A DNA stretch of 64,000 nt from Patescibacteria group bacterium. Lineage in GTDB: Bacteria > Patescibacteriota > Patescibacteriia > SG8-24 > DYFX01. Location: positions 818,497 to 882,496 of the forward strand of contig CP129476.1 of assembly GCA_030583805.1 (NCBI GenBank), in the 5' to 3' direction. Shown piece by piece: positions 1-64,000 of this stretch (positions are counted from its first letter, which is position 1; each line of letters starts with the position of its first letter). The notes beneath the pieces are model-generated. The model was not told where the DNA came from, did not search any database, and saw only the letters and a list, made by a program, of their open reading frames with translations. Made by a program: the position numbers and the translations under genes.

Positions 1-898
1 AACATCCACTTCGTGAGCGGATAGAAGGCTGCGGCCGAAAGACCGCCGGAGATGAGGAGACCCTTGTAGAGGGCGCCCATGATGTTCTGCTTGGCGCCGA
101 GCTTGATGAACAGCGTGCCGACGATACCCGTGATGATCGAAACGGCTCCGATCGCGAGCGGGTACAGTACGGCGGCCGGAACATCGCCGAATACGAGGCT
201 TCCGAGCAACATCGCGGCGATGGCCGTGACGGCGTAGGTCTCGAAGAGGTCGGCAGCCATGCCGGCGCAGTCGCCGACGTTGTCGCCGACGTTGTCAGCG
301 ATGACGGCCGGGTTGCGCGGGTCGTCTTCCGGAATGCCTGCTTCGACTTTGCCGACCAGGTCGGCGCCGACGTCAGCGGCCTTCGTGAAGATGCCGCCGC
401 CCAGACGGGCGAAGACGGAAATCAGCGAACCACCGAAGCCGAGCGAAACGAGCGCGGCGACGTCGCCCGTGAGGGCGTAGAAACCGGTGACGCCAAGAAG
501 CGCGAGGCCGACGACGAGAAGGCCCGTGACGGTGCCTCCCTTTACGGCCATGTCGAGCGCGGCGGCCATGCCGGTTTTGGCGGCTTCAGCCGTACGCACG
601 TTGGCTTTGACCGAAATCATCATGCCGATGTAGCCGGCCGCGGCCGAAAGCACGGCGCCGACCAAGAAACCGGCGGCGGAGGTGGAGCCGAGGGCCCACC
701 AGATGATAAGGGTAAGCGCGGCGGCCACGTATCCCATCGTCTTCGTCTGACGACCGAGATAGGCTTTCGCACCTTCCTGAATGGCAGCGGCGATCGACTG
801 CATTTTGGCGTCGCCGGCGGGCTGCTTCAGGATCCACTTGGCGAGGAAAAGGCCGTAGCCGACGGCTACGAGACCTGCCCCCAAGGCGTACATGAGAA
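1..898 (-). CDS. hppA: Membrane-bound proton/sodium-translocating pyrophosphatase, N-terminal ~299 aa; the C-terminus lies beyond the window start.
   Basis: Minus-strand translation from the ATG at ~898 reads [12 protein letters not shown]... and contains the PPase signature [23 protein letters not shown]. The ORF runs off the window edge, so it is absent from the ORF track. Confidence 0.85.
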
Positions 899-974
899 CA
901 TTGGACATACCGAGTCCCGAAAACTATGAATAAAACAACGGGAGTACTTTATGAAAATAAGCCGAAACTGTCAA

Positions 975-1003
975 TAAAAAAGGCCTGACCGAGGTCAGGC
1001 CGA
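975..1003 (-). terminator. Intrinsic terminator after the antiporter gene.
   Basis: Minus-sense hairpin ggcctgacc-tcg-gtcaggcc followed by ttttttatt. Confidence 0.5.
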
Positions 1004-2380
1004 CGCGCGCGCTTTCTTGGCAATCATGGAAAGCGCGAAGGGTGTGACGAACGTCGTCAGAATGACGACGATCACGATGGTTGCGAACAAGCGGTCGTCC
1101 ACGACCCCGAGTCCACGCCCGATATTGGCGAAGATCAGACCAACTTCGCCACGCGGCACCATGCCGACGCCGACGAGCAGGCGATTCATGCCCTTTCCGG
1201 CGGCGAGGCCAGCAACGAGCTTGCCGAACACGGCGATCGCGGTGATGACGAGCGCGACGCCGACGATCTTCACGTCGCCGAAGACCGACAGGTTGACCTG
1301 GAGTCCGGTGTAGACGAAGAAGATCGGAACGAAGAAGCGCGAGATGTCATCGATGAGGTTCTCGACATGCGCGTGCTCCTCGTGTTCGGCGTGCTCTTCC
1401 ATCTCCTTACGGGCTTCCATCTGCGGATGCGAACTGGCCCAGGCGCGCAGACGCGTGACGATGGCCGGGGGCAGGAAGTCCTTGAAGTGCACCGGGTCGA
1501 GCACGAGGCCGGCCGCGAAGGCGCCGACGATCATCGCGAGGCCCATGAGCGAGGCTACGTAGGCGAAGCCTGCGCAAAAGATGAACGCGATGGCCATCTT
1601 CATGCCGTGCCCCGTATGGACCTTCGAGAACAGGGCGCTGATGCGCGGCGAAAGGAACCGGCCGAGCAGGATCGAGCCGCTCAGGAAGGCGAAAGCCTTC
1701 GCGGAGATGACAAGAATCTGCGTCGGATCCAGGGAACCCGTCTTGATGATCGAACTCACGACCGCGAGGATCATGAGGCCGAGCACGTCGTCGATGACGG
1801 CGGCGCCGAGCACGATTTTGGCCTCCGGCGACTTGGATGTGCCGAGATCTTTGAAGACGCGCGCCGTGATGCCGACGGAGGTGGCCGTCAGCGTCGCGCC
1901 GATGAAGAGATAGACGTTCGTCGAGAGTCCCGGCAAGAGCATCTGGCTTGCGAAGAAGCCCGTAGCGAACGGCACGGCGACGCCGATCAAAGCGACAAAC
2001 AGCGCGTTCTTTCCGACCCTGGCCATCTCGCCGATGTTCGACTCGAGGCCCGCGCGAAAGAGCAGCAAGATGACGCCGATTTCGGCGATGTCTTTCACCA
2101 GCGTTTCATGCTTGAGCGTCTCGATCACGCCGAGGCCCGGCACCCACGCCAGCACGCCGAGGAAAACGCCGAGCAGGAGCTCGCCGAGGACGGCCGGCTG
2201 GCCGACGCGCTCCGCCAGCGCACCGATGCGCGCGAAGAGGAGCATTACGGCCAGGAAGAAGAACAGGAGCGGGAAGGTCCCGCCATGGCCGCCTGCGTCA
2301 CTCGCGGCATGCGCCACGGCAGGGGAAAACGCGGCCAGCGCCGCAACGAGCATCGCAACAACTCGCATCATAACCTCCAC
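995..2380 (-). CDS. Cation:proton antiporter (Na+/H+ exchanger, CPA family) with an N-terminal signal peptide and a His/Glu-rich loop.
   Basis: 461-aa polytopic membrane ORF with Na_H exchanger-like TM repeats and a C-terminal GMVPRGEVGLIFA motif. The internal loop EEHAEHEEHAH is His-rich. Confidence 0.8.
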   Translation of the reverse strand: MEVMMRVVAMLVAALAAFSPAVAHAASDAGGHGGTFPLLFFFLAVMLLFARIGALAERVGQPAVLGELLLGVFLGVLAWVPGLGVIETLKHETLVKDIAEIGVILLLFRAGLESNIGEMARVGKNALFVALIGVAVPFATGFFASQMLLPGLSTNVYLFIGATLTATSVGITARVFKDLGTSKSPEAKIVLGAAVIDDVLGLMILAVVSSIIKTGSLDPTQILVISAKAFAFLSGSILLGRFLSPRISALFSKVHTGHGMKMAIAFIFCAGFAYVASLMGLAMIVGAFAAGLVLDPVHFKDFLPPAIVTRLRAWASSHPQMEARKEMEEHAEHEEHAHVENLIDDISRFFVPIFFVYTGLQVNLSVFGDVKIVGVALVITAIAVFGKLVAGLAAGKGMNRLLVGVGMVPRGEVGLIFANIGRGLGVVDDRLFATIVIVVILTTFVTPFALSMIAKKARASA

Positions 2381-2440
2381 GTGTTAGTACTCAGGTAGAC
2401 GTTGTGTCATTTCGAACCGAGCCTTTATACCCCCGCCGTA

Positions 2441-2478
2441 AAAAAAAGAAAAGACCGGGCAGGCTGCCCGGTCGCTAG
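2441..2478 (-). terminator. Intrinsic terminator downstream of the YceD-like gene.
   Basis: Minus-sense gaccgggcagcctgcccggtc followed by ttttctttttttt. Confidence 0.45.
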
Positions 2479-2498
2479 CGGTATTCGGGAACGCGAGA

Positions 2499-2909
2499 CT
2501 AGTTGAGATGCGCGAGATCGTCGTCGCACGGATCATCGTGGACGTATGCGCCGATCTCGGGGTCGAGCATCGCGGTCTCGTCGGCGTCTTGCGGCACGAC
2601 GTCCCATGGAAGGATCGCGACCTCGTCCGATTCCAGCAGCTCGTCGAGGCCGAGCTCGATGCACAGGAAGCGCTCGCGTTTCTTCCTGTTCAGTCCGCGG
2701 ATTTGTCCAAGACCGATCGTGATCTTGGAGCATTGCAAGGAGGTGCCGGAACCCTCGTCCTTCGCGGCCTCGGTCGGTACGCGATGTGCCGCGACGTCTT
2801 CAGCCGTCGGCAATCTTCCGTAAGCACGGAAGCTGGGCGCAGTGCGGGAGTATGCCTCCTGCTCGCCGTCGTCATCGCGGATGTCGTCCTCTTCATTCGT
2901 GGCTCTCAT
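2499..2909 (-). CDS. DUF177/YceD-like small acidic protein (136 aa).
   Basis: Uses an internal Met of the 241-aa ORF. The acidic C-terminus with Cys pairs (LCIELGLDELLESDEVAILPWDVVPQ) resembles the YceD motif EDEIILALPVVPVH. Confidence 0.5.
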   Translation of the reverse strand: MRATNEEDDIRDDDGEQEAYSRTAPSFRAYGRLPTAEDVAAHRVPTEAAKDEGSGTSLQCSKITIGLGQIRGLNRKKRERFLCIELGLDELLESDEVAILPWDVVPQDADETAMLDPEIGAYVHDDPCDDDLAHLN

Positions 2910-3003
2910 CAACCGTATCCTTTCGGAAGTGTGGTCTGCGCAAGCCCTCACACAAGGGTGGAGATTAACATCGAAACGAGTTGGTGTCAATATAGAAACA
3001 CTA

Positions 3004-3623
3004 TGGCTCCCGTGCAGTTGCCAACCTTCAAAGAAGAGCGCGCGCTTCTCGCGCAAGGCTTTTCGATCGTCGCTGGCGTCGATGAAGCGGGTTGCGGCTG
3101 CTGGGCGGGTCCGGTGTACGCGGCCGCCGTCATTCTTCCCTTTGATTCCCGCATCGGCCTGATTCGCGACTCGAAAACGCTCTCGCTCGAACAACGGACG
3201 CGCGTCGCGGAAGACATCAAGCAAGAGGCGATGGCGTGGGCCGTCGGCACGGCTTCCCCGGAAGAAATCGATCAGCTCAATATCCGCGTCGCCGGAGCGC
3301 TGGCTATGCGCCGCGCGATCGAAAGCCTTTCGACGCCCCCGCAGTTCGTGCTGACGGACGCGTTCCGCATCCCGAATCTGCCCATGCCGCAGAAGGCCGT
3401 CATCCGCGGAGACCTCACCATCAAGTCCGTCGCCGCCGCGTCGGTCATCGCGAAAGTTTCACGCGACCTCGAAATGGAACGGCTCGACGCGCTTCATCCC
3501 GGATACGGCTTCGCGCGCCATAAAGGGTATGGAACAAAGGAGCACCAGGCGGCTCTGCAAGCGCATGGAGTAAGCACGATTCATCGGAGGAGCTACGCAC
3601 CGATCAAAAGACTGCTCGTTTAA
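3004..3623 (+). CDS. rnhB: Ribonuclease HII.
   Basis: Starts at MAPVQLPTF inside the longer 2508..3623 ORF. Contains the GVDEAG...AGPV catalytic motif; the 5' extension of the ORF is antisense to the YceD-like gene. Confidence 0.9.
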
Positions 3624-3625
3624 GC

Positions 3626-3650
3626 CGGCCTCCGCCGGCTTTTTGTTCCT
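3626..3650 (+). terminator. Intrinsic terminator after rnhB.
   Basis: gccggcctccgccggc followed by tttttgtt. Confidence 0.5.
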
Positions 3651-3748
3651 TGACGCACCCCCGGTGAAGACCTACCCTGGATACATCGACTGCAACGGCT
3701 GTGCTGGAATAGAAAAGGCTAATTGTAGAGAAAAAACGGCGTTTTCCA

Positions 3749-5116
3749 ATGCCAACTCCCCTTAAAAAGTACTTCGTCAAATTCCTGCTTTTTTTGCTGG
3801 TAGGAGCGAAAGCTGTCGGCCGGGTTCTTTTCGTTATTTTAAAGGTCATGGCCGTACCGTTCGTCTTTCTCTGGAAGGTCTTTTTGCGTCGCGCGGCCTT
3901 CTTGGCGTACCAAGCGCTCCTGCGGCTCAAGATTTCGGCGACAACGTTCCTCCCTCCGATGCGCAGGACATTCTTCGCCATTTTCGGCCATCGGTACGTC
4001 GTGCACGCGGTCGTCGCCGTGATCGCCGTTTTCGTTTCGACGAGCAATATTTACGCGCATAGCGCCAGCACGGATGCCGGGCAAGAAGTGAAGCAGGCCA
4101 TGTTCTTCGACCTCTTCAACGTGTCGACGGACGAATACATCAGTCCGGATTCAAACGACGTAAACGCGGAGTCCCAGCTGAACATGGTTTTGGACGGATC
4201 CGCGACTTCTACGCCGATCGCGTTCGCCGTACCTGAACGGATGCCGCCTTCGACATACGATCAAAGCGGCGTCGCGGTGCCGGGTTTGATCGGCGGTACG
4301 GACGAGCCCGTCGCGCCCGAGGACGAGCAGCTCGCGATCTCGAAGCCGAGCATCTACGTCGTTCAGCAGGGCGACACGGTCAGCAGTATCGCGCAGCGCT
4401 ACGGCGTCAGCGTCAACACGATTCTTTGGGCCAACAACCTTACGGCCCGTTCCGTTCTTCGCCTCGGGCAAAAACTGACCATTCTGCCGGTCACGGGCGT
4501 TCTCCATACGGTGAAACGGGGTGAGACGCTTGGAGGCATCGCCAAACAATACGGTTCGGACGTGGAGAGGATTCTCGCGGTGAACCGCGTGTCTTCGCCG
4601 TCGCAAATCCAGATCGGAGAAGAACTTGTCATCCCCGAAGGCCGCCCGCCGGTCGTCGCCCGCGCGCCTGCGCCGGCCGCGCCTCCGCGCCTTGGCGACG
4701 TGCGTGACGTCTTCAAGCCGCCGGTGGAAGCTCCGCCGAATCAAGTTGCGGATGGCGTCGACCTGGTCTGGCCCACGGATCAAAAGCGCATCAACCAATA
4801 CTTCAAGGCCAGGCACTCCGGTCTCGACATCAACGGCACGCTATCGAACGCGGTCTACTCCGTCGATGCGGGCATCGTGACCTTCTCGGGATGGAATTCG
4901 GGAGGCTACGGGAACATGATCCTGGTCGACCACGGCAACGGCATGATCACGCGCTACGCGCACCATAGTAAACTGTTCGTGAAGGTCGGCGATCAAGTGA
5001 CGAAGGGGCAGACGATCGGCATGGTCGGTTCGACAGGCCGATCGACCGGTCCGCATCTCCACTTCGAGCTGTACGTGAACGGCAGGCGCGTCAATCCGCT
5101 TACCTACTATAAGTAA
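3749..5116 (+). CDS. Membrane-anchored peptidoglycan peptidase with two LysM domains and a C-terminal M23 (LytM) domain.
   Basis: Two LysM repeats (YVVQQGDTVSSIAQRYGVSVNTILWANN; HTVKRGETLGGIAKQYGSDVERILAVN) followed by an M23 motif (HSGLDI...HLHFELYVNGRRVNP). Confidence 0.85.
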   Translation: MPTPLKKYFVKFLLFLLVGAKAVGRVLFVILKVMAVPFVFLWKVFLRRAAFLAYQALLRLKISATTFLPPMRRTFFAIFGHRYVVHAVVAVIAVFVSTSNIYAHSASTDAGQEVKQAMFFDLFNVSTDEYISPDSNDVNAESQLNMVLDGSATSTPIAFAVPERMPPSTYDQSGVAVPGLIGGTDEPVAPEDEQLAISKPSIYVVQQGDTVSSIAQRYGVSVNTILWANNLTARSVLRLGQKLTILPVTGVLHTVKRGETLGGIAKQYGSDVERILAVNRVSSPSQIQIGEELVIPEGRPPVVARAPAPAAPPRLGDVRDVFKPPVEAPPNQVADGVDLVWPTDQKRINQYFKARHSGLDINGTLSNAVYSVDAGIVTFSGWNSGGYGNMILVDHGNGMITRYAHHSKLFVKVGDQVTKGQTIGMVGSTGRSTGPHLHFELYVNGRRVNPLTYYK

Positions 5117-5121
5117 CGTCT

Positions 5122-5532
5122 ATGTTTGATTCTCAGTCGATCGGCATTTCGCCCTGGATCGCATTCGGCATCTTCCACATCATCATGGCCTTCGCCTTGT
5201 GGAGGATGGCGGAGCGCACGAAAGAGGAACCCAAGTGGTTCGCGCTCATGCCGGTGCTGAACATGGTGATGCTCCTCAAGATCGCGAAAAAACCGATGTG
5301 GTGGCTGATCTTGTTCCTCATTCCGATCGCGAACATCTTCGCGCTCGTTCTCGCCACGATGGCGCTTTGCGAACGGTTCGGTATCGAAAAGTGGTGGGGA
5401 TTCGTCGCGATCATCTCGCCGCTCAACCTGATTCTCTACATCTACCTGGCCTACGGTACGGATGCCGACCCGATGGCCCCTAAACCGGCCGCGCCCGCAT
5501 CGATCCTGCCGCCCACGACGCCCAAGGTATGA
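5122..5532 (+). CDS. Small polytopic membrane protein (DUF5684-like).
   Basis: 136-aa ORF with 3-4 predicted TM helices and a Pro/Ala-rich C-terminal tail. Confidence 0.55.
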   Translation: MFDSQSIGISPWIAFGIFHIIMAFALWRMAERTKEEPKWFALMPVLNMVMLLKIAKKPMWWLILFLIPIANIFALVLATMALCERFGIEKWWGFVAIISPLNLILYIYLAYGTDADPMAPKPAAPASILPPTTPKV

Positions 5533-5620
5533 CGACGAACCCCGCTCCCATGAGCGGGGTTTTCATTTCTACGCACGCCTGTTACCGTGGCCTGCAGCAC
5601 CTTCGCGAAAGGAATGTTCG

Positions 5621-6025
5621 ATGACCTACCCGCCCCAAGACGCGTACCGTGAAGCGAACCAAGGCTTCAGCAAGTTCGTAGTCATGCTCCTCACGATCGG
5701 GGCGCTCACCGCGCTCGCGCTGGCGGTCACTCGCTACGCGCCCGCTCAGGACGCCGGCGACCTCGCCCTGAAGCTCGCTGTTACCGGCTTCGTGGGATGG
5801 CTCCTGGCGCTCGTCGCCAGCGTCTACACCTGCAAGAGCGGCGGCAGCGGCAATCTCGGACTCGCAGTCGTCTTCCTGTTCCTGCATATCGGCGCGATCA
5901 TCATGTGTCTGGTGTTCGTCTCGAACGCGGGAACAAGCGGAGGCGTGGCCATGGTTCACCAGGTCTTCCAATGGATCCTGATGGGCTTTCAAGCGTTCTT
6001 CCTGCTCCTCGTCACCTACAACTGA
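5621..6025 (+). CDS. Hypothetical polytopic membrane protein.
   Basis: Internal ATG (MTYPPQDAYREAN...) of ORF 5462..6025; 4 TM segments. The N-terminal extension of the ORF is Arg/Pro-rich and was rejected. Confidence 0.5.
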   Translation: MTYPPQDAYREANQGFSKFVVMLLTIGALTALALAVTRYAPAQDAGDLALKLAVTGFVGWLLALVASVYTCKSGGSGNLGLAVVFLFLHIGAIIMCLVFVSNAGTSGGVAMVHQVFQWILMGFQAFFLLLVTYN

Positions 6026-6060
6026 CCGTCCTCGATCCCGCCGCTCTCGCTGCGGGATTT

Positions 6061-7578
6061 TTATTCCTGCTTCGGCCGGTATTGCAGCGCTTCGCCGACG
6101 TCCGGCGTTTCGATCCGTTCGCGGTCCGCCAAGTCGGCGATCGTGCGCGCGACTTTGAGACAGCGATGGATGGCGCGCGGGGAAAGGTGAAGCGTCTTGG
6201 ATGCGGCGAGCAGCATCGCCTCGGCCTCGCGCGGTATGGCGCAAACGTTTTTTAAATCGCGTCCGCGGATGTCGGCGTTCGTGATCGCTCCGAAGGCCGC
6301 GTTGCGTTCCGCTTGCCGCACGCGCGCCGCGCTGACGCGTTCGCGGACGATCGAAGACGTTTCGGCTTCGCCGGCCGCCGATAATTTTTCATACGGCGTG
6401 CGCGGCACCTCGACGTACAGGTCGATGCGGTCGAGCAGCGGCCCGGAAATTTTCTTGCGATAGCGTTCGAGCGACGACGGCGTGCACACGCAGGCACGTT
6501 CCGGATCGCCAAAGAATCCGCATGGGCAAGGGTTTCGCGCGGCCACGAGCATGAATGAAGCCGGGAATTCCAAGCTGCCCGAAGCGCGGCTGACCGTGAC
6601 GCGCCGGTCTTCGAGCGGCTGGCGCAAGCCTTCAAGCACCGGCCGCGGGAACTCCGGGAACTCGTCGAGAAACAGCACTCCGCGATGCGCCAGCGTGACT
6701 TCGCCGGGGTGCGGATTCGTGCCGCCGCCGATCACGGCTGCCGTGCTGGCGGTGTGGTGAGGCGCTCTCCAAGGACGCGCCTGCAAAAGAGGTGAGGAAC
6801 GCGGCAGCAGGTGCGCGACGCTGTGAATGCGCGTCGCTTCGAGGGCTTCTTCATACGTCATCCGCGGCAGGATCGAGGGAATGGAGCGCGCCAACAGCGT
6901 TTTGCCGGCGCCCGGACTGCCCGACAAGAGAATATTGTGTCCGCCCGCGGCAGCGATTTCCAACGCGCGTTTCGCTTGCTCCAAGCCCGCGATCGCGGCG
7001 AAGTCGTAACCGCTCTCCGCGGACTCCCATGCCGCAGGAGCCGTGGCCGGCTGCGGCTCCAACAGCTTCTCGCCGCGCAGATGGTCGGCCAGCATCGAAA
7101 GCGTCGGGACGCCGAAGACTTCGAGGCCGGGTACCAAGGCGGCCTCGCTCGCGTTCTCCTTTGGCACGAACACGCGGTTGGTGCCGAGCTTTTTTGCGAG
7201 CAGCGCCGACGCCAAGACGCCCGCGACCGGCCGGAGCGAACCGTCCAGCGCGAGCTCGCCGAGAAACAGCGCGCCACGCACGCTCTCGTAGCTCAATTCG
7301 CCCGAGCCGACCATGATGGATACCGCGATCGGCAGATCGTACGACGGCCCGGCTTTTCGCACGTCGGCAGGAGCCAAGTTCACGGTCAGGCGCGTACGCG
7401 GAAAAGAAAAACCGCTGTTCTTCAGCGCGGTCTTTACGCGGTCGCGCGCTTCTTGCACGGCGGCGTCCGGCAGGCCGACGATCACGAAGGCCGGCAAGCC
7501 ATTGGCCACGTCGGACTCGATCTCGATCGGCGCGGCATCGACGCCGATCAGGGCGGCGGAAAGGATGTTGGCAGACAT
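6061..7578 (-). CDS. comM: YifB/ComM family Mg-chelatase-like AAA+ ATPase.
   Basis: Lon-like N-terminal domain, Walker A GSPGAGKT and a C-terminal ChlI-like region. Start assigned to MSANILSAALIGVD (an internal Met of the 528-aa ORF). Confidence 0.85.
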   Translation of the reverse strand: MSANILSAALIGVDAAPIEIESDVANGLPAFVIVGLPDAAVQEARDRVKTALKNSGFSFPRTRLTVNLAPADVRKAGPSYDLPIAVSIMVGSGELSYESVRGALFLGELALDGSLRPVAGVLASALLAKKLGTNRVFVPKENASEAALVPGLEVFGVPTLSMLADHLRGEKLLEPQPATAPAAWESAESGYDFAAIAGLEQAKRALEIAAAGGHNILLSGSPGAGKTLLARSIPSILPRMTYEEALEATRIHSVAHLLPRSSPLLQARPWRAPHHTASTAAVIGGGTNPHPGEVTLAHRGVLFLDEFPEFPRPVLEGLRQPLEDRRVTVSRASGSLEFPASFMLVAARNPCPCGFFGDPERACVCTPSSLERYRKKISGPLLDRIDLYVEVPRTPYEKLSAAGEAETSSIVRERVSAARVRQAERNAAFGAITNADIRGRDLKNVCAIPREAEAMLLAASKTLHLSPRAIHRCLKVARTIADLADRERIETPDVGEALQYRPKQE

Positions 7579-7622
7579 ATGCTCGCGGCCTACCAAAAAC
7601 CCCTTGCGGCATGCAAGGGGTT

Positions 7623-8258
7623 TCAGTCGTGCGGGTTGTAGAGCCACTCGGCCGTTTTGCTTTTCGCGATATCGCCCGGAGTGATGAATTCCATCTGGTA
7701 CAGGAAGTTGGTGCCGGCGTTTTCCTTGAACATGACGCGATCGCGTTTCTCAGGCGCGACGCCCAGGTAGAATGCGCGTTGCGTGAAGCTTGAACAGACG
7801 AAGTTGTCGATGTTGATGATGCGCTGCGCGATCATGTCGCGCACCTTCACGTTCGCGAGTTTGAGCACGATGCGGTTCAGCATGTAGCCGAACAGCCGCG
7901 TGTAGTCGTACGGCGTATCGATTTTATCGAGGAAAAAACCGAGAATGCGTTCGCGCTCTTCATCGGTAATGCCCGGAACGCGCTTCACGCCGATGTCGAA
8001 ATCCTTCTCGTTCAGATAGGAGTGGAGCCGGTGGATTTCGATGCCCTTGTCGAGCGCTTCCACGATCAGGACCTCGGGTTCCTGATCTTTCTGGCGGATG
8101 ACTTCAAAGACCAAGGCGCTGTGATTCCAGTACGAATGGCTCATCTTCCGAATGCCCCTGAGCAGCCAGTTCGCGTGCTTGGTGCGCGTCATGATGATAT
8201 CGGCGACGCGCAGATTGCGGATCGCTTCGCTGCGGTCGGTGTACCGGGCCGCGTCCAT
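7623..8258 (-). CDS. YaeF/YiiX-like permuted papain-fold amidase (NlpC/P60 superfamily), paralog 1.
   Basis: His motif SHSYWNHSALVF upstream of Cys motif NFVCSSFTQRAF, i.e. the permuted His-before-Cys order. Start at MDAARYTD. Confidence 0.6.
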   Translation of the reverse strand: MDAARYTDRSEAIRNLRVADIIMTRTKHANWLLRGIRKMSHSYWNHSALVFEVIRQKDQEPEVLIVEALDKGIEIHRLHSYLNEKDFDIGVKRVPGITDEERERILGFFLDKIDTPYDYTRLFGYMLNRIVLKLANVKVRDMIAQRIINIDNFVCSSFTQRAFYLGVAPEKRDRVMFKENAGTNFLYQMEFITPGDIAKSKTAEWLYNPHD

Positions 8259-8259
8259 A

Positions 8260-8931
8260 TCAATGGCGGTTCCAGATCCACTCGCAGGCGTCGCTCTTCG
8301 CGATGTCGGCCGGGGACACGAGTTCTTGCAGTTCGATCGGAGAATCGCCCAGATCGCGGAACGCAAACATGTGGCGCCGTTCCCAAGGAGCGGCATTCCA
8401 ATACGCTTTCTGGATCAATCCGCTGCAGGTGAAGCGCTGGCGCTTGAGGACGAACTTGCGAATCGTGCGCGAGATGGAAGCAAGCGCCAGGTCGGCGAGC
8501 GGCAGGCGGTAATACGGCGCATCGACGTTCATGAGCGTGAACGCGCGGACGTGGTCGCGCAACTCGTTGCTGACATTCATGCAGCGTTTCACGCCGACGT
8601 CATAGCGATCGGGATCATTGAGATATCGATCCATCTTGTGCACCTCGACGCCGCGCCGCCAGGCATCAAACGCCTGATACTGGATCGCTTCTGCGATGAT
8701 GTTGCTCGAGTAACCCTTTTCCGGATTCTTCGTGAAGATGATGAGCGCGGTGTGATCCCAATAGCTCTCGGTCACCTTGCGCAAAAACTTTCGCACAAGC
8801 GACTTCTTATGCCTGATCATCACGATATCTCCGATCATGAGCTGCGGCAGCGGTCCGTGAATGCGCTCAAGCGCGCTCAGGTGTTGCGTGTCGTCCACCG
8901 TGCCGTGCCCGCGCACTTCATGCTTATGCAT
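8260..8931 (-). CDS. YaeF/YiiX-like permuted papain-fold amidase, paralog 2.
   Basis: TESYWDHTALIIF ... RFTCSGLIQKAYW. Its stop lies 1 nt from the start of paralog 1. Confidence 0.6.
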   Translation of the reverse strand: MHKHEVRGHGTVDDTQHLSALERIHGPLPQLMIGDIVMIRHKKSLVRKFLRKVTESYWDHTALIIFTKNPEKGYSSNIIAEAIQYQAFDAWRRGVEVHKMDRYLNDPDRYDVGVKRCMNVSNELRDHVRAFTLMNVDAPYYRLPLADLALASISRTIRKFVLKRQRFTCSGLIQKAYWNAAPWERRHMFAFRDLGDSPIELQELVSPADIAKSDACEWIWNRH

Positions 8932-8972
8932 AGGTCTGCTACTGTATTTCCATTGAAGTATACCAGTCCCGT

Positions 8973-9380
8973 ATGCCGAAGTCTCGTTCCGCCAAGCACG
9001 TTATGATGACATCAAAGAGCCGGGGCGCTTCCGGAGGCCTGCCGCTCGTTTGGCTCACGCACCTTCCGATGCCCTGTTTCGTCTTGGATAAAGACGCCCG
9101 TTTCGCCTACGTCAACGAGGCTTTTACCAAGCTGAGCGGATATCGGGAAAAGGAACTGCGCAAGCTGCGCTTCGATACGCTGTTTGCCCGCGCCGGCTCG
9201 CGCCGCGGCCTCGACACCCTGCTCGATTTGTACCAGGGTCGATCGGTCGCCTCGGCGCCACACGGCCTGATCCGCAAGAACAACAAAGAAACGAACGTTC
9301 TGCTCGATGCGATGCCGGCCTACGAAGGTGGCTCAAAAAAAGTAACGCACGTCTTCGGCTTCCTGGTCACGCAAGCCTAG
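8973..9380 (+). CDS. Stand-alone PAS-domain protein.
   Basis: PAS-like core FVLDKDARFAYVNEAFTKLSGYREKEL ... no output domain. Confidence 0.45.
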   Translation: MPKSRSAKHVMMTSKSRGASGGLPLVWLTHLPMPCFVLDKDARFAYVNEAFTKLSGYREKELRKLRFDTLFARAGSRRGLDTLLDLYQGRSVASAPHGLIRKNNKETNVLLDAMPAYEGGSKKVTHVFGFLVTQA

Positions 9381-9409
9381 CGCAAGAAAAAAACGGGGGG
9401 TACCCCGTT

Positions 9410-9778
9410 TTACGTTTCCGACGCTGTTTTCAGCTGGTTCAAGGCTGCATCCCACCCGGAAAGCGCTTCGGTAAACGCCTTGTCGCTTTGCGGCTCCGCG
9501 AAACTTTCACGCGCCACGAGGATCGTCATGCCGTTGTGTTCCCGCAATTCGTAGGTGATGACGGAAGAAAGCGCGAAAATGCCTTCGTCCGTTTTGCGGA
9601 GCAGATTATGCTTCAAGAGTTTTTCGGGCTCCAGCTTCAAGATTTTCCCGTCGGCGCCGCGACCCTGAATCGAGGCGTCGACTTCCCACGAAGAAGCGTA
9701 TCCCGCCTGAAGAGCCTTCCACACACGTGAAGCCGGCGCTTGGATGTCGATCGTTTTTTCCAAAAAGAGGTTAGGCAT
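9410..9778 (-). CDS. SRPBCC/AHSA1-like (activator of Hsp90 ATPase homolog / polyketide-cyclase fold) protein.
   Basis: 122 aa; the pattern IDIQAPASRVWKAL ... W ... is typical of the SRPBCC superfamily. Confidence 0.5.
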   Translation of the reverse strand: MPNLFLEKTIDIQAPASRVWKALQAGYASSWEVDASIQGRGADGKILKLEPEKLLKHNLLRKTDEGIFALSSVITYELREHNGMTILVARESFAEPQSDKAFTEALSGWDAALNQLKTASET

Positions 9779-9782
9779 ATGA

Positions 9783-10214
9783 TCATTTCTTTCCCGGTGC
9801 TTTAAGTACGAGCCACAAGGCTCCCGCCACGATCATCGCGTCAGCCACGTTCACGGCTGAGAGCTGAAAAAAGATCGCGTAATCGACCGTAAATCCGTAG
9901 ACGATGCGGTCAAAGAGGTTGCTGCAAGCGCCGAGGATAAAAAAGAGATACGCCTCGGCTCGCTTGTAGTGTCTCGTCCGAAAGTCTTTGTACGCCAAAC
10001 GGACGACAAACGCCAGGATCACGAAACTGAGCAGCCACACGAACGGACCGGAGAAGGGGAGGCTGAACGCGATGCCGCTATTTCGAAACAGCTCGAATCG
10101 CAGCGCGCCAAGGGCTGTTTCCGCCTGTGCGCCCGAGAGCGCGAGCTGCTTCAAGACGCGATCCAGGGCGAATGCGCCGAGCGCGATCAGCGTCCATCGT
10201 GTCTGCAGTTTCAT
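9783..10214 (-). CDS. lspA: Lipoprotein signal peptidase II.
   Basis: Motifs FRNSGIAFSL, GACSNLFDRIVYGFTVDY and NVADAMIVAGALWLV. Start at MKLQTRW, an internal Met of the 201-aa ORF. Confidence 0.8.
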   Translation of the reverse strand: MKLQTRWTLIALGAFALDRVLKQLALSGAQAETALGALRFELFRNSGIAFSLPFSGPFVWLLSFVILAFVVRLAYKDFRTRHYKRAEAYLFFILGACSNLFDRIVYGFTVDYAIFFQLSAVNVADAMIVAGALWLVLKAPGKK

Positions 10215-10260
10215 GAAGTCCAGTATAGCAAAATCCCCCGACAGACGCCGGGGGACTCGC

Positions 10261-10626
10261 TTACTCCGTAAACAGTTTTTTGCAGTCGATGCAGGAGGTA
10301 GACGTCGGTCGCGCCATGAGACGCTTCTCGTCGATGACCTTTCCGCAGTATTTGCAAGTTCCGTAGGTTCCGTCCTGAATCCGCTCAAGCGCCTTCTTCA
10401 CGTCGCGAAGCGAGGCTTCCAGCGTGCGTTCAACGGTCAGATCCTTCGAGTACTCTGCAACTTCCGAAGCGTTCTCGTCCTCTTTGTCGCCAAGCTGCGG
10501 AAAGTCCGCATTGAAATCATCAGCGTTCTGAGGATTTCGTTGAGCGAAGCCACCCAGCTCTTCTTCGAGCTTAGCCTTTTCCTCTACCAGCTTCTCTTCA
10601 AGGGTTTTCAGGATGTTCTTGTCCAT
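10261..10626 (-). CDS. dksA: DksA/TraR-family C4 zinc-finger transcription factor.
   Basis: Coiled-coil N-terminus plus CKYCGKVIDEKRLMARPTSTSCIDC. Confidence 0.8.
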   Translation of the reverse strand: MDKNILKTLEEKLVEEKAKLEEELGGFAQRNPQNADDFNADFPQLGDKEDENASEVAEYSKDLTVERTLEASLRDVKKALERIQDGTYGTCKYCGKVIDEKRLMARPTSTSCIDCKKLFTE

Positions 10627-10718
10627 ACTTGGCTAAAAAAACGGGCTTCTGCCTTGCTAGCAGTATAGGGGATTGGTCCGGAGCTGGCAAGGGTTGAACC
10701 CTCCCTAAACAAAAGAAA

Positions 10719-10796
10719 AAGCTCGAGAGCGTGTATGCGGATTTGCCTCAGGACGCCTGTAAAGACGTGCTAGGGCAAATCCGCAATACTCTCGAG
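10719..10796. repeat. Long imperfect inverted repeat (stable hairpin) in a non-coding region.
   Basis: gctcgagagcgtgtatgcggatttgcc ... ggcaaatccgcaatactctcgagc; about 21 paired positions around a 26-nt loop. Confidence 0.5.
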
Positions 10797-11104
10797 CTTC
10801 AGAGTGCCTCGCGTTGAGCCTTCTGTTCGCCGCAGCGATCGAAGGACTAGCCAACGGTGGGCGGAAAGAACAACCTCCCCAACCTTCCAACGGTTCAAAT
10901 CCTCGGGTCAGTGCCGAAGCACGACATAATTGAGGCAGAACCAAGATGCTTTTGATTTTGGTTTTGCAAGGAGAAAAGTAAGGGAGAAGGATGCGCACCC
11001 AAGATGTTCTTCGGTAAGCGTCCTTCAAAGGGTCTTTCCGTATTCAGTTGTCAACGTTCTCTATAACCACTATACCCGAAATTAAGGCTTAGGTCAATCG
11101 GGAT

Positions 11105-11250
11105 GCTGTGGATGGAATTATCGTTAGTAATAAGGCGAAATAAGCTTATTCACTTAAGGCTAAGAGAGACTGTGTACAAAGGTGTGGATTGATTGTGGAT
11201 TGGGCTGAATAACGTTATCCACATTTCGCCTAGTAATATCCACAGACTGT
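11105..11250. promoter_or_regulatory. Cluster of five DnaA-box-like 9-mers with an adjacent AT-rich stretch: candidate oriC or DnaA-regulated region.
   Basis: tgtggatgg (11107), tgtggattg x2 (11184, 11194), TTATCCACA (perfect, 11215) and atatccaca (11236). AT-rich 11119-11168. Confidence 0.4.
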
Positions 11251-12435
11251 GAACAACCCCGTTTCAAGATTCTTTACGGTCACATTGACCTTGGTGAACG
11301 CTCCGTATGCGGCAACGGAGGTGCCAGAAAACGTCGCAAAGCCGCCAGCCCCGTCCTTATCGCAGGACGTGTTTGGTGTCAGCGCGTTCAAATTCGCAAG
11401 GAGTCCGGCCTGGATGAGCTGGACGTCATTACTGATCCAGGTTTCGCCGATATCAGCGTGAAAAACCAGGATTTTCTGGGATTTACCAGGAGTAGAAAAG
11501 CGGAAAAGCTGCCCGTAAGGGTTACGAAGAGCCTCTTTTTGAATGGATTCGGGGTCGTGGCGGAACTCAAGCATCACAGAGTCGTCGGGCAGCGTGACGT
11601 TCATGGTCTGTGGTGAGGCTTGAGCCAAAAGATCGCGAACAAACGATTCGACGTCGTTGGCAACATTCTTCTGGCCAACGGTCGGAAGGTAGTACATCAG
11701 GAAAGGAAAGAGCGTTTCGCCCGTTGAAGAAGCGCTTACGGCCAACTCGACACGCCCGGGCCATGTCCACGGGTCGGTTAAGCCTTTAAAACGCTGCATA
11801 GTCTTCTGGAGGAGCGCCGGTGACTCACCCCAAGAAACACCCGTCGGTTTTTCCAAATGCACCGCTTCCTGATCGATTGATCTGATCAGCTTCCGACCGA
11901 AAGCAAAGGGCTCAGGATTCAGCATCATGCCACGGTATCGCCGTCCGACCTCAAAACGCACCAATTTTTGCTCAAAATGAGCCGAGATCGGTTGCAAATG
12001 GCCATCCACGCGCAGTGTCCCGACGGCATCGACCTCGCGCGGTACAAGCCGCCACTTCGGCTCCTGGCTTTGCCCTCGCGCCGTGCTCAAGGCTTCAACC
12101 AAGCCCCATTGCAAGGCTCCTTCCGGGCTTCGGACGGCGAAAAGCGTGGCGGGGTTGCCTGGGACGGCTTGCGAGACGGCGGCGCGCGCATCCGCGGGAA
12201 GGGCGGCGACAAAACGCTGCCAGGCGGGGTCGTCGATAGAGGCCTGCTCGCGATTCAGAAACGAAAGCACGACTTCGGACTGCGGCGGCGCCGTCGGGCT
12301 GGTGTCGAGGACGAGGCGATGCGTGTAGAACAGCAGGCCTACAGCGAAAACAAACGCCCCTCCCAGGGGGAGGAGCGCTTGGAGTTTCGTAAGCTCGCGG
12401 AGCTTAGGCAGTTTTTGGAGCGTCGGAGCCGCCAT
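11230..12435 (-). CDS. Hypothetical membrane-anchored protein (N-terminal TM helix, 401 aa).
   Basis: ORF overlaps the pnp 3' end by 32 nt; N-terminal TM LPLGGAFVFAVGLLFY. Confidence 0.55.
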   Translation of the reverse strand: MAAPTLQKLPKLRELTKLQALLPLGGAFVFAVGLLFYTHRLVLDTSPTAPPQSEVVLSFLNREQASIDDPAWQRFVAALPADARAAVSQAVPGNPATLFAVRSPEGALQWGLVEALSTARGQSQEPKWRLVPREVDAVGTLRVDGHLQPISAHFEQKLVRFEVGRRYRGMMLNPEPFAFGRKLIRSIDQEAVHLEKPTGVSWGESPALLQKTMQRFKGLTDPWTWPGRVELAVSASSTGETLFPFLMYYLPTVGQKNVANDVESFVRDLLAQASPQTMNVTLPDDSVMLEFRHDPESIQKEALRNPYGQLFRFSTPGKSQKILVFHADIGETWISNDVQLIQAGLLANLNALTPNTSCDKDGAGGFATFSGTSVAAYGAFTKVNVTVKNLETGLFTVCGYY

Positions 12436-14575
12436 TCTGCTGAAGTTTCTCCTTAGCGCGCTTCAAGCTTAGGTTGACGCGGCCCAACTCGTCAATCTTG
12501 ATGACGACGACCGGGATGATATCGCCGACCTTCACGACGTCGGTGACTTTTTCAACGCGCTTGGAATCAAGCTCGCTGATGTGGACCATGCCCTCTTGTC
12601 CGGGAAGGACTTCGACGAACGCGCCGAAGTCGAGGATGCGCGTGACCTTGCCGGCTTCGAAGAACTCGCCGACTTTGAGTTCGCGCGTGAGATCTTCGAC
12701 CCACCTCTTCGCGGCCTGGAGCTGTTCGAGATTGACGGACGTGATCGTGACGGTGCCGTCGTTCTCGACATCCATCTGCACGCCGGTCTTCTCGATGATC
12801 GCGTTGATCGTTTTACCGCCGGGACCGATGACGTTGCGGATGAGATCGGGATTGATTTTGAGAACGACGATGCGCGGCGCGTACGGCGAGAGGTCGGGAC
12901 GCGGAGCGGCGATCGCTTGCGCCATGACGTCGAGAATCTGAAGACGCGCAGCCTTCGCTTTCGTCAGCGTCTCTTCGACGATCTGCCAAGTGAGGCCTTT
13001 CGTCTTGGTGTCCATCTGGATCGACGTGATGCCGTCGCGCGTGCCGCCGATCTTGAAGTCCATGCCGCCCATGCCGTCTTCCAAGTCTTGGAGGTCGGTG
13101 ATGATCTTGTAGCGGTTCACGTCGTTCGGATCGGTGGCGATGCCCATGGCGATGCCTGCGACCGGTTTCTTGATCGGCACGCCGGCGTCCATGAGCGCGA
13201 GCGTCGAACCGCAGATCGATCCCTGCGAAGAGGAACCGTTCGAGCCGAGCGTTTCGGACACGACGCGGATCGTGTACGGGAAGTCTTCCTTGGAAGGAAG
13301 CACCGGCACGAGCGCGCGCTCGGCGAGGCCTCCGTGCCCGATTTCACGGCGTCCGCCGCCGCCGAAGCGGCCCGTTTCGCCGACCGAATACGGAGGGAAG
13401 TTGTAGTGGTGGAAGTAGCGGCGCTTCTCGGAGAATTCCATGCTGTCGACCAGCTGGACGTCCGACGGCGCGCCGAGCGTCACGGTCGAGAGAATCTGCG
13501 TTTCACCCCGGGAAAACAGGCCCGAACCGTGGACGCGCGGAAGCAGCGCGACCTCGGCGGAGAGCTCGCGGATCTCGTCGAGCGCGCGGCCGTCGCAGCG
13601 CTTGCCCTCGTCCAAGATGATCTGCGAGACGACTTCTTCGACCCACTTCTGCATGGCGTCGAGCGCCCACTTGCGCTTGTCCTTGCCGACCTGTTCGGCC
13701 TTCAAGTATTCGTCGAGCGTGTGCGCGAGCGCGACCTTGGCGTCGCGGCGCTCGCCCTTCGTCGCTTTCGGCGTGGCAAAAAGATATTCGCGGATCTTGG
13801 GGAAGATGAACTCGCGCGACTTGGCGATCAGCGCTTCCTTTTCTTTCGCGGTTTCTTCGTCGAGGCCGATCAGCTCGTTGACCGAACGCTTCGGCTTGCC
13901 GATTTCGGCGACGATTTTTTCGATGAAGGCCTGGACTTCGGAAAGATGCTTCGCGCCGAAACGCATGCCGGCCATCACGTCTTCTTCTTTTGCTTCGTTG
14001 CTTTCCGCTTCCACCATGGTGGTGTGCGTCGGCGTGCCGACGATGACGACGTCGATGTCGCTCTTCTCGCGCGCTTCGTACGACGGGTTGATCACCCACT
14101 CGCTGCCGACGCGGCCGACGCGGATGCCGCCGACCGGACCGTCCCACGGAATGTCGGACATACCGAGCGCGATCGAAGCGCCGACCATGGCCGGGATGTC
14201 GTAATCGTTTTCCTTATCGAAAGCCAGGGTCGTAAAGACGACTTGGATTTCGTTGCGGATCTTCTGGTTGAAGAGCGGGCGGATCGAGCGGTCGATCATG
14301 CGGCCGACGACGACGGCGTCATCCGTCGGTCGTCCCTCGCGCTTCAGGAAGCGCGAAGACTTGATCTTGCCGGCGGCATAGAGGCGCTCTTCGCACTCCA
14401 CGGAGAGCGGAAGGAAGTCGATGCCGTCGCGAGAGCCCGAGCTCATCGTGGCGGTGACGAGCACCATCGTGTCGCCGTAGCGCACGACGCAGGAACCGTT
14501 GGCCTGCTTGGCGAGTTTGCCAATCTCAACAGAGAGCGTTTTGCCGCCCCACTCAAGCGAATACTGCTTGGTCAT
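12404..14575 (-). CDS. pnp: Polyribonucleotide nucleotidyltransferase (PNPase).
   Basis: Two RNase PH domains, KH and S1; start at MTKQYSLEWGG. Confidence 0.95.
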   Translation of the reverse strand: MTKQYSLEWGGKTLSVEIGKLAKQANGSCVVRYGDTMVLVTATMSSGSRDGIDFLPLSVECEERLYAAGKIKSSRFLKREGRPTDDAVVVGRMIDRSIRPLFNQKIRNEIQVVFTTLAFDKENDYDIPAMVGASIALGMSDIPWDGPVGGIRVGRVGSEWVINPSYEAREKSDIDVVIVGTPTHTTMVEAESNEAKEEDVMAGMRFGAKHLSEVQAFIEKIVAEIGKPKRSVNELIGLDEETAKEKEALIAKSREFIFPKIREYLFATPKATKGERRDAKVALAHTLDEYLKAEQVGKDKRKWALDAMQKWVEEVVSQIILDEGKRCDGRALDEIRELSAEVALLPRVHGSGLFSRGETQILSTVTLGAPSDVQLVDSMEFSEKRRYFHHYNFPPYSVGETGRFGGGGRREIGHGGLAERALVPVLPSKEDFPYTIRVVSETLGSNGSSSQGSICGSTLALMDAGVPIKKPVAGIAMGIATDPNDVNRYKIITDLQDLEDGMGGMDFKIGGTRDGITSIQMDTKTKGLTWQIVEETLTKAKAARLQILDVMAQAIAAPRPDLSPYAPRIVVLKINPDLIRNVIGPGGKTINAIIEKTGVQMDVENDGTVTITSVNLEQLQAAKRWVEDLTRELKVGEFFEAGKVTRILDFGAFVEVLPGQEGMVHISELDSKRVEKVTDVVKVGDIIPVVVIKIDELGRVNLSLKRAKEKLQQNGGSDAPKTA

Positions 14576-14759
14576 AGATATCGTCCAACCCGCCACGAGG
14601 CCAGTACTCAGTCCTGCGTCGCCGATCGGGTCGGTGAAGCGGGACTGCGAACTGTCTCCTCGGGCGTTTGGAACATGCTAATTGTTAGTCCACCCAGACG
14701 GGAGGAGGCAGGCGTCCGAAGGTCGGGCGGCTGCCTCCCCGCATCTGCGGGGAAACGGG

Positions 14760-15368
14760 CTATTCCTCCTCGTCGCTCAGCATTTTGCTGATATTGGGAT
14801 CGACGTCGTCGGCTGTCGGAGCGTTTTTTTGGCTGCGCGTGCCGGTTGCGCGGCCGGTATGGCGGGTCGGGATCAGATAGCGGCCCTGGTCGCGGGAAAG
14901 ATCGATGAAATCATCGGCAACCTCGACCAGTTTGGAGGAAGATGTCTCGCGGAACGCCATGACCTCGGTTTGAACGCCCATGTTTTGAAGGTATTCGACG
15001 AGCGGGATGAAGTCGCCGTCGCCCGAGACAAGGACGACCACGTCGAGTTTGGGGGAGAGGCGGATGGCGTCGACCACCATGCCGACGTCCCAATCCGCTT
15101 TTTTGGCGCCGCCCAGGAACACCTGGACCTCGCGCTCCTTGGTTTCAATGCCGAGCTTGGTGAGAGCGTCGAAGAACGATTGTTCCTCGGGCACGCCGGC
15201 GCGGACGACGTAGGCGATCGCGCGGACGAGGGCGCGGTCGGCGACCGCGGTTTCTACGATATTTCCGAAGTTTACGCGGCAATTGTAGAGGTTCTTCGCC
15301 GAGTAATACATGTTCTGCACGTCGATAAAGACCCCGACACGCTGGCTCCGTTGCTTAATAACGGCCAT
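14760..15368 (-). CDS. NYN/LabA-like domain protein (predicted RNase).
   Basis: VGVFIDVQNMYYSAKN ... LVSGDGDFIPLV ... an acidic C-terminal tail. Confidence 0.75.
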   Translation of the reverse strand: MAVIKQRSQRVGVFIDVQNMYYSAKNLYNCRVNFGNIVETAVADRALVRAIAYVVRAGVPEEQSFFDALTKLGIETKEREVQVFLGGAKKADWDVGMVVDAIRLSPKLDVVVLVSGDGDFIPLVEYLQNMGVQTEVMAFRETSSSKLVEVADDFIDLSRDQGRYLIPTRHTGRATGTRSQKNAPTADDVDPNISKMLSDEEE

Positions 15369-15444
15369 AAAAATAAAGATGCGTATAAAAACCGGAAGCG
15401 CGCCGCATGGAACCCGAAGGCTCTAAACGCGACGCGCTTATCAT

Positions 15445-15705
15445 TTACACTTTGAGTTTCTCGGTCAGCTTCGCGTACTCCTTCGGCATTTCGCGCTGGA
15501 GATAGCGGAGCAACTTGCGGCGCTCGTTGACCTTGCGCAGCAGACCGCGGCGGGACGAGAAGTCCTTCTTGTGCATTTTCAGGTGGTCCGTGAGGTCTTT
15601 GATCTCAGCCGTGAGGATGGCGATCTGGACCTGGGCGGAACCGGTGTCCTGGTCGTGCGTCTTGTACTTCTCGATGATTTTTTCTTTTGCCTTCTTGTCG
15701 AGCAT
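15445..15705 (-). CDS. rpsO: 30S ribosomal protein S15.
   Basis: 86 aa, HKKDFSSRRGLLRKVNERRKLLRYL. Forms the classic rpsO-pnp arrangement. Confidence 0.95.
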   Translation of the reverse strand: MLDKKAKEKIIEKYKTHDQDTGSAQVQIAILTAEIKDLTDHLKMHKKDFSSRRGLLRKVNERRKLLRYLQREMPKEYAKLTEKLKV

Positions 15706-15883
15706 ACATCGTATATAAGCCGGTGCGCCGAGTAGAGGCCCGCTCGAGGGCCGAAACCGAGCTGCGCGGCAGGAGTTAAGTACGCGGGAACACTAACAAA
15801 ATGGAGCAAAGGCGTCAAGTATCACGCGATTTAGCAGCTCCGCTACATTAACATGTAGCTTAAGACTAATTTGACAATTATGT

Positions 15884-15912
15884 GGATAATTCTTGACAAA
15901 ATCTTATGTTTT
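15884..15912 (+). promoter_or_regulatory. Near-consensus sigma70 promoter on the plus strand.
   Basis: TTGACA, a 17-nt spacer and TATCAT; a second TTGACA lies 13 nt upstream. Confidence 0.45.
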
Positions 15913-15920
15913 TGGTATCA

Positions 15921-15990
15921 TTTACACATGGGCATTGCCCAGGGGCTCGCGTAGCGAGCCGGCAGGGCTCGGGGAAACCCGAGTCTTTTG
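15921..15990 (+). ncRNA. Candidate ~65-nt terminated small transcript (two hairpins plus a T-run), convergent on the DUF3800 3' end.
   Basis: ggctcgcgtagcgagcc hairpin, then ctcggggaaacccgag followed by tctttt. Confidence 0.25.
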
Positions 15991-15995
15991 CTATC

Positions 15996-16805
15996 TCAGC
16001 AGTCTTGGCCAAAACAACTGTACTTAATTCCGTGTGTCGGAAGCTTCTCCGCGGGGAGCACTGCATCGATGACTTTTTTGGCGTCAAACAAAGATAGCCA
16101 TGGGCGGTAGCCCGGTTCGTACCCGTGCTTCGCCATAGGATACAGAAAAAGGTCGGCGATCTGGATACCGATGTTTCGCTTCTTTTTTCCTCTTGGGTCA
16201 CCGAGAAGTATTTTCTTAAAATCTGCAGCCGTTAGCGCGCCATATGCAGCAGAATTCGATGGGTTAAAAGGCATTCCGACAGCCTTTAAATCCTTGGAAT
16301 ATTGGATGATCGCCGCGTCTTCGCGCTTTCCACACATTTCGAATCGGATAGCCAGCGTTCCATTGATAGACGAAACATGCTTTACCACTCGCTCAACCAA
16401 AATAGAGAAAGCGGTTTTGCACATCCACCAACGCTTTTCTCCATACAAAGGCTCATATCGAGTATTGTACCCAGGCCGGTGTACAACAGCCGCGAAACCG
16501 AGCGCAGGAAGAGTCTGTATAAAAGTGTTTAGTTCTTTAAGGAATTTGTCAGCGAGAGCATCGTCTTGAAGCCAGGCAAAATCATTGCGTTTACCACGAA
16601 TATCACTGGAGTGAAGAGGGTAATCAATGTTCCATTTTGTACAGAAGCCAAAAAAAGCTTCATGGACTGATGCGATATCGGCTTCGGCAATTAGGACACC
16701 ACCTAATGCAAAATGGTCCATTCCATCAGTTCTCGCCAAAGCAGGCCGTCGATCAGGAAAGCGACTGCCCGAGTCATCGATATACAGCAAGTGCGTAGCA
16801 CCCAT
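15996..16805 (-). CDS. DUF3800-family protein (predicted RNase H-like fold). Low-GC gene, probably acquired.
   Basis: N-terminal LLYIDDSGS motif. About 48% GC against about 63% in the flanks. Confidence 0.65.
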   Translation of the reverse strand: MGATHLLYIDDSGSRFPDRRPALARTDGMDHFALGGVLIAEADIASVHEAFFGFCTKWNIDYPLHSSDIRGKRNDFAWLQDDALADKFLKELNTFIQTLPALGFAAVVHRPGYNTRYEPLYGEKRWWMCKTAFSILVERVVKHVSSINGTLAIRFEMCGKREDAAIIQYSKDLKAVGMPFNPSNSAAYGALTAADFKKILLGDPRGKKKRNIGIQIADLFLYPMAKHGYEPGYRPWLSLFDAKKVIDAVLPAEKLPTHGIKYSCFGQDC

Positions 16806-16878
16806 ATTGCAGGCACCTTAGCTAATATAGAAAATCGTCACAAGTCTCGGTATTTTTCCTCTTACATAAAAAGAAGCC

Positions 16879-17454
16879 CTAGGCGGGCTTCGGAAAAAAG
16901 TGGCGGTCGTGCACGAGACCGGCGCGGCGCTCCCAGAAGGCGCGGCCTGGAATGTATTCGCGTCGTCGCGGCTCGTAGGTCTTGTGCTCGCGCCAGCTCT
17001 TGATGAGATCGACGGTCATCTCTCCCATGGCGGTGCCTTTCGGAGAAGTTGCGGCGATGACACTGGCTTCATGCGGCTCCTTCCAAGCGCGCACGCGTTC
17101 GACGAGCGAGCCGGAACGACAGGTATCGTTCAGGACTAATGTCGGACCTCGGCGCTCTTTAAGGATGCGCTCAAGTCCGTCATAGCCCAGCGTATGCCAG
17201 ACTTTCTTGTTCACCTTGCCGTAGTACCAGCCGTCGTCCCAGCCATGGCCGATATACGCGAGCAAGAACGGCTGACGTTCGGCGCGCGTGGCGTGGATCG
17301 CGATGACCGACCGGAGGTCGTCCGCATCGCGATGGGCGGCGAGGATGCCGACGACGTATCGAATGCGGCACACGCGTTTCAGAAAATCGATCAATGACCG
17401 ACCAGGAGCACTGAAGCAACTGTGATGGCCCATGATGACCATGGCACTTTTCAT
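16879..17454 (-). CDS. Minimal caspase/metacaspase-like (clan CD, C14-like) peptidase domain protein.
   Basis: His-Gly motif LLAYIGHGW and Cys motif LVLNDTCRSGS (compare metacaspase YSGHG / DSCHSG); 191 aa. Confidence 0.5.
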   Translation of the reverse strand: MKSAMVIMGHHSCFSAPGRSLIDFLKRVCRIRYVVGILAAHRDADDLRSVIAIHATRAERQPFLLAYIGHGWDDGWYYGKVNKKVWHTLGYDGLERILKERRGPTLVLNDTCRSGSLVERVRAWKEPHEASVIAATSPKGTAMGEMTVDLIKSWREHKTYEPRRREYIPGRAFWERRAGLVHDRHFFPKPA

Positions 17455-17515
17455 GCGTCCTCCTTTGCAAGGACACGTGACGTATATGAAAAAACCGCCC
17501 TTGTGTCAAGGACGG

Positions 17516-18214
17516 TCAGACGGGATCTCGCTTCTTCAGGAAGTTCGGGCCGTGGCCGAGCGTGCTGATCGGCACGTTCTGCGCGCAGAGCGGGCAATCG
17601 ACTCGTGTCCAGGCGGCAAGCTCTTCGTCGTGCAACGAGACGATGGGAACAAGCTTGTGTCGCGCGTTCGGTTGCATGAGTGCCGTGATCGAACCGCGAT
17701 TCCAGATCGCCCCGATCGCGACAACCTCTCCTCCAGCAGCGGTGATGAGCTGCATCAAGCGCGTCGACGTCGACGCGCGGTTCACGATGTCCTCGGCGAC
17801 AACGACGGTGCGGCCGCGCACGGCCAACTCGAAACCGCGATGCAGATACAGCTGCGACGGATCCTCCCCGCGATGGGGGTCGCCGTCTTCGGCGTAGATC
17901 GAGATGACGGGGCGCTCCGGTTTCCAAAGGTGGTTGGCCACCAGATGCGACATCTTGATGCCGCTCATGGCTGCTCCAACCACGGCTTCGATCGGGCGGC
18001 CGCTGAGGGCTTCCTCGAGCTTGATCGCGATCGATTCGCCGAAGTGTTCGGCGCGCCTCGGATCGGAAAGAACGATGTCTTTGTTGAGATACGTATCGCC
18101 GTGCTTGCCGCTCGCGTAGACGAAGTGTCCGTCGCGCACGATGCATCCGGCGTTCTCGAACGCGGTGCGAACATCCTCACTGCTCATCGGTCTGCGCATC
18201 GGGCGCTCCTTCAA
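17516..18214 (-). CDS. Type I phosphoribosyltransferase (orotate-PRTase-like).
   Basis: PRPP-binding motif VVVAEDIVNRASTSTRL and an OPRT-like hood FVYASGKHGDTYLNKD. Confidence 0.7.
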   Translation of the reverse strand: MKERPMRRPMSSEDVRTAFENAGCIVRDGHFVYASGKHGDTYLNKDIVLSDPRRAEHFGESIAIKLEEALSGRPIEAVVGAAMSGIKMSHLVANHLWKPERPVISIYAEDGDPHRGEDPSQLYLHRGFELAVRGRTVVVAEDIVNRASTSTRLMQLITAAGGEVVAIGAIWNRGSITALMQPNARHKLVPIVSLHDEELAAWTRVDCPLCAQNVPISTLGHGPNFLKKRDPV

Positions 18215-18290
18215 GGTTCTGGTTTCGGACAGCCGCCATGGTACTCGAAAAGGGGTTTCTTCGGTAGGGTGCGCGATAAAAGAAAAAGTC

Positions 18291-19046
18291 CTACGGGTGT
18301 AGGACCTCAGGAAGTACCGTACCGGACGGCATCACGACAGGATGCTGTTCGAAGAACTCCTTGAGCTGCGCGTGATTGAGCTTGCGCTCGCGTCCCCGCA
18401 CCGGCTGCTGCATGAGGAGGTTGGCGAGCTGCGCGAGCGTTTCGCGGTTCAGCTTCGCGATCGCAAGCGTCTCGGCGTACAGCTGTTCGCGGTAGGAGAC
18501 GATGTGCCCCTTGACCATGCAGGTCTCGCCGATGAGATCGCTCTCGGGGCACGCGCCGCATTGGCTGCCGTCGCCGTTGCCGCAGTACTTGAGAAGCTCG
18601 TCGCCGACCATGTCCTTGTCTGAGTAGTCCTGCTGCGGCTTGGTGCCGAAGACGGCCTCTTCCGCGGCGGCGCCGCCCAGGTAATACATGGCGTCGGCCT
18701 TCGTGAGCTCCTCCGGATACAGGAGATAGACCGCGGGGGCCTGTCCAGCATGCGTGAGACCGAGCGTGCCGTTCGCCTCGTCGTATTCGACGTACACCAG
18801 AATGTCTTCAAGCGGACGCTCCGGCATGACGGCGACGCTGAGGAGCGCGTGGCCGGCCTCGTGGATCGCGGTGACGTTCTGTTCCTCGGTCGTGCGCTTC
18901 TTGTACTTCGTCTCGGAAGACGAATCGTCGCTATGAATGAGGAGCATGATCGTCAGGATCGCCATCACGCAGGCGAGGATCAGTACCAAGCTCACGTGAA
19001 CGAACGTGACGGAGAGCGGTTCTCGGCCCTGTCGTGCGTCGGACAT
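18291..19046 (-). CDS. Membrane-anchored M41-like (FtsH protease-domain) zinc metallopeptidase lacking an AAA module.
   Basis: N-terminal TM, then AIHEAGHAL (HEXXH) and a downstream Asp-rich region. No Walker motifs. Confidence 0.6.
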   Translation of the reverse strand: MSDARQGREPLSVTFVHVSLVLILACVMAILTIMLLIHSDDSSSETKYKKRTTEEQNVTAIHEAGHALLSVAVMPERPLEDILVYVEYDEANGTLGLTHAGQAPAVYLLYPEELTKADAMYYLGGAAAEEAVFGTKPQQDYSDKDMVGDELLKYCGNGDGSQCGACPESDLIGETCMVKGHIVSYREQLYAETLAIAKLNRETLAQLANLLMQQPVRGRERKLNHAQLKEFFEQHPVVMPSGTVLPEVLHP

Positions 19047-19183
19047 ATGTACCTCCTTGTCCGTCGGTGCGGCGGGATGCCTCTCTTGACGCTATCAATC
19101 ACGCACGCCTCGGTCAAACGGAAGAAGTGTCGTACAATAAGAAAAGAGGCCCTGTGAGAGGCCTCCGAGAGAGAAAGAACATT

Positions 19184-20227
19184 TCATTGTCGCAGGCTTT
19201 GGTGGTAGCGAACGCTTCCCATCGATTGCTCGACGATTTTCGAACGCACGTAGTCCCACTGCCGTTCGAGCGCGGCGTCGTCACAGACTTCGCCATTGCT
19301 CTTACGGAACCAGCTCTGCGCGCCGTCGTCAGCCGTTTTCAACTCGCATGCCTGCCAGTCGAAGATGGCGTTCCATCGGCTGAGCGCCTTGGCGTAGTAC
19401 ACGCCGCCGGGATCCCTGCCGTAGTAGCTGCTGATGGCTCGGCGCCAGGCAGGCACTCCGTGCGCGTGCCCCTTCTTGAGGGCTCGTTCGTACCGGGCGA
19501 CGATGTCTTGCGCGGCGATGATGGCACCACCGCAAAAGGTGAGAGGATCGAGATCCTGCTCGACGGCCCAGTCGACCACTTCGGCGCCCGAGAATTGGAA
19601 CGGTCCGCAGCATCCTCCGTAGCCGTACGTCTTCTTCCCGATCACCTCGTTGGTGTCCGGGTCGATCACGTCGACGATCTTCGGGCACGAACACGTCATG
19701 CGTTCCAGATTCTCGCCGTAGACCTGCTTCCAGCCGAACTTCTCGGCCATCCGCAGCATGCCGATGCGGTGTTTGGTGCCTGCGGCGCCGTCGCGGCGAG
19801 CAAGCTCCTTCATCACATTGCACTTGCCGGAACCCTTTCCGTTGCCGTCGACGTGGCCTGTCTCGATGCGCCAGATGGCGTATAAGACTTCGACGGGCGT
19901 GCAGATCGTGACACCCTTGATCACGCGACAGCTTTTCTTGCTGGCGAGGGTCAAGATGTCGAGGATCTGTTCCGGGTGCTCGACCGTGTCGTAGCCCGCA
20001 CAGATCCCGGCTTGGGGACGCGCTGGCACGTACAGATCGGGCGCCTCGACGGTATTGGAGATGGACATGTGCGCGTCGATCCTGCCTGTCCCATGCGCAG
20101 TGCCCTGCTTGTTCTGAGGACGCGTCATGGAACGGGCGGGGAGAGGCTCCTCCTTGTCCTTGAATGGGCCTTCGATCAGGAAGATCCCGATCGTGCATAG
20201 AAGAATGCAGATCGAGAATCCAGCCAT
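19184..20227 (-). CDS. Secreted/membrane-anchored lysozyme-like (lytic-transglycosylase-like) protein.
   Basis: TM start at MAGFSICILLC. WRIETGH (candidate catalytic Glu) and GCCGPFQF (compare GLMQI). Cys-rich. Confidence 0.35.
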   Translation of the reverse strand: MAGFSICILLCTIGIFLIEGPFKDKEEPLPARSMTRPQNKQGTAHGTGRIDAHMSISNTVEAPDLYVPARPQAGICAGYDTVEHPEQILDILTLASKKSCRVIKGVTICTPVEVLYAIWRIETGHVDGNGKGSGKCNVMKELARRDGAAGTKHRIGMLRMAEKFGWKQVYGENLERMTCSCPKIVDVIDPDTNEVIGKKTYGYGGCCGPFQFSGAEVVDWAVEQDLDPLTFCGGAIIAAQDIVARYERALKKGHAHGVPAWRRAISSYYGRDPGGVYYAKALSRWNAIFDWQACELKTADDGAQSWFRKSNGEVCDDAALERQWDYVRSKIVEQSMGSVRYHQSLRQ

Positions 20228-20354
20228 CCAGTCTTTCAAAGGAAACTCCTGGGTTGTGGGCGGTTCCGGACGCCCAAGAGAAAGAAAAAAGATCTTTCCC
20301 GGAACGGCCAATCTTAGCAGAAAAGCAGGATTCTGTCAATACATTCTGACAACT

Positions 20355-21332
20355 ATGGCGCTTAAGGAAAAAGACGATACATTAGCCAAAAAAAGCCAGA
20401 TTCACGAACTGATCCGGGACTTCGGCGATTATTTGGAAATTGAGAAAAACCGGTCAAAACGCACGCGGGAGAACTATGCCTTTTATCTCGGGCGCTTCGC
20501 GGACTGGTCGCTGGAAAAGGGGATCTCGAAGGCGGGCGCGATTACGCTCGATTCCGTGCGCCAATTCCGCCTTTGGCTGAACCGTCTGGAAGACCATCGC
20601 GGCGTTCCGCTCAAGAAGAACACGCAGAACTACCATTTGATCGCCTTGCGCGCCTTTTTGAAATATTTGTCGAAGCGCGATATCGAAACCTTGGCGGCAG
20701 AGAAGATTGAGTTGGCCAAACAGCCGGACCGTCACGTTGAATTCTTGGAACCGAAAGAGGTCGAGAAGCTGCTCGACGCTCCGATGAAGGCGCAGGGTCC
20801 GGATATGGTACGCCTGCGCGACCGCACGATTCTTGAGCTGTTGTGGTCGACGGGCCTGCGCGTTTCCGAGCTGTGCAGCTTGAAACTCGGCGACATCAAC
20901 TTCAACCGGAACGAGTTTACCGTCAAAGGAAAGGGTTCGAAGTACCGCGTCGTCTTTTTTTCGGAAGACGCGAAGGCGTGGCTCAAAAAGTACCAGGACG
21001 CGCGCCGCGACATGAGCCCGATGCTGTTCGTGAGCCACGACCGCGCCTCCAAGGGGCGCGATGAAATGTCGGGCATTACGCCGCGCACGGTGCAGCGCAT
21101 CGTCGAGCACTACCGGAAGCTGGCCGGCATCACGAAGAGCATCTCGCCGCACACGCTTCGCCACTCGTTCGCCACGGACCTGCTCATGAACGGCGCCGAC
21201 CTCCGCAGCGTCCAATCGCTCCTCGGGCACGCTTCCGTCACCACCACCCAGATTTACACGCATATCACCGATTCGCACCTGCAAGAGGTCTATAAGGCGT
21301 TCCACGACAAGCGCAAAGGCAAGAAATCGTGA
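20355..21332 (+). CDS. xerC: Tyrosine site-specific recombinase XerC/XerD.
   Basis: Starts at MALKEKDD (internal to the 401-aa ORF). R...HxxR...Y motifs: HTLRHSFATDLL, LGHASVTTTQIYTH. Confidence 0.85.
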   Translation: MALKEKDDTLAKKSQIHELIRDFGDYLEIEKNRSKRTRENYAFYLGRFADWSLEKGISKAGAITLDSVRQFRLWLNRLEDHRGVPLKKNTQNYHLIALRAFLKYLSKRDIETLAAEKIELAKQPDRHVEFLEPKEVEKLLDAPMKAQGPDMVRLRDRTILELLWSTGLRVSELCSLKLGDINFNRNEFTVKGKGSKYRVVFFSEDAKAWLKKYQDARRDMSPMLFVSHDRASKGRDEMSGITPRTVQRIVEHYRKLAGITKSISPHTLRHSFATDLLMNGADLRSVQSLLGHASVTTTQIYTHITDSHLQEVYKAFHDKRKGKKS

Positions 21333-21357
21333 TAGACTGTAGGCAGAACCATCACGT

Positions 21358-21645
21358 ATGTTTGATACGAACATGTTCGTGTACCTTTTGCCGGCGCTCA
21401 CCGCGCTCTTCTGCTTCGGAGCGACGATTGCCGCCTTCAATTTCATCCTGCTCAACAAGGGCGCCAAGATGAACGTGACGTGGACGCTCGCCGCTTTCGG
21501 CACCACGGCGATCGGCGTGGCCAACCTCTTCGTCGTGCTCAGGCTGTTGCTCGCGCTCGTGCCGGTGATCGAAGTTGCGGGCGCCGCCTGTCTCTTCGCC
21601 AGCGCTCTCCACGCGCGCGCTTTGTACAAGAAACTTTTGAAATAG
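21358..21645 (+). CDS. Small membrane protein (95 aa).
   Basis: Three TM segments; ends 3 nt before the kinase start. Confidence 0.45.
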   Translation: MFDTNMFVYLLPALTALFCFGATIAAFNFILLNKGAKMNVTWTLAAFGTTAIGVANLFVVLRLLLALVPVIEVAGAACLFASALHARALYKKLLK

Positions 21646-21647
21646 GT

Positions 21648-23171
21648 ATGGCCGAAGCCATCCTTGAAGCCTTCGCGCTCCTTGGCCGGCTTTCCGGCGA
21701 TTCGGTTTTTGTCGAGCGGTATCGCATTCGAGCCAACGAGACGTTTCTCGATAAAAGCCCGGCGCGCGCCCAGCGCTTCGCCAAGCTGTATCTGGAAGCC
21801 GAGGCGGAGTTGGTGCGCACTTCTAAAGGAGCGCTTTCGCAGGAGCAGATTCGCTCGCAGGTTCTCGCCCTGTTCCCCGAGGACACCCCGTACCGCGCGT
21901 TCCGCATGCTGCTGCTCGCGCCCGAACCGCAATTGCTCGCGCTCGCTTCGGCGCTGCTCTCCGCGTACGCCGAACGGAGCCGCGTTTTTTTTGGCGAGCG
22001 CGTGAGCGAGCGGATCCTTGCCAAGGCGCTCGATGAGACGCCGTGGAAAGGCGTGAAGCCCAATCTTACGCGCGGGATTCCGTATCAGCCGGAACGCATG
22101 CGTACGCTGGCCGAATGCAGCGAAATCGTCGCCGCGCTGTTCGAACAATGGTACGGGCTTCTCCATGTCACGCTCGGGCACAAGACGTCGCGCAACTTGT
22201 TCGAGATGGCGTATCTCGACGTCGAGGCCGTATACGGATTCCTGCCCGCGCTCAAGAACCTGCTGGGGCTTACGCCGACGAACGTCCTCTGGGCCTCAAA
22301 GGTGAAACTCCTGCATGCGCTTGAGCGCGAAACGTCGCTGCAAGCCAAGGGCTTGCGCACCGCCGACCAGGATCTGCGCCGGCAAGCGGAGCACTTGCAG
22401 CAAACGGTCAGGGAATTGCAGGAAGCGCGCGAACAGCTTGAAGCGACCGCCCGCGCCCGATCGGAATTCATCGATGTCGTTTCCCATCAATTCCGCACCC
22501 CGCTTTCTTCGATTCGTTGGAGCGGCGAACTCCTGGCCGACGCCATGGCCGAAAAGCGGCTGGCGCCCGAGTTGCGCGAGGCCGTCGAAACGGTGCGCCA
22601 GCGCAGCGTCTATTTGAGCCAGACGCTCGATCGCGTTTTCGCGACGCTCGATATCGAAACCGGCAAGCTCGTGATCGACCCCAAGCCCGCGTTCCTGTGG
22701 GAGCTCGTGCAGAACATTCACGACCGGGTTGAAAAAGATTTGGCCCGACGCAAGCTCAAGTGGAGCTTCGAGCGCACCAAGAGCCAGATCAGGGAGATCC
22801 CGATCGACAAGGCGAAAATCGATTTCGCGCTCAAGATCGTCGTCGACAACGCGATCATGTACGCCAAGGAAGGCAGTACCGTGACGGTGCGCATTGCCGA
22901 CGCGAAAATCAACGGCATCGATTGCCAGGTCTGTTCCGTGAGCGACCAGGGTATCGGCTTTTCAAAAGACAACCTGGAACGCGTCTTTGATAAATTTTTC
23001 CGTTCGCAAGATGCGGTCCTCGCGTCCCCGGACGGCACGGGGCTCGGACTTTTTATCGTCAAACATTACGTTGAGGCGCACGGCGGCAAGATTTGGATCG
23101 AAAGCGAGGGGGAGGGGAAAGGCTCGACGGTTATTATCGCTTTGTCGGCCGGAACTTCCCAGGCGCGCTGA
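21648..23171 (+). CDS. Sensor histidine kinase (HisKA + HATPase_c) with no adjacent response regulator.
   Basis: Starts at MAEAILEAF. H-box SHQFRTPLSSI; N, G1 and G2 boxes (DQGIGFS, GTGLGLFIV). Confidence 0.85.
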   Translation: MAEAILEAFALLGRLSGDSVFVERYRIRANETFLDKSPARAQRFAKLYLEAEAELVRTSKGALSQEQIRSQVLALFPEDTPYRAFRMLLLAPEPQLLALASALLSAYAERSRVFFGERVSERILAKALDETPWKGVKPNLTRGIPYQPERMRTLAECSEIVAALFEQWYGLLHVTLGHKTSRNLFEMAYLDVEAVYGFLPALKNLLGLTPTNVLWASKVKLLHALERETSLQAKGLRTADQDLRRQAEHLQQTVRELQEAREQLEATARARSEFIDVVSHQFRTPLSSIRWSGELLADAMAEKRLAPELREAVETVRQRSVYLSQTLDRVFATLDIETGKLVIDPKPAFLWELVQNIHDRVEKDLARRKLKWSFERTKSQIREIPIDKAKIDFALKIVVDNAIMYAKEGSTVTVRIADAKINGIDCQVCSVSDQGIGFSKDNLERVFDKFFRSQDAVLASPDGTGLGLFIVKHYVEAHGGKIWIESEGEGKGSTVIIALSAGTSQAR

Positions 23172-23190
23172 AAGGTGCTAAGAGGAAGGC

Positions 23191-23406
23191 ATGATCGCAC
23201 CGGTCCTTCCCAAAACTTCCGAGACGGCTTCGGCTCCTTGCGAGCGTTGCAACGGAGAGAAGTTTGTCCGTACTCCCAGCGGCACCGAACCCTGCATCGT
23301 TTGTACTCCGGGCCGCAAATGCCCGATCTGCGCTTCGAAAGTCGTCCGCCATGGCCCATGCGGCATGTGCGGCCACCACGTGGACGTGCCGGAAGAGGGG
23401 ATTTAG
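23191..23406 (+). CDS. Small zinc-ribbon protein (four CxxC pairs).
   Basis: CERCNG ... CIVCTPGRKCPICAS ... CGMCGHH. Confidence 0.5.
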   Translation: MIAPVLPKTSETASAPCERCNGEKFVRTPSGTEPCIVCTPGRKCPICASKVVRHGPCGMCGHHVDVPEEGI

Positions 23407-23407
23407 C

Positions 23408-23470
23408 CAAGCCGACATCGTAATGTCGGTTTTTTTGAAAAAGAAAAACCGCTCGCTTGAGCGGGGGGGG
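23408..23470. terminator. Back-to-back intrinsic terminators.
   Basis: Plus strand: ccgacatcgtaatgtcgg followed by ttttttt. Minus strand: ccgctcaagcgagcgg followed by tttttcttttt. Confidence 0.5.
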
Positions 23471-23471
23471 G

Positions 23472-23762
23472 TCAGAGGAGCCATTCGGGCTTGAGCTCGA
23501 CCGGTGCGATCTTGGCGTAGTCCGTCGAGCGGACGTACAGGGCTTGATTGGCCATTTTCCAGCAGTCGGCGTAGTCGCGCATCGCGACCGCGGCGATGAG
23601 ATCCGCGCCCTGGTTCGGCAGCGTGTAGCCGTCCTTCACGAGCTCGAAGATCTCGAAATCGGCGACGTCGCGAAGCCTCGGAGGCAGCGCGGCAAAGTCA
23701 GGCAAATCGAGATGCTTTTTCGAGAACGAAATCACGTCGACAAACTCCTTGCGCTCGGCCAT
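23472..23762 (-). CDS. Hypothetical protein (96 aa).
   Basis: Internal Met MAERKEFVDV of the 145-aa ORF, with an RBS-like sequence upstream. Confidence 0.4.
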   Translation of the reverse strand: MAERKEFVDVISFSKKHLDLPDFAALPPRLRDVADFEIFELVKDGYTLPNQGADLIAAVAMRDYADCWKMANQALYVRSTDYAKIAPVELKPEWLL

Positions 23763-23896
23763 CGCCAAGCAGATACGGGCGTACCCGACGACGACGGCAA
23801 GGTGAAGCAGCTGGTTCTCGTTGGGCGAAGTGGTCACTGCGGCCTCCTGATCAGTGTTTCGTGACGCCGCAAGTATGCCGGAAAATGGTGAAAAGT

Positions 23897-23935
23897 CAAG
23901 ACCGCGCAAAAGAAAGAAGCATCCTTTCAGATGCT
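23897..23935 (-). terminator. Terminator of the tRNA operon.
   Basis: gaagcatc-tgaaag-gatgcttc followed by tttcttttg (minus sense). Confidence 0.45.
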
Positions 23936-23942
23936 TCTTTCA

Positions 23943-24017
23943 TGGGGCGGCCAGAGGGAATTGAACCCTCGTTCGCGGAACCACAATCCGCTGTCCTACC
24001 ATTGAACGATGGCCGCC
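23943..24017 (-). tRNA. tRNA-His (GTG) with an encoded G-1 and an encoded CCA.
   Basis: Cloverleaf: G-1, acceptor GCGGCCA / TGGCCGC, anticodon loop TTGTGGT, T-arm GAGGG-TTCAATT-CCCTC. Coordinates +/-2. Confidence 0.85.
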
Positions 24018-24021
24018 ATGC

Positions 24022-24098
24022 TGGTGTCCCCGGCAGGAGTCGAACCTGCAACCCTCGGGATAGAAGCCCGATGCTCTATCCAATTGAGCTACGGAGAC
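24022..24098 (-). tRNA. tRNA-Arg (TCT) with an encoded CCA.
   Basis: Acceptor GTCTCCG / CGGGGAC, anticodon loop CTTCTAT, T-arm GCAGG-TTCGACT-CCTGC. Coordinates +/-2. Confidence 0.85.
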
Positions 24099-24137
24099 AT
24101 GCAGGTTTCATTGTATACCAGGGGCGCGAACGGGGGG

Positions 24138-24166
24138 AGAATACCAGTTTCGGCGACCCGTGTCAA
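24138..24166 (-). promoter_or_regulatory. sigma70 promoter of the tRNA-Arg/tRNA-His operon.
   Basis: Minus sense: TTGACA, a 17-nt spacer, TATTCT, about 35 nt upstream of the tRNA-Arg 5' end. Confidence 0.5.
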
Positions 24167-24208
24167 CGCCTATTCCGGGGTCAGGAAGCCTGATACCATA
24201 AAGAAACT

Positions 24209-24856
24209 ATGACCGACCTCCTCAACCTCTTCCTGCATCTGGATGAAACGCTCGGTACGGCTATTGCCTCCTACGGCAACTGGATCTACGGAGTGCTGTT
24301 TCTTATCGTCTTTTGCGAAACTGGATTGATCGTCACACCGTTCCTGCCAGGCGATTCGCTCCTGTTCGCGGCCGGGGCGTTTTCGGCGACCGGCGTTTTG
24401 AACGTCTGGGTGATCTGGGTACTCTTGTTCGTGGCGGCGGTGATCGGTGACGGCGTCAATTATCGCATCGGACGAAAAGTCGGCGCCCGGATTCTTGAAA
24501 AAGGATCGCTGGGCGGCCTTCCGATCAAGAAAGAACACATCGAAAGGACGCAGCAGTACTACGACAAGTACGGCGCCAAGACGATCGTGATCGCGCGCTT
24601 CCTGCCGATCATCCGCACGTTCGCGCCGTTCGTCGCCGGCGTCGGCCACATGAAGCCTGCGGTGTTCTCGTTCTACAACGTCTTCGGCGCCGCGCTCTGG
24701 GTGACGATCTTCGTCTTCGGCGGATACTTTTTCGGCAACGTGCCGGTCATCAAGAAAAATTTCGAGTTCGTCATCATCGCCATGATCATCATCCCGGGTC
24801 TTCCGGCGCTGATTCAGATTATTCGCGAGTGGCAGAGGAGCAGGAGCGCGAAATAA
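24209..24856 (+). CDS. DedA/SNARE-associated family membrane protein.
   Basis: LFLIVFCETGLIVTPFLPGDSLLFAAG ... typical DedA repeats. Confidence 0.85.
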   Translation: MTDLLNLFLHLDETLGTAIASYGNWIYGVLFLIVFCETGLIVTPFLPGDSLLFAAGAFSATGVLNVWVIWVLLFVAAVIGDGVNYRIGRKVGARILEKGSLGGLPIKKEHIERTQQYYDKYGAKTIVIARFLPIIRTFAPFVAGVGHMKPAVFSFYNVFGAALWVTIFVFGGYFFGNVPVIKKNFEFVIIAMIIIPGLPALIQIIREWQRSRSAK

Positions 24857-24869
24857 AAAACGACCTCGA

Positions 24870-25556
24870 TCACTCGAAGTCGCAGACAATGCTGAGGCGC
24901 GACGACCAGTCGGGCGCGTCGTCGGTGACGCCGGCAGAGAGGAAAAGCCGGAACGAAACGACGTCCTGCTTGCCGAAGACGAACGCGAGGTTGATGCCGC
25001 TTGCGAGGCTGTCGTTCAGCTGGTCGAGGTGCGTGCCGATCCAGAAGCGGCCGCCCTCGTCTTTTTTTCCGGCGGTGAGAACGGCGAGGCTGTAGCGGCC
25101 CTCGATGAAGGGCTTCCGTTCCTCGTTGGCAGAGAACGGCATGCCGATCAGCACCTCGCCCGACGCCGCCATACGGCGGTGCGTCATGAAGACGCGGAAC
25201 GCCTCGGACCAGCCGTTCATGCGCTCGCGCTTGAGCTGCGTGACGAGGACCGGTCCGACAGGTTCGGAGCGCCACTCCTGCACGTAGCGAGTAACGAGAC
25301 CGAATCCGGCCTCGACGCGGAGCCAGTCGCCGAAGTCTCCGCCGAAGCCGAGCACGGCGCCGGCCACCGTTTCCTCGTACTGTTCCGTGCCCCTTCCTTC
25401 GAGGCTCCGCGCCTCGCCGAAGAAGAAGACGTTTTGGCTCATCCGCTTGCGGCCACCGAAGGCGCCTTCTCCGTACACGACGGACGGTTCGGCGCGCACT
25501 TCGCGCTGGGACAGACAGATGAAAGCGAGAGCAATGCAAATGACCGGTCGGATCAT
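24870..25556 (-). CDS. Secreted beta-barrel-like protein (paralog of 26486..27079).
   Basis: Signal peptide MIRPVICIALAFICLS; alternating amphipathic strands; C-terminal Phe region. Confidence 0.45.
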   Translation of the reverse strand: MIRPVICIALAFICLSQREVRAEPSVVYGEGAFGGRKRMSQNVFFFGEARSLEGRGTEQYEETVAGAVLGFGGDFGDWLRVEAGFGLVTRYVQEWRSEPVGPVLVTQLKRERMNGWSEAFRVFMTHRRMAASGEVLIGMPFSANEERKPFIEGRYSLAVLTAGKKDEGGRFWIGTHLDQLNDSLASGINLAFVFGKQDVVSFRLFLSAGVTDDAPDWSSRLSIVCDFE

Positions 25557-25638
25557 AGTTCCTCCAAGAATGAGATCCGCGCGGAATCTAGCAGGGAAAA
25601 CCACTTTCGTCAAGATGCGGCAAAAGAAAAACCCGCGA

Positions 25639-26418
25639 TCATTTCGCGGGGTGTGCGGCGCGGAGGCGCTGGATGAACGGCTCGTCGATGCGGAGATGTT
25701 CGGCCTCGCCGAGGAGGAATCGGATCTCCGAGCGGATGGGCAACGCCTCGTCCTTGGCGGCACGGAGTCGTTCGACGGCCCTTTGCAGCGCGTCGATGAG
25801 CGGACCCGCAAATAGCGTCTTCGGATCTGCGTCGACCGCGCTCGTCAGGGCAGCAATCGTTCGGATGCGCTGCGCGTGCCCTTCGAGGCACCAGGCGGCG
25901 ATCTCGTCGTTGCCGATGAACATGCTGAGTCTCGTGATCGGCTTGCCGAAGCCGACGCCGATCGAACAGGACGCAAGCTCGGTTTGGTCGCCGAGATCCA
26001 CGCGCTGCTCGAGCCACTCGAAGAAGACAGAACCGTACCACGGAGCCATACCTCCGTTCACAACGCGGATCTCCTTGTCATCCTCGATGTGTCGGAACAT
26101 GTGGTCTCCGCGCTTCGCGTAGCGAAGCGTCGGAAAGGTCCAATGCTTCTCCCCATCTTGCGGCGTGAAGCACAAGGCATCACCTGCGAGCAGGCCGAGC
26201 GTGAATCCTTCGCGCAGCGGCGTCATCGAGCCGCCACACGGGCCCGGTTGTTGGCCATCACGCTCGATCATCAGAACGCATTGTCCCGTCTTGCCGGCCA
26301 GTCGCGCCGCGAGGGTACGATAGGCGATCTCGATCTTGCTGCCAGGCTTGGCGCCGCCCGTCCGTAGGAACGTGCCAAGAGCATCTTCTTTAGGGGCGTC
26401 CATCAGCGCTACCTCCAT
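25639..26418 (-). CDS. Hypothetical protein.
   Basis: 259-aa ORF with coding-like codon usage; no recognisable domain. Confidence 0.4.
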   Translation of the reverse strand: MEVALMDAPKEDALGTFLRTGGAKPGSKIEIAYRTLAARLAGKTGQCVLMIERDGQQPGPCGGSMTPLREGFTLGLLAGDALCFTPQDGEKHWTFPTLRYAKRGDHMFRHIEDDKEIRVVNGGMAPWYGSVFFEWLEQRVDLGDQTELASCSIGVGFGKPITRLSMFIGNDEIAAWCLEGHAQRIRTIAALTSAVDADPKTLFAGPLIDALQRAVERLRAAKDEALPIRSEIRFLLGEAEHLRIDEPFIQRLRAAHPAK

Positions 26419-26485
26419 ATTCAGGAATGAACCGCCCGTATCGTACTCCCGGCATGAAATTCAATGCAAATGAAAAACGTCCCGG

Positions 26486-27079
26486 TCAGGGGACGTTGAA
26501 GGTGAGGACGCAGGCGGTGACGCGCTCGGTCGCGTGGCCGGCGAGGCCGAAGCTGAAACGCGCTTCGACGCGCGCTTGGCGGTAGCCCAGCCCGGTGCCG
26601 ATTTGGAATCCTGCGGCGAGCTCGTCGATACCGGCATGCACGAGGTGCAAGCCGACGATGGCGTAGTCGACGCGATAGAAGCCTTCGTGCGACCAGCCGT
26701 CGCCACGGCGCAAGCGCTGCTCGACCGCGTAGCCGCGGCTGTGCACGCCCTTGCCGAACGTCGCTTCGTGGAAGGCGGTGAGAATGAACGTATGGCGTTC
26801 GCCGCCATAGCCGTACCCGGCAGTCACGTCGAGCGTGGCGTGCGGCCAGAGCTCGCGGGAACCTCCGGCGCTGGCCTCGTAGGCGTCGCGCAGGTCGTCC
26901 TGACTGATCACGATGCGGCCCTGCAGGCGAATGTCGAAGGCTTCTCGGAACGGAATCGTGCCGCCGAAGTCGGTCCACGATTCGACCATCGGAGCGTTCG
27001 TCTCGGCTTCCTCGGCGGAGGCGAGACGGGGGAGTAGCGAGCACAGGAGCACGAACGTCGCCAAAAGCGCTAGACGCAT
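26486..27079 (-). CDS. Secreted beta-barrel-like protein (paralog).
   Basis: Signal peptide MRLALLATFVLLCSLLPRLASA; shares the GDW / FGL.TRYV-like segments with 24870..25556. Confidence 0.45.
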   Translation of the reverse strand: MRLALLATFVLLCSLLPRLASAEEAETNAPMVESWTDFGGTIPFREAFDIRLQGRIVISQDDLRDAYEASAGGSRELWPHATLDVTAGYGYGGERHTFILTAFHEATFGKGVHSRGYAVEQRLRRGDGWSHEGFYRVDYAIVGLHLVHAGIDELAAGFQIGTGLGYRQARVEARFSFGLAGHATERVTACVLTFNVP

Positions 27080-27163
27080 GCGGACCTCCTCGTCGAAACC
27101 GACGTGGCGGCACCGTAGCGCCGAACGGGATCGGCGTCAATCCGCGTGCTATACTCGGTTTCT

Positions 27164-27619
27164 ATGCGCTATTGGCTGATGAAAACCGAACCGGACGCCT
27201 TCTCGATCGACGATTTGAAGCGCCTGAAAAAAGACGCTTGGAGCGGCGTGCGGAATTATCAGGCGCGCAATTTCATGAAGGAGATGCGGCTCGGCGACCT
27301 CGTGCTGTTCTATCACTCCAGTACGACGCCGCCCGGCGTGGCCGGCTTGGCGAAAGTCGTCGCGCTCGCGCACCCCGACGAAACGCAATTTGAAAAGAAA
27401 GGAAAATATTTCGATCCGAAAGCGACGAAGGCAAAACCGATTTGGCACTGCGTCGACGTCGGCTTCGTGAAAAAGTTTCCGCGCCTGATCCCGCTCGACG
27501 AGTTGCGCGGCGTGAAAGCATTGAAAGATATGGTGCTCTTGCGACGCGGCTCGCGCCTGTCGGTGCAACCGGTGACGGAGAAAGAATTCGATGGTATCAT
27601 CAAGCTTTCACAGCTATGA
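27164..27619 (+). CDS. EVE (PUA-like) domain protein.
   Basis: MRYWLMKTEPDAFSIDDL ... SGVRNYQARNFMKEMRLGDLVLFYHS. Confidence 0.75.
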   Translation: MRYWLMKTEPDAFSIDDLKRLKKDAWSGVRNYQARNFMKEMRLGDLVLFYHSSTTPPGVAGLAKVVALAHPDETQFEKKGKYFDPKATKAKPIWHCVDVGFVKKFPRLIPLDELRGVKALKDMVLLRRGSRLSVQPVTEKEFDGIIKLSQL

Positions 27620-28767
27620 AAGACTACAACGCCGCTTCGCTTGAACTGCACGAAAAACATCAGGGCAAACTGAACGTCACGAGCGTCGTGCCGGTCGAGG
27701 ATCGCGAAATGCTTTCGACGATCTACACGCCCGGCGTGGCCGCGCCGTGCCTCGCGATCGCTAAGGATCCTTCGCTTGCGAAGAAGCTCACCATCAAAGG
27801 GCGCACCGTCGCGGTCGTGACGGACGGCACGGCCGTGCTCGGTTTGGGCGACATCGGCCCGCTCGCCGCGATGCCCGTCATGGAAGGCAAGGCGATTCTT
27901 TTCAAAGAGTTCGCGGGACTGAACGCGTTTCCGATCGCGCTCGCGACAAAAGACGTCGAGGAGATCGTGGAAACGGTGAAGCGCCTCGCGCCGACCTTCG
28001 GCGGCATCAACCTTGAAGATATTTCCGCCCCGCGCTGTTTTGAAATCGAGCGCCGCCTGACGGAAGAGCTCGATATTCCGGTATTCCATGACGATCAGCA
28101 CGGCACCGCGATCGTCGTCTTGGCCGGCTTGATCAACGCCTGCAAAGCGCTTGGACGCGATGTGAAAACGGCGAAGGCCGTCTTCTCCGGCGCGGGCGCG
28201 GCTGGCGTTGCCGTCGCGAAGCTCTTGCATGCCTACGGCGCGACGGACATCACGCTGTGCGATTCGAAAGGCGTCATCGGAAAAGACCGCGCTGATCTGG
28301 ACGCGTCCAAATCTGCGCTGCTCGCTTGGTCGAATCCGCGCGGACTCTCCGGCGGCCTTGCGGACGCGCTTCAGGGTGCGGACATTTTCATCGGCTTGTC
28401 GAAGGGCGGACTCGTCACGTCGGAGATGGTGCGGAGCATGGCGTCCAAGCCGATTATCTTCGCGATGGCCAACCCGACGCCGGAAATCATGCCGGACGAG
28501 GCCAAGGCGGGAGGCGCGGGCGTCGTCGCGACGGGCCGTTCCGATTTTCCAAACCAGATCAACAATCTCCTGGCATTCCCCGGCGTCTTCCGCGGCGTCT
28601 TCGACGCTGGCGCGCTGAAAATCACTGAAAAGATGAAGCTTGCGGCTGCCGAGGCGCTTGCGGCGCTTGTGGCTGAACCGACAGCCGAACGCATTATTCC
28701 CGACGCGCTCGACAAAAGCGCGACCGCAGCCGTCGCGGCAGCCGTTTCCCGCGCCGCCGCCGAGTAG
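27616..28767 (+). CDS. maeA: NAD(P)-dependent malic enzyme (short form).
   Basis: Start ATG overlaps the EVE stop (ATGA). YTPGVA ... VVTDGTAVLGLGDIG ... NPTPEI motifs. Confidence 0.85.
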   Translation: MKDYNAASLELHEKHQGKLNVTSVVPVEDREMLSTIYTPGVAAPCLAIAKDPSLAKKLTIKGRTVAVVTDGTAVLGLGDIGPLAAMPVMEGKAILFKEFAGLNAFPIALATKDVEEIVETVKRLAPTFGGINLEDISAPRCFEIERRLTEELDIPVFHDDQHGTAIVVLAGLINACKALGRDVKTAKAVFSGAGAAGVAVAKLLHAYGATDITLCDSKGVIGKDRADLDASKSALLAWSNPRGLSGGLADALQGADIFIGLSKGGLVTSEMVRSMASKPIIFAMANPTPEIMPDEAKAGGAGVVATGRSDFPNQINNLLAFPGVFRGVFDAGALKITEKMKLAAAEALAALVAEPTAERIIPDALDKSATAAVAAAVSRAAAE

Positions 28768-28781
28768 GATAGAATGTCGGC

Positions 28782-29690
28782 ATGATCGCCGTCATGCGCA
28801 AATACGCACTCATCGTCCTCTTCGCCTTGATGGTGTATTTCGGGTATAAGCCCGTCAAAGAAGTCGTGCTCGGTTTTCGCGGGGTGTCGTATACCGCCGG
28901 CGTCCTGAGCTGCGATTTCGAAGGACGCGCCTACGGCGAAAGCGAGCAGCGTCAGGCTGATGACGGCTGCAATGTATGCACCTGCGGCACGATGGGTTGG
29001 AGCTGCACGAATATTGCTTGCGCCAAGGGTGCTGGAACCGGGACGATTTCAGGTCGCCTCGCGGCGCCGGAAGGCGAGCGTATCCCGGCGCAGCGCGTGT
29101 GCGCCGTGAACATGCTCACGCCCGACCTGGAGTACTGCCAGCAAACCACGGACGGCACGAAGGAGTACGTGCTTGCCGCCAAGCCAGGCGACTACTGGGT
29201 CTATGCGACGCGCGTGCATGACGAGAGCGGCAAGAGGGCGTATTGGTCGGAGCACGTGACATGCGGCGGCGGAGACGCGTGCAAGGATCATTCGCCCATT
29301 CTCGTGCGCCTCGGGGCGGGCGAAGTTCGCCAAGCGGATCCGACGGACTGGCGCGCGAACGTGCAGATCGATCTCCTGAACGCCACGCCCTCGAAATGGG
29401 AGTACTCGACGCACAACTATTACCCCGGCTCCGTCTTCATGGTGAAAGGGCGGGGACTCGCGCAGGTACGCGTCATGGCCACGGAGTATCCGCAGAATCC
29501 CGACGCGTCGCCGTATGAACTGGGACTCGCGCAGCTCGCCAGCGAACAAAACGGCATCCAGACGTGGACGCTGGAGATCCCGCAAGGGTTTCAAGCCTGG
29601 ACGGTCTACGCCATCGGCACGGATACCGAAGGGCAGCTGACGCAAAGCCATACGCTCAGAATCGTCCGACCGATCGAAACGACGTTATAA
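28782..29690 (+). CDS. Hypothetical membrane-anchored, Cys-containing secreted protein.
   Basis: N-terminal TM; CNVCTCGTMGWSCTNIAC cluster. Confidence 0.45.
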   Translation: MIAVMRKYALIVLFALMVYFGYKPVKEVVLGFRGVSYTAGVLSCDFEGRAYGESEQRQADDGCNVCTCGTMGWSCTNIACAKGAGTGTISGRLAAPEGERIPAQRVCAVNMLTPDLEYCQQTTDGTKEYVLAAKPGDYWVYATRVHDESGKRAYWSEHVTCGGGDACKDHSPILVRLGAGEVRQADPTDWRANVQIDLLNATPSKWEYSTHNYYPGSVFMVKGRGLAQVRVMATEYPQNPDASPYELGLAQLASEQNGIQTWTLEIPQGFQAWTVYAIGTDTEGQLTQSHTLRIVRPIETTL

Positions 29691-29725
29691 AAAACGCGGG
29701 CTAGAGCGCTCGCGTTTTTTGCATT
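29689..29725. terminator. Bidirectional terminator between convergent genes.
   Basis: aaaaaacgcgggctagagcgctcgcgtttttt. Confidence 0.45.
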
Positions 29726-30846
29726 TCGGTTCTGACGTGGGTCATGATTTCCTGTTCGGCCTCAGCCGGCGTCTTGCCCTTCAAGAAACAGCGCGACTGC
29801 GTGTGCCCGCCCTCGCCTTCCCAGCGCGCGGTCAGCGCGTCGGCGTCGCGGCGGATGTCGCTCCGGACCAGGCAGCAGACGCGACCGTCCTCGCGCTCGT
29901 GGATCAGGACGACGGTTTCGGCGTCGGGGGAGGAGAGGATCAAATCGTCGATGACGTCCGGCAGGGAGGATTCGCTCGCGCCGGCCAGGGCGAAGTCCTG
30001 GCGCGTCAGCACGGTCGAGACGAGCTTGAGCGTGGAATCGAATTTCAGGCGGGCGAGCGCGCGTCCCCACAGGCGCAGGACGGGGATCGTCTTGGTGCGG
30101 TACAGGCTTGAGACGATCGCTTCCCGCTTGGCGCCGGCGGCGACGAGTTCGGAAGCGGCGGTGAGTGTTTGCGGCGTGATCGCGCCGGACTTGAAACTGC
30201 GCGTCTTGGCGACGATGCCGGTCAGGAGGGCGGTGGCAAGTTCGGCGTCGATCGGGCGTTCGAGCTCGCGGAGCAGGCGATAGACGACCTCGCTGGTCGA
30301 AGCGGCCGTCGATTCCACGCTGTTGATTTGGCCGTAGCGTTCGTTGGCGATCGAGTGATCGATGTTCAAAATCGGCGTGCGGAAGAAAAAATCAGCGGCC
30401 ACGTCGCGCACCGCGCCGAGCGAGGCGAGGTCGGGCGTATCGACCGCGATGATCAGGTCGTGGCGGTATTCCGTCGTGCCGGTGCTGACGTGTTCCGCTT
30501 CGAGCGAGCCGTTCTTCGGCGTGAGGTAGATGTGCAAAAAGCCGTCCTTGGTTTCGTACGAGAGCTCGCCGACGCGGCTTTTCTGCGTGTCGACGGAAAT
30601 GACGAAGGTGCGCAGCGCCGAGATTTCCGGACGCACGCGCTTGAGCTGGGGAAGAAAATCGAGGTGGTCGGGAGCGGTAAAGCCGTCGCAGACGATTTCG
30701 CACTTCTTGCCGGCGCTTTCGAGGCCGACGGCCAGCGCCACGGCCGAAGCGGCCGTGTCGGGGTTCCAGTCCCTGCGGAACACGATGAGTGGGCGTTCGG
30801 ATGTCCGAAGCTGTTCAAGCACCTGTTGTCGTTCCGTAAGCGCCAT
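29701..30846 (-). CDS. DHH/DHHA1 phosphoesterase (NrnA-like), divergent paralog.
   Basis: Start at MALTERQQ; DHH-like ILNIDHS; DHHA1 region with GEGGGHTQS. Confidence 0.65.
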   Translation of the reverse strand: MALTERQQVLEQLRTSERPLIVFRRDWNPDTAASAVALAVGLESAGKKCEIVCDGFTAPDHLDFLPQLKRVRPEISALRTFVISVDTQKSRVGELSYETKDGFLHIYLTPKNGSLEAEHVSTGTTEYRHDLIIAVDTPDLASLGAVRDVAADFFFRTPILNIDHSIANERYGQINSVESTAASTSEVVYRLLRELERPIDAELATALLTGIVAKTRSFKSGAITPQTLTAASELVAAGAKREAIVSSLYRTKTIPVLRLWGRALARLKFDSTLKLVSTVLTRQDFALAGASESSLPDVIDDLILSSPDAETVVLIHEREDGRVCCLVRSDIRRDADALTARWEGEGGHTQSRCFLKGKTPAEAEQEIMTHVRTEMQKTRAL

Positions 30847-30939
30847 GCCGCAGTATTCGAGATAAGACGCCACCTTAACGCGGCTGCCTGGGAGCGTCAA
30901 GAAACGAGGGGGGAACAAAAAAAGAAGGGTCAAACCCTT

Positions 30940-31665
30940 CTAGCGATCCTTGCCCTTGTGGGACGTGAACGCGGCTGCGTCGATCAGGCTGGGGCAGATA
31001 CCCTGCGCGTCGCCCTTCATCTCGTCGGTGAGATTCAGGAGCTTGATGATGTTCTCGTTCCGGGGCCCCGGAGCGGCAGGCGTGAGCGCCAACGATCCGT
31101 CGTCGAGGATCGAACGGATCGTAACCTCCATGCCGCGGAAGGTGCCGGCTGATCGCCGCCGCAGCGTCGGATCGTGCGGCGTGACGCCCATCTCGCGCAG
31201 CTTGGTCTGCGCCTTGCCGATGAGCAGCTCGCAAACCTTCTCTTGCCACGGCCATTGGGAGTGATGCCGCAGCTTCGGGAAGAACTCCTGGAGCTTGGTC
31301 TTGTCGATCTTGGTCATCGCCACGTACAGGTCCATGAATGCGCGAGCGGCCGGTCCGGACGTGCGCGTGTGGTTCATGGTTGCGCGGACGTTTTCGAACG
31401 CGTACTGCGCCCTCCAGTACAGGACGGGGTCATGACGCTCGCGCCAGAGGGTGCGACCCATGCGGGCACGCGCCTCGCGCACCTGCGGGTCGGTCGGCGA
31501 GACATGGTCGAGGAAACCTTTCGTCCAGGCGATCTCGATCCACTGAGCGAGCGGCGTGCCGGCTTCGAAGCCGGCGTCATCAAGAGCGATGTTGTAGTTG
31601 CCCATCCAGGCATCGGCGATCGGTCTCAGCGCGTTGCGCTCGGCGAAAGAAAGAACGTTCGTCAT
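30940..31665 (-). CDS. Hypothetical protein.
   Basis: 241-aa ORF; no recognisable domain. Confidence 0.4.
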   Translation of the reverse strand: MTNVLSFAERNALRPIADAWMGNYNIALDDAGFEAGTPLAQWIEIAWTKGFLDHVSPTDPQVREARARMGRTLWRERHDPVLYWRAQYAFENVRATMNHTRTSGPAARAFMDLYVAMTKIDKTKLQEFFPKLRHHSQWPWQEKVCELLIGKAQTKLREMGVTPHDPTLRRRSAGTFRGMEVTIRSILDDGSLALTPAAPGPRNENIIKLLNLTDEMKGDAQGICPSLIDAAAFTSHKGKDR

Positions 31666-31724
31666 CTACTCTCCTGTGATTCGTACGTTGACGGCGCGGA
31701 ACGTATCAAAAAAACGAGCCGGCG

Positions 31725-31877
31725 TCAAGGTTGCGCCGGCGTCGTCTCGTAAGGGGTCGCGTCGAAATCGTTGGCGCAACAGTCGGTAACGGACGGTTCG
31801 GAGAAGTAGAACTCGTCGGCGACGACCCAGCCGATACCCGCGATGACGATCAGGCCGATCAAGAGATATTTGCTCAT
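31725..31877 (-). CDS. Small membrane protein (~50 aa).
   Basis: MSKYLLIGLIVIAGIGWVV, a single TM helix. Confidence 0.3.
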   Translation of the reverse strand: MSKYLLIGLIVIAGIGWVVADEFYFSEPSVTDCCANDFDATPYETTPAQP

Positions 31878-31927
31878 AGTACTGCTGTCGTAACAGTTTT
31901 CAGTGAAAGATGTCAACGATGTCGCCG

Positions 31928-31962
31928 ATAAAAGAGAACTGACCGGCCCGCAGGCCGAACCG
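31928..31962 (-). terminator. Intrinsic terminator after the amidase-domain gene.
   Basis: gaactgaccgg...ccggtcagttc followed by tcttttatc (minus sense). Confidence 0.45.
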
Positions 31963-31963
31963 G

Positions 31964-32731
31964 TCAGTTCTTGATGTGCACGAAGCCCATGGCGCAGGCT
32001 TCACCTAGCGCGATTCGGGAGCCGTTCTTCGCGTTCCAAGGAACGTTCAACGCCTCGTTCGAATGATAGGAGACGAGCGGCTCGCCGCGCTCGTTGAATC
32101 CCGTGACGACCGTCGAGTGGTTGAACAGGTTTTCGTCACAGCGGTAGCCGTTCTCTTCCCTGGGCAGACGGTAGAAGATCAGGTCGCCGAGCTCGAGATC
32201 GCGCGCTCGCCGCCGAAATTCGGCGATGCCGGTTTCGGCCACGAGATAGCTGACCAGGCGGTTGACCTGGCGCCAGCTCTTGCTGCTGCCCGTCGGGATG
32301 CAGCCATAGCGGTACCACCAGCCGCGATCGTCCGATCCGGTGTAGTCCATCGGCACGCCGCCCGCCCAGAGCGTCTGCGAGGCGAAGTTCGTGCAATCCG
32401 CCGGGGTGCCGTCTCGGAGACCGCAGTAGGCGACGCGCGGGTTCGGATTCTTGGCGTACCGAACGGCGTAGTCGCGCGCCTTGATCCGGTCATAGCGGAA
32501 TGTGGCCGCCGTTGCCCGGGAGACTTCATCCTCGGGGTAGGGATTGTCCGGCGCGTCCCGATCCGCTCCGGCCGTTGCACGGTCATCGTCTTGGACGAGA
32601 TCCTCCTCGCTCAAGGCCTGGGGGATGGGGTCGTCCTCGGCCCCGCAACCTGCCGATACCAGGAAAAGAACAAGACACCATTCTTTCGAGAGCTTCTTCA
32701 CGTCGATCTCCTCTTTGCAGCGCCGGCTCAT
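31964..32731 (-). CDS. Lipoprotein with a putative amidase domain (NlpC/P60-like Cys/His).
   Basis: Lipobox LVSAGC; CTNFASQTLWAGG ... HSTVVTGF resembles the Pfam Amidase_6-type motif. Confidence 0.55.
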   Translation of the reverse strand: MSRRCKEEIDVKKLSKEWCLVLFLVSAGCGAEDDPIPQALSEEDLVQDDDRATAGADRDAPDNPYPEDEVSRATAATFRYDRIKARDYAVRYAKNPNPRVAYCGLRDGTPADCTNFASQTLWAGGVPMDYTGSDDRGWWYRYGCIPTGSSKSWRQVNRLVSYLVAETGIAEFRRRARDLELGDLIFYRLPREENGYRCDENLFNHSTVVTGFNERGEPLVSYHSNEALNVPWNAKNGSRIALGEACAMGFVHIKN

Positions 32732-32785
32732 GCCGGCAGACGGGTTCTAGCAAACCCCTCTAAAATGTGTCAAGAGGCTGACACA

Positions 32786-32811
32786 TTTATCCGTCTTGAT
32801 GCCCGAAAAAA
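32786..32811. promoter_or_regulatory. Perfect 10-bp inverted repeat overlapping the -35 of the amidase-lipoprotein promoter (candidate operator).
   Basis: aaatgtgtca-agaggc-tgacacattt. Minus-sense TTGACA, about 18 nt, then TAGAAC. Confidence 0.35.
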
Positions 32812-32860
32812 GGGTAAACAAAGACTCCCTCGGCGCGGGGCCGGGGGAGTCATTTTGCGT

Positions 32861-33199
32861 TTACAGTTGCAGATCGACGGCGGAGGTGTCGATATCCTCG
32901 CGCGCGACCGGCTGTTCTCCGTTGCCGGCGCTGTGCGCGCGGCGGGAGCCTTCCGGTTCGTAGATCTTCAAGTTGACGCGGGCGTTGTTCTTGGCGCCGA
33001 CGATCTTGAGCAGGGTGCGGATCGAGCGCGCGGTCTGGCCCTGGCGGCCGATGACGTAGCCCATGTCCGCCGGATTGACCTTCAGCGTGATCAAGACGCC
33101 GCGCTCGTCGATGGTGCGCTCCGTCTCGACGTCCTCCGGATGTCCGACAATGCCCTTCACGACGTACTCCACGAACTCCTGGTCCATCTCTCTTGCCAT
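32861..33199 (-). CDS. KH-domain RNA-binding protein (UPF0109/YlqC-like).
   Basis: VIGRQGQTARSIRTLLKIVG, the GXXG-type KH core. Confidence 0.7.
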   Translation of the reverse strand: MAREMDQEFVEYVVKGIVGHPEDVETERTIDERGVLITLKVNPADMGYVIGRQGQTARSIRTLLKIVGAKNNARVNLKIYEPEGSRRAHSAGNGEQPVAREDIDTSAVDLQL

Positions 33200-33291
33200 A
33201 CCTTCAGTATGCGGTGATTAGCAGGTTCAGTTGGCGACCGCCGACCTCCATCGGTCTCCGTCCACAGCATAGCAAAGAAAAAAGACCCGGT

Positions 33292-33849
33292 TCAAGGGGC
33301 CTTGTCGGGATCTCTGATGTAGTCAATCGCGCCCTGTCGCAGATGGATCAGACCCACGCGCTTCGACCGGAGGCTGTCGATGACACGCTTGTCGACGCCG
33401 GGGTTCGCTTCCGCGACCGCCGCCATCTCGTTCCAGGCCATGATCTCTCCGTTGAGCGCCCACCCCTGGTTGAGCGCGCGCTCCTCCCTCGCGGCCGCAG
33501 CCGCGAGCTCGGGCGTCACCTTCGACTCGCGGAAGGCGCGGATGTCGCCGACGACGGCGCGTCCGACCGCCCAGGTACAGAATGAGAGAACGATCGAGAC
33601 GACCAGGAGGCATCCGAGCGACCAGAGCGGAAACCACGGCACGTGCATCGAGAGGAGGACGAGCAGGAGCCAGCACATCCCGGTGAACGGCGCGGCGGAG
33701 AGGAGGAGCAGTGAGTTCACTGCGGCCGAGCTGAGCGCCATCCGGCGTTCTTTCAGCTTTGCGTCGCGTTCGAGGCACCTGTCCTTCGGGAAGTTCTGCG
33801 TCGGAACGGGCTTGATGCGCGGAAGCGGGCAAAGGGCGACGGTCTCCAT
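33292..33849 (-). CDS. Hypothetical membrane protein.
   Basis: Two or three TM helices in the central region. Confidence 0.4.
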   Translation of the reverse strand: METVALCPLPRIKPVPTQNFPKDRCLERDAKLKERRMALSSAAVNSLLLLSAAPFTGMCWLLLVLLSMHVPWFPLWSLGCLLVVSIVLSFCTWAVGRAVVGDIRAFRESKVTPELAAAAAREERALNQGWALNGEIMAWNEMAAVAEANPGVDKRVIDSLRSKRVGLIHLRQGAIDYIRDPDKAP

Positions 33850-33914
33850 GCGGAACTCCTAGCTGGAGGTTGGGTCTGGAACCAGCGTAGGCTGATTTGT
33901 TTCTTGGCGTCAAC

Positions 33915-33940
33915 ACAAAACGTCCCTTGCGGGACGTTGT
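33915..33940 (-). terminator. Intrinsic terminator after rpsP.
   Basis: aacgtccc-gcaa-gggacgtt followed by ttgtgtt (minus sense). Confidence 0.4.
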
Positions 33941-33946
33941 TGCGGC

Positions 33947-34240
33947 TTACTTGGCTTCGGCTTCGACTTTGTGGGTCGGGTGAGCCTTCACCTTTTCAGA
34001 CTCGATCGCTTTGAGGTCGATCAGCATGTTGTGGACGGTCGCGGACGGCTGAGCGCCCTTGGACATCCAGTATTTGATGCGGTCGATGTTGAAGTCGATC
34101 TTGCGCGGCTTGGAGAGCGGGTCGTACGTGCCGAGCTGTTCGAGCACCTTGCCCCACGGGTCGCGGGTCTTTTCGGTGACGATCAGGCGGTAGGACGGCA
34201 TCTTCTTCTTGCCGACGCGGGACAGGCGGATGGAGAGCAT
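33947..34240 (-). CDS. rpsP: 30S ribosomal protein S16.
   Basis: MLSIRLSRVGKKKMPSYRLIVTEK... Confidence 0.95.
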   Translation of the reverse strand: MLSIRLSRVGKKKMPSYRLIVTEKTRDPWGKVLEQLGTYDPLSKPRKIDFNIDRIKYWMSKGAQPSATVHNMLIDLKAIESEKVKAHPTHKVEAEAK

Positions 34241-34405
34241 TGCGTATGAGATAAAGCGTATGAGAAACGCGGGGTGAGAGCTTCCCGCGGTTCTGCAGCG
34301 CGAACGGGGGTACTATAGGGGAGATCGGCGCGGGCGTCAAGGCGGGCGTCTTGACGAGCCTAAAATTTCGTGAGAACAATGCGGTGCACCTAAAAGGAGA
34401 GCACA

Positions 34406-35005
34406 TTGACGCAAGATCACCGCACGACGGCCGGACCCGACGCATCGCCGCTGGCGCGGCGGCTGCGCGAAGCGGGCTTCATCGTGAACGCTCGTTGTGA
34501 GCGACCGACGCTCGAACGCCTCGGCGAGCTGCACTTGCATCGAGAAGATGCTTGCGCGACGGCCTATTGCGTCGCCTGCGTGAAGCCGCTCTGCGCGCTC
34601 AGCGAGATCATTCCGAACGATCCTGAATGCGAGGGCGACAGCGAAGTCGAGGTCAACGACCTCTGCCTCGTCTGCGAATACTGCGGCGTCATCTACAGCG
34701 ATCAGATGCTGCAGAGCGAGAGCGGCGTCCTGAGCTACCTCATCGTCGAAGGGGCGAATCTCCTCGAGGAGCTCCGGCTGTTCGACGGCGTGCCGGCGGA
34801 AGACTTCGCGCACGTGGCGATCGCTCGCGTGCTGGACGAGCGTGAGGCTCGGCTGAAGCGCGGACTCGAAGCGATCGCCGAGCAGCGGGGCAAGCTCGCC
34901 AAGGGCGAGTATCCCAAGCCGTCCGCCGCCAAGAAGAGAGGGGTTCTCAAGCTCGTCGCAGACGATTCCGCGACGGAACCGGATCCCGGACCGAACGCCG
35001 CCTGA
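34406..35005 (+). CDS. Cys-rich hypothetical protein.
   Basis: CVACVKPLC ... CLVCEYCG. Confidence 0.45.
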   Translation: MTQDHRTTAGPDASPLARRLREAGFIVNARCERPTLERLGELHLHREDACATAYCVACVKPLCALSEIIPNDPECEGDSEVEVNDLCLVCEYCGVIYSDQMLQSESGVLSYLIVEGANLLEELRLFDGVPAEDFAHVAIARVLDEREARLKRGLEAIAEQRGKLAKGEYPKPSAAKKRGVLKLVADDSATEPDPGPNAA

Positions 35006-35109
35006 CCGACCGAAGCCTTTGCGCGCGGTCGGATTTTTTATCCGATACATCTTGACGCGCGCGTTTTTTAGGTGTACACGTGTCGTATCTCGCCACCGCG
35101 AGGAGGACA

Positions 35110-35329
35110 TGTGCCACATATCGCTTGGCTGATCGCGATCGGCCTCATCGGAGGCATCGCGCTGATCCTGATACTTCGCGGCTTGTCGCGCCGACGCGCG
35201 CGCCTGCACCGCGAGCGCGAGGAACGTTTCAAGAGCTACGAGCGTCCGCTTCCCAATCCGTTCGGCTTCACGTCTTCGTCCGAAGAGGATGACGTCGTCC
35301 TTCTCGTGAAAAAGAAGGAGACGCCATGA
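35110..35329 (+). CDS. Small membrane protein (GTG start, 73 aa).
   Basis: RBS aggagga 5 nt upstream of GTG; TM IAWLIAIGLIGGIALILIL. Confidence 0.4.
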
Positions 35330-35469
35330 GCGGCACGGCGTCCTTGGAATCGCAACTCACGCAGATCGGTTACGGCATCATCGCCGGCCTCGTGATCGTT
35401 GTCGCGGTCATCATCTGGATCGCGATGCGCGACGCGCGCCCGCGCAAGGACGACAAGGAGGAGCGATAA
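35326..35469 (+). CDS. Micro-ORF membrane protein (47 aa); overlaps both neighbours.
   Basis: MSGTASLESQLTQIGYGIIAGLVIVVAVIIWIAMRDARPRKDDKEER; below the ORF-track cutoff. Confidence 0.35.
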   Translation: MSGTASLESQLTQIGYGIIAGLVIVVAVIIWIAMRDARPRKDDKEER

Positions 35470-35837
35470 TGTACGCGCTGTTCATTCCCATCGTCGGACT
35501 TCTCGCTGCCTTCGGCCTGCTTGGTCTTTGGATCCGGTTCATCACCAGGCCGCGCAAGGCGCTGCTCTCCGGCGGCACGTTTCCGCTGCTTGCCGCCGCT
35601 ACCACGGAGACTGAACGGCGTCTCGATGCGCAGGATCGCAGTGAGGCGGCGAAGGACAAGGCCGAGCGGCTCAAGCAGCTCCATGACGAGCATGAGCAAC
35701 TTCGCGTGCAGCTTGCCGCAAACGAGCTGGAAACCATGCGTCTCGACCACGAACTCAACCCGCGCACGGAACGCGACGCTTATCGTGACCGGCATCTCTT
35801 GCCGGACGTGGGCGTCCCCGAAGACAAGTCTCCGTAA
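35469..35837 (+). CDS. Small membrane / coiled-coil protein (122 aa).
   Basis: N-terminal TM plus a charged coiled-coil; the start overlaps the previous stop (TAATG). Confidence 0.4.
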   Translation: MYALFIPIVGLLAAFGLLGLWIRFITRPRKALLSGGTFPLLAAATTETERRLDAQDRSEAAKDKAERLKQLHDEHEQLRVQLAANELETMRLDHELNPRTERDAYRDRHLLPDVGVPEDKSP

Positions 35838-35942
35838 ACCCCGAAGTGACATCGGGTTTTTTTAATCGTCATCTCTACATTGACACACGGGTTCGTACCG
35901 GGTACGTTTCCGTCTCCGCGCCGTGCGCGGAAGGAGGGTTCG

Positions 35943-36620
35943 ATGGAGATCATGGTCGTCGTTCTTTACGTTCTCGTGGGCTTGATGATCCTGTTCTGGG
36001 GTTCGCGCGTCGGTCCGCAAGGACTGCGCATCACGTTCTTCGGACTCTTCACGTTCTACGAAGCGAATCCGCTCAAGCTCTGGAACACGCGAGAGCTGCG
36101 GGAGCTGATCCGCAAGGAGGTGCTGGAGATGTTTCCGTCGAAGGAAGGCGAAGATGAAGAGGAGGATGATGATGAGGCTCCATTCGACGGGCGCGATCTC
36201 TGGGATCGGCTCAAGGCATCAGGCTTCACCGTCCTCACAGAAGAGAGGGATCCGCGCGCCGGCGACATCGGCCTGATCGATTACTGGTTCAATCACAAGA
36301 AGTCCTGCAGCTATTGCGACGGCCAGGTGGCCTGGGTGTGGGAGGTATGCGCCTCCCCGAACCACAAGTCCGGCCAGGTCATGCGCGCCTTCAGTAATCC
36401 AATCGGCCTCGTCTGCACGAGATGCGGATCCTGCGATGAGGACAAGGATGATCCGATGCAGTCGTGCGGCGTGATCGGTCCGGTCATGGAACCGGGAACG
36501 AACTTCTTCGACGTCCTCGAGCACTTCGAGAAGCTGCGGAATCCGCAGGCCGAAGCGGAACCGAACGCCGAGGCGGCACAGCCCGCAACCGCCATCGTCA
36601 CGGGCGAGGCGACGATCTGA
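35943..36620 (+). CDS. Membrane-anchored Cys-rich hypothetical protein.
   Basis: Starts at MEIMVVVLYV; acidic linker; CSYCDG ... CTRCGSCDED ... C cluster. Confidence 0.45.
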   Translation: MEIMVVVLYVLVGLMILFWGSRVGPQGLRITFFGLFTFYEANPLKLWNTRELRELIRKEVLEMFPSKEGEDEEEDDDEAPFDGRDLWDRLKASGFTVLTEERDPRAGDIGLIDYWFNHKKSCSYCDGQVAWVWEVCASPNHKSGQVMRAFSNPIGLVCTRCGSCDEDKDDPMQSCGVIGPVMEPGTNFFDVLEHFEKLRNPQAEAEPNAEAAQPATAIVTGEATI

Positions 36621-36723
36621 ACGTACAGACGACCCTGCGAGGTCGTCGTTTTTTTATCTTGACAAAAAGCCTTTTTTCGGGCATGGTGCGGCCATTACAC
36701 GCACCTTCGCAGAAAGGACTACC

Positions 36724-37158
36724 GTGCCTACCGCACACACGACCGCCCGAGTTCTCGTCATCGCCGTTCCGATGCTCGCCATGGCCTGGCTCGCGTACCG
36801 GAAGTTCTGGCCGCGCGACCCGATGCGCGTCGTCGCCAAGCGGCTCAAGGCCGTCGGCTTCGGCGAATGGATGGGGCCCGACCCGTGGGAAAAGTATGCG
36901 GCGACCCACGACAGCGCAAGCTTCACCGTTCGAAAGGAGCGGTGCTCCGCCTGCGGAGGCCGCACCTTCTCGCTCCGCCGGTACAGTGAGGAAAAGGACG
37001 AGGATGGGTATCCGCACACCTACGTACAGCTCTTCGGGACCGCCTGCCCGCACTGCCGTCGCCTCGAGAAGTATGGAGAGAATCCCGTTCCACAACGTCT
37101 TCGCGATGCCTGGATGCAGGCCGCCGATCTGGACGACTTCCTCGACCGCGCCGCCTGA
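36724..37158 (+). CDS. Zinc-ribbon hypothetical protein.
   Basis: CSACGG ... CPHCRR. Confidence 0.45.
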   Translation: MPTAHTTARVLVIAVPMLAMAWLAYRKFWPRDPMRVVAKRLKAVGFGEWMGPDPWEKYAATHDSASFTVRKERCSACGGRTFSLRRYSEEKDEDGYPHTYVQLFGTACPHCRRLEKYGENPVPQRLRDAWMQAADLDDFLDRAA

Positions 37159-37254
37159 CCGTATCTTCCAAGACGACCTTCCGGGTCGTCGTTTTATATT
37201 GACAAGAAGATGAAATACGCGTACGTTTGCCCGTCCGAGACAGGAGGTCTTTCT

Positions 37255-38061
37255 ATGGTTATCGAGACGTTTATCGTCGTTTCAGGCGTGTGCATCGGTT
37301 ACGCTGTCGCGCGCTTCCAGCGTCGGCACCAGATGCGACGTCAGAAGCAATTGCTGCCCTCTCCGAGACCCGTGCCCGAGCTTCCGCCGCCGGACGAGAG
37401 AACGCCGGGAGAATGCAACGCGCAGTTCAAGCGGATGCTTGAAGCCTGCGGATTCCGCATATTCCAGTGGGGAGTGAAGCCCGGCCGTTTTGAAAACGGC
37501 TCGCTCACCATCGCCAACCGCGAATTCGAAGCCGTGACGCCCGAAATGCACGGCTGGCGCATCGCCTACAAGCTGCCTGTTCATACGGAGTGCTGCAACC
37601 AATACTATTGGTGGCGCCTCGCCCAGCCGTTCAGCCGCGAAGAACGTGTTCCGAACGGATTGATGGACGAGATCGTCAGGCATGAAGGTCCGGGACTTGG
37701 CCCGCGCGTCTGCGCCAAGTGCGGCCGCATCGAGCGCGACTACGACGGCGCGCTCGAAGGGGTCGGCGGATTCGTCGGCCGGGCTAAGAACATCTTTCCG
37801 GTGCTGAACGAGTACATATGCCGCGAAAGGGTTTCGGCGGATCATGCGCGCCTCGCCATCTTGAGGCAAGAATCGAATGCGCTGGAACGCCGGCGCTACG
37901 AGGTCATGTGGGAGCTCGTTCAGCTGGAGCACCGGTTGGGTACGAAGGACAATACTTCCCCCTATCGCGATGCGCTCTCTTCCGGGGTCGATCAATCCTC
38001 TTCGAAAGAGGATGATCCCAAAAAGTTGCCTCGCCTTCGAAGCGGTCAGTATGATACGTAA
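37255..38061 (+). CDS. Hypothetical membrane-anchored protein (start uncertain; 37210 is an alternative).
   Basis: TM MVIETFIVVSGVCIGYAV; multiple Cys (CAKCGRIE). Confidence 0.4.
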   Translation: MVIETFIVVSGVCIGYAVARFQRRHQMRRQKQLLPSPRPVPELPPPDERTPGECNAQFKRMLEACGFRIFQWGVKPGRFENGSLTIANREFEAVTPEMHGWRIAYKLPVHTECCNQYYWWRLAQPFSREERVPNGLMDEIVRHEGPGLGPRVCAKCGRIERDYDGALEGVGGFVGRAKNIFPVLNEYICRERVSADHARLAILRQESNALERRRYEVMWELVQLEHRLGTKDNTSPYRDALSSGVDQSSSKEDDPKKLPRLRSGQYDT

Positions 38062-38090
38062 AGACCCCGATCTGATCGGGGTCCTTTTCT
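38062..38090. terminator. Bidirectional terminator.
   Basis: gaccccgatc-tgatcggggtc followed by cttttctttt. Confidence 0.45.
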
Positions 38091-38091
38091 T

Positions 38092-40395
38092 TTACACGGC
38101 AACGGTTTTCTGTCCCTTGATGCGCTCCGCGTCTTCGAGCTGGAGCGAGAGGATTGAAGATGTGGAATCTTCGCCCATGGTGACGCCGTAGAGCACCTGC
38201 GACTTCTGCATCGTGTAGCGGTTGTGCGTGATCACGAGGAACTGCGTCTTGTGCGAGAGCTCGTCGATGATCTTGGCGAAGCGCGCGGCGTTCGATTCGT
38301 CGAGCGCGGCGTCGACTTCGTCGAGCACCACGAAGGGCGAGGGGTTCGTCGTCATGATGGCGCAGATGAGCGCGATCGAGGTGAGGGCGCGCTCGCCGCC
38401 CGAGAGCATGTGGATCGACTTCACGCGTTTGCCGGGAGGATTCGCGTAGATTTCGAGGCCGAGCCAGGTTTCTTTCGGCGCGGCGGAAACGTCTTTCTTC
38501 ACTTCTTCCTCGATGCCGGCCGCTTCGTTGGCGGCGGCCTTCTCGGCTTCGGCGACTTCATCCTCCTCTTCTTCGCGCTCGATTTTTTCCAGAGAAGCGG
38601 CACCGCCGTCGAAGAGCTGCTTGAAGAATTCTCCGAAGTGCTGGTTGATGCGGCGGAACGAGGCGTCGGACTGTTTTTTGATCAGGACGTCGAGCTCCTC
38701 GATCATCACGACGAGCGAGGCCTTCGTCTTGTGCAGGTCCTCGACCTGGCCGGAAAGGAAGTCGAAGCGTTCTTTGATCTCCTTGTATTCGTCGACCACG
38801 GCCTGGTCGATCGAGCCGATCGCGGCGACCTGCGTGCGCAGTTGGTGGAGGCGGGGAGAGAGGGTGAGCGCGTCGACTTTCTGCGCCGGTTCGGCGGAAA
38901 GCGCGGCCATGGCCTCGTCGCCCATCATTTCCTTGGCTTCGCGCTCGACCGTTTCTTTGCGGGTTTCAATGCGCGCGCGCTCGACGCGGTGGTCGGAGAG
39001 GTGGCGGTCGAGTTCGAAGAGCTCGCCCTGGAACGACTGCATTTTGCGCTGAATCTCGAAGAAGGCGCCGCGCTTCTTGGCTTCCTCTTGGCCCCACTGC
39101 TGCATCTGGGTTTGGAGATCGGTCAGCGCTTTGCCCATCGAGGCGATGGCGGCAAGCGTTTCCTCCAACTCTTTCTGCATGGCGGCCGGGACGACGGGCT
39201 CTTTCTTTTCCTGCTTGCCCTTGTGGCCGGGCTCCTTCAGTTCGGAGAGCAGTTCGTTGATCTGCTTGCCGAGCTTTTCGAGCTCGTGCGCCGCTTGTTG
39301 CGCCTGTTCGAGCGTTTCGGCGTTCAGGATCGAGGAAACCAATTCGTCATGGCGTTCGGAAATCGCCGAGACTTCTTCGACGATGCGGGGGAGCGGCATC
39401 GGCAGCGCGGGCGCGTTGGCCGCTTGCGCCTTCATCTGTTCCATCCGGATCTGGTTCTTGAGCTGGATTTCCTTTTCGCGCAAACCGTTGCGCTTCTCCA
39501 TCTCCTTTTCGTATTCCTTTTGGAGCGCGATCAAGCCGTCGGACTTCGTTTCTTCCGTTTCCATGCCGGCGAGTTCGGCGCGGATCGCTTCGATCTCTTT
39601 CTCTTTGGCCTTGCGGCTTTCTTCGACCGTTTTCGTCTTCGCGTCGATCGCGGCAAGCTCCTCCTTGATTTGCTTCCACTGCGTGCCGAAGTAGAGGACC
39701 GAAAGCTCCTGGAGTTCTTTTTCCAGATTGGCGCGCTCTTCCAAGCGGCGCACTTGGCGCGAGAGGGAGCGCATGCGCGGTTCGATCTCGGCGAGGATGA
39801 GCTCGGCCTGTTTCAAGTTTTCTTCCGAAGCGTCGAGCTTGCGGACGGAGGCTTCGCGCTTCAGCTGGTATTGCTTCACGCCGGCGGCTTCGTCGAAAAA
39901 TTCCTTGCGCTCCTTGGGCGAAGCGACGAGGATCGCATCGATCATGCCTTGGCCGATGACGGAGTAGGTGCGCTGGCCGAAGTTGGCGCGCGCGAGGAGC
40001 AGGATGACTTCCTGCAGCTTCACCTTGTTTTTGTTGATCAGGTACTCCGATTCGCCGTCGCGGTAGATGCGGCGCGTGATGACGACTTCCGGATACTCGA
40101 TGTCGTTGCCGCCCGCTTCGTTGTTCAGCGCCAGCGAGACTTCGGCGAAACCCGAGCGCGAGCGCTTTTCGGAACCGCTGAAGATGACGTCTTCGGATTT
40201 CTTGCCGCGCAGGAGCTTCAAGGACTGCTCGCCCAAGACCCAGCGGACGGCGTCGGCGATGTTGGACTTGCCGGAACCGTTCGGGCCGACGATCGCGGTC
40301 GTGCCGCGGTTGCCTTCTTTCGGAGGGAGGAATTCCAAGACCGTGCGGTTGGCGAACGTCTTGAAACCCTGCATTTCGATGCGCTGGAGATACAT
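38092..40395 (-). CDS. smc: SMC-family chromosome segregation ATPase, short (767 aa) form without an obvious hinge.
   Basis: Canonical N-terminal head (GPNGSGKSN, RTYSVIGQG) and C-terminal head (LSGGERALTSIAL ... VVLDEVDAALD), with only about 430 aa of coiled-coil between them. Confidence 0.8.
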   Translation of the reverse strand: MYLQRIEMQGFKTFANRTVLEFLPPKEGNRGTTAIVGPNGSGKSNIADAVRWVLGEQSLKLLRGKKSEDVIFSGSEKRSRSGFAEVSLALNNEAGGNDIEYPEVVITRRIYRDGESEYLINKNKVKLQEVILLLARANFGQRTYSVIGQGMIDAILVASPKERKEFFDEAAGVKQYQLKREASVRKLDASEENLKQAELILAEIEPRMRSLSRQVRRLEERANLEKELQELSVLYFGTQWKQIKEELAAIDAKTKTVEESRKAKEKEIEAIRAELAGMETEETKSDGLIALQKEYEKEMEKRNGLREKEIQLKNQIRMEQMKAQAANAPALPMPLPRIVEEVSAISERHDELVSSILNAETLEQAQQAAHELEKLGKQINELLSELKEPGHKGKQEKKEPVVPAAMQKELEETLAAIASMGKALTDLQTQMQQWGQEEAKKRGAFFEIQRKMQSFQGELFELDRHLSDHRVERARIETRKETVEREAKEMMGDEAMAALSAEPAQKVDALTLSPRLHQLRTQVAAIGSIDQAVVDEYKEIKERFDFLSGQVEDLHKTKASLVVMIEELDVLIKKQSDASFRRINQHFGEFFKQLFDGGAASLEKIEREEEEDEVAEAEKAAANEAAGIEEEVKKDVSAAPKETWLGLEIYANPPGKRVKSIHMLSGGERALTSIALICAIMTTNPSPFVVLDEVDAALDESNAARFAKIIDELSHKTQFLVITHNRYTMQKSQVLYGVTMGEDSTSSILSLQLEDAERIKGQKTVAV

Positions 40396-40496
40396 GGGGA
40401 AAGGCGGCTAAATACCTCCTTAAAGTACCTGTAATGGCTTGACGTTTCAAGCGGCGGGGGCGATGCTGGGGGCGTCCTTTGCCAAGAGGAGGAGTC

Positions 40497-41135
40497 ATGA
40501 TTCGCAAACTCCGCGACCTCGATGAGAGCACGGTTCTTGCCGACGGCCCGCTGTTCGACCTGCCGAAGGCGCTCGCGTGCGCGCTCGCCATCCTCCGAAC
40601 GCTCATGCAGCGCGCGCAGATGCGCTTTCCGGACAGCGATCCGCCCACGTACATGTTCGCTTCGGAGGGCGTGGAACTGCCGTTCGAAGACGAAAGCCCC
40701 GGGTACATCGCCTGGACGTTCGAGGAGTGTAAGTTCACGCGGTACGACGTCGCGCCGCTCTACTACGAGGTGCAATTCGGACCGTTCATGGCGCATTTGT
40801 ACCTGCTCGGCTTCGACTGCCTGGTCGGGCCGACGATCAACTGCCAGACGCGCTTCGAGCTCAATTGGGATCGTCTCGATCCGACGCCGCTCATGCTCAT
40901 CATGCCGCGCGAGGGGCTGACGGAGGCTTTCGAGCAAGAGGAGCTCGCATTCCTCACGAAGCACTTCGCCGGCAGCTTGCCTGCGGGCGTCATCTGGAAC
41001 CCCACGGAGACGGAAGAGGACGGTTCGGCGCTCGCGATCCATTTCCCGCATGCCGCGTTCGGCAAGGGCGAAGGCACGATGCGCATCTACCGGATTCTCG
41101 ACGTCTCGGAGCTGCTGCAGGAGCAAGAGCCATGA
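40497..41135 (+). CDS. Hypothetical protein, tandem paralog A.
   Basis: Starts at MIRKLRDL; C-terminal HAAFGKGEGTMRIYRI. Confidence 0.45.
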   Translation: MIRKLRDLDESTVLADGPLFDLPKALACALAILRTLMQRAQMRFPDSDPPTYMFASEGVELPFEDESPGYIAWTFEECKFTRYDVAPLYYEVQFGPFMAHLYLLGFDCLVGPTINCQTRFELNWDRLDPTPLMLIMPREGLTEAFEQEELAFLTKHFAGSLPAGVIWNPTETEEDGSALAIHFPHAAFGKGEGTMRIYRILDVSELLQEQEP

Positions 41136-41815
41136 TCCGCTTCATTACGCCGACGGATTTTCCCGGTGTTGTCGCGGCCGAAGGGCCGGTGTACGACTTC
41201 GAGCGCGTGCTCGATTCCGGCTTCAGGATGTTGCGCGTCTTCCACGACGCCATCCGCGCCAGGCATCCGCGCGCCCGCTGTACGGCGATCGTTCCCGGCG
41301 GCCCCAGGTGGCCGTTCTATACCAGCTCGGTCGAGATGATGATGCGCGAGGAGATGCGCGAGCTGAAGAAGGAGTTCGACGTCGCGGGCGATGCCTGCAC
41401 GCTCGATGCCTGGCCGTACCACGCCGCGTTCTCCCCGATGGGGAGCGAGTCGCTGCTCAGAAGGCACGGCGAGCTCACGACCCCGAACGGCAACAATCCG
41501 TCCGAGCTCGATACGGCGCCGCAGCTCGCGGTCATGCGCAGCATGATCGGCGCCGACGGCGTTCCTGAAGAAGGACTGCTGCAGATGCTCGAAGGGATCT
41601 TCAATCCCTCAAAGAAGCCGCGGCAGGAGGAGAAGAGCGATCCGCCGCTTCAGCAGGCGCTGCGCGAAGAGGATCACGCGTTCTTCCGCGAGCTCTGGAC
41701 GCCGTTCGCCGAAGAGGGCGTCGTGCTGACCTACGGAGGCATGGTCGTCCAGGCGCGGTTTGATCACGCCGCCTTCGGCCTCGGCCGCGGCCCGCTCCGC
41801 ATCCAGGTCACCTGA
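41132..41815 (+). CDS. Hypothetical protein, tandem paralog B (ATGA start/stop overlap with A).
   Basis: Starts MIRFITPTDF; C-terminal HAAFGLGRGPLRIQV. Confidence 0.45.
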   Translation: MIRFITPTDFPGVVAAEGPVYDFERVLDSGFRMLRVFHDAIRARHPRARCTAIVPGGPRWPFYTSSVEMMMREEMRELKKEFDVAGDACTLDAWPYHAAFSPMGSESLLRRHGELTTPNGNNPSELDTAPQLAVMRSMIGADGVPEEGLLQMLEGIFNPSKKPRQEEKSDPPLQQALREEDHAFFRELWTPFAEEGVVLTYGGMVVQARFDHAAFGLGRGPLRIQVT

Positions 41816-41818
41816 CCC

Positions 41819-41850
41819 CGTCATCTTGACGGGGTTTTTTCTTTTTCGTA
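41819..41850 (+). terminator. Intrinsic terminator.
   Basis: ccccgtcatcttgacgggg followed by ttttttcttttt. Confidence 0.5.
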
Positions 41851-41868
41851 TTGTTACCGGCCGTACGT

Positions 41869-42873
41869 ATGCAACATCGCGCCGCGTCACAACAGATTTT
41901 CCAAAAGCTTTCCACTGCGCGGAAGCCGATTCTGGTTGCGCATCGCAAGCCCGACGGCGACACGCTGGGCGCCATGATGGCTGTTTTCAATTGGCTTCGC
42001 GATCAGGGGCGTGCTGCGCACGCCTTTTGCGTCGACGAGCCGGCTTCGGTCTATGCCTACTTTCCGCGCATTCGTGCCGTTCAAACGGATCCGCAAGTGT
42101 TTCAGGATGAAGAGGTCGACATGATCTGCGTGTTCGATGCGGGCGACTTGAAATACGCCGGCATCGACGCCTTCGTCGAGGCGATGCCGAAGCGGCCATA
42201 CATCGCCGATTTCGATCACCACATCACCAATACGCTCTTTGGCGACGGCAATTTGGTCATCACGAACGCGTCTTCGACGGCCGAAGTCGTGCATGAATTT
42301 TTCGACGACAACAACGTCGAGATCTCGCGTTCGATGGCGACGTGCCTCATGACCGGGCTTCTGACCGACACCTCGAACTTCTCGAATCCGGCCACGACGG
42401 TGAAGAGTCTCGAGATCGCTTCTGAACTTCTTCTGAAAGGCGTTTCGATCCGCGACATCACGAAGAGGCTCATGCGCAACAAGCCGTTCGACGCGCTGAA
42501 ACTTTGGGGCCGCGCGCTCGAGCGCTTGCGCTGGGATCCGGAAAAGAAACTCGCGTCGACCGCGCTTTTCCGCGAAGACTTCCAGGACCACCCCATCGAA
42601 GACGAATACATGGAAGGCCTCTCGAATTTTTTGAATCATCTGCTCCAGGCCGACGTCGTGCTCGTGCTGAAGGAGACGGAGAAGAACAAGGTGAAGGGCA
42701 GTTATCGCAGCGCCACCGATACCGACGTCGCCGAAATGGCCAAAGCGTACGGCGGCGGCGGACACCGCAAAGCGGCGGGCTTCCTGGTCGACGGCGCGAT
42801 CGTCGAACGTCCCGACGGCTGGATCGTCCAGCAAAGCGATCTCGGGCGGCAATTCGAACTTCCGGCGATTTAA
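41869..42873 (+). CDS. nrnA: DHH/DHHA1 phosphoesterase (NrnA-like oligoribonuclease / pAp phosphatase).
   Basis: Starts at MQHRAASQ; DFDHHITN (DHH motif) and GGGGHRKAAG (DHHA1). Confidence 0.8.
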   Translation: MQHRAASQQIFQKLSTARKPILVAHRKPDGDTLGAMMAVFNWLRDQGRAAHAFCVDEPASVYAYFPRIRAVQTDPQVFQDEEVDMICVFDAGDLKYAGIDAFVEAMPKRPYIADFDHHITNTLFGDGNLVITNASSTAEVVHEFFDDNNVEISRSMATCLMTGLLTDTSNFSNPATTVKSLEIASELLLKGVSIRDITKRLMRNKPFDALKLWGRALERLRWDPEKKLASTALFREDFQDHPIEDEYMEGLSNFLNHLLQADVVLVLKETEKNKVKGSYRSATDTDVAEMAKAYGGGGHRKAAGFLVDGAIVERPDGWIVQQSDLGRQFELPAI

Positions 42874-42896
42874 AAAAGCCTCCGCATGTCGGAGGC

Positions 42897-43658
42897 TTAT
42901 GTGTTCGAGGACTCGATCTGGACGATCATCCCCATCAAGGAAAGCAGACCTTCCCTTGCGAAGGTGAAGCGCAGACAGTAGTGCATGAGGACGACGATCG
43001 CTCGGCCGAGCGGTTCTTCAAGCGTGGCGAACTTGGAGAAGCCGTAGACGATCAGGCCCATGAACTCTGGCGGAAAAGAGGCGTGCACTTCTTCGTCATT
43101 TCCACCGCTCTCTTTCAGGTCGGCAAAAGAGTAGCAGCCCTGCAGTAGTGACCCACCTTCCTTCGTCGGCACGGCATACGTATACACGTATGCGCGTCCC
43201 TTTCGCGCGGCGCGCCGGTCGAGGTCGTTGCTGCCTTCGCGGGTCAAACCGTGCAGGCATTCTTCGACGAAGCGGGTGCCGACACTGCCGGCGAGGGATT
43301 TCAGCAACCTGTTGCCTCGCCACTCAGACGGATGAGGGCGCCGGCCGGCATCAGGTTCGTAGCACGTCTTGCACACGACCTCGAGCAGGAACCGTGCTAC
43401 CACGGACGGCTCGAGGTTCATGCCCGTCACGTGCGCTTGAATCAGGTCGATGGGCCATCCGTACGACAGCATCGTGATGGCGACGGCGTGCCGGAGCGAA
43501 GCCTGATTAATGCGGGTAACCGATTCGTCTTGGTCATCTACGCCATGGGATGGCGTGCGAGCCGTCCAGCCAGGGACCAGCTCCGTGTCCTTGGTGAGCT
43601 TGGCGAACTCGGCACGAAGGTTCTGAACGTATGCAATGAACGGGGTAGGCGTCTGCAC
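42897..43658 (-). CDS. Hypothetical protein.
   Basis: 253-aa ORF; no recognisable domain. Confidence 0.4.
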   Translation of the reverse strand: MQTPTPFIAYVQNLRAEFAKLTKDTELVPGWTARTPSHGVDDQDESVTRINQASLRHAVAITMLSYGWPIDLIQAHVTGMNLEPSVVARFLLEVVCKTCYEPDAGRRPHPSEWRGNRLLKSLAGSVGTRFVEECLHGLTREGSNDLDRRAARKGRAYVYTYAVPTKEGGSLLQGCYSFADLKESGGNDEEVHASFPPEFMGLIVYGFSKFATLEEPLGRAIVVLMHYCLRFTFAREGLLSLMGMIVQIESSNT

Positions 43659-43746
43659 GATAGCTCTCCTGTGTGGTGCGCGGAAAGCTTAGGAGGACAA
43701 GATGCCTTTGTCAAAGCGCCGGTGGGCGCGATATACTGAAACTGAT

Positions 43747-44364
<618 letters not shown>

Positions 44365-44380
44365 CTGCGAAAAAAAATAA

Positions 44381-44412
44381 GAGAGCCGGCCCGAGGGGGC
44401 TGGCTCTTTGCG
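44381..44412. terminator. Strong bidirectional terminator closing the minus-strand islet.
   Basis: agagccggcccgagggggctggctct, followed by ttgcgtt on the plus strand and by ttatttttttt on the minus strand. Confidence 0.55.
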
Positions 44413-44423
44413 TTCCGGCCGAG

Positions 44424-44657
44424 TTACGGCTGGAACGTCTTGTCGTCGGGTCCGAGTCTGTCGGGCCCGTCGAGCGAGTCGTGGATCATCCGCTCGAAGC
44501 GGTCGGTGTCCTCGATGGTGACGGGGATGGTACCGAGCGGCTGATCGGGATCGATGCCGTCGAAGACGGGATCGGCGCTCGGCTCGGCATCGTTCTCCGC
44601 GAGGTAGCGGAGGATGGCCTGGTCGAGGCTGTCGTCGGGCGGAACCTGATTCTTCAT
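44424..44657 (-). CDS. Islet ORF 9: small, highly acidic protein (77 aa).
   Basis: Asp/Pro-rich; its start overlaps the stop of the upstream gene by 4 nt. Confidence 0.45.
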   Translation of the reverse strand: MKNQVPPDDSLDQAILRYLAENDAEPSADPVFDGIDPDQPLGTIPVTIEDTDRFERMIHDSLDGPDRLGPDDKTFQP

Positions 44658-44908
44658 CGGATGCCTCCTTCTGCGAGGGCGAGGTTGGGCCCGTTCTCGT
44701 GGAACGGGACGTTGGTGGCGGGGATCGCCTTGTTGGTCGCCGGGTCGTGACGGCTCAGCTCAGCGTCCACCGTGCTTCCGGTCTCGTGGAGACCGTACGC
44801 GACGGCGCTGACCATGAGGAACACCATGACCGTGACGAACGTCTGGATGATCCAGGTGTTGAACTCGGTACGGTACCGGAGTCCGGTCTTCTGGGCGGTT
44901 TCGTCCAT
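44654..44908 (-). CDS. Islet ORF 8: single-TM small protein (84 aa).
   Basis: TM IIQTFVTVMVFLMVSAVAYGL. Confidence 0.45.
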   Translation of the reverse strand: MDETAQKTGLRYRTEFNTWIIQTFVTVMVFLMVSAVAYGLHETGSTVDAELSRHDPATNKAIPATNVPFHENGPNLALAEGGIR

Positions 44909-44923
44909 GTACGGTTCTCCGTG

Positions 44924-45355
44924 CTAGCGGTTGTCGCGCGGCTTGCTCGTGTCGTAGGCGGCCAGGAGCAAGCTCCGCCGCTCGTCGACGATGAACAAGA
45001 TCTTGATCTCGAAGTCCTTGAGCATCGTGTTGCCGTTCACGTCCGGGACCTTCTCATCGTTCATGTAGAAGGGTCGGGAGAGACTGAAGTCGCTCGCGAG
45101 CTCGCAGATGATCTCGCTGCGCTTCTCCTCGGGGTGAATGATGCCGCGCTCTTCGGACAGCCTGCGGTAGTTCCCGAACGCCTGCATCGTGACGAGCACC
45201 GTTCCGACATGCGGATTGGTGACGGTCACTGGCACGTTCGTGAGGCCGCAGGCGAGGATGTCGACGCCGTTCAGCATGAGATGGCCAGGCCGCTTGGGTC
45301 TCGGGTTGGGGGTGGAAGCGGGGGCTTCTGTGGCGATGGCACGCAGTGCGGGCAT
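44924..45355 (-). CDS. Islet ORF 7: hypothetical (143 aa).
   Basis: Preceded by intergenic element family 1, copy 1. Confidence 0.45.
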   Translation of the reverse strand: MPALRAIATEAPASTPNPRPKRPGHLMLNGVDILACGLTNVPVTVTNPHVGTVLVTMQAFGNYRRLSEERGIIHPEEKRSEIICELASDFSLSRPFYMNDEKVPDVNGNTMLKDFEIKILFIVDERRSLLLAAYDTSKPRDNR

Positions 45356-45394
45356 GGTGAACTCCGTCTGTGTGGTGGCGGGCGGTGAAGGAGC

Positions 45395-45480
45395 AGCCGT
45401 TTCAGGGCTCCGGCGTCCGGCAGAATTGCGCGGGCACCAGAGGCTGAAGTGGACACGATGTCCACCCAGAGGAAAGAACG
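45395..45480 (-). repeat. Conserved intergenic element family 1, copy 1 (contains the perfect palindrome GTGGACATCGTGTCCAC).
   Basis: About 85% identical to 46410-46498; lies between the stop of ORF 6 and the start of ORF 7. Confidence 0.6.
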
Positions 45481-45497
45481 AGGTGCGGCCGCGAACG

Positions 45498-46382
45498 TCA
45501 GGCGACGTTGGCCATCAGGTCGCGGGCGGCTTCGAGGTCGCAGGGATCCGCCATGGCCGCGGCCAAGGCGACGTGATCGGGGTTCTCGGGGTCGAGACCC
45601 TCGATCATCATGAACGCGAGGAGATCCGGATCGATCTTGGGCTCCTCGGCGGTGGCGTCCGCAACCTCGTGGGCGGCGTCGGTGTCGGCGACCGTCTCGG
45701 GCTCCGCAGCCTGGGGCGGGGTTTCCGTCTCGATGTCGTTCGCCGCTTGGGTCTGCATCACGTCCCGCGCGAGCGCCGCGAGCGGCGTCATCTTGGCACG
45801 AGCCTTCGCGCGTTTGTCGAGCTCGATCACGACCTTCTCGGCGAGCGCCATCATCGCATCGAGCTTGTCGAGCTGACCCTGGTGGGCCCGCTCGGCGCGC
45901 TCGATCTGCAGCGTATGCCGGATCTTGCCGGCCTCACGCTTGTACTGCTCGGCCAGCACCGTCGGATAGTACGCGGCCCAGAGTTCGAGGTGCGTCGCCC
46001 GGCGCTCCAAGTTGGAGGACGTGAGCGCGGCGATCTCGGACTGGAACTCCGCGGCCTTCCGCAGCTTCTTCATCGTACGCGTGTACGACAGCTGGCGCTC
46101 CAGACGCGCGATCTCCTGGTCGGTGCGCAGGGCGCACTCCCAGTTGTCGCGCATGCGGCGCTTGAGCTTGGCCGTCTCGGCGTCGCACGGCGGCTTTGCG
46201 TAGAACGCATCGAGCTGCGTCTTCATGCGCGCGATCTGCACCGGCGCGGTCTCGATCTCCAACGTGTAGACGGCGAGCGTCTTCAGGTCTTCGCCGAGCT
46301 TCATGCCGGTCTTGACGTCGCTGAGAACGAACTCGTCGATCTGGCGGCACAGGTTGCGGAAACGGTTCAGGGTGTTCGTCAC
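45498..46382 (-). CDS. Islet ORF 6: coiled-coil protein with an acidic C-terminal region (294 aa, GTG start).
   Basis: Heptad-rich (LERQLSYTRTMKKLRKAAEF ...); RBS gaggtg. Confidence 0.5.
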   Translation of the reverse strand: MTNTLNRFRNLCRQIDEFVLSDVKTGMKLGEDLKTLAVYTLEIETAPVQIARMKTQLDAFYAKPPCDAETAKLKRRMRDNWECALRTDQEIARLERQLSYTRTMKKLRKAAEFQSEIAALTSSNLERRATHLELWAAYYPTVLAEQYKREAGKIRHTLQIERAERAHQGQLDKLDAMMALAEKVVIELDKRAKARAKMTPLAALARDVMQTQAANDIETETPPQAAEPETVADTDAAHEVADATAEEPKIDPDLLAFMMIEGLDPENPDHVALAAAMADPCDLEAARDLMANVA

Positions 46383-46409
46383 GGTGCACCTCGCTTGGTC
46401 AATGAACGT

Positions 46410-46498
46410 TGCGGTTCAGGGCTTCGGCGTCCGGCGGTATTGCGCGGGCGTCGGAGGCTGAAGAGGACACGATGTCCTCCCAGAGGGACGAAGAAAGG
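46410..46498 (-). repeat. Conserved intergenic element family 1, copy 2 (palindrome GAGGACATCGTGTCCTC).
   Basis: Same architecture as copy 1; the outermost palindrome positions differ in both arms so that the palindrome stays perfect. Confidence 0.6.
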
Positions 46499-46504
46499 AG
46501 CGGC

Positions 46505-47905
46505 TCAGCTGCGCGTGAGCGTCTGTGCGACGGGCGTGCCCGTGATGCTGTGAGCGTTGTAATACCACGTTCCGTCGTTGCTCCAAAGCATACCGTAGCC
46601 GAGCGCGCCTCCCGTGAGGACGTTCGCCAGCGTGGTGTCCACGCCGCTTCCGGCCAGGACGCCTTCCGCGAAGCCGGCGACGTCGCGTGCCAGCGTGGTC
46701 GTTAGCGTCTCACCGCTTCCGTCAGCGCCGCTGACAGTGAGTCGAAGCTCGAGGCTGACGGTCGTGCCGGCGGCGATAATGATCGGCTGGTCGAACACTA
46801 CTCCGGCGCAGACCTCCGAGGTGCTGGCGCCAAAGCCGCAGGTCTGCCCGGCATACCCCAGATAGGAGGTTCCGGCAAGATCGCCGCCCATGCCGAGCTC
46901 ACGAATCCTCGGGGCTTCGACCGTGATGGAAGGATTCGTGTTCACATGGAACGAGAGCTTCTTCACGTGGATGTCCGCACCGGTGTCGGCAGTGATCGCG
47001 ACGCGCGCAACGACTTGCGTGCCATTGGACAGCACGTTCGTCGGCAGCGGCAGCACGGAAATGACGGGCGTCGTCATCGGGACGGACGGACTGGTCGGCT
47101 CGTTGGCCACCAGGTTCGTGAACGGCCCGACAATGCCCGTGTTCGGATGGATATCCTCTACGAGCACCGGCGTTTCGTCGTCGACGCGAACCATGTCACC
47201 CAGCATCGGCGAACCGAGTTGGATCTGGATCTCCGTGCCGTCGAGCGCGACGTTGTTCGCCGTATCTAGGTAGACGCACAACTGCGTCGGCCGATGTGCT
47301 TCGAGGAGGATGATGTCGACGAGATCGATCGGCTGATACGTATCATTGCCTGTTGCATCAACGTCGCGCGGACCGGCCACGACGTTGATCCCGTACAACA
47401 CCTTTATGTCGGTGAAGTTCGGGCGGAGCGTCGCGGCGGACGTGTCGACGAGGCCGCCGGCGGCCGTGTTCTCGCCGATGGCGGCGATAAACATCCGCAG
47501 GCGGCGTACTTCGACATCGACGTTTGCCACGGCGGTGAAGCAGAACACGGGGATGTCCTGCGCGCCGACGGAGCGCTCGTACTGGAACCCGACGTTGAGC
47601 GCCATGTCCACGCGAGCGCGTTCGACCGGCGGACTTTCGGGATCCGGCGGCTCGACCACGACGATGTTGTCGCCGCAGTCCACGGGATCGTCACCTTCGA
47701 CGGTGACGCAGCCGGTCGCGAGCTTCACGATGGCGATCGCGAGGATGTAGAACGGGAGCCCGCGAAGGCTCCACTTCAGGAGCGTGATCTCACGGGGGTT
47801 GGAGCAGACGTTCTTCATTCCGGTCTCCTTGTTGTACGGTACGGCGGTTTTTGTCTGACGATGCGGTCGTTTCCGGCATCGGGCCCCGAAACATTCGGGA
47901 GCCAA
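46505..47905 (-). CDS. Islet ORF 5: large Thr/Val/Gly-rich lipoprotein (466 aa).
   Basis: Lipobox LATGC after an N-terminal TM/signal; beta-rich repetitive composition. Confidence 0.55.
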   Translation of the reverse strand: MAPECFGARCRKRPHRQTKTAVPYNKETGMKNVCSNPREITLLKWSLRGLPFYILAIAIVKLATGCVTVEGDDPVDCGDNIVVVEPPDPESPPVERARVDMALNVGFQYERSVGAQDIPVFCFTAVANVDVEVRRLRMFIAAIGENTAAGGLVDTSAATLRPNFTDIKVLYGINVVAGPRDVDATGNDTYQPIDLVDIILLEAHRPTQLCVYLDTANNVALDGTEIQIQLGSPMLGDMVRVDDETPVLVEDIHPNTGIVGPFTNLVANEPTSPSVPMTTPVISVLPLPTNVLSNGTQVVARVAITADTGADIHVKKLSFHVNTNPSITVEAPRIRELGMGGDLAGTSYLGYAGQTCGFGASTSEVCAGVVFDQPIIIAAGTTVSLELRLTVSGADGSGETLTTTLARDVAGFAEGVLAGSGVDTTLANVLTGGALGYGMLWSNDGTWYYNAHSITGTPVAQTLTRS

Positions 47906-47962
47906 TTGCGGAAGGGGAGGTCGTCACGCTCCCCGAGACTGAGATGAAGCGCGAACGCTTCA

Positions 47963-48130
47963 GACGACGGCGGCACCGACGCTGATCGCCAAGAGGGCGA
48001 TCAAGAGCAGGACAGCGAGCACTGCGCCGTGGCCGAAGGGCCAGTTGTACGCAGCCGAGTAGCGGCTGCAGTCCTCGTACCAGGCGGTAGCCCGGATCTT
48101 CTCGGTTGAGGCGGTGATCATCTTCATCAC
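47963..48130 (-). CDS. Islet ORF 4: micro-protein with a C-terminal TM (55 aa).
   Basis: MKMITASTEKIRATAWYEDCSRYSAAYNWPFGHGAVLAVLLLIALLAISVGAAVV; its start overlaps the ORF 3 stop. Confidence 0.35.
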
Positions 48131-48132
48131 GA

Positions 48133-48285
48133 GGCCTCGTTGAAGGTGCGGATGAACTCTTCGGCGTTCTCGAGCTCCTCCTCGTCGATGAGGAAGGCGC
48201 CGTCGATGCCGCGGAGGTCGTGCGGGGCGATCTCGATGATGATCTCGATCGAAGGACCGTATTCGGTCTGGTCGTGCATGGCGTA
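48133..48285 (-). CDS. Islet ORF 3: acidic micro-protein (50 aa).
   Basis: MHDQTEYGPSIEIIIEIAPHDLRGIDGAFLIDEEELENAEEFIRTFNEAS; preceded by family-2 element copy A. Confidence 0.35.
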
Positions 48286-48299
48286 GCTCCTGGTTGGTG

Positions 48300-48406
48300 G
48301 TTGTTGTGTCGATCTGTCCGACGCTCCTGTCGCACCATGCGGCAGAAGGTCCGGATGAATCGCCCCGCGGTTGCCCGCGGGGGATGAAGCGGATGGAGCG
48401 GAAGGA
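48300..48406 (-). repeat. Conserved leader element family 2, copy A.
   Basis: cccccgcgg-gcaa-ccgcgggg hairpin, then cgattcat ... ccttct ... cgcatggtgcga ... gatcgac ... cacaac, then ATG. Confidence 0.5.
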
Positions 48407-48898
48407 TCAGCGCTGGTTGCGGAGCTGCTCGCGGATCTCGCCGTCGTAGGGGACGAGGCCGCGGCCGCGCACGAGGACGGTGACGCACGTCTTGCGATCG
48501 GGCAGCTTGCTCCGATAGCGCTGCGCGTAGTTCTCGCACGAGCGCGGGCCGTTGGGCGGCTTGCGCTCGTTGGGCGTCAGGCTGGCGAGCGTCTCGGCGA
48601 CCTTCAGGCACAACGCGTCCTTGAGGTCCTCCTCGTCCGGCACGTACGGCTCGCTCTCGTCGATGATCTGATCGACCGTTTTGAAGACCGAGGTCTTCGC
48701 GCGAAGGTCGTTGTTGCCGTGATCGAGCTCGGCGGCGTCGTAGAAGTGATGGAACGAGGGCGCGTACCGGCTGACGAAGGAACCCTTCAGGTTCTCGGCG
48801 CGCAGGCGCCGGTCGTCCATCTCGTCGAGCGGCTTCGCGTTGAGCTTGGTCAGCAACTCCATGCCGGTCTTGGTCTCGGGCTTCGAGTAGTTGGACAT
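48407..48898 (-). CDS. Islet ORF 2: hypothetical (163 aa).
   Basis: Preceded by family-2 element copy B. Confidence 0.45.
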   Translation of the reverse strand: MSNYSKPETKTGMELLTKLNAKPLDEMDDRRLRAENLKGSFVSRYAPSFHHFYDAAELDHGNNDLRAKTSVFKTVDQIIDESEPYVPDEEDLKDALCLKVAETLASLTPNERKPPNGPRSCENYAQRYRSKLPDRKTCVTVLVRGRGLVPYDGEIREQLRNQR

Positions 48899-48917
48899 GT
48901 CAGGCCTCCTGCGGTGC

Positions 48918-49030
48918 GGGGTTGTGCGGTCGATCCATTCCGGCTCTCCTCATCGCACATGCGTGAGAAGGCCCAGAGTGATCGCCCCGCGGAAGAAGTT
49001 CCGCGGGGGAGGTGAGGAAGTGGGATGCGC
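48918..49030 (-). repeat. Conserved leader element family 2, copy B.
   Basis: cccccgcgg-aacttctt-ccgcgggg hairpin, then cgatcact ... ccttct ... cgcatgtgcga ... gatcgac ... cacaac, then ATG. Confidence 0.5.
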
Positions 49031-49314
49031 TAGGCGGCGGCGAGCCAGGGGTCGTCGGCGCAGCCGAGGAAGATCGAGATGTCGTCGGTCAGCTGGGCGC
49101 TGAGGTAGCCGCCGTGCTGCTTGAGGATCACCTGAAGATCCTCGTCGGCGCCCTCGATGAGGGCTTCGGCGGCGATCTCTTCGATGACGTCATGGGTGCG
49201 CGGCGAGCACTCCTCGAACGGATCGATCTCCGCGAGGAAGTTGTAGACGAGGCTGGCAAAGGGAAGGTGCGCGTGTGCTTTCATGGTCAGCTCCGGTGTG
49301 CAGGTGGACAACAC
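49030..49314 (-). CDS. Islet ORF 1: small acidic protein (94 aa).
   Basis: First gene downstream of the consensus promoter. Confidence 0.45.
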   Translation of the reverse strand: MLSTCTPELTMKAHAHLPFASLVYNFLAEIDPFEECSPRTHDVIEEIAAEALIEGADEDLQVILKQHGGYLSAQLTDDISIFLGCADDPWLAAA

Positions 49315-49345
49315 TTCTCAGTGGCGAACAGGATTGTTCGATGAA

Positions 49346-49385
49346 CCGAATATAACACAAAAACACGCTTTTGTCAATGGTTTCC
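49346..49385 (-). promoter_or_regulatory. Consensus sigma70 promoter driving the islet.
   Basis: Minus sense: TTGACA, aaagcgtgtttttgtgt (17 nt), TATATT. Confidence 0.6.
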
Positions 49386-49519
49386 GACAGAATAAATGCG
49401 GTAAAATAAGGCTAGAAACTGAGTGCTAGCCTTAAAAACGTCAATAAAACATGAAACATATTGTGAAACAGCAGGAGCATTTTCTTGACAGGTTTTATGC
49501 CACGTGGTAGTGTGCGACG

Positions 49520-49748
49520 TTGCTTGAGCACCGCGCTCGACATCCCTGTTACAGCCCGACCGTTTTCGGACCCATTCGCATCTGGTCTCTAGAAACTCGC
49601 GCTCACGACAAGCATGGAGGTATCTCATAGGGTACTTCGGGCTCCGGCTCGAACGCTTCTATAAGACACCTTCTTGAGCGCGATTTTCTGCAGACCACTC
49701 CGAAAACAATGGAGAAGAAAAAGACCCCGCACTGCGGGGTCTTTTGTT
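49520..49748 (+). ncRNA. Candidate ~225-nt non-coding transcript (putative promoter at 49485-49518, terminator at 49717-49748).
   Basis: TTGACA, 17 nt, TAGTGT; no ORF; long-range pairing of gttttcgga (49567) with tccgaaaac (49697); terminator gaccccgcactgcggggtc followed by ttttgtttc. Confidence 0.2.
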
Positions 49749-49750
49749 TC
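49717..49750. terminator. Bidirectional terminator (VanW gene / candidate sRNA).
   Basis: aaaaagaccccgcactgcggggtcttttgttt. Confidence 0.55.
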
Positions 49751-49751
49751 G

Positions 49752-51671
49752 TTATGGCGTCGGGGGCGTGTTCGTTGCGGAGGGAAGCGGCGCAAGTTCC
49801 TTGATAGACCCGTCGCTGCCGAGCACGATGCGCGGCGCGCCTGTCTTGCCGACGAGGCACTGCTGCTGCCAAGGCTTGTAGACGCTGCGGAAGTCCTGTG
49901 CCTTCACCGTGCCGTCCGGATACGTGATCGAATAGGTGAAGTTCGTCGTTGCTCCGGCGTGCGGGGATTCGAAACATTTTTTCACGCCTTCGGCCAGCTC
50001 GGATGTTTCGATCAGCTTCGGCTCGGGCGGCGGCGTGATGTTCCAGGTTTTGATCGGGCCCTGCTTCTGCACGCGACCATCACGCGTTCCCCAGAACTCG
50101 AACCGCGCAATGTCGCCGATGATCTTCGTGATCAAGACGGCGTGCGACTGCGTGTCGTTGATGAATTTGAAATCCGGTGCCGGGTCGTACAGCGTGGCGT
50201 CGGTGCCGGCCGGTTCGTAGTAGCGCACGCGATACGAATGGTTCTGCCGTTGCGTGATCGGAAGTCCGGCGCCCATCGTGGCGCGGAACGTCGTCGTGCC
50301 GATCTGGCAGAGACCGCCGCCATATTCCGGAACGGTGCGGTTGCCCTTGATGACGAGTTCGGGCACGTAGCCGCCGGAAGCGTCGAACGGCTTCAAGTAG
50401 TCGATGAGACCGATCTCTTCTCCCGGCTTGATGATGATGCCGTTCAGGCGCGCGGCGCCGTTCGCGATGTTGATGCGGCGATTCTTCGGGCTGCCGGAAA
50501 AATTCGACGTGCCGTAGCCGAGCAGTTCCGTGATGCCGAGCTCGACGGCAATCGCGTCGGAAGCCGGAGCGGCAACGGTCGTAACGGCGATCGGAAACAC
50601 CCCGTTCTCCGACGTGTCGAACAGCTCATCGAGGCGGGCCAGACTTGTTTCCTGATCGACTGTTTTACCGAGCGAGCCGCCTTGAAAATCTTTCGCGCGG
50701 CCGTCTTCGCCGATCGTGAACCGCGTCGGTTTCGGTTCGCTCTCGATCTCTTTTGCGGCGATGGCAAGGAGCGGTTCGATGACGCTGCGTTTCAAGGTCA
50801 GGCCGATCGAACCATCTTTTTTCTTCAATAAAACAAGGGCTTTTGCGATCTCCTCTTCCGACAACGACCAGGTAAGATCGTCGTAGGCCAAGCTTGCCTC
50901 GCCGCGCGCAAGCACCTGCTTCGCGCGGTCGACGAACGCTTCGGCTTCCGCCAACGTGATGTCGGGCGCTTTCGTCGTCGCCTGCAAATCGATCGCCGAG
51001 CCTTGCCAGCGCGCCAAGCCGGAAGCGGCGTGGTCGATGGCGCTGCCGTAATCGAACGTGACGCCCGTGGAATCGGGAGAAACGAGGATGCGCCAGTCGG
51101 GGCGCGTGGCGCCGCTGGAAGAAGCGTTGTTCACGGGAACGGAAACGCGTTCGATGGTGAACGCGGCGTCGCGCGCGGGCTGCTCAAGCTCGCCGAAGCG
51201 AAGCGTAAGCAACGCCTGAAGCGCGTCCTTGTCGACGACGAGTTGCACGGGTTGCTGCACGTCGGCGAAAAGCGCGCGCATGTTGGCGGCAATCAACTCG
51301 GCTTTTCCAGCCTCGTGTCCGAAGGCGAAGGCTGTTTCCACCATGCCGTCCAGGTCGTACGTTACGGGCGATTGCGTCGGCGAAGCGGCGCTCACGTCGT
51401 TCGCGCGCACGGTCAGCGAGCGGTCCTGGTAGCGGAACTGCACGCCGGCGACGTTCAGCGCGCGCAACGCGTTTTCCAAACGTTCCTTCGCTTCCGATGG
51501 CGTGAGACCGCCGACGTCGATGCCGCCGATCGTGACGTTCGGCAAGATGCGGCCGTCCGCGCGCACGACTTGTACGGCGATAAGACCCGAAACAAGCAGC
51601 AGACAAAAAACGCCTGCAAGCACCAGGTGTCTGGGAGAACTCGGCAGGAGTTTTTTGAGGCGGTCGAACAT
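49752..51671 (-). CDS. VanW-family protein (N-terminal TM, peptidoglycan-associated).
   Basis: GGGLCQIGTTTFRATMGAGL, the VanW signature. Confidence 0.8.
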   Translation of the reverse strand: MFDRLKKLLPSSPRHLVLAGVFCLLLVSGLIAVQVVRADGRILPNVTIGGIDVGGLTPSEAKERLENALRALNVAGVQFRYQDRSLTVRANDVSAASPTQSPVTYDLDGMVETAFAFGHEAGKAELIAANMRALFADVQQPVQLVVDKDALQALLTLRFGELEQPARDAAFTIERVSVPVNNASSSGATRPDWRILVSPDSTGVTFDYGSAIDHAASGLARWQGSAIDLQATTKAPDITLAEAEAFVDRAKQVLARGEASLAYDDLTWSLSEEEIAKALVLLKKKDGSIGLTLKRSVIEPLLAIAAKEIESEPKPTRFTIGEDGRAKDFQGGSLGKTVDQETSLARLDELFDTSENGVFPIAVTTVAAPASDAIAVELGITELLGYGTSNFSGSPKNRRINIANGAARLNGIIIKPGEEIGLIDYLKPFDASGGYVPELVIKGNRTVPEYGGGLCQIGTTTFRATMGAGLPITQRQNHSYRVRYYEPAGTDATLYDPAPDFKFINDTQSHAVLITKIIGDIARFEFWGTRDGRVQKQGPIKTWNITPPPEPKLIETSELAEGVKKCFESPHAGATTNFTYSITYPDGTVKAQDFRSVYKPWQQQCLVGKTGAPRIVLGSDGSIKELAPLPSATNTPPTP

Positions 51672-52073
51672 TTAGATGATGAGTTTCACCGGAATCGCAC
51701 GCGAGTGCTGCGCTTTCGGCATGGCAATCGTGAGGACACCGTCCTTCAAGGTCGCTTTCGCTTCCTCGCTTTTCACGTCGCTCGGCAAGATAATCGTGCG
51801 GGAGAACCGGCCCCAGTAGCATTCACGGATGAAGTAGTCGCCGCGCTCGACGCGGCCTTCGTGCTCGCGCTTGCCCTTGATGGTGAGCATGTCGCGATTC
51901 AGGAAGATCTCCAGATCATCGGCTTCGACTCCGGCGATGGTCGATTTTACGACGATCGTGTTGCCTTTTTGGAAGACGTCGACTGAGAGCTGCCCCTCAA
52001 GTTCGTCCGCCAACCACGGCTCCTCGACCTTCACCGTTTCGTTTTTCCGCGCTGGTACCTTCCGTTTTGCCAT
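51672..52073 (-). CDS. Hsp20/alpha-crystallin small heat-shock protein.
   Basis: Starts at MAKRKV; alpha-crystallin domain (GVLTIAMPK ...); directly upstream of VanW. Confidence 0.85.
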   Translation of the reverse strand: MAKRKVPARKNETVKVEEPWLADELEGQLSVDVFQKGNTIVVKSTIAGVEADDLEIFLNRDMLTIKGKREHEGRVERGDYFIRECYWGRFSRTIILPSDVKSEEAKATLKDGVLTIAMPKAQHSRAIPVKLII

Positions 52074-52182
52074 ATCCCTGGGAAAGATATGAATAAGAAC
52101 CATTTTCAGTGTACTTGGTCTTTTTACGCTCCGCAAGCCCGCTTTTTGGCTCAATCTTAGCCAAAATAGTGTCAAAAACTCT

Positions 52183-52211
52183 TGACAAAACCTTTGATTT
52201 ATGCTAGACTG
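52183..52211 (+). promoter_or_regulatory. sigma70 promoter for the 52311 gene.
   Basis: TTGACA, a 17-nt spacer, TAGACT; about 95-nt leader. Confidence 0.5.
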
Positions 52212-52310
52212 CCCGGTCACGCTGGAGCCAGGCATTTTGCCTCCCAGAGACGTGATTATCAGCCTTAAACCGAGGTCGATACGTCGATCTTCGACAACCT
52301 GGAGAGTTCC

Positions 52311-53483
52311 ATGTCAGATAAGATGATCAATCTTGCGAAGCTTCTAGGTTCGCAGGCCGACAAGCTCGGCTACAAGATCGGCGGGAAACTTCCCGCCGTG
52401 ATCGAGTCGTTTCTGGACAGCCTGATCAAGAAGGGCCAGCTCGGAGAGAACCTCGAAGAGCTCATCCCGGGAGCGCATAAGGTCCTCTCGAAGGGGATCG
52501 AGTTCCTGGGCAACGTGTTCGAACTGCCGAAGGACGACATCAAGAAGGTCGTTCCCGGCTTCCTCGGCGACGTGCTCTACGAGGCGCTCAACGAAGCGGT
52601 CGATGCGATGGGGCGCGGCGCGGGCGATGCACCGAAGGCGGCCGACAAGGCTCCTGAGGACAGCAAGCCTGCGGATGCGCCGCACGCGCTCGATCCCGGA
52701 CAGATGAAGGGCTTCGTCGTCGGCGGACAGCTCCACAAGAGCAACTGCACGACGGCGTCGCGACCGCGAGGGTTCAAGGGCGAGAAGTCGCCCGAGGACA
52801 TCACGGTGCTCGATGCGATCAAGCGGCGCCACGCGCTCAGCTACTGCGGCTGCTGGGGTACTCCCTCGGAAGTCGAAGCGCTGGAAGCGCAAGTGAAGGC
52901 TTCGTTCGCACCCGCGACCGAGCCGAAGGCGACGAAGGCCGAAGCTCCGACGGAAACGCCGGCGCCCAAGCCCGAGAAGCCGAAGTACTCGCTGTTCGAT
53001 CACCTGAAGCGCTTCTACGAGGAAGATCCGTACGCGTACATGCGGACCGTGGACAACGCGTTCCGCAAGCTGATCGCCGAAGATCACGACCTCAAGGTCA
53101 AGTTCTACACGGCGTTCGAGCAGTACGACTACGCGACGTTCCTCTACGTCGTGAAGAAGCCCAACGAGTACTGGCACGCCGAGCTCGACATGCTCATCGG
53201 CCAGCCGAAGCGCGACAAGTCGATCTTGAAGCGCGAGCTGGCCGAGTTCGATCGGATGTTCGACTCCCTGTGCGAACACGTCGACGCCTTCGCCAAGTGG
53301 CTTCTCACCATCACGATGGACTCGGAAGGCAAGACCTCGAAGCAGCGCCGCGATGCTCGCAAGAAGCAGTGGAAGAAGCGCGATGAAAAGCGCGTGCTCA
53401 AAACCCGGGTGACCGGCTACGTCGTGAGCGGCCTCGCTCTCGTCGGTGTCGCCACCTACTTCATCTACAACTCGCCCCTCTGA
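52311..53483 (+). CDS. Hypothetical protein with a C-terminal TM anchor (390 aa).
   Basis: Pro/Ala/Lys-rich linker; C-terminal VTGYVVSGLALVGVATYFIY. Confidence 0.5.
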   Translation: MSDKMINLAKLLGSQADKLGYKIGGKLPAVIESFLDSLIKKGQLGENLEELIPGAHKVLSKGIEFLGNVFELPKDDIKKVVPGFLGDVLYEALNEAVDAMGRGAGDAPKAADKAPEDSKPADAPHALDPGQMKGFVVGGQLHKSNCTTASRPRGFKGEKSPEDITVLDAIKRRHALSYCGCWGTPSEVEALEAQVKASFAPATEPKATKAEAPTETPAPKPEKPKYSLFDHLKRFYEEDPYAYMRTVDNAFRKLIAEDHDLKVKFYTAFEQYDYATFLYVVKKPNEYWHAELDMLIGQPKRDKSILKRELAEFDRMFDSLCEHVDAFAKWLLTITMDSEGKTSKQRRDARKKQWKKRDEKRVLKTRVTGYVVSGLALVGVATYFIYNSPL

Positions 53484-53494
53484 AAGGAGCTGGC

Positions 53495-54805
53495 ATGTCT
53501 GACAACGACAAGAAGAACGGCTTCGTCGAGAAGCATGGTAGTACGCTGCTCTGGATCATCGCCGGCATCGGCGCGATCCTGGCACTGCCTCAGGACAAGA
53601 TCGTGAAGAAGTTCCTGCCCGCGGCCAAGAACGCGCTGTTCGCCCTCTTCAAGGTCGGCGGCGATCTGACGCTCGAGGGCTTCGAACTCGCGCTCAACTG
53701 GCTCAACGAGCACTGGCGCAACTTCAAGATCTCGGTCCTGATCTGGTCCGCCTTCGCCATCTCCGTGATGGTGCTCGGCGTCCATCTGCACAACCATGGG
53801 TACCCGTCCGGCGGCCAGACGGTCGCAGTGATTGGTGCCCTGCTGCTGCAGCTCGTGTTCGCCATCGTGCTGTTCGCTTCGGCGGTCTTCGCGAAGATCC
53901 TGATGTTCAAGCTCGGCTTGTTCAAGCAGGTGCTGAAAGGCAAGAACACGGAAGCCGAGAAGCTCGAGCTCAAGGAGCGTCACAGGAAGTATCAGTGGAT
54001 CATCTTCGCGATCTTCACGATGTTCAGCATCGCGTTGGTCCCCTTCCAACTCTTCGTTTCGTGGGAAGTGCTCGGCCTGACCGTGAAACTGACAGGTCTG
54101 GCCATGCCGGCGATCTTGATCGCTATCGGCAGGGGGAAGAAGGTGGGTCTGGTCTTCGACATGGTGCTGAACGTGCTGATCGGGATCATCATCCTGACGC
54201 TGATCGCCTTCGTGTTCAACAAGTACTTCCCGAGGTCGCTCGGCACCATCCGCATCGGTAACCTCGATGAGTGGATGGGGAATCTGAACACGACCTTGTG
54301 GGTTCTTGGACTGAATGCGCTTGGTTTGCTCGCGCTCTGGTTGTACGGTCGGTTCGACAAGGATGAGCTTCGCGGTATGGCAAAGATGAGAGCGGCCATC
54401 GTGCTCGCGCTCCTCTGCGTCCCGCTGCAGGCCTTCCTGATGTACCGCGGTACGACCAACTACAAGGACGCGACGAACCATGAACCGCCGAACGTGAGCG
54501 AGAAGCTCGACGCCATCAAGAAGGTGTTCCAGTCGGACGACGACGGTTCAGGCAGTAGCAGGAACGTACGGCGCGACCCGCGCACGCAGGTGCCGGCTTC
54601 CCGAGCCGGCACAGGAGTGCACATGGCGCCACCTTCTCGGAGTACCGTGATCAGCACGCCGGAGCGGAAGGTGCCATCCAAGAAGGTGGTCATCGTCCGA
54701 CCCGCGGCGCCGAAGAAGCCGCTGCCTCCGCCGCCCAAGGCAAAGTCCTACGAGGACGATCCTGGGGCGGCGATCGCCGACCTCGAAGCGCTCTACGGCC
54801 AGTAG
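53495..54805 (+). CDS. Polytopic membrane protein with a Pro-rich C-terminal tail (436 aa).
   Basis: About 8 TM helices; C-terminal KKPLPPPPKAKSYEDD. Confidence 0.5.
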   Translation: MSDNDKKNGFVEKHGSTLLWIIAGIGAILALPQDKIVKKFLPAAKNALFALFKVGGDLTLEGFELALNWLNEHWRNFKISVLIWSAFAISVMVLGVHLHNHGYPSGGQTVAVIGALLLQLVFAIVLFASAVFAKILMFKLGLFKQVLKGKNTEAEKLELKERHRKYQWIIFAIFTMFSIALVPFQLFVSWEVLGLTVKLTGLAMPAILIAIGRGKKVGLVFDMVLNVLIGIIILTLIAFVFNKYFPRSLGTIRIGNLDEWMGNLNTTLWVLGLNALGLLALWLYGRFDKDELRGMAKMRAAIVLALLCVPLQAFLMYRGTTNYKDATNHEPPNVSEKLDAIKKVFQSDDDGSGSSRNVRRDPRTQVPASRAGTGVHMAPPSRSTVISTPERKVPSKKVVIVRPAAPKKPLPPPPKAKSYEDDPGAAIADLEALYGQ

Positions 54806-54852
54806 TACCCCCTCCGGAACTCTCCAGTCCCACCGTTCTTTCCCTCCGTCTC

Positions 54853-54890
54853 AGAACGCCTGCCAGCCCAAATGGCAGGCGTTTTCATTT
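54853..54890 (+). terminator. Intrinsic terminator.
   Basis: aacgcctgcca-gcccaaa-tggcaggcgtt followed by ttcattttg. Confidence 0.5.
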
Positions 54891-54902
54891 TGTCGTAAAC
54901 CA

Positions 54903-54931
54903 TTGACAAAAACGCCATTTCATGCTATCCT
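54903..54931 (+). promoter_or_regulatory. sigma70 promoter for the lipoprotein genes.
   Basis: TTGACA, a 17-nt spacer, TATCCT; structured ~90-nt leader. Confidence 0.5.
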
Positions 54932-55024
54932 GAAGACACTTCGGGGCCGGCAATTCTGCTAAAACAAGCCCCGAAACAGCCCTTTTCCCGGTCAATTTCC
55001 ACGCTTCGTGGAGAAAGGTACGTC

Positions 55025-55612
55025 ATGCGTTCCATCACCCTGATCCTGTCACTCGCGCTCGTCTCGCTCACCGGCTGTCTCTGGGGTTCCCAGCAGGCGA
55101 AGACCAAAACGGTCTACCGCCACGACAACGGCATCTACCCCGCCACCGAGACGTCGATCGAGCAGACGTACGCCGGCAACACCTTCGGTGCTTCGGTGCC
55201 GATCGTGATGGGTGGCGGCTACGGCTACGATCCGGCCACCGGCATGGTCTATGGCCAGGGTGGGTACGGCGCGGGAGGATCTTCCTTCTGCGTCCAATAC
55301 CCGACCCGGTGCGCCTCGAACGTGGTCCTGAACGTTCCGCAGCCGAACGTCGTCATGACGGGCGGTTACGGAAGCCAGGTGACGTTCGCCGCCGGTTCCG
55401 CCGGAACCTACAATCCGGCTCCGCAGGCCGACTACGACGAGGTGCAACAGCGCCTCCTCGACGTCGAGAAGCAAACGGCCGTCATCGGCCCGGCGCTCAA
55501 GGAGCAGCTCCGCCTGCAGTGCCAGATGTTTCTGGCGAATCCAGACGTCATCGAGGACGAGGACAAGCGCGAGAAGCTGGTGCAATCCTGCACCAAGCAG
55601 CTCGCCAAGTGA
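55025..55612 (+). CDS. Gly-rich lipoprotein.
   Basis: Lipobox LTGC; GGYGYDPATGMVYGQGGYGAGG. Confidence 0.55.
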   Translation: MRSITLILSLALVSLTGCLWGSQQAKTKTVYRHDNGIYPATETSIEQTYAGNTFGASVPIVMGGGYGYDPATGMVYGQGGYGAGGSSFCVQYPTRCASNVVLNVPQPNVVMTGGYGSQVTFAAGSAGTYNPAPQADYDEVQQRLLDVEKQTAVIGPALKEQLRLQCQMFLANPDVIEDEDKREKLVQSCTKQLAK

Positions 55613-55653
55613 CCGCAACCGTTCCACCCCACACCGCACACAGGAGATCGACC

Positions 55654-56355
55654 ATGCGTTCGTTCATTCCCACGATCCTCGCGATCATGATGTCCGTCAC
55701 CGGATGCGCCGCCGCTCTGAGCAACGCCGAACGGGCCGAGCTCGAGAAGCTGCGCTCCGCCGACCAGGCCGCCCGCGTCGAGCGTGCCAAGAAGGACGGC
55801 TACCGTCCTCCTGGCGCGCCGCAGATGCCGGCAACCTCGCCGACCCCACCTGCCGTTTCGCCGGGCATCGGCATGAACGGCACGCTCAACCACGGCGGTT
55901 CCGCCGCCGTTGTCGAGACGGTCCGCGGCGAACAGCCCGGCTACCTCTGCGTGGCCGGATCGGAGCCTCGGCAGGCACGGAAGGGTCACAAGATCATGAT
56001 CGTGAACAACTACTGCGACGGAGATCGTGACGGCGGCCTCAACTGCGCCGACAACGACTTCGACGGCTTCGTCGACAACGACAGTTACATGTCGTTCGAG
56101 ATCGACGGCAAGCCGGTCGTGGTGACCGGCGGAGGCTCCCAAGGCCTCCTCAAGCCCAAGCAGCGCTGCTACATCAACGTCGATCGGACGCGCCGCGTCC
56201 ATCTCACGGTGATGCGCCACGCCAACATGGGCACGCGCCGCCAAGCGATCATCGATCCAGCGTCTCCCGACGCGACGTTCTCCACGCTGCTCAGACTCGA
56301 AGGCAACGTGACGAACGTCGACCTCACGGAAAACGATCCGTGGTCGGCGCACTGA
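55654..56355 (+). CDS. Lipoprotein.
   Basis: MRSFIPTILAIMMSVTGC lipobox; internal Met of ORF 55309..56355. Confidence 0.55.
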   Translation: MRSFIPTILAIMMSVTGCAAALSNAERAELEKLRSADQAARVERAKKDGYRPPGAPQMPATSPTPPAVSPGIGMNGTLNHGGSAAVVETVRGEQPGYLCVAGSEPRQARKGHKIMIVNNYCDGDRDGGLNCADNDFDGFVDNDSYMSFEIDGKPVVVTGGGSQGLLKPKQRCYINVDRTRRVHLTVMRHANMGTRRQAIIDPASPDATFSTLLRLEGNVTNVDLTENDPWSAH

Positions 56356-56436
56356 CGACGCATCGCAGTACTCAGAAGTAAAAAAACGGCCCAACGCATT
56401 CGCGAAGGGCCGTTCTTATTTTTCCGGAACTGTTGC

Positions 56437-56859
56437 TTACGGCGTGGCCGTCGTGGCGCGGATGACCGCGTTGATGATGAAGCCGGTGAGCGCGTAGGCC
56501 AGGAAGATGATGATGAGACCGATGATGCACTGCTTGATGATCTCTTTGGCCTTGTCGATCGGGTCGCTCTCGCCGCGCGCCGTCATCCAGAGGAAACCGG
56601 CGTAGACCATGAGGACCAGGAAGATGATACCGAGGAGACCGAGGAGCGTGCGGATGATGCGGCCGATGATGAGCGGGAGCTGCTGGCCAGCCGTGGCGGC
56701 GTCGCCGCTGTTCGGGTTCGGATTGGCGGCGTTCAGGCAGCCAAGGGCGTTTCCGGTGCTCGGGTCGCAAGGAGCTTGCGCGCCGACGGGCATCGCGACC
56801 AGGGCCATCTGACTCATGGTGAGGAGCGAGATGAAACCCAGAAGAAGTTTCTTGAGCAT
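56437..56859 (-). CDS. TrbC/VirB2-like (T4SS-type) pilin paralog 1.
   Basis: Signal peptide, then IIGRIIRTLLGLLGIIFLVLMVYAGFLWMTARGESD ... IIGLIIIFLAYAL: the two-TM pilin core. Confidence 0.6.
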   Translation of the reverse strand: MLKKLLLGFISLLTMSQMALVAMPVGAQAPCDPSTGNALGCLNAANPNPNSGDAATAGQQLPLIIGRIIRTLLGLLGIIFLVLMVYAGFLWMTARGESDPIDKAKEIIKQCIIGLIIIFLAYALTGFIINAVIRATTATP

Positions 56860-56884
56860 ACGATGTGAGGTGATTAGCAGGGGA

Positions 56885-57223
56885 TTAGGCGCCGGCGGCC
56901 GGAGCGGCTGTTCTGGCGACTGCGTTCAGGACGAACGCGGCGATCGCGTAGGCGGCGGAGATGATGATGAGTCCGATCACGGCGTTCTTCAGCAGTTCCT
57001 TGGCGTGCTTCACCTTGGCATCATCGCCTTGCGCCGTCAGCCAGAGGTAGCCGGCGTAGATGATCAGCACCATGAAGACGATGCCGAGGAGCCCGATGAA
57101 GGTGCGTACGAGGTTGCCGATGAGTTCCGGAAGCGTGGTCGGCGAGTTGAGGTTGGCCGCTTCGGCGACGTCGAGCAGTTTGTCCGCACCGAAGTTCTGA
57201 GCCAGTTTTTGCATGTCAGCCAT
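56885..57223 (-). CDS. TrbC/VirB2-like pilin paralog 2.
   Basis: LIGNLVRTFIGLLGIVFMVLIIYAGYLWLTAQGDD ... IGLIIISAAYA. Confidence 0.6.
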   Translation of the reverse strand: MADMQKLAQNFGADKLLDVAEAANLNSPTTLPELIGNLVRTFIGLLGIVFMVLIIYAGYLWLTAQGDDAKVKHAKELLKNAVIGLIIISAAYAIAAFVLNAVARTAAPAAGA

Positions 57224-57234
57224 AGATGGGGCGC

Positions 57235-57804
57235 TTACGAGGCCTCAGCGCAGAGGCCGAAGCTGCAGGGCTGCGCTTCGCTTCCGATCGACGGGTCGCC
57301 CTCGCCGAGGCATTCGCACGTTCCGGTGTAGCAGTAGTTGCCGGGAACGCTGCAGTCCGAGGCGGTCGTGCACGTACGCGTCGTACATTCGTTCGTATCG
57401 ACCGTGATCGGCGTTGGGCCGTTCGGGTCGGACGCCGAGCCTGAGGAGGCTGTACCGGCTACGGCATTGATGACGAAGGCGGTGAGCGCGTACGACGCGG
57501 CGATGATGATGAGTCCCGTGACCGCTCCGGAAATGATCTTCTTTGCCGTATCGATTTTCTTGTCGTCGCCCCGGGCCGTCATGTAGAGAAAGCCGGAGTA
57601 GAGCATCAGGATCAGGAACAGGACGCCGAGATAACTGAGCACCGTCTGGATGAGCCGGCCGATCGTGGCCAGCAAGTCTTTGTTGCCTTTGAGCGAAGAC
57701 GGGGCGGCGGCATCAAGGCCGAATTGGGCGTAGACGTCGGGCAGTGCGACGAGCATGACGGCCACGAGGCACAGCGCCGGAAGAAGAATGCGTTTCAAGC
57801 GCAT
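57235..57804 (-). CDS. TrbC/VirB2-like pilin paralog 3 with a Cys-rich C-terminal extension.
   Basis: Pilin core IGRLIQTVLSYLGVLFLILMLYSGFLYMTARGDD, plus a C-terminal CTTRTCTTASDCSVPGNYCYTGTCECLGEG ... C. An alternative start lies at 57855. Confidence 0.55.
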   Translation of the reverse strand: MRLKRILLPALCLVAVMLVALPDVYAQFGLDAAAPSSLKGNKDLLATIGRLIQTVLSYLGVLFLILMLYSGFLYMTARGDDKKIDTAKKIISGAVTGLIIIAASYALTAFVINAVAGTASSGSASDPNGPTPITVDTNECTTRTCTTASDCSVPGNYCYTGTCECLGEGDPSIGSEAQPCSFGLCAEAS

Positions 57805-57915
57805 ACGTAGAGTGAGTTCAAGGGATCCGGAGATACCGGCGAACGTCGCCGGCATCTCCCGAGACCTTGTGACGACGCCCCGATTCGCATCGGGGCGTCG
57901 CGGTAAGGCGTTGTA

Positions 57916-58314
57916 CTAGGCGGTCGTAGCGGTCACGAGACTGTTGATCACGAACGATGCGATCGCGTAAGCGGTCAAGATGATGATCAAGCCGATAATA
58001 CCGGCCGTGATGATCTTCTTGGCGTCGCCGACGGCTTCATCGGAACCACCGGACGTCATCCATTTGAAACCTCCGTACAGGATGATCATAACGGCAATGA
58101 TACCGAGTAGGCTCATGGCCGTGCGGACGATACGCGCGATCGTGATGCGCAGGTCCTGCTGTTGCTGGCCGAGCTCGGTCGCGATTTGACCGGGCAGGAG
58201 CTCGTTGGACGTCACTGCACCCTGGGCCAAAGCGACCATCGGGAGCGCCATCGTCGCGAGCATTGCCGTACTGATCAGACCCTTGACAAGCGTTTTCTTC
58301 GTCATGCAAATCAC
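57916..58314 (-). CDS. TrbC/VirB2-like pilin paralog 4.
   Basis: IARIVRTAMSLLGIIAVMIILYGGFKWMTSGGSDE. Confidence 0.6.
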   Translation of the reverse strand: MICMTKKTLVKGLISTAMLATMALPMVALAQGAVTSNELLPGQIATELGQQQQDLRITIARIVRTAMSLLGIIAVMIILYGGFKWMTSGGSDEAVGDAKKIITAGIIGLIIILTAYAIASFVINSLVTATTA

Positions 58315-58327
58315 CTCCTTTCAGGCG

Positions 58328-58651
58328 TTAGCCCGTGATAGCCGAGAATACGAAGCGGACAAGTCCGTAACTGGTGAAGATCACCACGAGACCGATCGCC
58401 GCCCATTTCATAGCTTCTTTGCCTGCGCTCACTTTACCAGCCTCGCCACCCGAGGTCAACCAAATAAATCCACCATAGATGAAGACCAGCAGCGCGAGCG
58501 CGCCGACAATGCCGATCGCTGCTCTCAAAATATTGGCAATGAGTTCGGGAACCGAATTGGCGTTGAGCGGATTCTGCAATGTGATGGTTTCTTGGGCTGA
58601 AACGGCGAAAGGAACCAAGAATGCGGCGAGGATGGAAAGAATCTTTTTCAT
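58328..58651 (-). CDS. TrbC/VirB2-like pilin paralog 5 (minimal 107-aa form).
   Basis: Signal peptide, then LIANILRAAIGIVGALALLVFIYGGFIWLTSGGEAGK ... IGLVVIFTSYGL. Confidence 0.65.
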   Translation of the reverse strand: MKKILSILAAFLVPFAVSAQETITLQNPLNANSVPELIANILRAAIGIVGALALLVFIYGGFIWLTSGGEAGKVSAGKEAMKWAAIGLVVIFTSYGLVRFVFSAITG

Positions 58652-58654
58652 ACG

Positions 58655-59728
58655 TCAGGAAGAGGAAAGCGCGTTGAGCAAGATTGAGAGCACTGCGTAT
58701 GAAAGGAAGATCGCGGCGAGGGCGGACACGGTCGTCGTGATCATGCCGCGAGCCTCGGCGACTTTCTTTTCATCGCCCGCGGCGGTCATGTACTTGATGC
58801 CGCCCCAGATGAAGAAGACGAGCGCGATTGCGCCGACGACGCCGAGCAATGTGCGGATGACGCGCCCGATAACCGCAGGCAGACTGATGCTTCCAAGAGG
58901 CAAGGGGAGTGAAATCGCGCTTCCGCGTTCGGTGACCGATCCGGTTCCCGCCGGCGCGCTTTGTTCCATTTTTGCCAGCGCCGCCAGGATGGCGTCACCT
59001 TTACGGATCGCTTCCAAACACGCCCGGTAGCGAGCCTTTGTCTCTTCAGCGTCGGCGGCGCTCAAGTACGAAATGTAGAGGTCACCGCGAACGGTCAAGG
59101 TGCCCGCATCACAGAATTCCGAAAAGGCCATGAACGCATCGTGCTTAGCGCTATGGAATGCGATTTCGTCAGTAAAAAGCTGCGTTCCGGGTTCAATCGT
59201 CAAGCCTTCAATTCCACGCGTTGTACCGAAGGTGAGCACCCGATCGTTCACGTACATGTCGTTCGGAATGATCGTATAGTCGAAAGCGTTTTTGATCGCT
59301 TCCCACGCCGCCTGATCTTCCGGTACGAGCTCGGTGCGTTCGGAGAGGGTGATCGTTTCGCCATCGATGACCACGGTCGGTCGATAGGTATGCTCGCGCG
59401 CGCTTTGATTCAAGATGACGGCGAAGGATTCTTCCGCCAGTTTCCTGCCAGCCGAAAGATGGATGCAGTAGGTTTTCGCATCCGGCCTAGTCGACGTGCA
59501 GTTCGGAAATTGGTCTGCCAACGTGATCGTGCGTTCCGTGGCTCGAAGCGCCAAGTCGTAGTGACTTTCACAAAACGATCGATACTGCGCCGGCACTGGC
59601 GTAGCCGCTTCGGTGCAAGTTATCAATGGCAACCATAACGCTTTGGCAGCGAATGGCGCGGCAGCGACAAAGGCGATCGTGGCGCTGACCATCACTACTC
59701 CGAGCGTTCTTGCGGCAGAATTCTGCAT
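58655..59728 (-). CDS. Fusion protein: ~250-aa N-terminal extracellular domain plus a C-terminal TrbC/VirB2-like pilin core.
   Basis: C-terminal VIGRVIRTLLGVVGAIALVFFIWGGIKYMTAAGDE ... LAAIFLSYAVL. Confidence 0.55.
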   Translation of the reverse strand: MQNSAARTLGVVMVSATIAFVAAAPFAAKALWLPLITCTEAATPVPAQYRSFCESHYDLALRATERTITLADQFPNCTSTRPDAKTYCIHLSAGRKLAEESFAVILNQSAREHTYRPTVVIDGETITLSERTELVPEDQAAWEAIKNAFDYTIIPNDMYVNDRVLTFGTTRGIEGLTIEPGTQLFTDEIAFHSAKHDAFMAFSEFCDAGTLTVRGDLYISYLSAADAEETKARYRACLEAIRKGDAILAALAKMEQSAPAGTGSVTERGSAISLPLPLGSISLPAVIGRVIRTLLGVVGAIALVFFIWGGIKYMTAAGDEKKVAEARGMITTTVSALAAIFLSYAVLSILLNALSSS

Positions 59729-59734
59729 AGACGA

Positions 59735-60433
59735 TTAATTCAAGCAGCAAGCGAAGTCGGCAGGCTTGCTCGGGCAGAGGCCGCGTACGCAGCTCGAAGC
59801 GCCGCTCACGTTCTGGCAGCTGTAGACCTCGCCCCGTTGTCGCTTCTCGAGTTCGCTGTTGAGCGCCTTGCAATCGTCTTTCTTGATGCACACGACCGAC
59901 TCGGGAATGGTCTTTCCGTTGGGATCGATGCCGGCAGGGATTGAGACCCACAAACCGTCAGCCGCGGTGCAGAGCCCACCGTCGCAAACGCCGAGGCCAT
60001 TGCAATCAGCACTCGATGTGCATCCTCTCGGGAGACTCTTCTGCGCGGCAGCATTGCAGGATTCGCCGATCGTCGGGATCGCGGAAGTGCCACCTGTCAA
60101 CGCCTGGGTCGTGAAACGTACGAGGATGCCCGAGAGGAAGATGATGGCGATGCCGATGATCGCGCTCTTCAGGATGCCGATCGCCTTGCCGACCTTCGTC
60201 TTGTCTCCCGCGGCCAGGATGAAGGTAAAACCGCCGTACACGAAATAGAGCAGGGCCACGGCGCCGGAGATGCCGATCAGGTATTCGGCGGCATTGACGA
60301 AGGTGATCAGGATGTCGCTCACGCCGCAGTTGCCGCTTTCGGTGCATGGCGGCAAGAGCCTAATTTGGGCGGAAGCGGCAAAGGGAAGGATGGCGAGCCA
60401 GGCGGGAAGCGCGAAACGAAAAAGGCGTTTCAT
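59735..60433 (-). CDS. TrbC/VirB2-like pilin paralog 7 with a Cys-rich C-terminal domain.
   Basis: Starts at MKRLFRF (an internal Met of the 280-aa ORF); core ISGAVALLYFVYGGFTFILAAGDKTK; 12 Cys in the C-terminal 130 aa. Confidence 0.55.
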   Translation of the reverse strand: MKRLFRFALPAWLAILPFAASAQIRLLPPCTESGNCGVSDILITFVNAAEYLIGISGAVALLYFVYGGFTFILAAGDKTKVGKAIGILKSAIIGIAIIFLSGILVRFTTQALTGGTSAIPTIGESCNAAAQKSLPRGCTSSADCNGLGVCDGGLCTAADGLWVSIPAGIDPNGKTIPESVVCIKKDDCKALNSELEKRQRGEVYSCQNVSGASSCVRGLCPSKPADFACCLN

Positions 60434-60509
60434 ATCGTGAATAAGTGTAGCATAAAAACAACGATCCCGGCTTGAGCCGGGATGCGATGTGTGGACAGGC
60501 TTGTCGGGC

Positions 60510-61901
60510 TTAGCGGATCGTCTGGGCGATGGTCTGGATCGCCAGGTTGATGGCGCGGTTCGGGTCCACTCCCGCAAGTGTCGCGTCGATCATTTCGTCG
60601 AAGGCGCCCTCGGTAGCCGCGATATTTACGCCTTGGTACCAGCTTTTGGCCGTCAGGACTTGGGAGGCGAAGACGCCGAGATCCGGTTCGCTGAGCTGGG
60701 TGTTTACCAGGCTTCGGAGCGCCGTCGGCTTGCCTGTTTTGGCCAAATACAGCTTGGCTTGGTCGGCTTTTGCGGCGAATTGGACGAAATCCCAGGCGGC
60801 ATCGGGGTTTTTCGTCTTTTTAGAGACGGTTTCGACCCAATAATTGGCGTAATTGACCCTTGCGGCCGGGTCGATCTGCGGCACGTTCGTCAGGCTGAAG
60901 TTCAACTTGGGCGCCTGCGAGCGGATGCGCGGAAGGTGGTAGGAATAGCCGAAGAAATAAGCCGTTTTGCCCGAAACGAAGGCGTCGTAGGAGTTCGGCT
61001 GGGTGTCATCCCAGGTGAACACTTCCTTAGAGGGGTTGGCGAAATCCGTGTAGAAGACGAGTGCTTCCAGGCCGGGCGGCACCTCTCGGTCGAGGTTTTC
61101 CGGGGTGCGGTTGAAGGTCGGGATACCGTTGGCATCCGTCATTCTCGCGCCATTTTGCATCATGAGGAGCGAAAGAAGGTCGAAAGAACGCTCGACATTC
61201 TTCGAGGTACCGATGCCGACGGCCGGTTTTACGAGCTTTCCCTGGGCGTCATAGGCGGTCAGGCGCTTCACGTGATCCTGGAATTCCGCCCATGTCGTGG
61301 CGGCCGTGGGGATCCCGGCGGCGTTCAGCACGTCGCGGTTGTAGTAGAGCACCATCGTATCGAGCGCCATCGGCAAGCCCCAGAGCTGGTCGACGATGCC
61401 TTTGCCGGGCTCCTCGGCCTGGCCCTTGATGACGACGTCCCGGCTGACCTGGTCGACGAACTGGTCGCGTACTTGGGCCGGAGTGATGACAGGCAGCGTT
61501 TTTTCAACCCATACCGGGTTCTTTTGGACGCCCTGGATCTCGCGGAACGACATTTTCACCGAAGCCGGGGCGGGCAGGAGCTTGGTTTGATACGAGCGGA
61601 TCCAGTCGTTGTGCAAGGAGATGATGTCCGGTCCGCGGTCTTCGGCCAGGGCGTTCAAAAGCTCGCGCTCGTACTCTTCGAGCCGGAGCTTTCGGTAGTT
61701 GACGGTGACGTTCGGGTGGAGCGCGCGATAGGCGGCGACGATTTCGTCGAAGGAGTCGCTGTCATCGAGCACGCGCCAGTAGGTGAGGGTCAGGGGCTTC
61801 GACGACGCGGGCGCCGTTTGGAGATTCGAAGACAGACAGCCGGCACCGCTCACGACCAAAGCGGCCAGGAGGACGATTGAAGCGAGGCGGATGCGCAGCA
61901 T
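60510..61901 (-). CDS. ABC transporter substrate-binding lipoprotein (SBP family 1, sugar/oligosaccharide type).
   Basis: Starts at MLRIRLASIVLLAALVVSGAGC (lipobox); SBP_bac_1-like fold. Confidence 0.75.
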   Translation of the reverse strand: MLRIRLASIVLLAALVVSGAGCLSSNLQTAPASSKPLTLTYWRVLDDSDSFDEIVAAYRALHPNVTVNYRKLRLEEYERELLNALAEDRGPDIISLHNDWIRSYQTKLLPAPASVKMSFREIQGVQKNPVWVEKTLPVITPAQVRDQFVDQVSRDVVIKGQAEEPGKGIVDQLWGLPMALDTMVLYYNRDVLNAAGIPTAATTWAEFQDHVKRLTAYDAQGKLVKPAVGIGTSKNVERSFDLLSLLMMQNGARMTDANGIPTFNRTPENLDREVPPGLEALVFYTDFANPSKEVFTWDDTQPNSYDAFVSGKTAYFFGYSYHLPRIRSQAPKLNFSLTNVPQIDPAARVNYANYWVETVSKKTKNPDAAWDFVQFAAKADQAKLYLAKTGKPTALRSLVNTQLSEPDLGVFASQVLTAKSWYQGVNIAATEGAFDEMIDATLAGVDPNRAINLAIQTIAQTIR

Positions 61902-61905
61902 AGGG

Positions 61906-62772
61906 TTACGAAAGAAGTTTCTTGAGGCCTTTCTTGAACTCGGGCGCGACTTGCGGGTGGCGAAGGCCGTAGGCCATCGAGGCGAGGAGGAATTGGACCT
62001 TGTTTCCGCAGTCGTAGCGGGTGGCGTCGGCAATGCGTCCGTAGATAGCGGCGCCTTTGGTGAGGTGGGTGATGAAGGCGTCCGCCAAGCGGATTTCCCC
62101 GTCTTTTCCGGGCTTTTGCGTCTTCAGGATCTCCATGATCTCCGGCGTGATGATGTACCGGCCGACCGCGGCGAGCGAGGAGGGAGCGTCCTCCATTTTC
62201 GGTTTTTCAACGAAGCCGTCGAGTTCCATGACCGCTTTCGACGTCATGGTGCCGCTCGCGATGCCGTAGCTTGAGACGTTCTTCTTGCCGACGTCGCAGA
62301 GTGCGATGATCGGGTCGTGATATTTCTCGTAGGCGTCGATGAGCTGGGCGGTGACGGGGATGCGGGCGTCGAAGATGTCGTCGCCGAAAAGGATGGCGAC
62401 CGGTTCGTGCGCGTCGACGAAGGGGAGAGCGGCCAGGATCGCGTGGCCGTCGCCGAGCGGCGCTTGCTGGCGCACGAAGGCGAACTTCGCCATGTTCGAG
62501 ATGCGGCGGAGGTTGTCGAGCTCGTCCTTCTTACCTTTTTCCTTCAGGCGCGTTTCCAGCTCGAAGTTGCGGTCGAAATGGTCTTCGATGGCGCGCTTGG
62601 TCAGGCTCGTGACGAAGATGATTTCTTCGATGCCGGAGGCGACGGCCTCCTCGACGACGTACTGAATGACCGGCTTATCGACGATCGTGAGCATCTCTTT
62701 CGGCTGGGCTTTGGTGGCGGGCAGGAAACGCGTTCCCATGCCGGCCACGGGCAGAATGGCTTTGCGGATCTT
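61906..62772 (-). CDS. galU: UTP--glucose-1-phosphate uridylyltransferase.
   Basis: Starts at MKIRKAILPVAGMGTRFLPATKAQPKEML. Confidence 0.9.
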   Translation of the reverse strand, partial: KIRKAILPVAGMGTRFLPATKAQPKEMLTIVDKPVIQYVVEEAVASGIEEIIFVTSLTKRAIEDHFDRNFELETRLKEKGKKDELDNLRRISNMAKFAFVRQQAPLGDGHAILAALPFVDAHEPVAILFGDDIFDARIPVTAQLIDAYEKYHDPIIALCDVGKKNVSSYGIASGTMTSKAVMELDGFVEKPKMEDAPSSLAAVGRYIITPEIMEILKTQKPGKDGEIRLADAFITHLTKGAAIYGRIADATRYDCGNKVQFLLASMAYGLRHPQVAPEFKKGLKKLLS

Positions 62773-62818
62773 CATAGGCGGGATATGGGAAAAGTATAGC
62801 AGAATGTTACGATGTCGC

Positions 62819-64000
62819 CATGCTGCCACAGCGAACCCATCGCGTCTTGTTCTCGTGCCTTCTGGCGATAACGCTTTGTTTTTCGCTCATACATCTCGGT
62901 CGATGGGCGTTGATGGACGCGGATGAGGCGATTTACGCCCGCGTATTCCACGAAAGCCTCGTGCGCGGAGACTTCGCCTCTTTTACGATGCTCGGCCAGC
63001 CGTGGTTCGAAAAGCCTCCGTTGTTCTTTTGGCTCGCGCGCCTGAGCGTCGCCGCGTTCGGCGAGACGGCTTTTGCGCTCAGGCTGGTATCCGCCCTGTC
63101 GATCGTGGCGTGCGTGGCGCTTGTCGTCGCGATCGTCCGACGCCTCACGAAGGATGATGCGGCCGCGCTTGTCGCGGGCGCGACGCTGCTTTTTACGGGA
63201 CTGTTCGTGTTTGCAGGCCGGCAAGTACGAATGGACGTGCCGGTCACGGCGCTGATCCTTCTCGCGTTTTACGTGTTCCTTTCGGGGCAGGAACGGCCTC
63301 GACGGCTCGCATGGTTCGGTCCAGTCGTCGCGGCGGGCGTTTTGTGCAAAAGCGTTATCGGCCTCTTGGCCTATCCCGCCATTCTCATTTTTTCGCTCCT
63401 TCGCGGGGATTGGCGCTGGCTCAAAAGCAAATGGTTTTGGGGCGGGCACGCGATCGGCGCGCTGCTCGTCCTGCCGTGGCACGCGTATCAGACGGCCAGG
63501 TTCGGCCGCGCCTTCTGGGATTCGTATCTCTTCGCCCAAGTGCTCGCGCGCGTGAACCAAGCCGTCGTCTACGGGCGCGAGGCGCCGATCACGTACCATC
63601 TGAAACAGCTCTTCGTTCTCGCGAACCCCTGGCTGTTCGCCTTTCTCGCGGCGCTCGCGTGGGCGTGCGTCGTCGCCAGAAAAGAATGGCGGGCGTACCG
63701 GGACGAAATCGCGTCAGGCATGCTCGCGCTGTTTTTCTTTCTGCTTTTCTTCCTGCCGAGGACGCGGCTCTTGTATTACTTCGTCCCCGCGCTGCCGTTT
63801 ACGGCCATCTTCCTGGCGCTGGTTTGGCGCCGATGGCGCATGCGGGCTCCCCGCGCGGCTGTCGTCGTGCTGTACGCGTGTCTTGCGCTCGGAGCGCTCG
63901 GCACGTCGCTCAGGATTTTCGACCAGCGCGACCGCGACCTGTTCTTGCGGCCATTGTCCGTGCCAAGCCGGTACATGATCGCTGAAGACGAAAAAATCGC
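62819..64000 (+). CDS. GT39/GT83 (ArnT/PMT-like) membrane glycosyltransferase, N-terminal ~394 aa; continues beyond the window end.
   Basis: Hand translation: MLPQRTHRVLF ... DADEAIYARVFHESLVRGDF ... GQPWFEKPPLFFWL (the DE...KPPL motif of ArnT/PMT). Multiple TM helices. No stop reached, so absent from the ORF track. Confidence 0.7.

Follow-up and report, generated by a model that had tools for sequence, protein, structure and literature searches.

Does the cluster of DnaA-box-like sequences at 11107-11256 of the 64-kb stretch of DNA analysed here (the window) mark a chromosomal replication origin, or does DnaA act at this locus in some other capacity? The initial annotation proposed both, either an oriC lying away from dnaA or a DnaA-regulated promoter of a divergent dksA-like gene. 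The window belongs to a metagenome-assembled chromosome of the Patescibacteria (phylum Minisyncoccota), and the 401-aa protein encoded next to the cluster is 100% identical to QY323_04365 [Patescibacteria group bacterium] on a contig of 1,167,441 bp; a literature search returned no paper on this source genome. To our knowledge, nothing is known experimentally about the control of replication in Patescibacteria (CPR), in which SeqA and Hda are absent. The reading that we favour, with a probability of roughly 55%, is that of a conserved DnaA-box cluster that is not a replication origin, of the B. subtilis DBC type, which would couple the promoter of a neighbouring RNA gene to DnaA and/or titrate DnaA.

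Eight sites with at most two mismatches from TTATCCACA lie within the 150 bp at 11107-11256, compared with at most three in every other 150-bp stretch of the window; the 150 bp at 11107-11256 also contain five sites with at most one mismatch from TTATNCACA. Dinucleotide shuffling of the whole window (n = 100) gave no more than four sites per 150 bp, and local shuffles of 11090-11270 (n = 3000) gave a mean of 0.83 sites with a maximum of five. An oriC rule of at least three DnaA boxes in a short stretch likewise selects 11107-11256. All five DnaA-box-like 9-mers listed in the initial annotation are present, including the perfect box TTATCCACA on the plus strand at 11215-11223, ATATCCACA at 11236-11244 (plus strand) and TGTGGATGG at 11107-11115. 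The pair described as tandem reverse boxes does consist of two TGTGGATTG copies, although these occupy 11183-11191 and 11194-11202 and are separated by AT rather than by a single A. Allowing two mismatches adds TTGTACACA (11171-11179, minus strand), TTATTCACT (11146-11154, plus strand) and TTGTTCACA (11248-11256, minus strand). The cluster is real and, as described below, evolutionarily conserved. Another perfect box occurs in the window at 15881-15889; it was considered as a regulon member and discarded, as relatives do not keep it and it accompanies a DUF3800 insertion specific to this strain.

Table 1. Positions of the DnaA-box-like sites, promoters and genes around the cluster, in window coordinates
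Feature	Position	Strand	Remarks
Box a	11248-11256	-	TTGTTCACA; TTATTCACA in two relatives; within last codons of 401-aa ORF
Box b	11236-11244	+	ATATCCACA, read on the minus strand as TGTGGATAT; within last 4 ORF codons (C-G-Y-Y)
Box c	11215-11223	+	Perfect consensus TTATCCACA, read on the minus strand as TGTGGATAA
Box d	11204-11212	-	Degenerate here (TTATTCAGC); relatives have TTATCCAC[T/G] or TTATTCACA
Box e	11194-11202	-	CAATCCACA; least conserved member, only C.CA kept
Box f	11183-11191	-	CAATCCACA; TCCACA invariant in all orthologues
Box g	11171-11179	-	TTGTACACA; TTATGCACA or TTTTCCACA in relatives; last of array d-e-f-g
AT-rich block	11119-11168		GC 30-35%; between boxes g and h
Box h	11107-11115	-	CCATCCACA; T.CACA invariant; alignment consensus CATCCACA
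Promoter P1	11069-11097	-	TTGACC-17-TATAGT, sigma-70-like
Structured RNA gene	about 11062 to 10705	-	~350 nt, unannotated, P1-driven
Promoter P2	10662-10690	-	TTGCCA-17-TATACT; serves dksA-like/lspA operon; conserved in alignment
rpsO	15445-15705	-	
NYN-domain protein	14760-15368	-	
pnp	12404-14596	-	
401-aa protein	11230-12435	-	Function unassigned; downstream of pnp; 3' end overlaps boxes a and b
Gap without protein gene	10627-11229		Holds the conserved RNA gene
DksA/TraR-type zinc-finger protein	10261-10626	-	Co-directional with RNA gene
lspA	9783-10388	-	

Read along the minus strand, the locus is laid out as a> <b <c d> e> f> g>, AT-rich block, h>. Boxes d, e, f and g run head-to-tail with a spacing of 10-12 bp, and boxes c and d, with box d as read in relatives, form the palindrome TGTGGATAA-NN-TTATCCAC. 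Boxes a and b sit in the last nine codons of the ORF for the 401-aa protein. The array d-g faces an AT-rich block with TTATT motifs, an arrangement that is origin-like.

We gathered the loci of relatives through homologues of the 401-aa protein and through two DNA pattern scans. The conservation set comprised nine distinct genomes, whose 401-aa proteins are 38-90% identical to that of the window. All nine retain the gene order and the ~600-bp gap, and boxes a, b, c, d, f, g and h keep their core, position and orientation throughout, box d being degenerate in the strain studied here. The spacers between box g and the AT-rich block, as well as those around box h, diverge freely in the alignment. 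Box c, with G.GGATAA invariant among orthologues, is the only perfect TTATCCACA in each orthologous locus of 8-21 kb, and the minus-strand consensus sequences of boxes d, f and g are TTAT[C/T]CAC, xxATCCACA and TTxTxCACA, respectively. The two boxes within the ORF are equally constrained in their cores: box a has the minus-strand consensus TT[G/A]TTCACA, with TTCACA invariant in 9/9 distinct orthologues, and box b has the invariant core TGTGGATA, with the codons TGT, GGA and TAT throughout. The ACA codon of box a ends in A in every sequence despite a genomic GC3 of 65-80%. Since boxes a and b fix the A/T-ending codons ACA, TGT, GGA and TAT in a gene with a GC3 of 65%, selection appears to operate at the DNA level, and the alignment indicates that purifying selection acts on the boxes. 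Scans of GTDB genomes and of JGI metagenomes with sequence patterns each returned four true matches, all of which share the same gene order; hence, none of these relatives has the cluster beside dnaA.

The AT-rich block between boxes g and h had been put forward as a possible DNA-unwinding element. A 50-bp AT-rich segment is indeed present, with a GC content of 30% over the 50 bp from 11116, but it is ordinary for the intergenic DNA of this genome, ranking seventh lowest in the window; six other stretches, at intergenic, promoter and terminator spots, are equally or more AT-rich. Its core is conserved and reads AATAAGC-N7-GCCTTATT on the minus strand (about 11130-11152), and the block contains CTTATTT and CCTTATT. 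In the window it folds no better than shuffled sequences, and a strong hairpin forms in two lineages only (L008, -15 kcal/mol, z = -4.8; L050, -12 kcal/mol, z = -4.2). We discarded a conserved terminator hairpin on these grounds, as just two lineages fold well. The block may be a DUE, a weak terminator of the operon of pnp and the gene for the 401-aa protein, or a protein site.

The genes that flank the cluster correct the earlier picture in two respects. The dksA-like gene (10261-10626) is not divergent; it shares its strand with the genes on either side. The stretch at 10640-11230 that was taken to be non-coding corresponds to a gap without a protein gene (10627-11229) but contains a conserved RNA gene. 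The 401-aa protein upstream of it has no Pfam match and 17 homologues were found. Transcription of the RNA gene would start from P1, a strong promoter in which GATTGAC and GGTATA.T are invariant in nine distinct orthologues. Nine bp separate the end of box h from the -35 hexamer of P1, which lies downstream of it, and the box spans approximately -53 to -45 from the inferred transcription start. As P1 lies next to box h, whereas dksA is located ~480 bp further on, past the terminator of the RNA and with its own promoter P2, the nearest target of the boxes is the promoter of the RNA gene.

The RNA gene is real, and its product is structured, with its class unassigned. The region from about 11062 to about 10710 is 97-100% identical between genomes in which the flanking protein is only 57-64% identical, and its substitutions do not exhibit codon periodicity. 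Compensatory changes come from the relatives at greater distance, and the covariation is strong. RNAalifold predicted 106 pairs, with 96% of cells pairing on that structure, and 23 pairs are altered on both sides, compared with 9.1 +/- 2.3 in shuffled alignments (0/500) and 1-2 in slid controls. Invariant G-U pairs together with UUCG and GNRA loops identify the window's minus strand as the transcribed one. The large hairpin that the initial annotation reported separately at 10719-10796 is present; this 78-nt element (10796-10719) turned out to be the last helix of the RNA gene and is followed by the run TTTTTCTTTTGTTT, which makes it the terminator of the RNA. Exact-pattern scans found the RNA in a narrow clade, namely four GTDB species representatives and four metagenome contigs. 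The ~600-bp gap therefore deserves to be annotated as holding an RNA gene.

Searches of Rfam gave no match to the RNA gene at gathering thresholds; at E <= 5-10, with two divergent RNA members, the matches were at chance level only. ARAGORN did not detect a tmRNA at the RNA gene. tmRNA, SRP and 6S RNA were discarded as identities, given no match in Rfam or ARAGORN, no tag ORF and no T-arm. RNase P was considered on account of GGAAAGACC and ACAGAAGGCU and rejected on structure, as the former is a GNRA hairpin that varies among the relatives and the latter resides in a local hairpin and not in a long-range P4 helix. An ORF of 107 aa (10705-11028) was likewise rejected as coding, for it has no codon periodicity and crosses the terminator hairpin.

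We then compared the cluster with DnaA-binding regions outside oriC using the density/affinity score of Ishikawa et al. (2007), which calls for at least four successive boxes with A > 0.3, a criterion derived from B. subtilis (PMC2533591). In that organism, A > 0.3 singled out exactly the eight regions that bind DnaA stably, of which six are not part of oriC (PMC2533591), and several of the extra-origin clusters carry DnaA-regulated promoters (PMC2533591; PMC3245932). Neighbouring promoters, those of sda, ywlC and yydA, are under the control of such clusters, which as a group restrain initiation (PMC2533591; PMC3245932). The cluster in the window has A = 0.40, and values across the nine orthologous loci range from 0.6 to 1.12; A exceeds 0.3 nowhere else in any of the loci scored. 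The locus shows two features of a DBC, at least four boxes with A > 0.3 and conservation among related genomes (seven boxes, nine sequences). The proposal of a DnaA-controlled locus is supported by the conserved boxes, the value of A above threshold and the position of box h beside P1, with the amendment that the promoter drives the RNA and not dksA.

The likeness to the B. subtilis DBCs extends to the arrangement of the sites. Both comprise four to eight tightly packed boxes in or beside intergenic DNA, many of which deviate at one position while one or a few are perfect, and both are conserved among relatives. The A values of the B. subtilis DBCs (0.36 to 1.64) span a range similar to that of the Patescibacteria locus (0.40 to 1.12), and some of the former lie where a gene (gcp) ends or include a downstream promoter (yydA, sda). 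In contrast to the B. subtilis DBCs, the gene downstream of the Patescibacteria cluster encodes a structured non-coding RNA and not a protein, two of the boxes are embedded in coding sequence, and the host is a Patescibacterium with a 1.17-Mb genome. Against an extra-origin role, a genome of 1.17 Mb may have few DnaA-box clusters besides oriC. The DnaA-repressed mioC promoter of E. coli also has several boxes, only one of them perfect, within or near the promoter (PMC4585315). Unlike at mioC, the Patescibacteria boxes do not cover the promoter but lie beyond -45 on its upstream side, and the gene product is an RNA.

If the cluster is such an extra-origin site, the layout suggests how it could work. 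DnaA, which is probably the protein that binds the boxes, judging from their sequence, would occupy the high-affinity palindrome of boxes c and d first and would then spread cooperatively along the array with its 10-12-bp phasing. Bound to box h, at about -50, DnaA would raise or lower the output of P1, and the level of the RNA would follow the level of DnaA or its nucleotide state. Alone or together with the control of P1, the array could also sequester part of the DnaA at a distance from the true origin and thereby damp initiation; the real origin would be located elsewhere on the chromosome. A simple promoter operator would not require eight phased boxes, which speaks against this reading. 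Clusters of DnaA boxes outside the origin are already known as such, and what would be unusual here is the structured RNA as a neighbour and the unstudied phylum. If the extra-origin reading is true, the cluster would be the first candidate for a DnaA-titration or DnaA-regulon site in Patescibacteria, and, with a new structured RNA beside it, would point to a specific connection of the initiator with this RNA that can be tested.

The foremost alternative, which we consider unlikely, is that this Patescibacteria clade has its chromosomal oriC at the cluster, apart from dnaA as E. coli does. DnaA would fill the array d-g and open the adjoining AT-rich block. Transcription of pnp and the gene for the 401-aa protein, entering on the box side, and the strong RNA promoter, directed outwards on the AT-rich side, would supply negative supercoiling as mioC and gidA do. 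In E. coli, at mioC-oriC-gidA, transcription enters on the box side and exits on the AT-rich side, and the Patescibacteria locus has the same layout, with transcription coming in from the box side and going out from the AT-rich side. Further points in favour are that this is the densest and the sole strong DnaA-box cluster in 64 kb and is kept in every relative, and that head-to-tail boxes at 10-12 bp spacing adjoin a block of 30-35% GC with CTTATTT and CCTTATT. Bacterial origins (E. coli gidA-oriC-mioC; basal unwinding in B. subtilis) similarly place a phased head-to-tail array beside an AT-rich block, and the E. coli oriC demonstrates that a position away from dnaA is possible. However, the Patescibacteria locus differs from these origins in having no 13-mer-like repeats common to all relatives, no indicator genes, no orientation switch and no demonstrable skew switch, with ~130 bp untranscribed.

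The gene content of the region argues against an origin. The absence of dnaA and dnaN from the neighbourhood, as first noted from the window, also holds for the 10 kb past its right end. We scanned the window and the related loci for a DnaA motif, ran Pfam scans on the main ORFs and consulted precomputed Pfam labels on Logan contigs, and found no dnaA, dnaN, gyrB, recF or parB gene and no parS site in the 64-kb window plus 10 kb (-11/+63 kb), nor, in the window and the 10 kb beyond its right end, any other of the origin indicator genes rpmH/rnpA and gidA. In Paceibacteria and Microgenomatia, dnaA and dnaN are reported to cluster with rpmH, rnpA, ksgA and virB4 in a classical origin neighbourhood (PMC12102498). 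The locus tag QY323_04365 indicates that the depositors' record does not start at this site. There is also no switch in gene orientation, as both flanks are on the minus strand; of the 57 genes to the right of the cluster, 39, among them rpsO, pnp, tRNA-His/Arg and rpsP, are encoded on the minus strand, point towards the cluster and would run head-on into a fork leaving the site.

The nucleotide skew of the window was analysed as plain, GC3, 4-fold-site and strand-corrected cumulative profiles, which are ambiguous within 64 kb, the left arm being 11 kb. The plain cumulative GC skew is lowest at ~5-11 kb and climbs to 64 kb, as expected of an origin near the cluster, but this minimum is lost after correction for gene strand and regional codon usage. 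At 4-fold degenerate sites to the right of the cluster, minus-strand genes are far more C-biased than plus-strand genes (p = 7e-5), a difference that speaks for an origin; to the left, there is no difference. The strand-corrected skew left of the site is ~0 and not reversed (over a left arm of only 11 kb). The strand-corrected cumulative skew dips at 11-12.4 kb, with a descending arm of only 6 kb that restricts the dip to 6-12.4 kb, and the first 5.5 kb rise again. Between 3.7 and 12.4 kb, genes on both strands have a near-zero coding-strand skew and a different codon-3 usage, which suggests that the dip reflects a regional difference in codon usage and not a replication switch.

Among the elements expected for origin opening, DnaA-trios were sought with the rule that asks for three or more NAN triplets in the 16 bp 5' of a box that reads TGTGGATAA (PMC8287927, PMC7561715). 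No conserved run was detected, and on the AT-rich side of the array d-g, where basal unwinding would call for one, the longest run facing the array has two triplets. A single run of three triplets exists; it lies across the stop codon and box b, relatives do not keep it, and the test is passed by 21% of random boxes. A DnaA-trio or BUS at the cluster was consequently discarded. Also against an oriC, the AT-rich block is the seventh lowest-GC stretch of the window and a strong hairpin in two lineages, and only ~130 bp are free between the stop codon and the -35 hexamer. One could imagine an origin separate from dnaA that lacks canonical DnaA-trios and is confined to ~130 bp, bounded on one side by the 3' end of an ORF that contains two of the boxes and on the other by the promoter of a clade-specific structured RNA, where the RNA or its transcription would aid opening or control of the origin; we regard this variant as unlikely. 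Were the cluster an oriC, it would represent a relocated origin with a trio-less, transcription-flanked architecture in a major bacterial lineage. Origin finders based on box clusters could mis-call this site.

Returning to an extra-origin role, the cluster could also control the nucleotide state of DnaA in the manner of datA or DARS, with the pair c/d and its neighbours promoting either ATP hydrolysis by DnaA or ADP release; we regard this as quite improbable. At least five boxes outside a dnaA context adjoin a stable-RNA gene, and the oppositely oriented high-affinity boxes c and d are 2 bp apart. The E. coli elements datA, DARS1 and DARS2 are likewise chromosomal box clusters away from dnaA with oppositely oriented boxes, and datA adjoins a tRNA operon just as the Patescibacteria cluster adjoins a structured RNA gene. 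This operon is glyVXY, and read-through transcription modulates datA (PMC10950094). Three boxes make up the core of DARS, five are found in datA, and datA and DARS2 need IHF (PMC4585315). In contrast, the Patescibacteria cluster differs in the number and layout of its boxes, which cannot be aligned to either element, and has no IHF or Fis consensus; no IHF consensus is present in or near it, the sole WATCARNNNNTTR match in the window being at 8667. Moreover, such elements are known only from Enterobacteria-type systems, and control of the nucleotide state would leave the same sequence signature as plain titration.

Finally, the TCCACA/TGTGGA repeats could be bound by a different regulator of the RNA promoter and resemble DnaA boxes by coincidence, a reading that the single perfect 9-mer in this strain, the several sites that keep just TCCACA and the c/d palindrome, which would suit a dimeric regulator, could accommodate, but which we deem very improbable: no regulator gene was found linked to the locus, single boxes occur in both orientations without a palindromic partner, which fits binding by monomeric DnaA domain IV, and the sites of the relatives converge on the full 9-mer (TTATCCACA, TTATTCACA, TTATGCACA, TTATCCACT, TTTTCCACA) and not on some shorter core.

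An RNA of approximately 350 nt is encoded between the gene for a 401-aa protein and dksA, a DksA/TraR-type zinc-finger protein gene, and this position is constant wherever the gene was found. Its structure is backed by strong covariation, and the gene carries an invariant promoter of its own as well as a long terminal hairpin/terminator. No Rfam family matched the RNA, which was seen solely in a narrow Patescibacteria clade. The neighboring 401-aa protein contains no Pfam domain, and a search of 5.8 billion clustered proteins returned only 17 homologues; pnp always lies upstream of its gene, the two overlapping by 32 nt. One contig, CAZKMF010000137.1 (our loci L029/L009), carries the Patescibacteria locus; it was deposited as 'uncultured Gammaproteobacteria bacterium' and is probably mis-binned.

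Features of the window discussed here
Feature	Position	Strand	Remarks
Structured RNA gene, unannotated, ~350 nt	10705-11062	minus	own promoter, terminal hairpin, covariation
401-aa protein gene	11230-12435	minus	downstream of pnp
dksA leader, short	10627-10661	minus	invariant GGCAGAAGCCCG, then TTTTTTT
rpsO upstream region	15706-15800	minus	counterpart 6560-6688 in a relative's locus (L002)
Second perfect DnaA box, TGTGGATAA	15881-15889	plus	within 15860-15995
Peptidase_C92 (YaeF/YiiX-like) paralogues, two	7623-8931	minus	tandem, overlapping
SMC_N-family protein gene	38092-40395	minus	767 aa
T4SS pilin (PF18895) genes, seven paralogues	56437-60577	minus	array

Between positions 3700 and 12400, G/C skew at 4-fold sites is near zero in genes of either strand and GC is lower (52-57%), while the remainder of the window has a strong C bias. 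A dip in the skew is mimicked by this regional difference in codon usage.

The second perfect DnaA box is flanked by two TTGACA hexamers, the second of which makes a plus-strand promoter (TTGACA-17-TATCAT). Downstream of it lies a hairpin, GGCTCGGG-GAAA-CCCGAGTC-TTTT, which suggests a transcript of about 70 nt. The relatives lack this feature, which adjoins a strain-specific DUF3800 gene (15996-16805).

The rpsO upstream region, comprising a TTGACG promoter and a leader of about 90 nt, is strongly kept among relatives, which would suit an S15 autoregulatory leader, but it matched no Rfam family. In the dksA leader, the T run directly precedes the ATG and there is no obvious Shine-Dalgarno sequence; this leader may be a small attenuator-like element.

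Besides the pilin array, the window and the 10 kb past its right end contain no virB4. The SMC_N-family protein is short compared with bacterial SMC. The Peptidase_C92 pair is kept in all relatives.

What the first reader, a model, noticed from the sequence alone, without database searches (positions are those of the whole stretch)
15996..18214. PRTase - caspase-like - DUF3800 minus-strand cluster with a low-GC DUF3800 gene (resembles RT-less retron type III accessory proteins)
Three consecutive minus-strand genes encode (i) a type I phosphoribosyltransferase (VVVAEDIVNRASTSTRL), (ii) a minimal 191-aa caspase/metacaspase-like domain (YIGHGW ... NDTCRSGS) and (iii) a DUF3800 protein (LLYIDDSGS). 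The DUF3800 gene and its 3' flank are markedly AT-richer (about 48% GC) than the neighbours (over 60%), which indicates separate acquisition. To my recollection, PRTase plus DUF3800 is the accessory-protein pair of one retron class (type III in the Mestre et al. classification). DUF3800 proteins recur in defence islands. No reverse transcriptase or msr/msd-like repeat is present here. Either this is an RT-independent PRTase/DUF3800-type defence or abortive-infection module with a clan-CD protease inserted, or the PRTase is a housekeeping salvage enzyme and the co-location is coincidental.
Basis: partly seen in the sequence, partly recalled or inferred. Interest (0 to 1): 0.7.

Follow-up and report, generated by a model that had tools for sequence, protein, structure and literature searches.

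The report
Three unrelated neighbours; DUF3800 carries hidden sRNA
The three genes are real and correctly identified but are not one defence system: a divergent PyrE-type enzyme and a tiny caspase-fold protease sit in a fast-changing stretch of a Patescibacteria genome, and the DUF3800 nuclease gene arrived separately as a 1-kb insert that also carries a conserved small RNA gene absent from Rfam.

Summary
- In Mestre et al., type III is PRTase plus a winged-helix protein; DUF3800 belongs to type VII.
- PADLOC finds nothing, and each gene has its own terminator.
- None of 84 other DUF3800 loci holds a PRTase. Only L011, which shares the window's insertion site, holds a caspase-like gene.
- Close relatives have the same synteny with an empty or differently filled slot.

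The PRTase sits beside a bona fide pyrF in sister lineages. The DUF3800 gene (GC3 46% against 72-84%) is part of a ~1.02-kb insert flanked by an 8-bp direct repeat in the rpsO promoter.

The insert also holds a convergent ~65-nt sRNA gene with promoter, two covarying hairpins and a terminator. It occurs in 61 of 65 loci of this DUF3800 subfamily, matches no Rfam model, and also occurs in phage contigs without DUF3800. The caspase-like protein belongs to a family of about 290 clusters that no Pfam model captures at its threshold. What the DUF3800-sRNA pair does is inferred, not shown.

The parts
17516..18199 (-). Divergent PyrE-type (Thermus-type OPRT-like) phosphoribosyltransferase, 227 aa. 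The ORF listing extends it to a TTG at 18214.
   Evidence: Pfam Pribosyltran. NCBIfam best hit TIGR01367 pyrE_Therm, 107.6 bits, full length, below the 150.25 cut-off. PDB 4paw OPRT, E 1e-15, with the shared C-terminal CPLC motif. Orthologous position next to a bona fide pyrF in L003, L005, L019 and L191. The PRPP loop reads EDIVNRASTS instead of EDV(V/I)TTGGS. dN/dS 0.16-0.19.
17493..17517 (-). Terminator-like hairpin plus U-run directly after the PRTase stop codon
   Evidence: 11-bp stem followed by TTTTTCATAT.
16879..17454 (-). Minimal (191 aa) caspase/hemoglobinase-fold protein with an intact His70-Cys112 dyad. It belongs to a family that no Pfam model captures at its curated threshold.
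16873..16891 (-). Terminator-like hairpin overlapping the stop codon of the caspase-like gene; conserved in relatives
   Evidence: The same GCCCGCCTAGGGC(T/G)TCTTTT is seen in L009, L010 and L011.
15816..16848 (.). Low-GC insert of about 1.02 kb (DUF3800 gene plus sRNA gene) with its flanking 8-bp direct repeats: GAGACTTG at 16848-16841 and GATACTTG at 15823-15816, read on the minus strand
   Evidence: The empty site CCAAGACTTGACG (rpsO -35 region) is intact in L009, L010 and L003. L011 carries the same insert flanked by a perfect AAGACTTG on both sides. GC profile.
15996..16805 (-). DUF3800 protein, 269 aa, a predicted RNase H2-like nuclease
15927..15992 (+). Small RNA gene convergent with DUF3800. 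It has hairpin P3' (15929-15941), hairpin P2' (15944-15960), and a terminator hairpin with U-run (15961-15989). The covariance-model core is 15926-15966.
   Evidence: CM R1 scores 53.8 bits. The motif is present in 63 loci, always at this position. Covariation in P2 and P3. 99.8% of pair cells are canonical on this strand against 91.2% on the DUF3800 strand. MFE -40.8 kcal/mol, z -5.2. No Rfam match.
15893..15921 (+). Sigma-70-like promoter of the sRNA (TTGACA, 17 nt, TATCAT, with TG extension)
   Evidence: 11 of 12 matches. The -10 box lies 4-7 nt before the motif in about 46 of 58 distinct loci, by my count, and a -35 box is often present there too.

Best explanation
The cluster is three independent units lying in a hypervariable interval between a conserved Xer-type recombinase gene and rpsO-NYN-pnp in a Patescibacteria lineage.

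(1) The PRTase is a divergent PyrE-type orotate phosphoribosyltransferase homolog. This is shown by homology and by pyrF adjacency in sister lineages. That it still converts orotate is inferred.

(2) The 191-aa protein is a stand-alone cytoplasmic clan-CD cysteine peptidase with a His70/Cys112 dyad. Fold and dyad are shown; activity and substrate are inferred. It evolves fast and is duplicated or deleted among close relatives.

(3) The DUF3800 gene was inserted separately, as a discrete cassette of about 1 kb, into the -35 region of the rpsO promoter. The cassette holds two convergent genes: an RNase H2-like DUF3800 nuclease, and a structured sRNA of about 65 nt with its own promoter and terminator.

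The most likely mechanism for the cassette is inference. The sRNA and the nuclease work as a pair, with the RNA binding and either restraining or directing the nuclease. That would make an accessory, mobile, probably conflict-related module of the same kind as the eleven known DUF3800-associated RNA classes. It neither needs nor involves the neighbouring PRTase or caspase-like genes.
For: Independence of the three genes:
- A terminator-like hairpin follows each gene.
- The slot between the caspase-like gene and rpsO varies among close relatives whose pnp, NYN and Xer proteins are 83-98% identical. It is empty in L003, L004 and L009. It holds HATPase_c/DUF4325 in L005 and L191, PaaX_M/Cas2-like plus an MBL-fold gene in L001, and a 125-aa ORF in L019. 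It holds DUF3800 only in the window and L011.
- L010 has the PRTase but only a C-terminal stub of a caspase-like gene. L001, L017 and L018 have the caspase-like gene without a PRTase.
- No PRTase lies in 84 DUF3800 loci (439 kb); a caspase-like gene lies only in L011. Among 99 immediate neighbours of DUF3800, no family recurs more than 3 times.
- PADLOC gives no hit. The retron classification does not pair PRTase with DUF3800.

PyrE reading:
- pyrE_Therm is the best hit for all PRTases of the lineage, at 79-110 bits. This includes those beside a pyrF that passes its equivalog cut-off. PDB 4paw is also matched.

Insertion:
- GC3 is 45.6% against 72-84%. An 8-bp direct repeat flanks the insert, and the empty site is intact in relatives.

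sRNA:
- 63 CM hits at E<=1e-3 in 490 kb, all at the same place and in the same orientation relative to DUF3800, with nothing else below E 0.003.
- The motif is in 61 of 65 loci whose DUF3800 is at least 45% identical, and in 1 of 16 below that.
- Compensatory pairs: UA 35 / CG 20; CG 29 / UA 16 / GC 9; GC 44 / AU 11.
- Strand is assigned by G-U pairs, promoter and terminator.

DUF3800 fold.
Against: - The PRTase fails the NCBIfam equivalog cut-off. It lacks the Gly of the PRPP loop, has no pyrF in the 64-kb window, and exists as three types only 32-38% identical to each other in a lineage whose core proteins are 83-94% identical. That is unusual for a housekeeping enzyme.
- The PRTase and the caspase-like gene are adjacent in six related contexts, so a functional link between those two is not excluded.
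- No experiment or transcript data support expression of the sRNA.
- Whether the sRNA interacts with DUF3800 is inferred from co-occurrence alone.
- All comparison loci for the synteny argument come from one narrow lineage.
Confidence: 0.75

Rival explanations
1. One reading: the three genes form one RT-independent PRTase/DUF3800 defence or abortive-infection module with an inserted clan-CD protease.
For: The genes are adjacent and on the same strand. Homologs of this DUF3800 do occur in defence contexts, for example inside a type I R-M operon in L012, and next to PtuA/AriA-like ATPases and CapP. The PRTase and the caspase-like gene evolve fast.
Against: Each gene has its own terminator. DUF3800 is absent from the closest relatives L009 and L010. 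No PRTase lies in any of 84 other DUF3800 loci, and a caspase-like gene lies only in L011. PADLOC gives no hit. The literature premise was wrong.
Confidence: 0.04
2. The PRTase and the caspase-like protein form a two-gene functional unit. For example, a PRTase-derived nucleotide signal or effector could be coupled to a protease, as in conflict systems. On this reading they are not a salvage enzyme plus an unrelated neighbour.
For: They are adjacent in the window, L003/L004, L005/L006, L009, L019 and L191. Both diverge far faster than the core genes: 32-36% and 36-39% identity against 83-94%. The PRPP loop is altered and pyrF is missing in the window clade.
Against: Each gene occurs without the other, in L001, L010, L017 and L018. 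A terminator lies between them. PRTase types and caspase types assort independently: L191 combines an L003-type PRTase with a window-type caspase-like gene. The PRTase lies next to a bona fide pyrF in four contexts. All co-occurrences come from one lineage with shared synteny.
Confidence: 0.12
3. The DUF3800-sRNA cassette is a selfish mobile element. On this reading the RNase H-fold DUF3800 protein is its transposase or recombinase, and the RNA is an end structure or guide in the manner of IS110 bridge RNAs. It would not be a defence or toxin-antitoxin-like module.
Against: The best structural matches are RNase H2 and H3, not transposases. In L012 and L007 the ORF start overlaps the stop of the upstream gene, leaving no room for a 5' element end. 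No terminal inverted repeats were evident. Only one insertion site could be compared with an empty site. Copy number per genome is unknown.
Confidence: 0.1
4. The conserved hairpins are a 3'-UTR or terminator element of the DUF3800 mRNA (sense strand), not a separate antisense sRNA.
For: The element directly follows the stop codon and was first detected on the sense strand. The first hairpin, with its flanking A and U runs, can terminate in both directions.
Against: 48 of 55 sequences have a C-A mismatch on the sense strand that becomes a U-G pair on the other strand, so 91.2% of pair cells are canonical on the sense strand and 99.8% on the other. Conserved -10 and -35 boxes and the U-run fit only the antisense orientation. 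The motif occurs in phage contigs without DUF3800.
Confidence: 0.05

Closest known systems
DUF3800-associated structured RNAs (DUF3800-I to -XI, Weinberg et al. 2017, PMC5737381; Rfam holds models such as RF02969 DUF3800-I, RF02968 DUF3800-IX and RF02975 DUF3800-XI)
   Same: A small structured RNA with covariation is encoded next to a DUF3800 gene and ends in a Rho-independent terminator. Each motif goes with a subset of DUF3800 genes. Function is unknown.
   Different: No Rfam model matches. The best is a 13-bit partial hit of one hairpin to DUF3800-XI, whose gathering score is 37.8. This motif is a fixed convergent partner abutting the stop codon of one DUF3800 subfamily. It also occurs alone in phage contigs.
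Retron type III (PRTase-like plus winged-helix protein) and type VII (DUF3800), Mestre et al. 2020, PMC7736814
   Same: A PRTase-fold protein and a DUF3800 protein are each known as retron accessory proteins. The retron DUF3800 was also modelled as RNase H2-like.
   Different: They belong to different retron types. Here there is no RT, no msr/msd and no winged-helix partner. The PRTase is PyrE-type and hits no PADLOC retron model. This DUF3800 keeps the QxxD motif, which the paper says retron type VII proteins lack.
Metacaspases and orthocaspases (C14), legumain and GPI8 (C13), gingipains (C25), and the Raptor caspase-like domain: clan CD
   Different: The protein is only 191 aa, with no prodomain, no p20/p10 linker and no partner domain. 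It has a family-specific C-terminal RWGxxLDHxFFP motif. It is not captured by the Pfam C14, C13 or C25 models. It is known only from metagenomes, and the only named sources are Patescibacteria.
Thermus/Helicobacter-type orotate phosphoribosyltransferase (TIGR01367; PDB 4paw)
   Same: Full-length homology, the acidic PRPP-loop pair, the C-terminal CPLC motif, and pyrF adjacency in sister lineages.
   Different: It scores 107.6 bits against a cut-off of 150.25. The PRPP loop reads NRAS instead of TTGG. It has an insertion of about 15 residues before the RRGF motif. No pyrF lies nearby in this genome window.
Type III toxin-antitoxin systems (ToxIN-like), as a functional analogy only
   Same: A nuclease gene is paired with a dedicated small structured RNA. 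Phage-borne copies of the RNA alone would parallel the pseudo-ToxI escape phages (from my own knowledge; not tested here).
   Different: The RNA is not a tandem repeat array and is convergent rather than upstream. DUF3800 is unrelated to ToxN. Toxicity was not tested.

Membership tests
Retron type III (Mestre et al. 2020) | Retron reverse transcriptase gene adjacent | tested here: not met
   Neighbours within about 5 kb are pnp, NYN, rpsO, an M41-like gene, a 375-aa protein with no Pfam hit, and a Xer-type recombinase. No RT domain was found.
Retron type III (Mestre et al. 2020) | Contiguous msr/msd ncRNA | tested here: not met
   Rfam at gathering threshold over 64 kb finds only two tRNAs. 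A scan of 15300-18400 at E<=10 finds nothing. The sRNA found here has no retron-like features.
Retron type III (Mestre et al. 2020) | PRTase-like effector of the retron clusters, plus a winged-helix partner | tested here: not met
   No PADLOC model hits the PRTase at E<=0.01. Its best family is pyrE_Therm. No winged-helix gene is adjacent. The paper lists a winged-helix protein, not DUF3800, as the partner.
Retron type VII (DUF3800) | DUF3800 fused to or next to a retron RT | tested here: not met
   No RT lies here. No reverse-transcriptase family appears among the 25 Pfam families listed for 99 immediate neighbours of this DUF3800 subfamily (families below that list are not shown).
DUF3800 (PF12686) | Pfam gathering score, and the N-terminal D-D/E and C-terminal QxxD motifs | tested here: met
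DUF3800-associated RNA motifs (Weinberg 2017) | Conserved structured RNA with covariation, physically associated with DUF3800 genes | tested here: met
   63 instances, and 61 of 65 loci of the subfamily. 8 of 11 pairs show compensatory change. 0 of 500 shuffles reach the observed covariation score.
DUF3800-associated RNA motifs (Weinberg 2017) | Match to one of the Rfam DUF3800-I to -XI models | tested here: not met
   No hit at gathering threshold in the window or in 20 loci. The best sub-threshold hit is DUF3800-XI, 13.1 bits against 37.8, covering one hairpin only.
Clan CD (caspase/hemoglobinase-fold) cysteine peptidases | Caspase-like alpha/beta fold | tested here: met
Clan CD (caspase/hemoglobinase-fold) cysteine peptidases | Catalytic His then Cys, each at the end of a core beta-strand, and conserved | tested here: met
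   H70 (YxGHG, after strand 63-68) and C112 (NDxC, after strand 105-110) are invariant in 77 diverse members. In the profile alignment to Raptor's caspase-like domain, the only alignment printed, they fall on the columns of the catalytic motifs.
Clan CD (caspase/hemoglobinase-fold) cysteine peptidases | Membership of a curated family model (Pfam C14, C13, C25, CHAT) | tested here: not met
   The window protein has no Pfam hit. Relatives give only weak hits: C25 in 31 of 77, Raptor_N in 15, C14 in 10, with best E 2e-6.
Clan CD (caspase/hemoglobinase-fold) cysteine peptidases | Peptidase activity | not testable with these tools
   Needs an enzyme assay with a C112A control.
PyrE, Thermus type (TIGR01367) | Score above the curated equivalog cut-off | tested here: not met
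   107.6 against 150.25 bits. The same shortfall (79-110 bits) is seen for the lineage's PRTases that sit beside pyrF, whereas the control OPRTs P0212 and P0183 score 200-237 bits.
PyrE, Thermus type (TIGR01367) | Intact PRPP-binding loop | tested here: inconclusive
   The acidic pair E-D is kept, but TTGG is replaced by NRAS in the window clade. L003 has NTGG and L005 has NTAG.
PyrE, Thermus type (TIGR01367) | Genomic link to the pyrimidine pathway (pyrF) | tested here: inconclusive
   A pyrF that passes PRK00230 is adjacent in L003 and L005; an OMPdecase-domain (Pfam) gene is adjacent in L019 and L191. pyrF is absent from the 64-kb window, L009 and L010. The rest of the genome was not available.
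Known anti-phage defence systems (PADLOC-DB 2.0) | Any component model hit | tested here: not met
   No hit for the three proteins, the M41-like protein or the 375-aa protein. Only the NYN protein next to rpsO hits a NYN model.

The most novel reading that the evidence does not exclude
The DUF3800 protein and its convergent sRNA form a self-contained, horizontally mobile two-component system in which the RNA controls or directs an RNase H2-like nuclease. It could be toxin-antitoxin-like, abortive-infection-like or RNA-guided. The stand-alone copies of the RNA in Mu-like phage genomes would then be decoys that neutralise it. If true, this would give a first mechanistic handle on the whole class of DUF3800-associated RNAs, whose role has been unexplained since 2017.
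Probability: 0.2. Interest if true: 0.8.

Novelty: new member of a known kind. Interest (0 to 1): 0.5.

Why it matters
The proposed RT-less retron-like module can be dropped, so effort need not go into a three-gene system. Two by-products are worth keeping.

First, there is a very clean new DUF3800-associated sRNA. It has more than 60 instances, with promoter, covarying stems and terminator, in a fixed geometry, and phage-borne solo copies. Together with its nuclease gene it forms a 1-kb cassette that can be cloned and tested directly. Eleven such RNA classes have been known since 2017, and none of the papers read here assigns them a function.

Second, there is a family of about 290 clusters of minimal (about 190 aa) caspase-fold proteins with an intact catalytic dyad. 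No Pfam model captures it at its threshold. Among close relatives it evolves fast, is duplicated and is deleted. It may be one of the smallest natural caspase-fold scaffolds, and a possible conflict-related protease in Patescibacteria.

Tried and rejected
- Foldseek against afdb50 was unavailable.
- The search for related loci with the broad caspase alignment A4 failed for lack of conserved stretches. The single genome-contig scan, run with A1, gave only 4 loci, 3 of them already known. The wider caspase family therefore has few contexts: L017 and L018 only.
- The Weinberg 2017 supplements are not held, so the drawn consensus of DUF3800-II to -XI could not be compared by eye. I relied on the Rfam models instead.
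- The listing of cluster members returned no organism names for 10 distant caspase-family members.
- PHROGs gave nothing for the three proteins.
- PADLOC on the cargo of the variable slot gave only a weak Cas2-like hit for one 161-aa protein, so I do not call the slot a defence hotspot.
- A MAFFT alignment of the antisense motif (A11) misplaced gaps and was not used. Strand comparison was done by complementing the model-fitted alignment A9.
- I considered a small peptide encoded by the motif and rejected it, because the hairpin loops (and P2, by helix extension) vary in length by non-multiples of three and the stems covary.
- I looked for complementarity between the sRNA and the 8-bp target repeat. 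There is a 6-nt match in the window and none in L011, so I rejected the idea.
- A global pairwise alignment for the insertion borders misaligned the left junction. The borders were read from the printed sequences.
Full report
**Observation.** The window comes from a Patescibacteria MAG (contig 1.17 Mb; source names). Three consecutive minus-strand ORFs exist as described.
- 15996-16805 is a DUF3800 protein: PF12686, 37.9 bits against a cut-off of 21.
- 16879-17454 is a 191-aa protein with no hit in Pfam, NCBIfam, PADLOC, PHROGs or PDB sequences.
- 17516-18199 is a type I PRTase.

The PRTase's best family is the Thermus-type OPRT model TIGR01367, at 107.6 bits over its full length but below the 150.25 cut-off. 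Its best solved relative is OPRT 4paw, E 1e-15.

The GC contrast is real. DUF3800 has GC 47.5% and GC3 45.6%. Its neighbours have GC3 72-84%. The gene lies in the lowest 0.5% of 810-bp windows of the 64 kb.

His70 (YxGHG) and Cys112 (NDxC) each follow a core strand, and both are invariant.

A profile search of 1.84 billion representatives finds 287 clusters at E<=1e-3. Almost all listed hits are short proteins of roughly 120-300 aa. They share the signature LLxxYxGHG ... (I/V)xNDCC(H/Y) ... RWGxxLDHxFFP. Across 77 diverse members, G69, H70, C112, W154 and G179 are invariant.

Individual members give only weak hits to Peptidase_C25 (31 of 77), Raptor_N (15) and Peptidase_C14 (10). The family profile reaches the Raptor caspase-like domain, GSU0716 and metacaspase-4 at E 4e-4 to 3e-3. 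In the printed Raptor alignment the family's GHG lines up with Raptor's GHG, and the catalytic Cys column with Raptor's Ser.

This is therefore a clan-CD family that no Pfam model captures at its curated threshold.

**Are the three genes a unit? No.** Relatives share the order Xer-type recombinase, unknown protein, M41-like or Exo_endo_phos gene, (pyrF), PRTase, caspase-like gene, [slot], rpsO, NYN, pnp. The slot between the caspase-like gene and rpsO varies:

| Locus | Slot content |
|---|---|
| L003/L004, L009 | empty |
| L005 | HATPase_c/DUF4325 gene |
| L191 | second, long caspase-like paralog plus HATPase_c/DUF4325 |
| L001 | PaaX_M/Cas2-like plus an MBL-fold gene |
| L019 | 125-aa ORF |
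| window, L011 | DUF3800 |

Further points against a unit:
- L010 has the PRTase but only a C-terminal stub (...RLFSPPNGWGAELDHLFFPKPS*) of a caspase-like gene.
- L001, L017 and L018 have the caspase-like gene without any PRTase.
- Each of the three genes is followed by its own terminator-like hairpin.
- In 84 loci that encode this DUF3800 subfamily (439 kb), tblastn finds no PRTase. It finds a caspase-like homolog only in L011, which shares the window's insertion site.
- Among 99 immediate neighbours of DUF3800, no Pfam family recurs more than three times.
- PADLOC hits none of the three proteins.
In Mestre et al. 2020, type III retrons carry a PRTase-like protein with a winged-helix partner, and DUF3800 defines type VII.

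**The PRTase.** In L003 and L005 the gene beside the PRTase is a bona fide pyrF: PRK00230 at 200-210 bits against a cut-off of 193. In L019 and L191 the adjacent gene carries the Pfam OMPdecase domain.

All PRTases of the lineage have pyrE_Therm as best hit at 79-110 bits. The window protein, at 107.6, is no less PyrE-like than those next to pyrF. I therefore read it as a divergent PyrE-type enzyme.

Caveats:
- The PRPP loop is EDIVNRASTS rather than EDV(V/I)TTGGS.
- No pyrF lies in the 64-kb window, L009 or L010.
- Three PRTase types only 32-38% identical to each other occur in a lineage whose pnp, NYN and Xer proteins are 83-98% identical.
- dN/dS is 0.16-0.19, which means purifying selection, but relaxed compared with 0.015-0.076 for the core genes.

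The whole interval from Xer to rpsO is hypervariable. The caspase-like gene has dN/dS 0.30 and is 36-66% identical between loci. The M41-like and 375-aa proteins behave similarly. PRTase and caspase types assort independently: L191 combines an L003-type PRTase with a window-type caspase-like gene. That argues against co-evolution of the pair.

**The DUF3800 insert.**
- The closest relatives, L009 and L010 (Xer 96-98% identical), have an intact site CCAAGACTTGACG, which is the -35 region of the rpsO promoter.
- The window has GAGACTTG (16848-16841), then about 1.02 kb of low-GC DNA, then GATACTTG (15823-15816).
- L011 has the same insert, with DUF3800 83-84% identical, flanked by a perfect AAGACTTG on both sides. 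Its caspase-like gene is nevertheless only 35% identical to the window's.

So a discrete cassette was inserted with an 8-bp duplication.

Homologs sit in very different contexts. Examples are inside a type I R-M operon (L012), after an amidase gene (L007), and near Xer, rpsO and pnp in an Adlerbacteria genome (L008).

**An unannotated sRNA gene in the 3' flank.** Comparing the flanks of five DUF3800 loci revealed a conserved hairpin element directly after the stop codon. A metagenome scan supplied 79 more loci.

A covariance model (R1, 42 positions, 11 pairs) finds 63 hits at E<=1e-3 in 490 kb. All lie just 3' of the DUF3800 ORF in the same orientation, and nothing else scores below E 0.003.

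The motif is present in 61 of 65 loci whose DUF3800 is at least 45% identical and which have 150 nt of downstream sequence. It is present in only 1 of 16 more distant ones.

Covariation is strong. One P2 pair is UA 35 / CG 20 with none unpaired. Another is CG 29 / UA 16 / GC 9. A P3 pair is GC 44 / AU 11. None of 500 shuffles reaches the observed score, and sliding the partners drops pairing from 91% to 26-47%. The seed alignment, which was not fitted to a model, shows the same pattern.

The RNA is on the strand opposite to DUF3800:
- A conserved C-A mismatch (48 of 55 sequences) becomes a U-G pair there. Canonical pairing rises from 91.2% to 99.8% of 603 cells.
- In that orientation, about 46 of 58 distinct loci (my count) have a -10-like hexamer 4-7 nt before the motif, often with a TTGACA-like -35.
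- The third hairpin is followed by a U-run and abuts the DUF3800 stop codon.

In the window the promoter is TTGACA-17-TATCAT at 15893-15921(+). The RNA runs from about 15927 to 15992(+) and folds at -40.8 kcal/mol, z -5.2.

Rfam 15 contains DUF3800-associated RNA models (DUF3800-I and -IX, and -XI, which appeared as a weak hit), but none matches. The only suggestive sub-threshold hit is one hairpin of DUF3800-XI: 13.1 bits against a gathering score of 37.8, on the same strand.

I class this as a new member of the known kind "DUF3800-associated RNA", possibly distantly related to motif XI.

**Phage copies.** A pattern scan of viral contigs followed by R1 found strong motif copies with no DUF3800 homolog. 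L102 and L109 score 47.4 bits; their copy lies between a Mu-like portal gene and a Mu-like protease gene, in the direction of the phage genes. L149 scores 38.5 bits. The E-values are inflated by the pattern pre-selection. However, the extra hairpin and flanks were not part of the pattern. This fits a decoy idea but does not demonstrate one.

**Mechanism.**
- Shown: folds, catalytic motifs, synteny, the insertion borders, and the structure, strand and association of the RNA.
- Inferred: that the PRTase still makes OMP; that the caspase-like protein is an active cytoplasmic peptidase (no signal peptide is evident by eye; no predictor was run); and that the sRNA binds or regulates DUF3800.

My best guess for the cassette is an RNA-controlled RNase H-like nuclease acting as an accessory conflict module. 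A transposon-like reading and a plain 3'-UTR reading are less likely, for the reasons given under rival explanations.

**Verdict.** The interest lies in the by-products: the DUF3800-sRNA cassette and the minimal caspase family.

Noticed in passing
window 15893-15992 (+): A conserved sRNA gene (promoter, two covarying hairpins, terminator) lies convergent with the DUF3800 gene. It is absent from Rfam and present in 61 of 65 loci of this DUF3800 subfamily.
   Followed up: yes
L102 11897-11938, L109 1812-1853, L149 1571-1611: Strong copies of the same RNA motif lie in viral contigs with no DUF3800 gene nearby. In L102 the copy sits between a Mu-like portal gene and a Mu-like prohead protease gene, in the direction of the phage genes, and may overlap a 27-codon ORF. 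It could be a phage decoy, or the motif may have another role.
   Followed up: partly
window 16841-20311 and loci L001, L003, L005, L009, L010, L019, L191: The whole interval between the Xer-type recombinase gene and rpsO is hypervariable. The 375-aa, M41-like, PRTase and caspase-like proteins are 28-43% identical between lineages whose pnp, NYN and Xer proteins are 83-98% identical. Gene content is mosaic: M41-like or Exo_endo_phos, with or without pyrF, and three PRTase types.
   Followed up: partly
L191 6646-7389; L010 7685-7971: L191 carries a second, longer (247 aa) caspase-like paralog in tandem with the short one. L010 keeps only a C-terminal stub (RLFSPPNGWGAELDHLFFPKPS*) of such a gene. 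The family therefore undergoes duplication and decay among close relatives.
   Followed up: partly
window 18291-19046 (-): A 251-aa protein has an N-terminal hydrophobic, transmembrane-like segment and an HEAGH motif. It matches only the protease half of FtsH (Peptidase_M41, 32 bits) and has no AAA domain. It is fast-evolving and alternates with an Exo_endo_phos gene in relatives.
   Followed up: no
window 10627-11229: A low-GC (46-51%) gap of about 600 nt holds only one weak 107-aa ORF, between a dksA/traR-type zinc-finger gene (10261-10626) and the 401-aa gene. A gap of similar size exists at the same place in L003 and L010. Rfam finds nothing there. It might hold an undescribed RNA.
   Followed up: no
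L012/L013 1524-11214: A 61%-identical DUF3800 homolog with its sRNA motif lies inside a type I R-M operon (hsdM, NYN, unknown, hsdS, DUF3800, IS, hsdR), beside Fic and RadC genes. Its start codon overlaps the hsdS stop.
   Followed up: no
L030 1139-1260 (-): A LOOT RNA (RF03000, 67.7 bits) lies about 2.7 kb from a DUF3800 gene in one metagenomic locus.
   Followed up: no
window 14760-15368 (-): A NYN-domain (LabA-like) gene is conserved between rpsO and pnp in all relatives and hits a PADLOC NYN model (E 1.7e-16). It looks like a core gene of the lineage rather than a defence gene.
   Followed up: no

Follow-up and report, generated by a model that had tools for sequence, protein, structure and literature searches.

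A short SMC protein of a Patescibacteria bacterium in which a helical hairpin very probably replaces the hinge

Is a 767-amino-acid protein that has both halves of an SMC head and no recognizable hinge the chromosomal SMC of its host, and if so, what stands in place of the hinge? The hinge is regarded as a defining feature of SMC proteins: it is the site of dimerization and a DNA-binding site, and in cohesin it is a proposed DNA gate. The protein in question is encoded by a Patescibacteria (CPR) bacterium, within a 64-kb stretch of DNA that was analyzed as a whole and that we will call the window; all coordinates refer to it. We propose that this gene is the organism's one housekeeping smc, that its hinge was replaced in place by an all-helical tip, and that the protein continues to function as an SMC dimer. 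We give this overall explanation a probability of roughly 60%; its parts differ in strength, as described below.

An SMC protein with a complete head and no hinge

The smc gene lies on the minus strand at 38092..40395, as do all of the features described below. It begins with ATG and encodes 767 amino acids plus a stop codon, and the N-terminus of the protein (MYLQRIEMQGFKTF) agrees with the N-termini of all of the homologues that we compared. The exact proteins of the window are also found on a 1.17-Mb NCBI contig, where this gene has the locus tag QY323_04555.

The open reading frame encodes an SMC protein. It scores 599.1 bits against the NCBIfam model for prokaryotic SMC (TIGR02168, SMC_prok_B), which is above the curated equivalog cut-off of 567.35; in the first aligned stretch, residues 2–324 correspond to positions 1–319 of the model's 1181. 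SMC_N from Pfam covers residues 2–746 (E = 1e-65), and the best match among solved structures is the head of Bacillus subtilis Smc (346 bits). In Foldseek, the full-length model recovered SMC heads only, and its top match is the head of Pyrococcus Smc together with the coiled coil and joint.

The ATPase head is complete. The N-terminal half (residues 1–170; 39886..40395; AlphaFold2 pLDDT mostly 80–90) contains the Walker A motif GPNGSGKSN (residues 37–45; 40261–40287) and the Q-loop (IGQG at residue 147, with Q149). The C-terminal half (residues 596–767; 38095..38610) contains the signature LSGGERALTSIAL (residues 664–676, with LSGGE at 664; 38368–38406), the Walker B motif VVLDEVDAALD (residues 689–699; 38299–38331; the catalytic glutamate is in DEVD, 692–695), the D-loop, and the H-loop (THN at residue 723). 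The positions of the head motifs are invariant across 67 homologues. The C-terminal half also has an acidic and variable insert (residues 603–645; 38461..38589) with low pLDDT and low conservation, and longer CPR forms have comparable inserts.

A sequence-only reading of this DNA had described complete head halves, about 430 residues between them, and no hinge-like dimerization domain. The heads end near residue 170 and restart near residue 595, so the spacing is about 425 residues, and the other two statements are borne out as well. In the profile search that it suggested, Pfam's SMC_hinge (PF06470) did not match the 767-residue protein, and neither did phmmer searches with the hinges of CPR relatives and of Bacillales. 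These hinges matched only relatives of 995–1060 amino acids, one SMC from Anaerolineae (L028, 1036 amino acids), and canonical SMCs. In other words, we did not find the central hinge domain of a bacterial SMC. The protein also lacks a CxxC zinc hook, as its only cysteine (residue 678) lies in the head.

The arms and the apical hairpin

AlphaFold2 models, which the sequence-only reading had proposed as a check, give two arm helices and an all-helical hairpin at the apex. The N-terminal arm helix (residues 174–327; 39415..39876) has a conserved three-residue break at 283–285 with the motif EETxSD. The C-terminal arm helix (residues 404–595; 38611..39186) has a conserved KKxxFFxLQR motif at 441–450 and loops at 501–508 and 527–530 (GGID, joint-like). 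Between the two helices, the chain passes through a proline-rich break in the N-terminal strand (L1, residues 328–334, APALPMP; 39394..39414), in which P334 is invariant; then through the tip hairpin, at the hinge position (39235..39393; helix Ha 335–357, turn 358–361, helix Hb 362–387; pLDDT of about 95 in a model of the fragment); and then through a proline-flanked break in the C-terminal strand (L2, residues 388–403, EPGHKGKQEKKEPVVP; 39187..39234; pLDDT of about 59). The turn has the consensus A-E/K-T-L-E. L2 differs in length among relatives, and its part of the alignment is variable and has many gaps. As modeled from the fragment, the apex of about 75 residues is all helical, with no strands (pLDDT 91.6).

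Covariation agrees with the models. With about 167 effective sequences, and by statistics that ignore phylogeny, 17 of the 30 top covarying pairs have i+j of 716–746, versus 17.8% expected (p = 2e-6). These pairs are of three kinds: N-terminal arm with C-terminal arm, L1 with the end of Hb, and Ha with Hb. For instance, residues 288–295 covary with 434–450 in antiparallel register, and Ha and Hb are joined by the antiparallel pairs 348–378, 357–373, 343–387, and 359–367. The predicted helices and the covariation (i+j of about 722–745) describe a long antiparallel coiled-coil arm of about half the canonical length: from head to tip, about 187 residues per strand (about 27 nm), versus about 335 residues per strand (about 49 nm) in B. 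subtilis Smc. Also, the C-terminal strand of the arm is about 45 residues longer than the N-terminal strand, in the short and middle length classes alike (see below), and the same offset follows from the pairing register of B. subtilis Smc that is implied by the constructs of Burmann et al. 2017 (PMC5344682).

The predicted topology of the apex is an antiparallel helical hairpin of 23+26 residues with its turn at about 358–366. We also considered that the apex might be at the loop 388–403, or that Hb might fold back into a three-helix cap. We rejected both topologies because covariation places the turn at about 358–366 and pairs Ha with Hb, because the strand lengths agree with the B. subtilis register only when the end of the arm is set at about 327/404, and because L2 has only about 6 residues in Saccharibacteria.

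Hinge replacement across the family

The close relatives of this protein number in the thousands; they are mostly from Patescibacteria, and nearly all of them lack a hinge. They form three sharp length classes, of about 750, about 885, and about 1040–1090 amino acids. The corresponding arm lengths, with the anchors that we set, are roughly 158–179, 229–245, and 303–322 amino acids, and the classes are separated by empty gaps. Among the 120 best homologues listed, almost all have 741–808 amino acids. Among the closest relatives in CPR, the hinge-less form of SMC predominates, with arms of three length classes. The sequence-only reading had associated short forms with reduced genomes and had offered shortened arms or the lack of a hinge as alternatives. 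The short hinge-less form is real, but with thousands of relatives it is not an oddity of a single genome, and both alternatives hold, with shorter arms and a replacement for the hinge. (Most of the hinge-less proteins in this family were deposited as "AAA family ATPase.")

Hinged relatives (about 1000–1035 amino acids) are colinear with the hinge-less ones, with an alignment gap of about 175 residues exactly at the apex. That is, a hinge of about 175 amino acids is swapped in place for a helical segment of about 65–75 amino acids. The swap is sharpest between P0192, which has a hinge (1035 amino acids), and L023 and P0173, which do not (919–924 amino acids). Their heads are separated by Kimura distances of just 0.22–0.25 (roughly 80% identity), their arms are colinear, and the sole swap is of the hinge for about 65 helical residues. 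Furthermore, according to a jackhmmer profile, 205 of 292 family members contain the tip module, and they come from several length classes. We are confident that the 767-residue protein is an orthologous SMC whose hinge was replaced by a hairpin.

Hinge-less orthologs are also found in Thermoleophilia; in Thermoleophilales, the gene is flanked by rnc and ftsY. In a neighbor-joining tree of the heads, Actinomycetota and Anaerolineae are separate from CPR, and the short SMCs from Actinomycetota (L022, L026, and L029) are placed outside the CPR clade; this tree is too weak to count the losses of the hinge within CPR. The tip sequences of Saccharibacteria and of Actinomycetota have diverged beyond recognition.

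How a hinge-less SMC might work

Within this lineage of Patescibacteria, a globular hinge of roughly 170 residues was very probably replaced in place by the short all-helical tip. Arm helices 174–327 and 404–595 pair in antiparallel, with a proline-rich break in each strand (328–334 on one and 388–403 on the other) that may provide flexibility, and the hairpin caps the arm. In our proposal, the protein would still act as an SMC dimer, joined at one end by ATP-driven engagement of the heads. Two tip hairpins might lie side by side at the opposite end, in a four-helix bundle that takes over dimerization from the hinge, and the ring would be closed by a kleisin whose gene lies elsewhere in the genome. 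A working hinge-less dimer is plausible because B. subtilis Smc with the zinc hook of Rad50 instead of its hinge supports growth and its arms are functional only at periodically spaced lengths (PMC5344682), and because the CPR arms fall into three sharp classes. That the tip itself mediates dimerization is, in our judgment, about an even bet.

We also considered that the protein might be a monomeric coiled-coil hairpin, so that two copies pair only through their ATP-engaged heads, perhaps with a kleisin, and the far ends are free. In that case, the tip hairpin might bind DNA or a partner, or might only cap the arm, and the complex could clamp DNA at the heads but not hold it in a hinge-closed ring. 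Consistent with this idea, the tip has no visible dimerization fold, no cysteine hook, and no extra hydrophobic seam (its helices have ordinary a/d heptads, and we saw no obvious second hydrophobic face in the predicted model or the sequence). The divergence of the tips in Saccharibacteria and Actinomycetota also fits, as does the lack of a kleisin in the window or beside hinge-less smc in 168 loci. However, if two subunits are attached to each other at two fixed points and their arms have to remain in register in between, then sharp classes of arm length with empty gaps between them are to be expected (PMC5344682). Also, the tip module and the break in both strands are conserved across the arm classes. 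We think that pairing through the heads alone is less likely than a dimer that is joined at both ends, which we prefer.

The kleisin was sought in several ways. Pfam found no ScpA or ScpB among the roughly 50 open reading frames that span the whole window, and local HMM searches of the window did not find them either. In 168 loci, of which about 40 have a complete hinge-less smc, we found neither protein adjoining hinge-less smc by using jackhmmer (with the sequence of B. subtilis ScpA, confirmed against the PDB, and a sequence of ScpB) or by using an HMM for the N-terminus of ScpA that we built from 120 sequences. The only ScpA among the window's reading frames and these loci is beside a canonical SMC in L114, and it serves as a positive control. 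A consensus ScpA query against a large protein database gave no match labeled as CPR among the top 120; the Southlakia supplementary tables have no entries for ScpA, ScpB, or the hinge; and we found nothing relevant in the literature on SMC or ScpAB combined with CPR. The sequence-only reading correctly stated that neither scpA nor scpB is adjacent. That absence is not informative, as smc and scpAB are not normally linked; among the loci examined, only one with a canonical SMC has an adjacent ScpA.

Two genes that are divergent from smc (40497–41135 and 41132–41815) have a faint "GPLxDL" resemblance to the N-terminus of ScpA. We rejected them as candidates for the kleisin or kite because they have no match in Pfam or PADLOC, because a database of 5.8 billion proteins contains only 4 homologues of them, and because they are absent beside smc in more distant relatives.

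Is it the chromosomal SMC?

The gene order HSP20-VanW-ClpP-DHH/DHHA1-(RbfA)-smc-rpsP-khpA-trmD is kept in relatives down to about 50% identity. In the window, rpsP and khpA are 3.9–5.2 kb downstream of smc, and smc-rpsP-khpA-trmD is present in relatives. This is the conserved chromosomal position of smc (the rnc/ftsY/ffh/rpsP/khpA/trmD region), by comparison to the gene order around smc in B. subtilis. The conserved neighborhood (ClpP, DHH, smc, rpsP, khpA) shows that the gene is an ortholog of smc and not a paralog.

It is therefore very unlikely that the protein is a specialized SMC-like ATPase such as LmuB of Lamassu, JetC of Wadjet, the SMC-like protein of MADS, RecN, or Rad50/SbcC. Like RecN, LmuB, and Rad50, it has a short coiled coil without a hinge, and PADLOC reported mad3 (196 bits, residues 524–764), LmuB (55 bits), and JetC (33 bits). 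But these matches are at the level of the head: none of LmuB, JetC, mad3, or GajA matched over its full length and with its partners. Defense partners are absent nearby, and PADLOC had no match for three neighboring reading frames. Besides exceeding the cut-off for SMC_prok_B, the protein scores far below the cut-offs for RecN (TIGR00634, 38.8 bits versus 407.85) and for models of Rad50 (27–36 bits versus 700–1087), and it lacks CxxC. Furthermore, the housekeeping neighborhood is kept over deep divergence, and in Thermoleophilales the counterpart gene is found between rnc and ftsY.

A real but highly divergent hinge might be concealed in residues 328–403, which lie exactly at the hinge position and are conserved as a module. 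The sequence-only reading had named an intact, divergent hinge as an outcome that would overturn it. This is most improbable: the segment has about 75 residues instead of the roughly 170 of a hinge, it is predicted to form two helices (pLDDT of about 95) with no strands, its covariation is a simple antiparallel pairing of two helices, and hinged relatives differ from it by the gap of about 175 residues at this point.

An assembly artefact, truncated gene, or pseudogene, which the unusual length alone might suggest and which the sequence-only reading had named as the other such outcome, has a negligible probability, as the reading frame is intact with every motif present, codon bias is strong (GC3 of 0.82 versus 0.35 at the second codon position), the identical protein is found in two independent assemblies (the 1.17-Mb contig and a 50-kb assembly), nearly all of the 120 best homologues listed are of similar length and they come from many studies, and thousands of independent assemblies have the same architecture. 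The gene is the intact, chromosome-organizing smc of a CPR bacterium, and is neither truncated nor misassembled.

Implications

In an orthologous smc, nature has swapped the hinge on a large scale while keeping the head, the neck, and the register of the arms, and has varied the arm length in discrete steps. Because thousands of relatives share the hinge-less design, they are a natural test of the roles of the hinge and of arm length. Earlier, one laboratory chimera showed that the hinge fold is dispensable in B. subtilis (PMC5344682), and one survey from 2025 noted a marine clade without a hinge (PMC12153180). We tentatively suggest that much of the Patescibacteria and, independently, some Actinomycetota and Chloroflexota organize their chromosomes with a hinge-less SMC, and that either the tip suffices or distal dimerization is not needed. 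If so, then either a bare coiled-coil hairpin is enough to form a dimer (such as by a four-helix bundle), or a hinge-closed ring is not needed for SMC function. Three sharply separated natural arm lengths, along with hinged and hinge-less sister proteins that are about 80% identical in the head, would form a natural series for testing loop extrusion and the mechanics of the arms. Structural and single-molecule studies could make use of a minimal natural SMC of about 750 amino acids, swap experiments could draw on the matched orthologs with and without a hinge, and evolution in this family offers a separate test of the rule that arm length is periodic. These results are also a warning about annotation: hinge-less SMCs are labeled as "AAA family ATPase," and surveys that are seeded with hinges overlook them.

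Comparison to known systems

RecN has a short coiled coil without a hinge, as this protein does, and reportedly dimerizes via its distal coiled coil (Pellegrino et al. 2012). The two differ in head subtype and genomic context, as well as in the score against the RecN model. Rad50/SbcC differs in its CxxC zinc hook (the only cysteine of our protein is in the head) and in its model scores, and no Mre11/SbcD-type neighbor was found among the reading frames of the window.

The bacterial Smc of Smc-ScpAB (the B. subtilis type, TIGR02168) shares the head halves, the neck, the joint-like GGID break, the intramolecular antiparallel coiled coil, and the position near rpsP, khpA, and trmD, and our protein scores above the cut-off for this family. 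It differs from B. subtilis Smc by the lack of a hinge, the shorter arm, the acidic insert in the C-terminal half of the head, and the lack of ScpAB within the window.

Sussfeld et al. 2025 (PMC12153180) described a "hinge-less" SMC clade of marine Actinomycetes and argued that it is an ortholog rather than a paralog. By their description, which is the basis of our comparison, these proteins share SMC-type heads, a coiled coil, and the absence of the hinge and of CxxC with our protein, whose gene lies at the smc locus, probably as a single copy. The marine clade is from a different phylum, and the tips of the three Actinomycetota SMCs in our tree, which branch separately, do not match the CPR module. 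Tip topology, arm-length classes, and hinged/hinge-less sister pairs are not part of that study.

The engineered proteins of Burmann et al. 2017 (PMC5344682), which are Mini-Smc and chimeras of Smc with the Rad50 zinc hook, share shortened arms and the replacement of the hinge by an unrelated apex, and they function only at discrete arm lengths. Those constructs were made in the laboratory with a hook that is proven to dimerize, while the swap in CPR is natural and has no known dimerization motif. Their survey of natural SMCs started from alignments of the hinge and hence was unable to find the hinge-less family. Its modes of arm length, at 163, 238, and 341 amino acids, can be compared to roughly 158–179, 229–245, and 303–322 amino acids for the three classes in CPR.

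Identity of the window SMC

The smc gene of the window (38092..40395 on the minus strand, 767 codons with an ATG start) encodes an intact SMC ATPase. The Walker A (residues 37–45), signature (residues 664–676), and Walker B (residues 689–699) motifs, all on the minus strand, lie where the sequence-only reading had placed them, and the Q-loop and H-loop are also found. In Pfam, SMC_N covers residues 2–746 and SMC_hinge has no match. The protein scores 599.1 bits against the NCBIfam equivalog for SMC (TIGR02168; curated cut-off 567.35), with a first aligned stretch from residues 2–324 to model positions 1–319 of 1181, and it is far under the cut-offs of the NCBIfam models for RecN, Rad50, and archaeal SMC-related proteins. 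The nearest solved structures are the heads of the Smc proteins of Bacillus subtilis (346 bits) and Geobacillus (306 bits). PADLOC shows similarity to defence ATPases at the level of the head only (mad3, 196 bits; LmuB, 55 bits) and no defence matches for the flanking ORFs. The codon-position GC of smc (GC3 0.82, GC2 0.35) is typical for genes of this 60% GC window. AAGGAGG occurs at 40415–40421, 19 nt ahead of the ATG start, a distance greater than usual for a Shine-Dalgarno.

The order HSP20, VanW, ClpP, DHH/DHHA1, (RbfA), smc, rpsP, khpA, trmD is kept in relatives with identities between 93% and about 50%, and the window matches it apart from a few small, lineage-specific ORFs that interrupt it. 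The B. subtilis smc is located in an rnc-smc-ftsY...ffh-rpsP-khpA-rimM-trmD region, so the window smc is the positional ortholog. Other genes of the window match a genome from the Patescibacteria (CPR): a PNPase, ClpP, an H+-PPase, many ORFs without a family, and T4SS-type pilins, including a cluster of three T4SS_pilin-domain genes typical of Patescibacteria (56437–56859, 57235–57855, and 58655–59728, all on the minus strand). Divergent from smc are two orphan genes on the plus strand (40497–41135, 212 aa, and 41132–41815, 227 aa). They are paralogous, with similar N- and C-termini, and have no Pfam or PADLOC match. Just 4 homologues of the pair were found among 5.8 billion proteins, in the closest relatives only.

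A truncated or misassembled gene, which the sequence-only reading had raised as an alternative, does not explain the short length: the identical protein is recorded on two assemblies (a contig of >1 Mb and, independently, a 50-kb contig) and has homologues of the same size. A word-indexed search with the window SMC returned 7,996 homologues at E ≤ 1e-10. Nearly all of the best 120 of these are 741–808 aa long, none of the 120 has the hinge Pfam domain, and those with names are mostly Patescibacteria, Uhrbacteria, or Parcubacteria. (The homologue P0102, a CPR short SMC of 1303 aa, has within its Walker A an intein with a LAGLIDADG domain, GPNGSGK/C...VHN/SNSADAVRW.)

A hairpin in place of the hinge

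In the full-length AF2 model (pLDDT 76.9), the heads are complete and the helices are long. Confidence is low only at residues 324–334, at 385–402, and in an acidic insert of the C-terminal head (610–612 and 627–638). A second AF2 model, of residues 270–480 from a 114-sequence alignment (pLDDT 91.6, pTM 0.63), has a helix at 286–327, a loop at 328–334, a helix at 335–357, a four-residue turn at 358–361, a helix at 362–387, a loop at 388–403, and a helix at 404–479 (all on the minus strand). We call residues 328–403 the tip module. The modelled apex is two helices and a turn, so the possibility of a divergent but intact hinge fails as well, and the original description of a real, hinge-less SMC is upheld. 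The sole cysteine of the protein is in the head, so it lacks a zinc hook.

We derived the topology of the tip from two independent lines, strand bookkeeping and covariation, rather than from model coordinates. For the bookkeeping, HMM anchors were set where the N-terminal head half ends and at the LFGGG strand. The tip module lies ~159 residues from the N anchor and ~202 from the C anchor; in the ~885-aa class, these distances are ~225 and ~270. This C-minus-N offset of ~45 is the same as that derived from B. subtilis constructs with paired truncations, in which residue x pairs with residue 1171-x (PMC5344682). Applied to the window SMC, it predicts a pairing sum of ~719, which puts the ends of the arm proper at ~327 and ~404. 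For covariation, we computed mutual information with average-product correction across 205 apex segments (167 effective sequences) after dropping gappy columns. In 17 of the 30 top covarying pairs, i+j lies between 716 and 746 (background 17.8%; binomial p = 2e-6). The links join 288–295 with 434–450, residue 331 with 385–391, and 339–359 with 367–389. Because bookkeeping and covariation both indicate a single continuous antiparallel hairpin, we infer that the arm ends in this way, with a conserved A-(E/K)-T-L-E turn as its apex. About 25 residues beneath the turn, both strands have a proline-rich discontinuity; P334 is invariant and an 'LERPxP...DP' motif is conserved in the homologues.

The acidic insert (window 38461–38589, residues 603–645) is poorly conserved and modelled with low confidence. 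It lies between the LFGGG and PPGKK strands of the C-terminal head half, and comparable inserts are also present in longer CPR SMC forms. The matching loop of B. subtilis Smc is much shorter, at ~11 residues.

Arm-length classes and hinged relatives

Searched exhaustively with a profile, 1.84 billion cluster representatives yielded 17,217 matches at E ≤ 1e-30. Among the best 150 of these, 147 newly returned representatives fall into three length classes with empty gaps between them: about 750 aa (n = 52), about 885 aa (n = 74), and 995–1092 aa (n = 21). The separation of the head anchors is equally discrete (405–440, 525–570, and 660–735 residues), and a metagenome scan gave the same length pattern again. 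Only 11 of the surveyed proteins have a hinge, all of 995–1060 aa. Every surveyed member of the two shorter classes is hinge-less, as are about ten members of the long class, one of which belongs to a Falkowbacteria cluster. By eye, the tip module is common to most hinge-less forms, long ones included; an iterated profile found it in 205 of 292 sequences. (A metagenomic relative, the 1148-aa ORF of locus L164, has no hinge by phmmer, and may represent a fourth arm-length class or a form with a divergent hinge.)

The arm strands of the ~885-aa class (~221 and ~257 residues) are nearly equal to those of the hinged protein P0183 (~227 and ~263). The simplest history is therefore in-place loss of the hinge from a hinged CPR SMC of ~1000 aa, after which arm length would have changed by a single step of ~64–80 residues per strand, in either direction. 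The replacement is plainest between hinged P0192 (1035 aa) and hinge-less L023 (924 aa; ORF 10001–12775) and P0173 (919 aa), which have head Kimura distances of just 0.22–0.25 (roughly 80% identity). Their arms are colinear on both sides, with ~175 hinge residues corresponding to ~65 helical residues. The remaining hinge-less lineages are much less closely related. This pattern suggests repeated hinge loss, or else recombination in which the central part of the gene was exchanged. In a neighbour-joining tree of the heads, length classes and hinged forms interleave, which fits repeated loss, recombination, or tree error.

Hinge-less SMCs in other phyla

We also scanned GTDB species genomes. Among the matches listed, hinge-less ORFs of 726–782 aa occur in Uhrbacteria, Azambacteria, Saccharibacteria, and other Patescibacteria, as well as in Thermoleophilales, Solirubrobacterales, and a further Actinomycetota MAG; a single Anaerolineae MAG has a hinge-less form of 881 aa. 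The non-CPR forms (loci L022, 10001–12349; L026; L029; and L067, 10001–12646) branch away from the CPR clade in the head tree. In a Thermoleophilales MAG, the 782-aa smc lies in a textbook smc locus (coaD-yceD-plsX-rnc-smc-ftsY...ffh...trmD). Given these separate branches and this locus, the hinge has been lost from orthologous smc genes in more than one phylum.

Four MAGs labelled "uncultured Gammaproteobacteria bacterium" (L007, L010, L023, and L025) have a CPR-type SMC, 44–50% identical to the window SMC; these are probably mislabelled CPR bins. In the cultivated Saccharibacterium Southlakia epibionticum ML1, rnc, rpsP, KH, and trmD are contiguous and smc is not between them. The supplementary-table text of PMC10633639, which may be incomplete, has no entries for SMC hinge, ScpA, or ScpB. 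The SMC of oral Saccharibacteria may be elsewhere in the genome or may be lost.

Proposed mechanism

The window SMC joins an intact ATPase to an antiparallel arm of half length that ends in a hairpin instead of a hinge, and arm lengths in its family are quantised. We propose that it would still work as a dimeric SMC. The main rival explanation is a dimer joined only at the heads, with the tips free. The discrete arm classes argue for two arms that must be held in superhelical register from the heads to another fixed contact. The only candidate for that contact is the conserved tip hairpin, flanked by flexible proline-rich breaks, and the simplest geometry would be a four-helix bundle of two tip hairpins side by side. 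As for the usual SMC partners, neither ScpA nor ScpB is encoded within the 64-kb window or adjoining any hinge-less smc in 168 fetched loci; as a positive control, the same search recovered ScpA beside a canonical SMC.

Comparison with published SMCs

The window SMC is an SMC ortholog in which a coiled-coil hairpin replaces the hinge, with a single precedent in the literature, from a different phylum. Sussfeld et al. 2025 (PMC12153180) described an abundant marine clade of 'hinge-less' SMCs, assigned to Actinomycetes, with heads of the SMC type and no CxxC. Our literature search found nothing on the architecture of CPR SMCs. New here are the large size of this family among Patescibacteria, the hinged and hinge-less sister proteins that document replacement in place, the tip topology, and the three arm-length classes.

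Burmann et al. 2017 (PMC5344682) found that B. subtilis Smc tolerates a Rad50 zinc hook in place of its hinge, that the length of the Smc arm is functional in periodic regimes only, and that natural SMC arms cluster at 163, 238, 341, 423, and 515 residues. Because hinge alignments were the seed of their sequence set, the hinge-less CPR family was invisible there. By our anchors, the CPR classes have ~158–179, 229–245, and 303–322 residues per strand. The third is a poorer fit to the published modes, but the first two are near those at 163 and 238.
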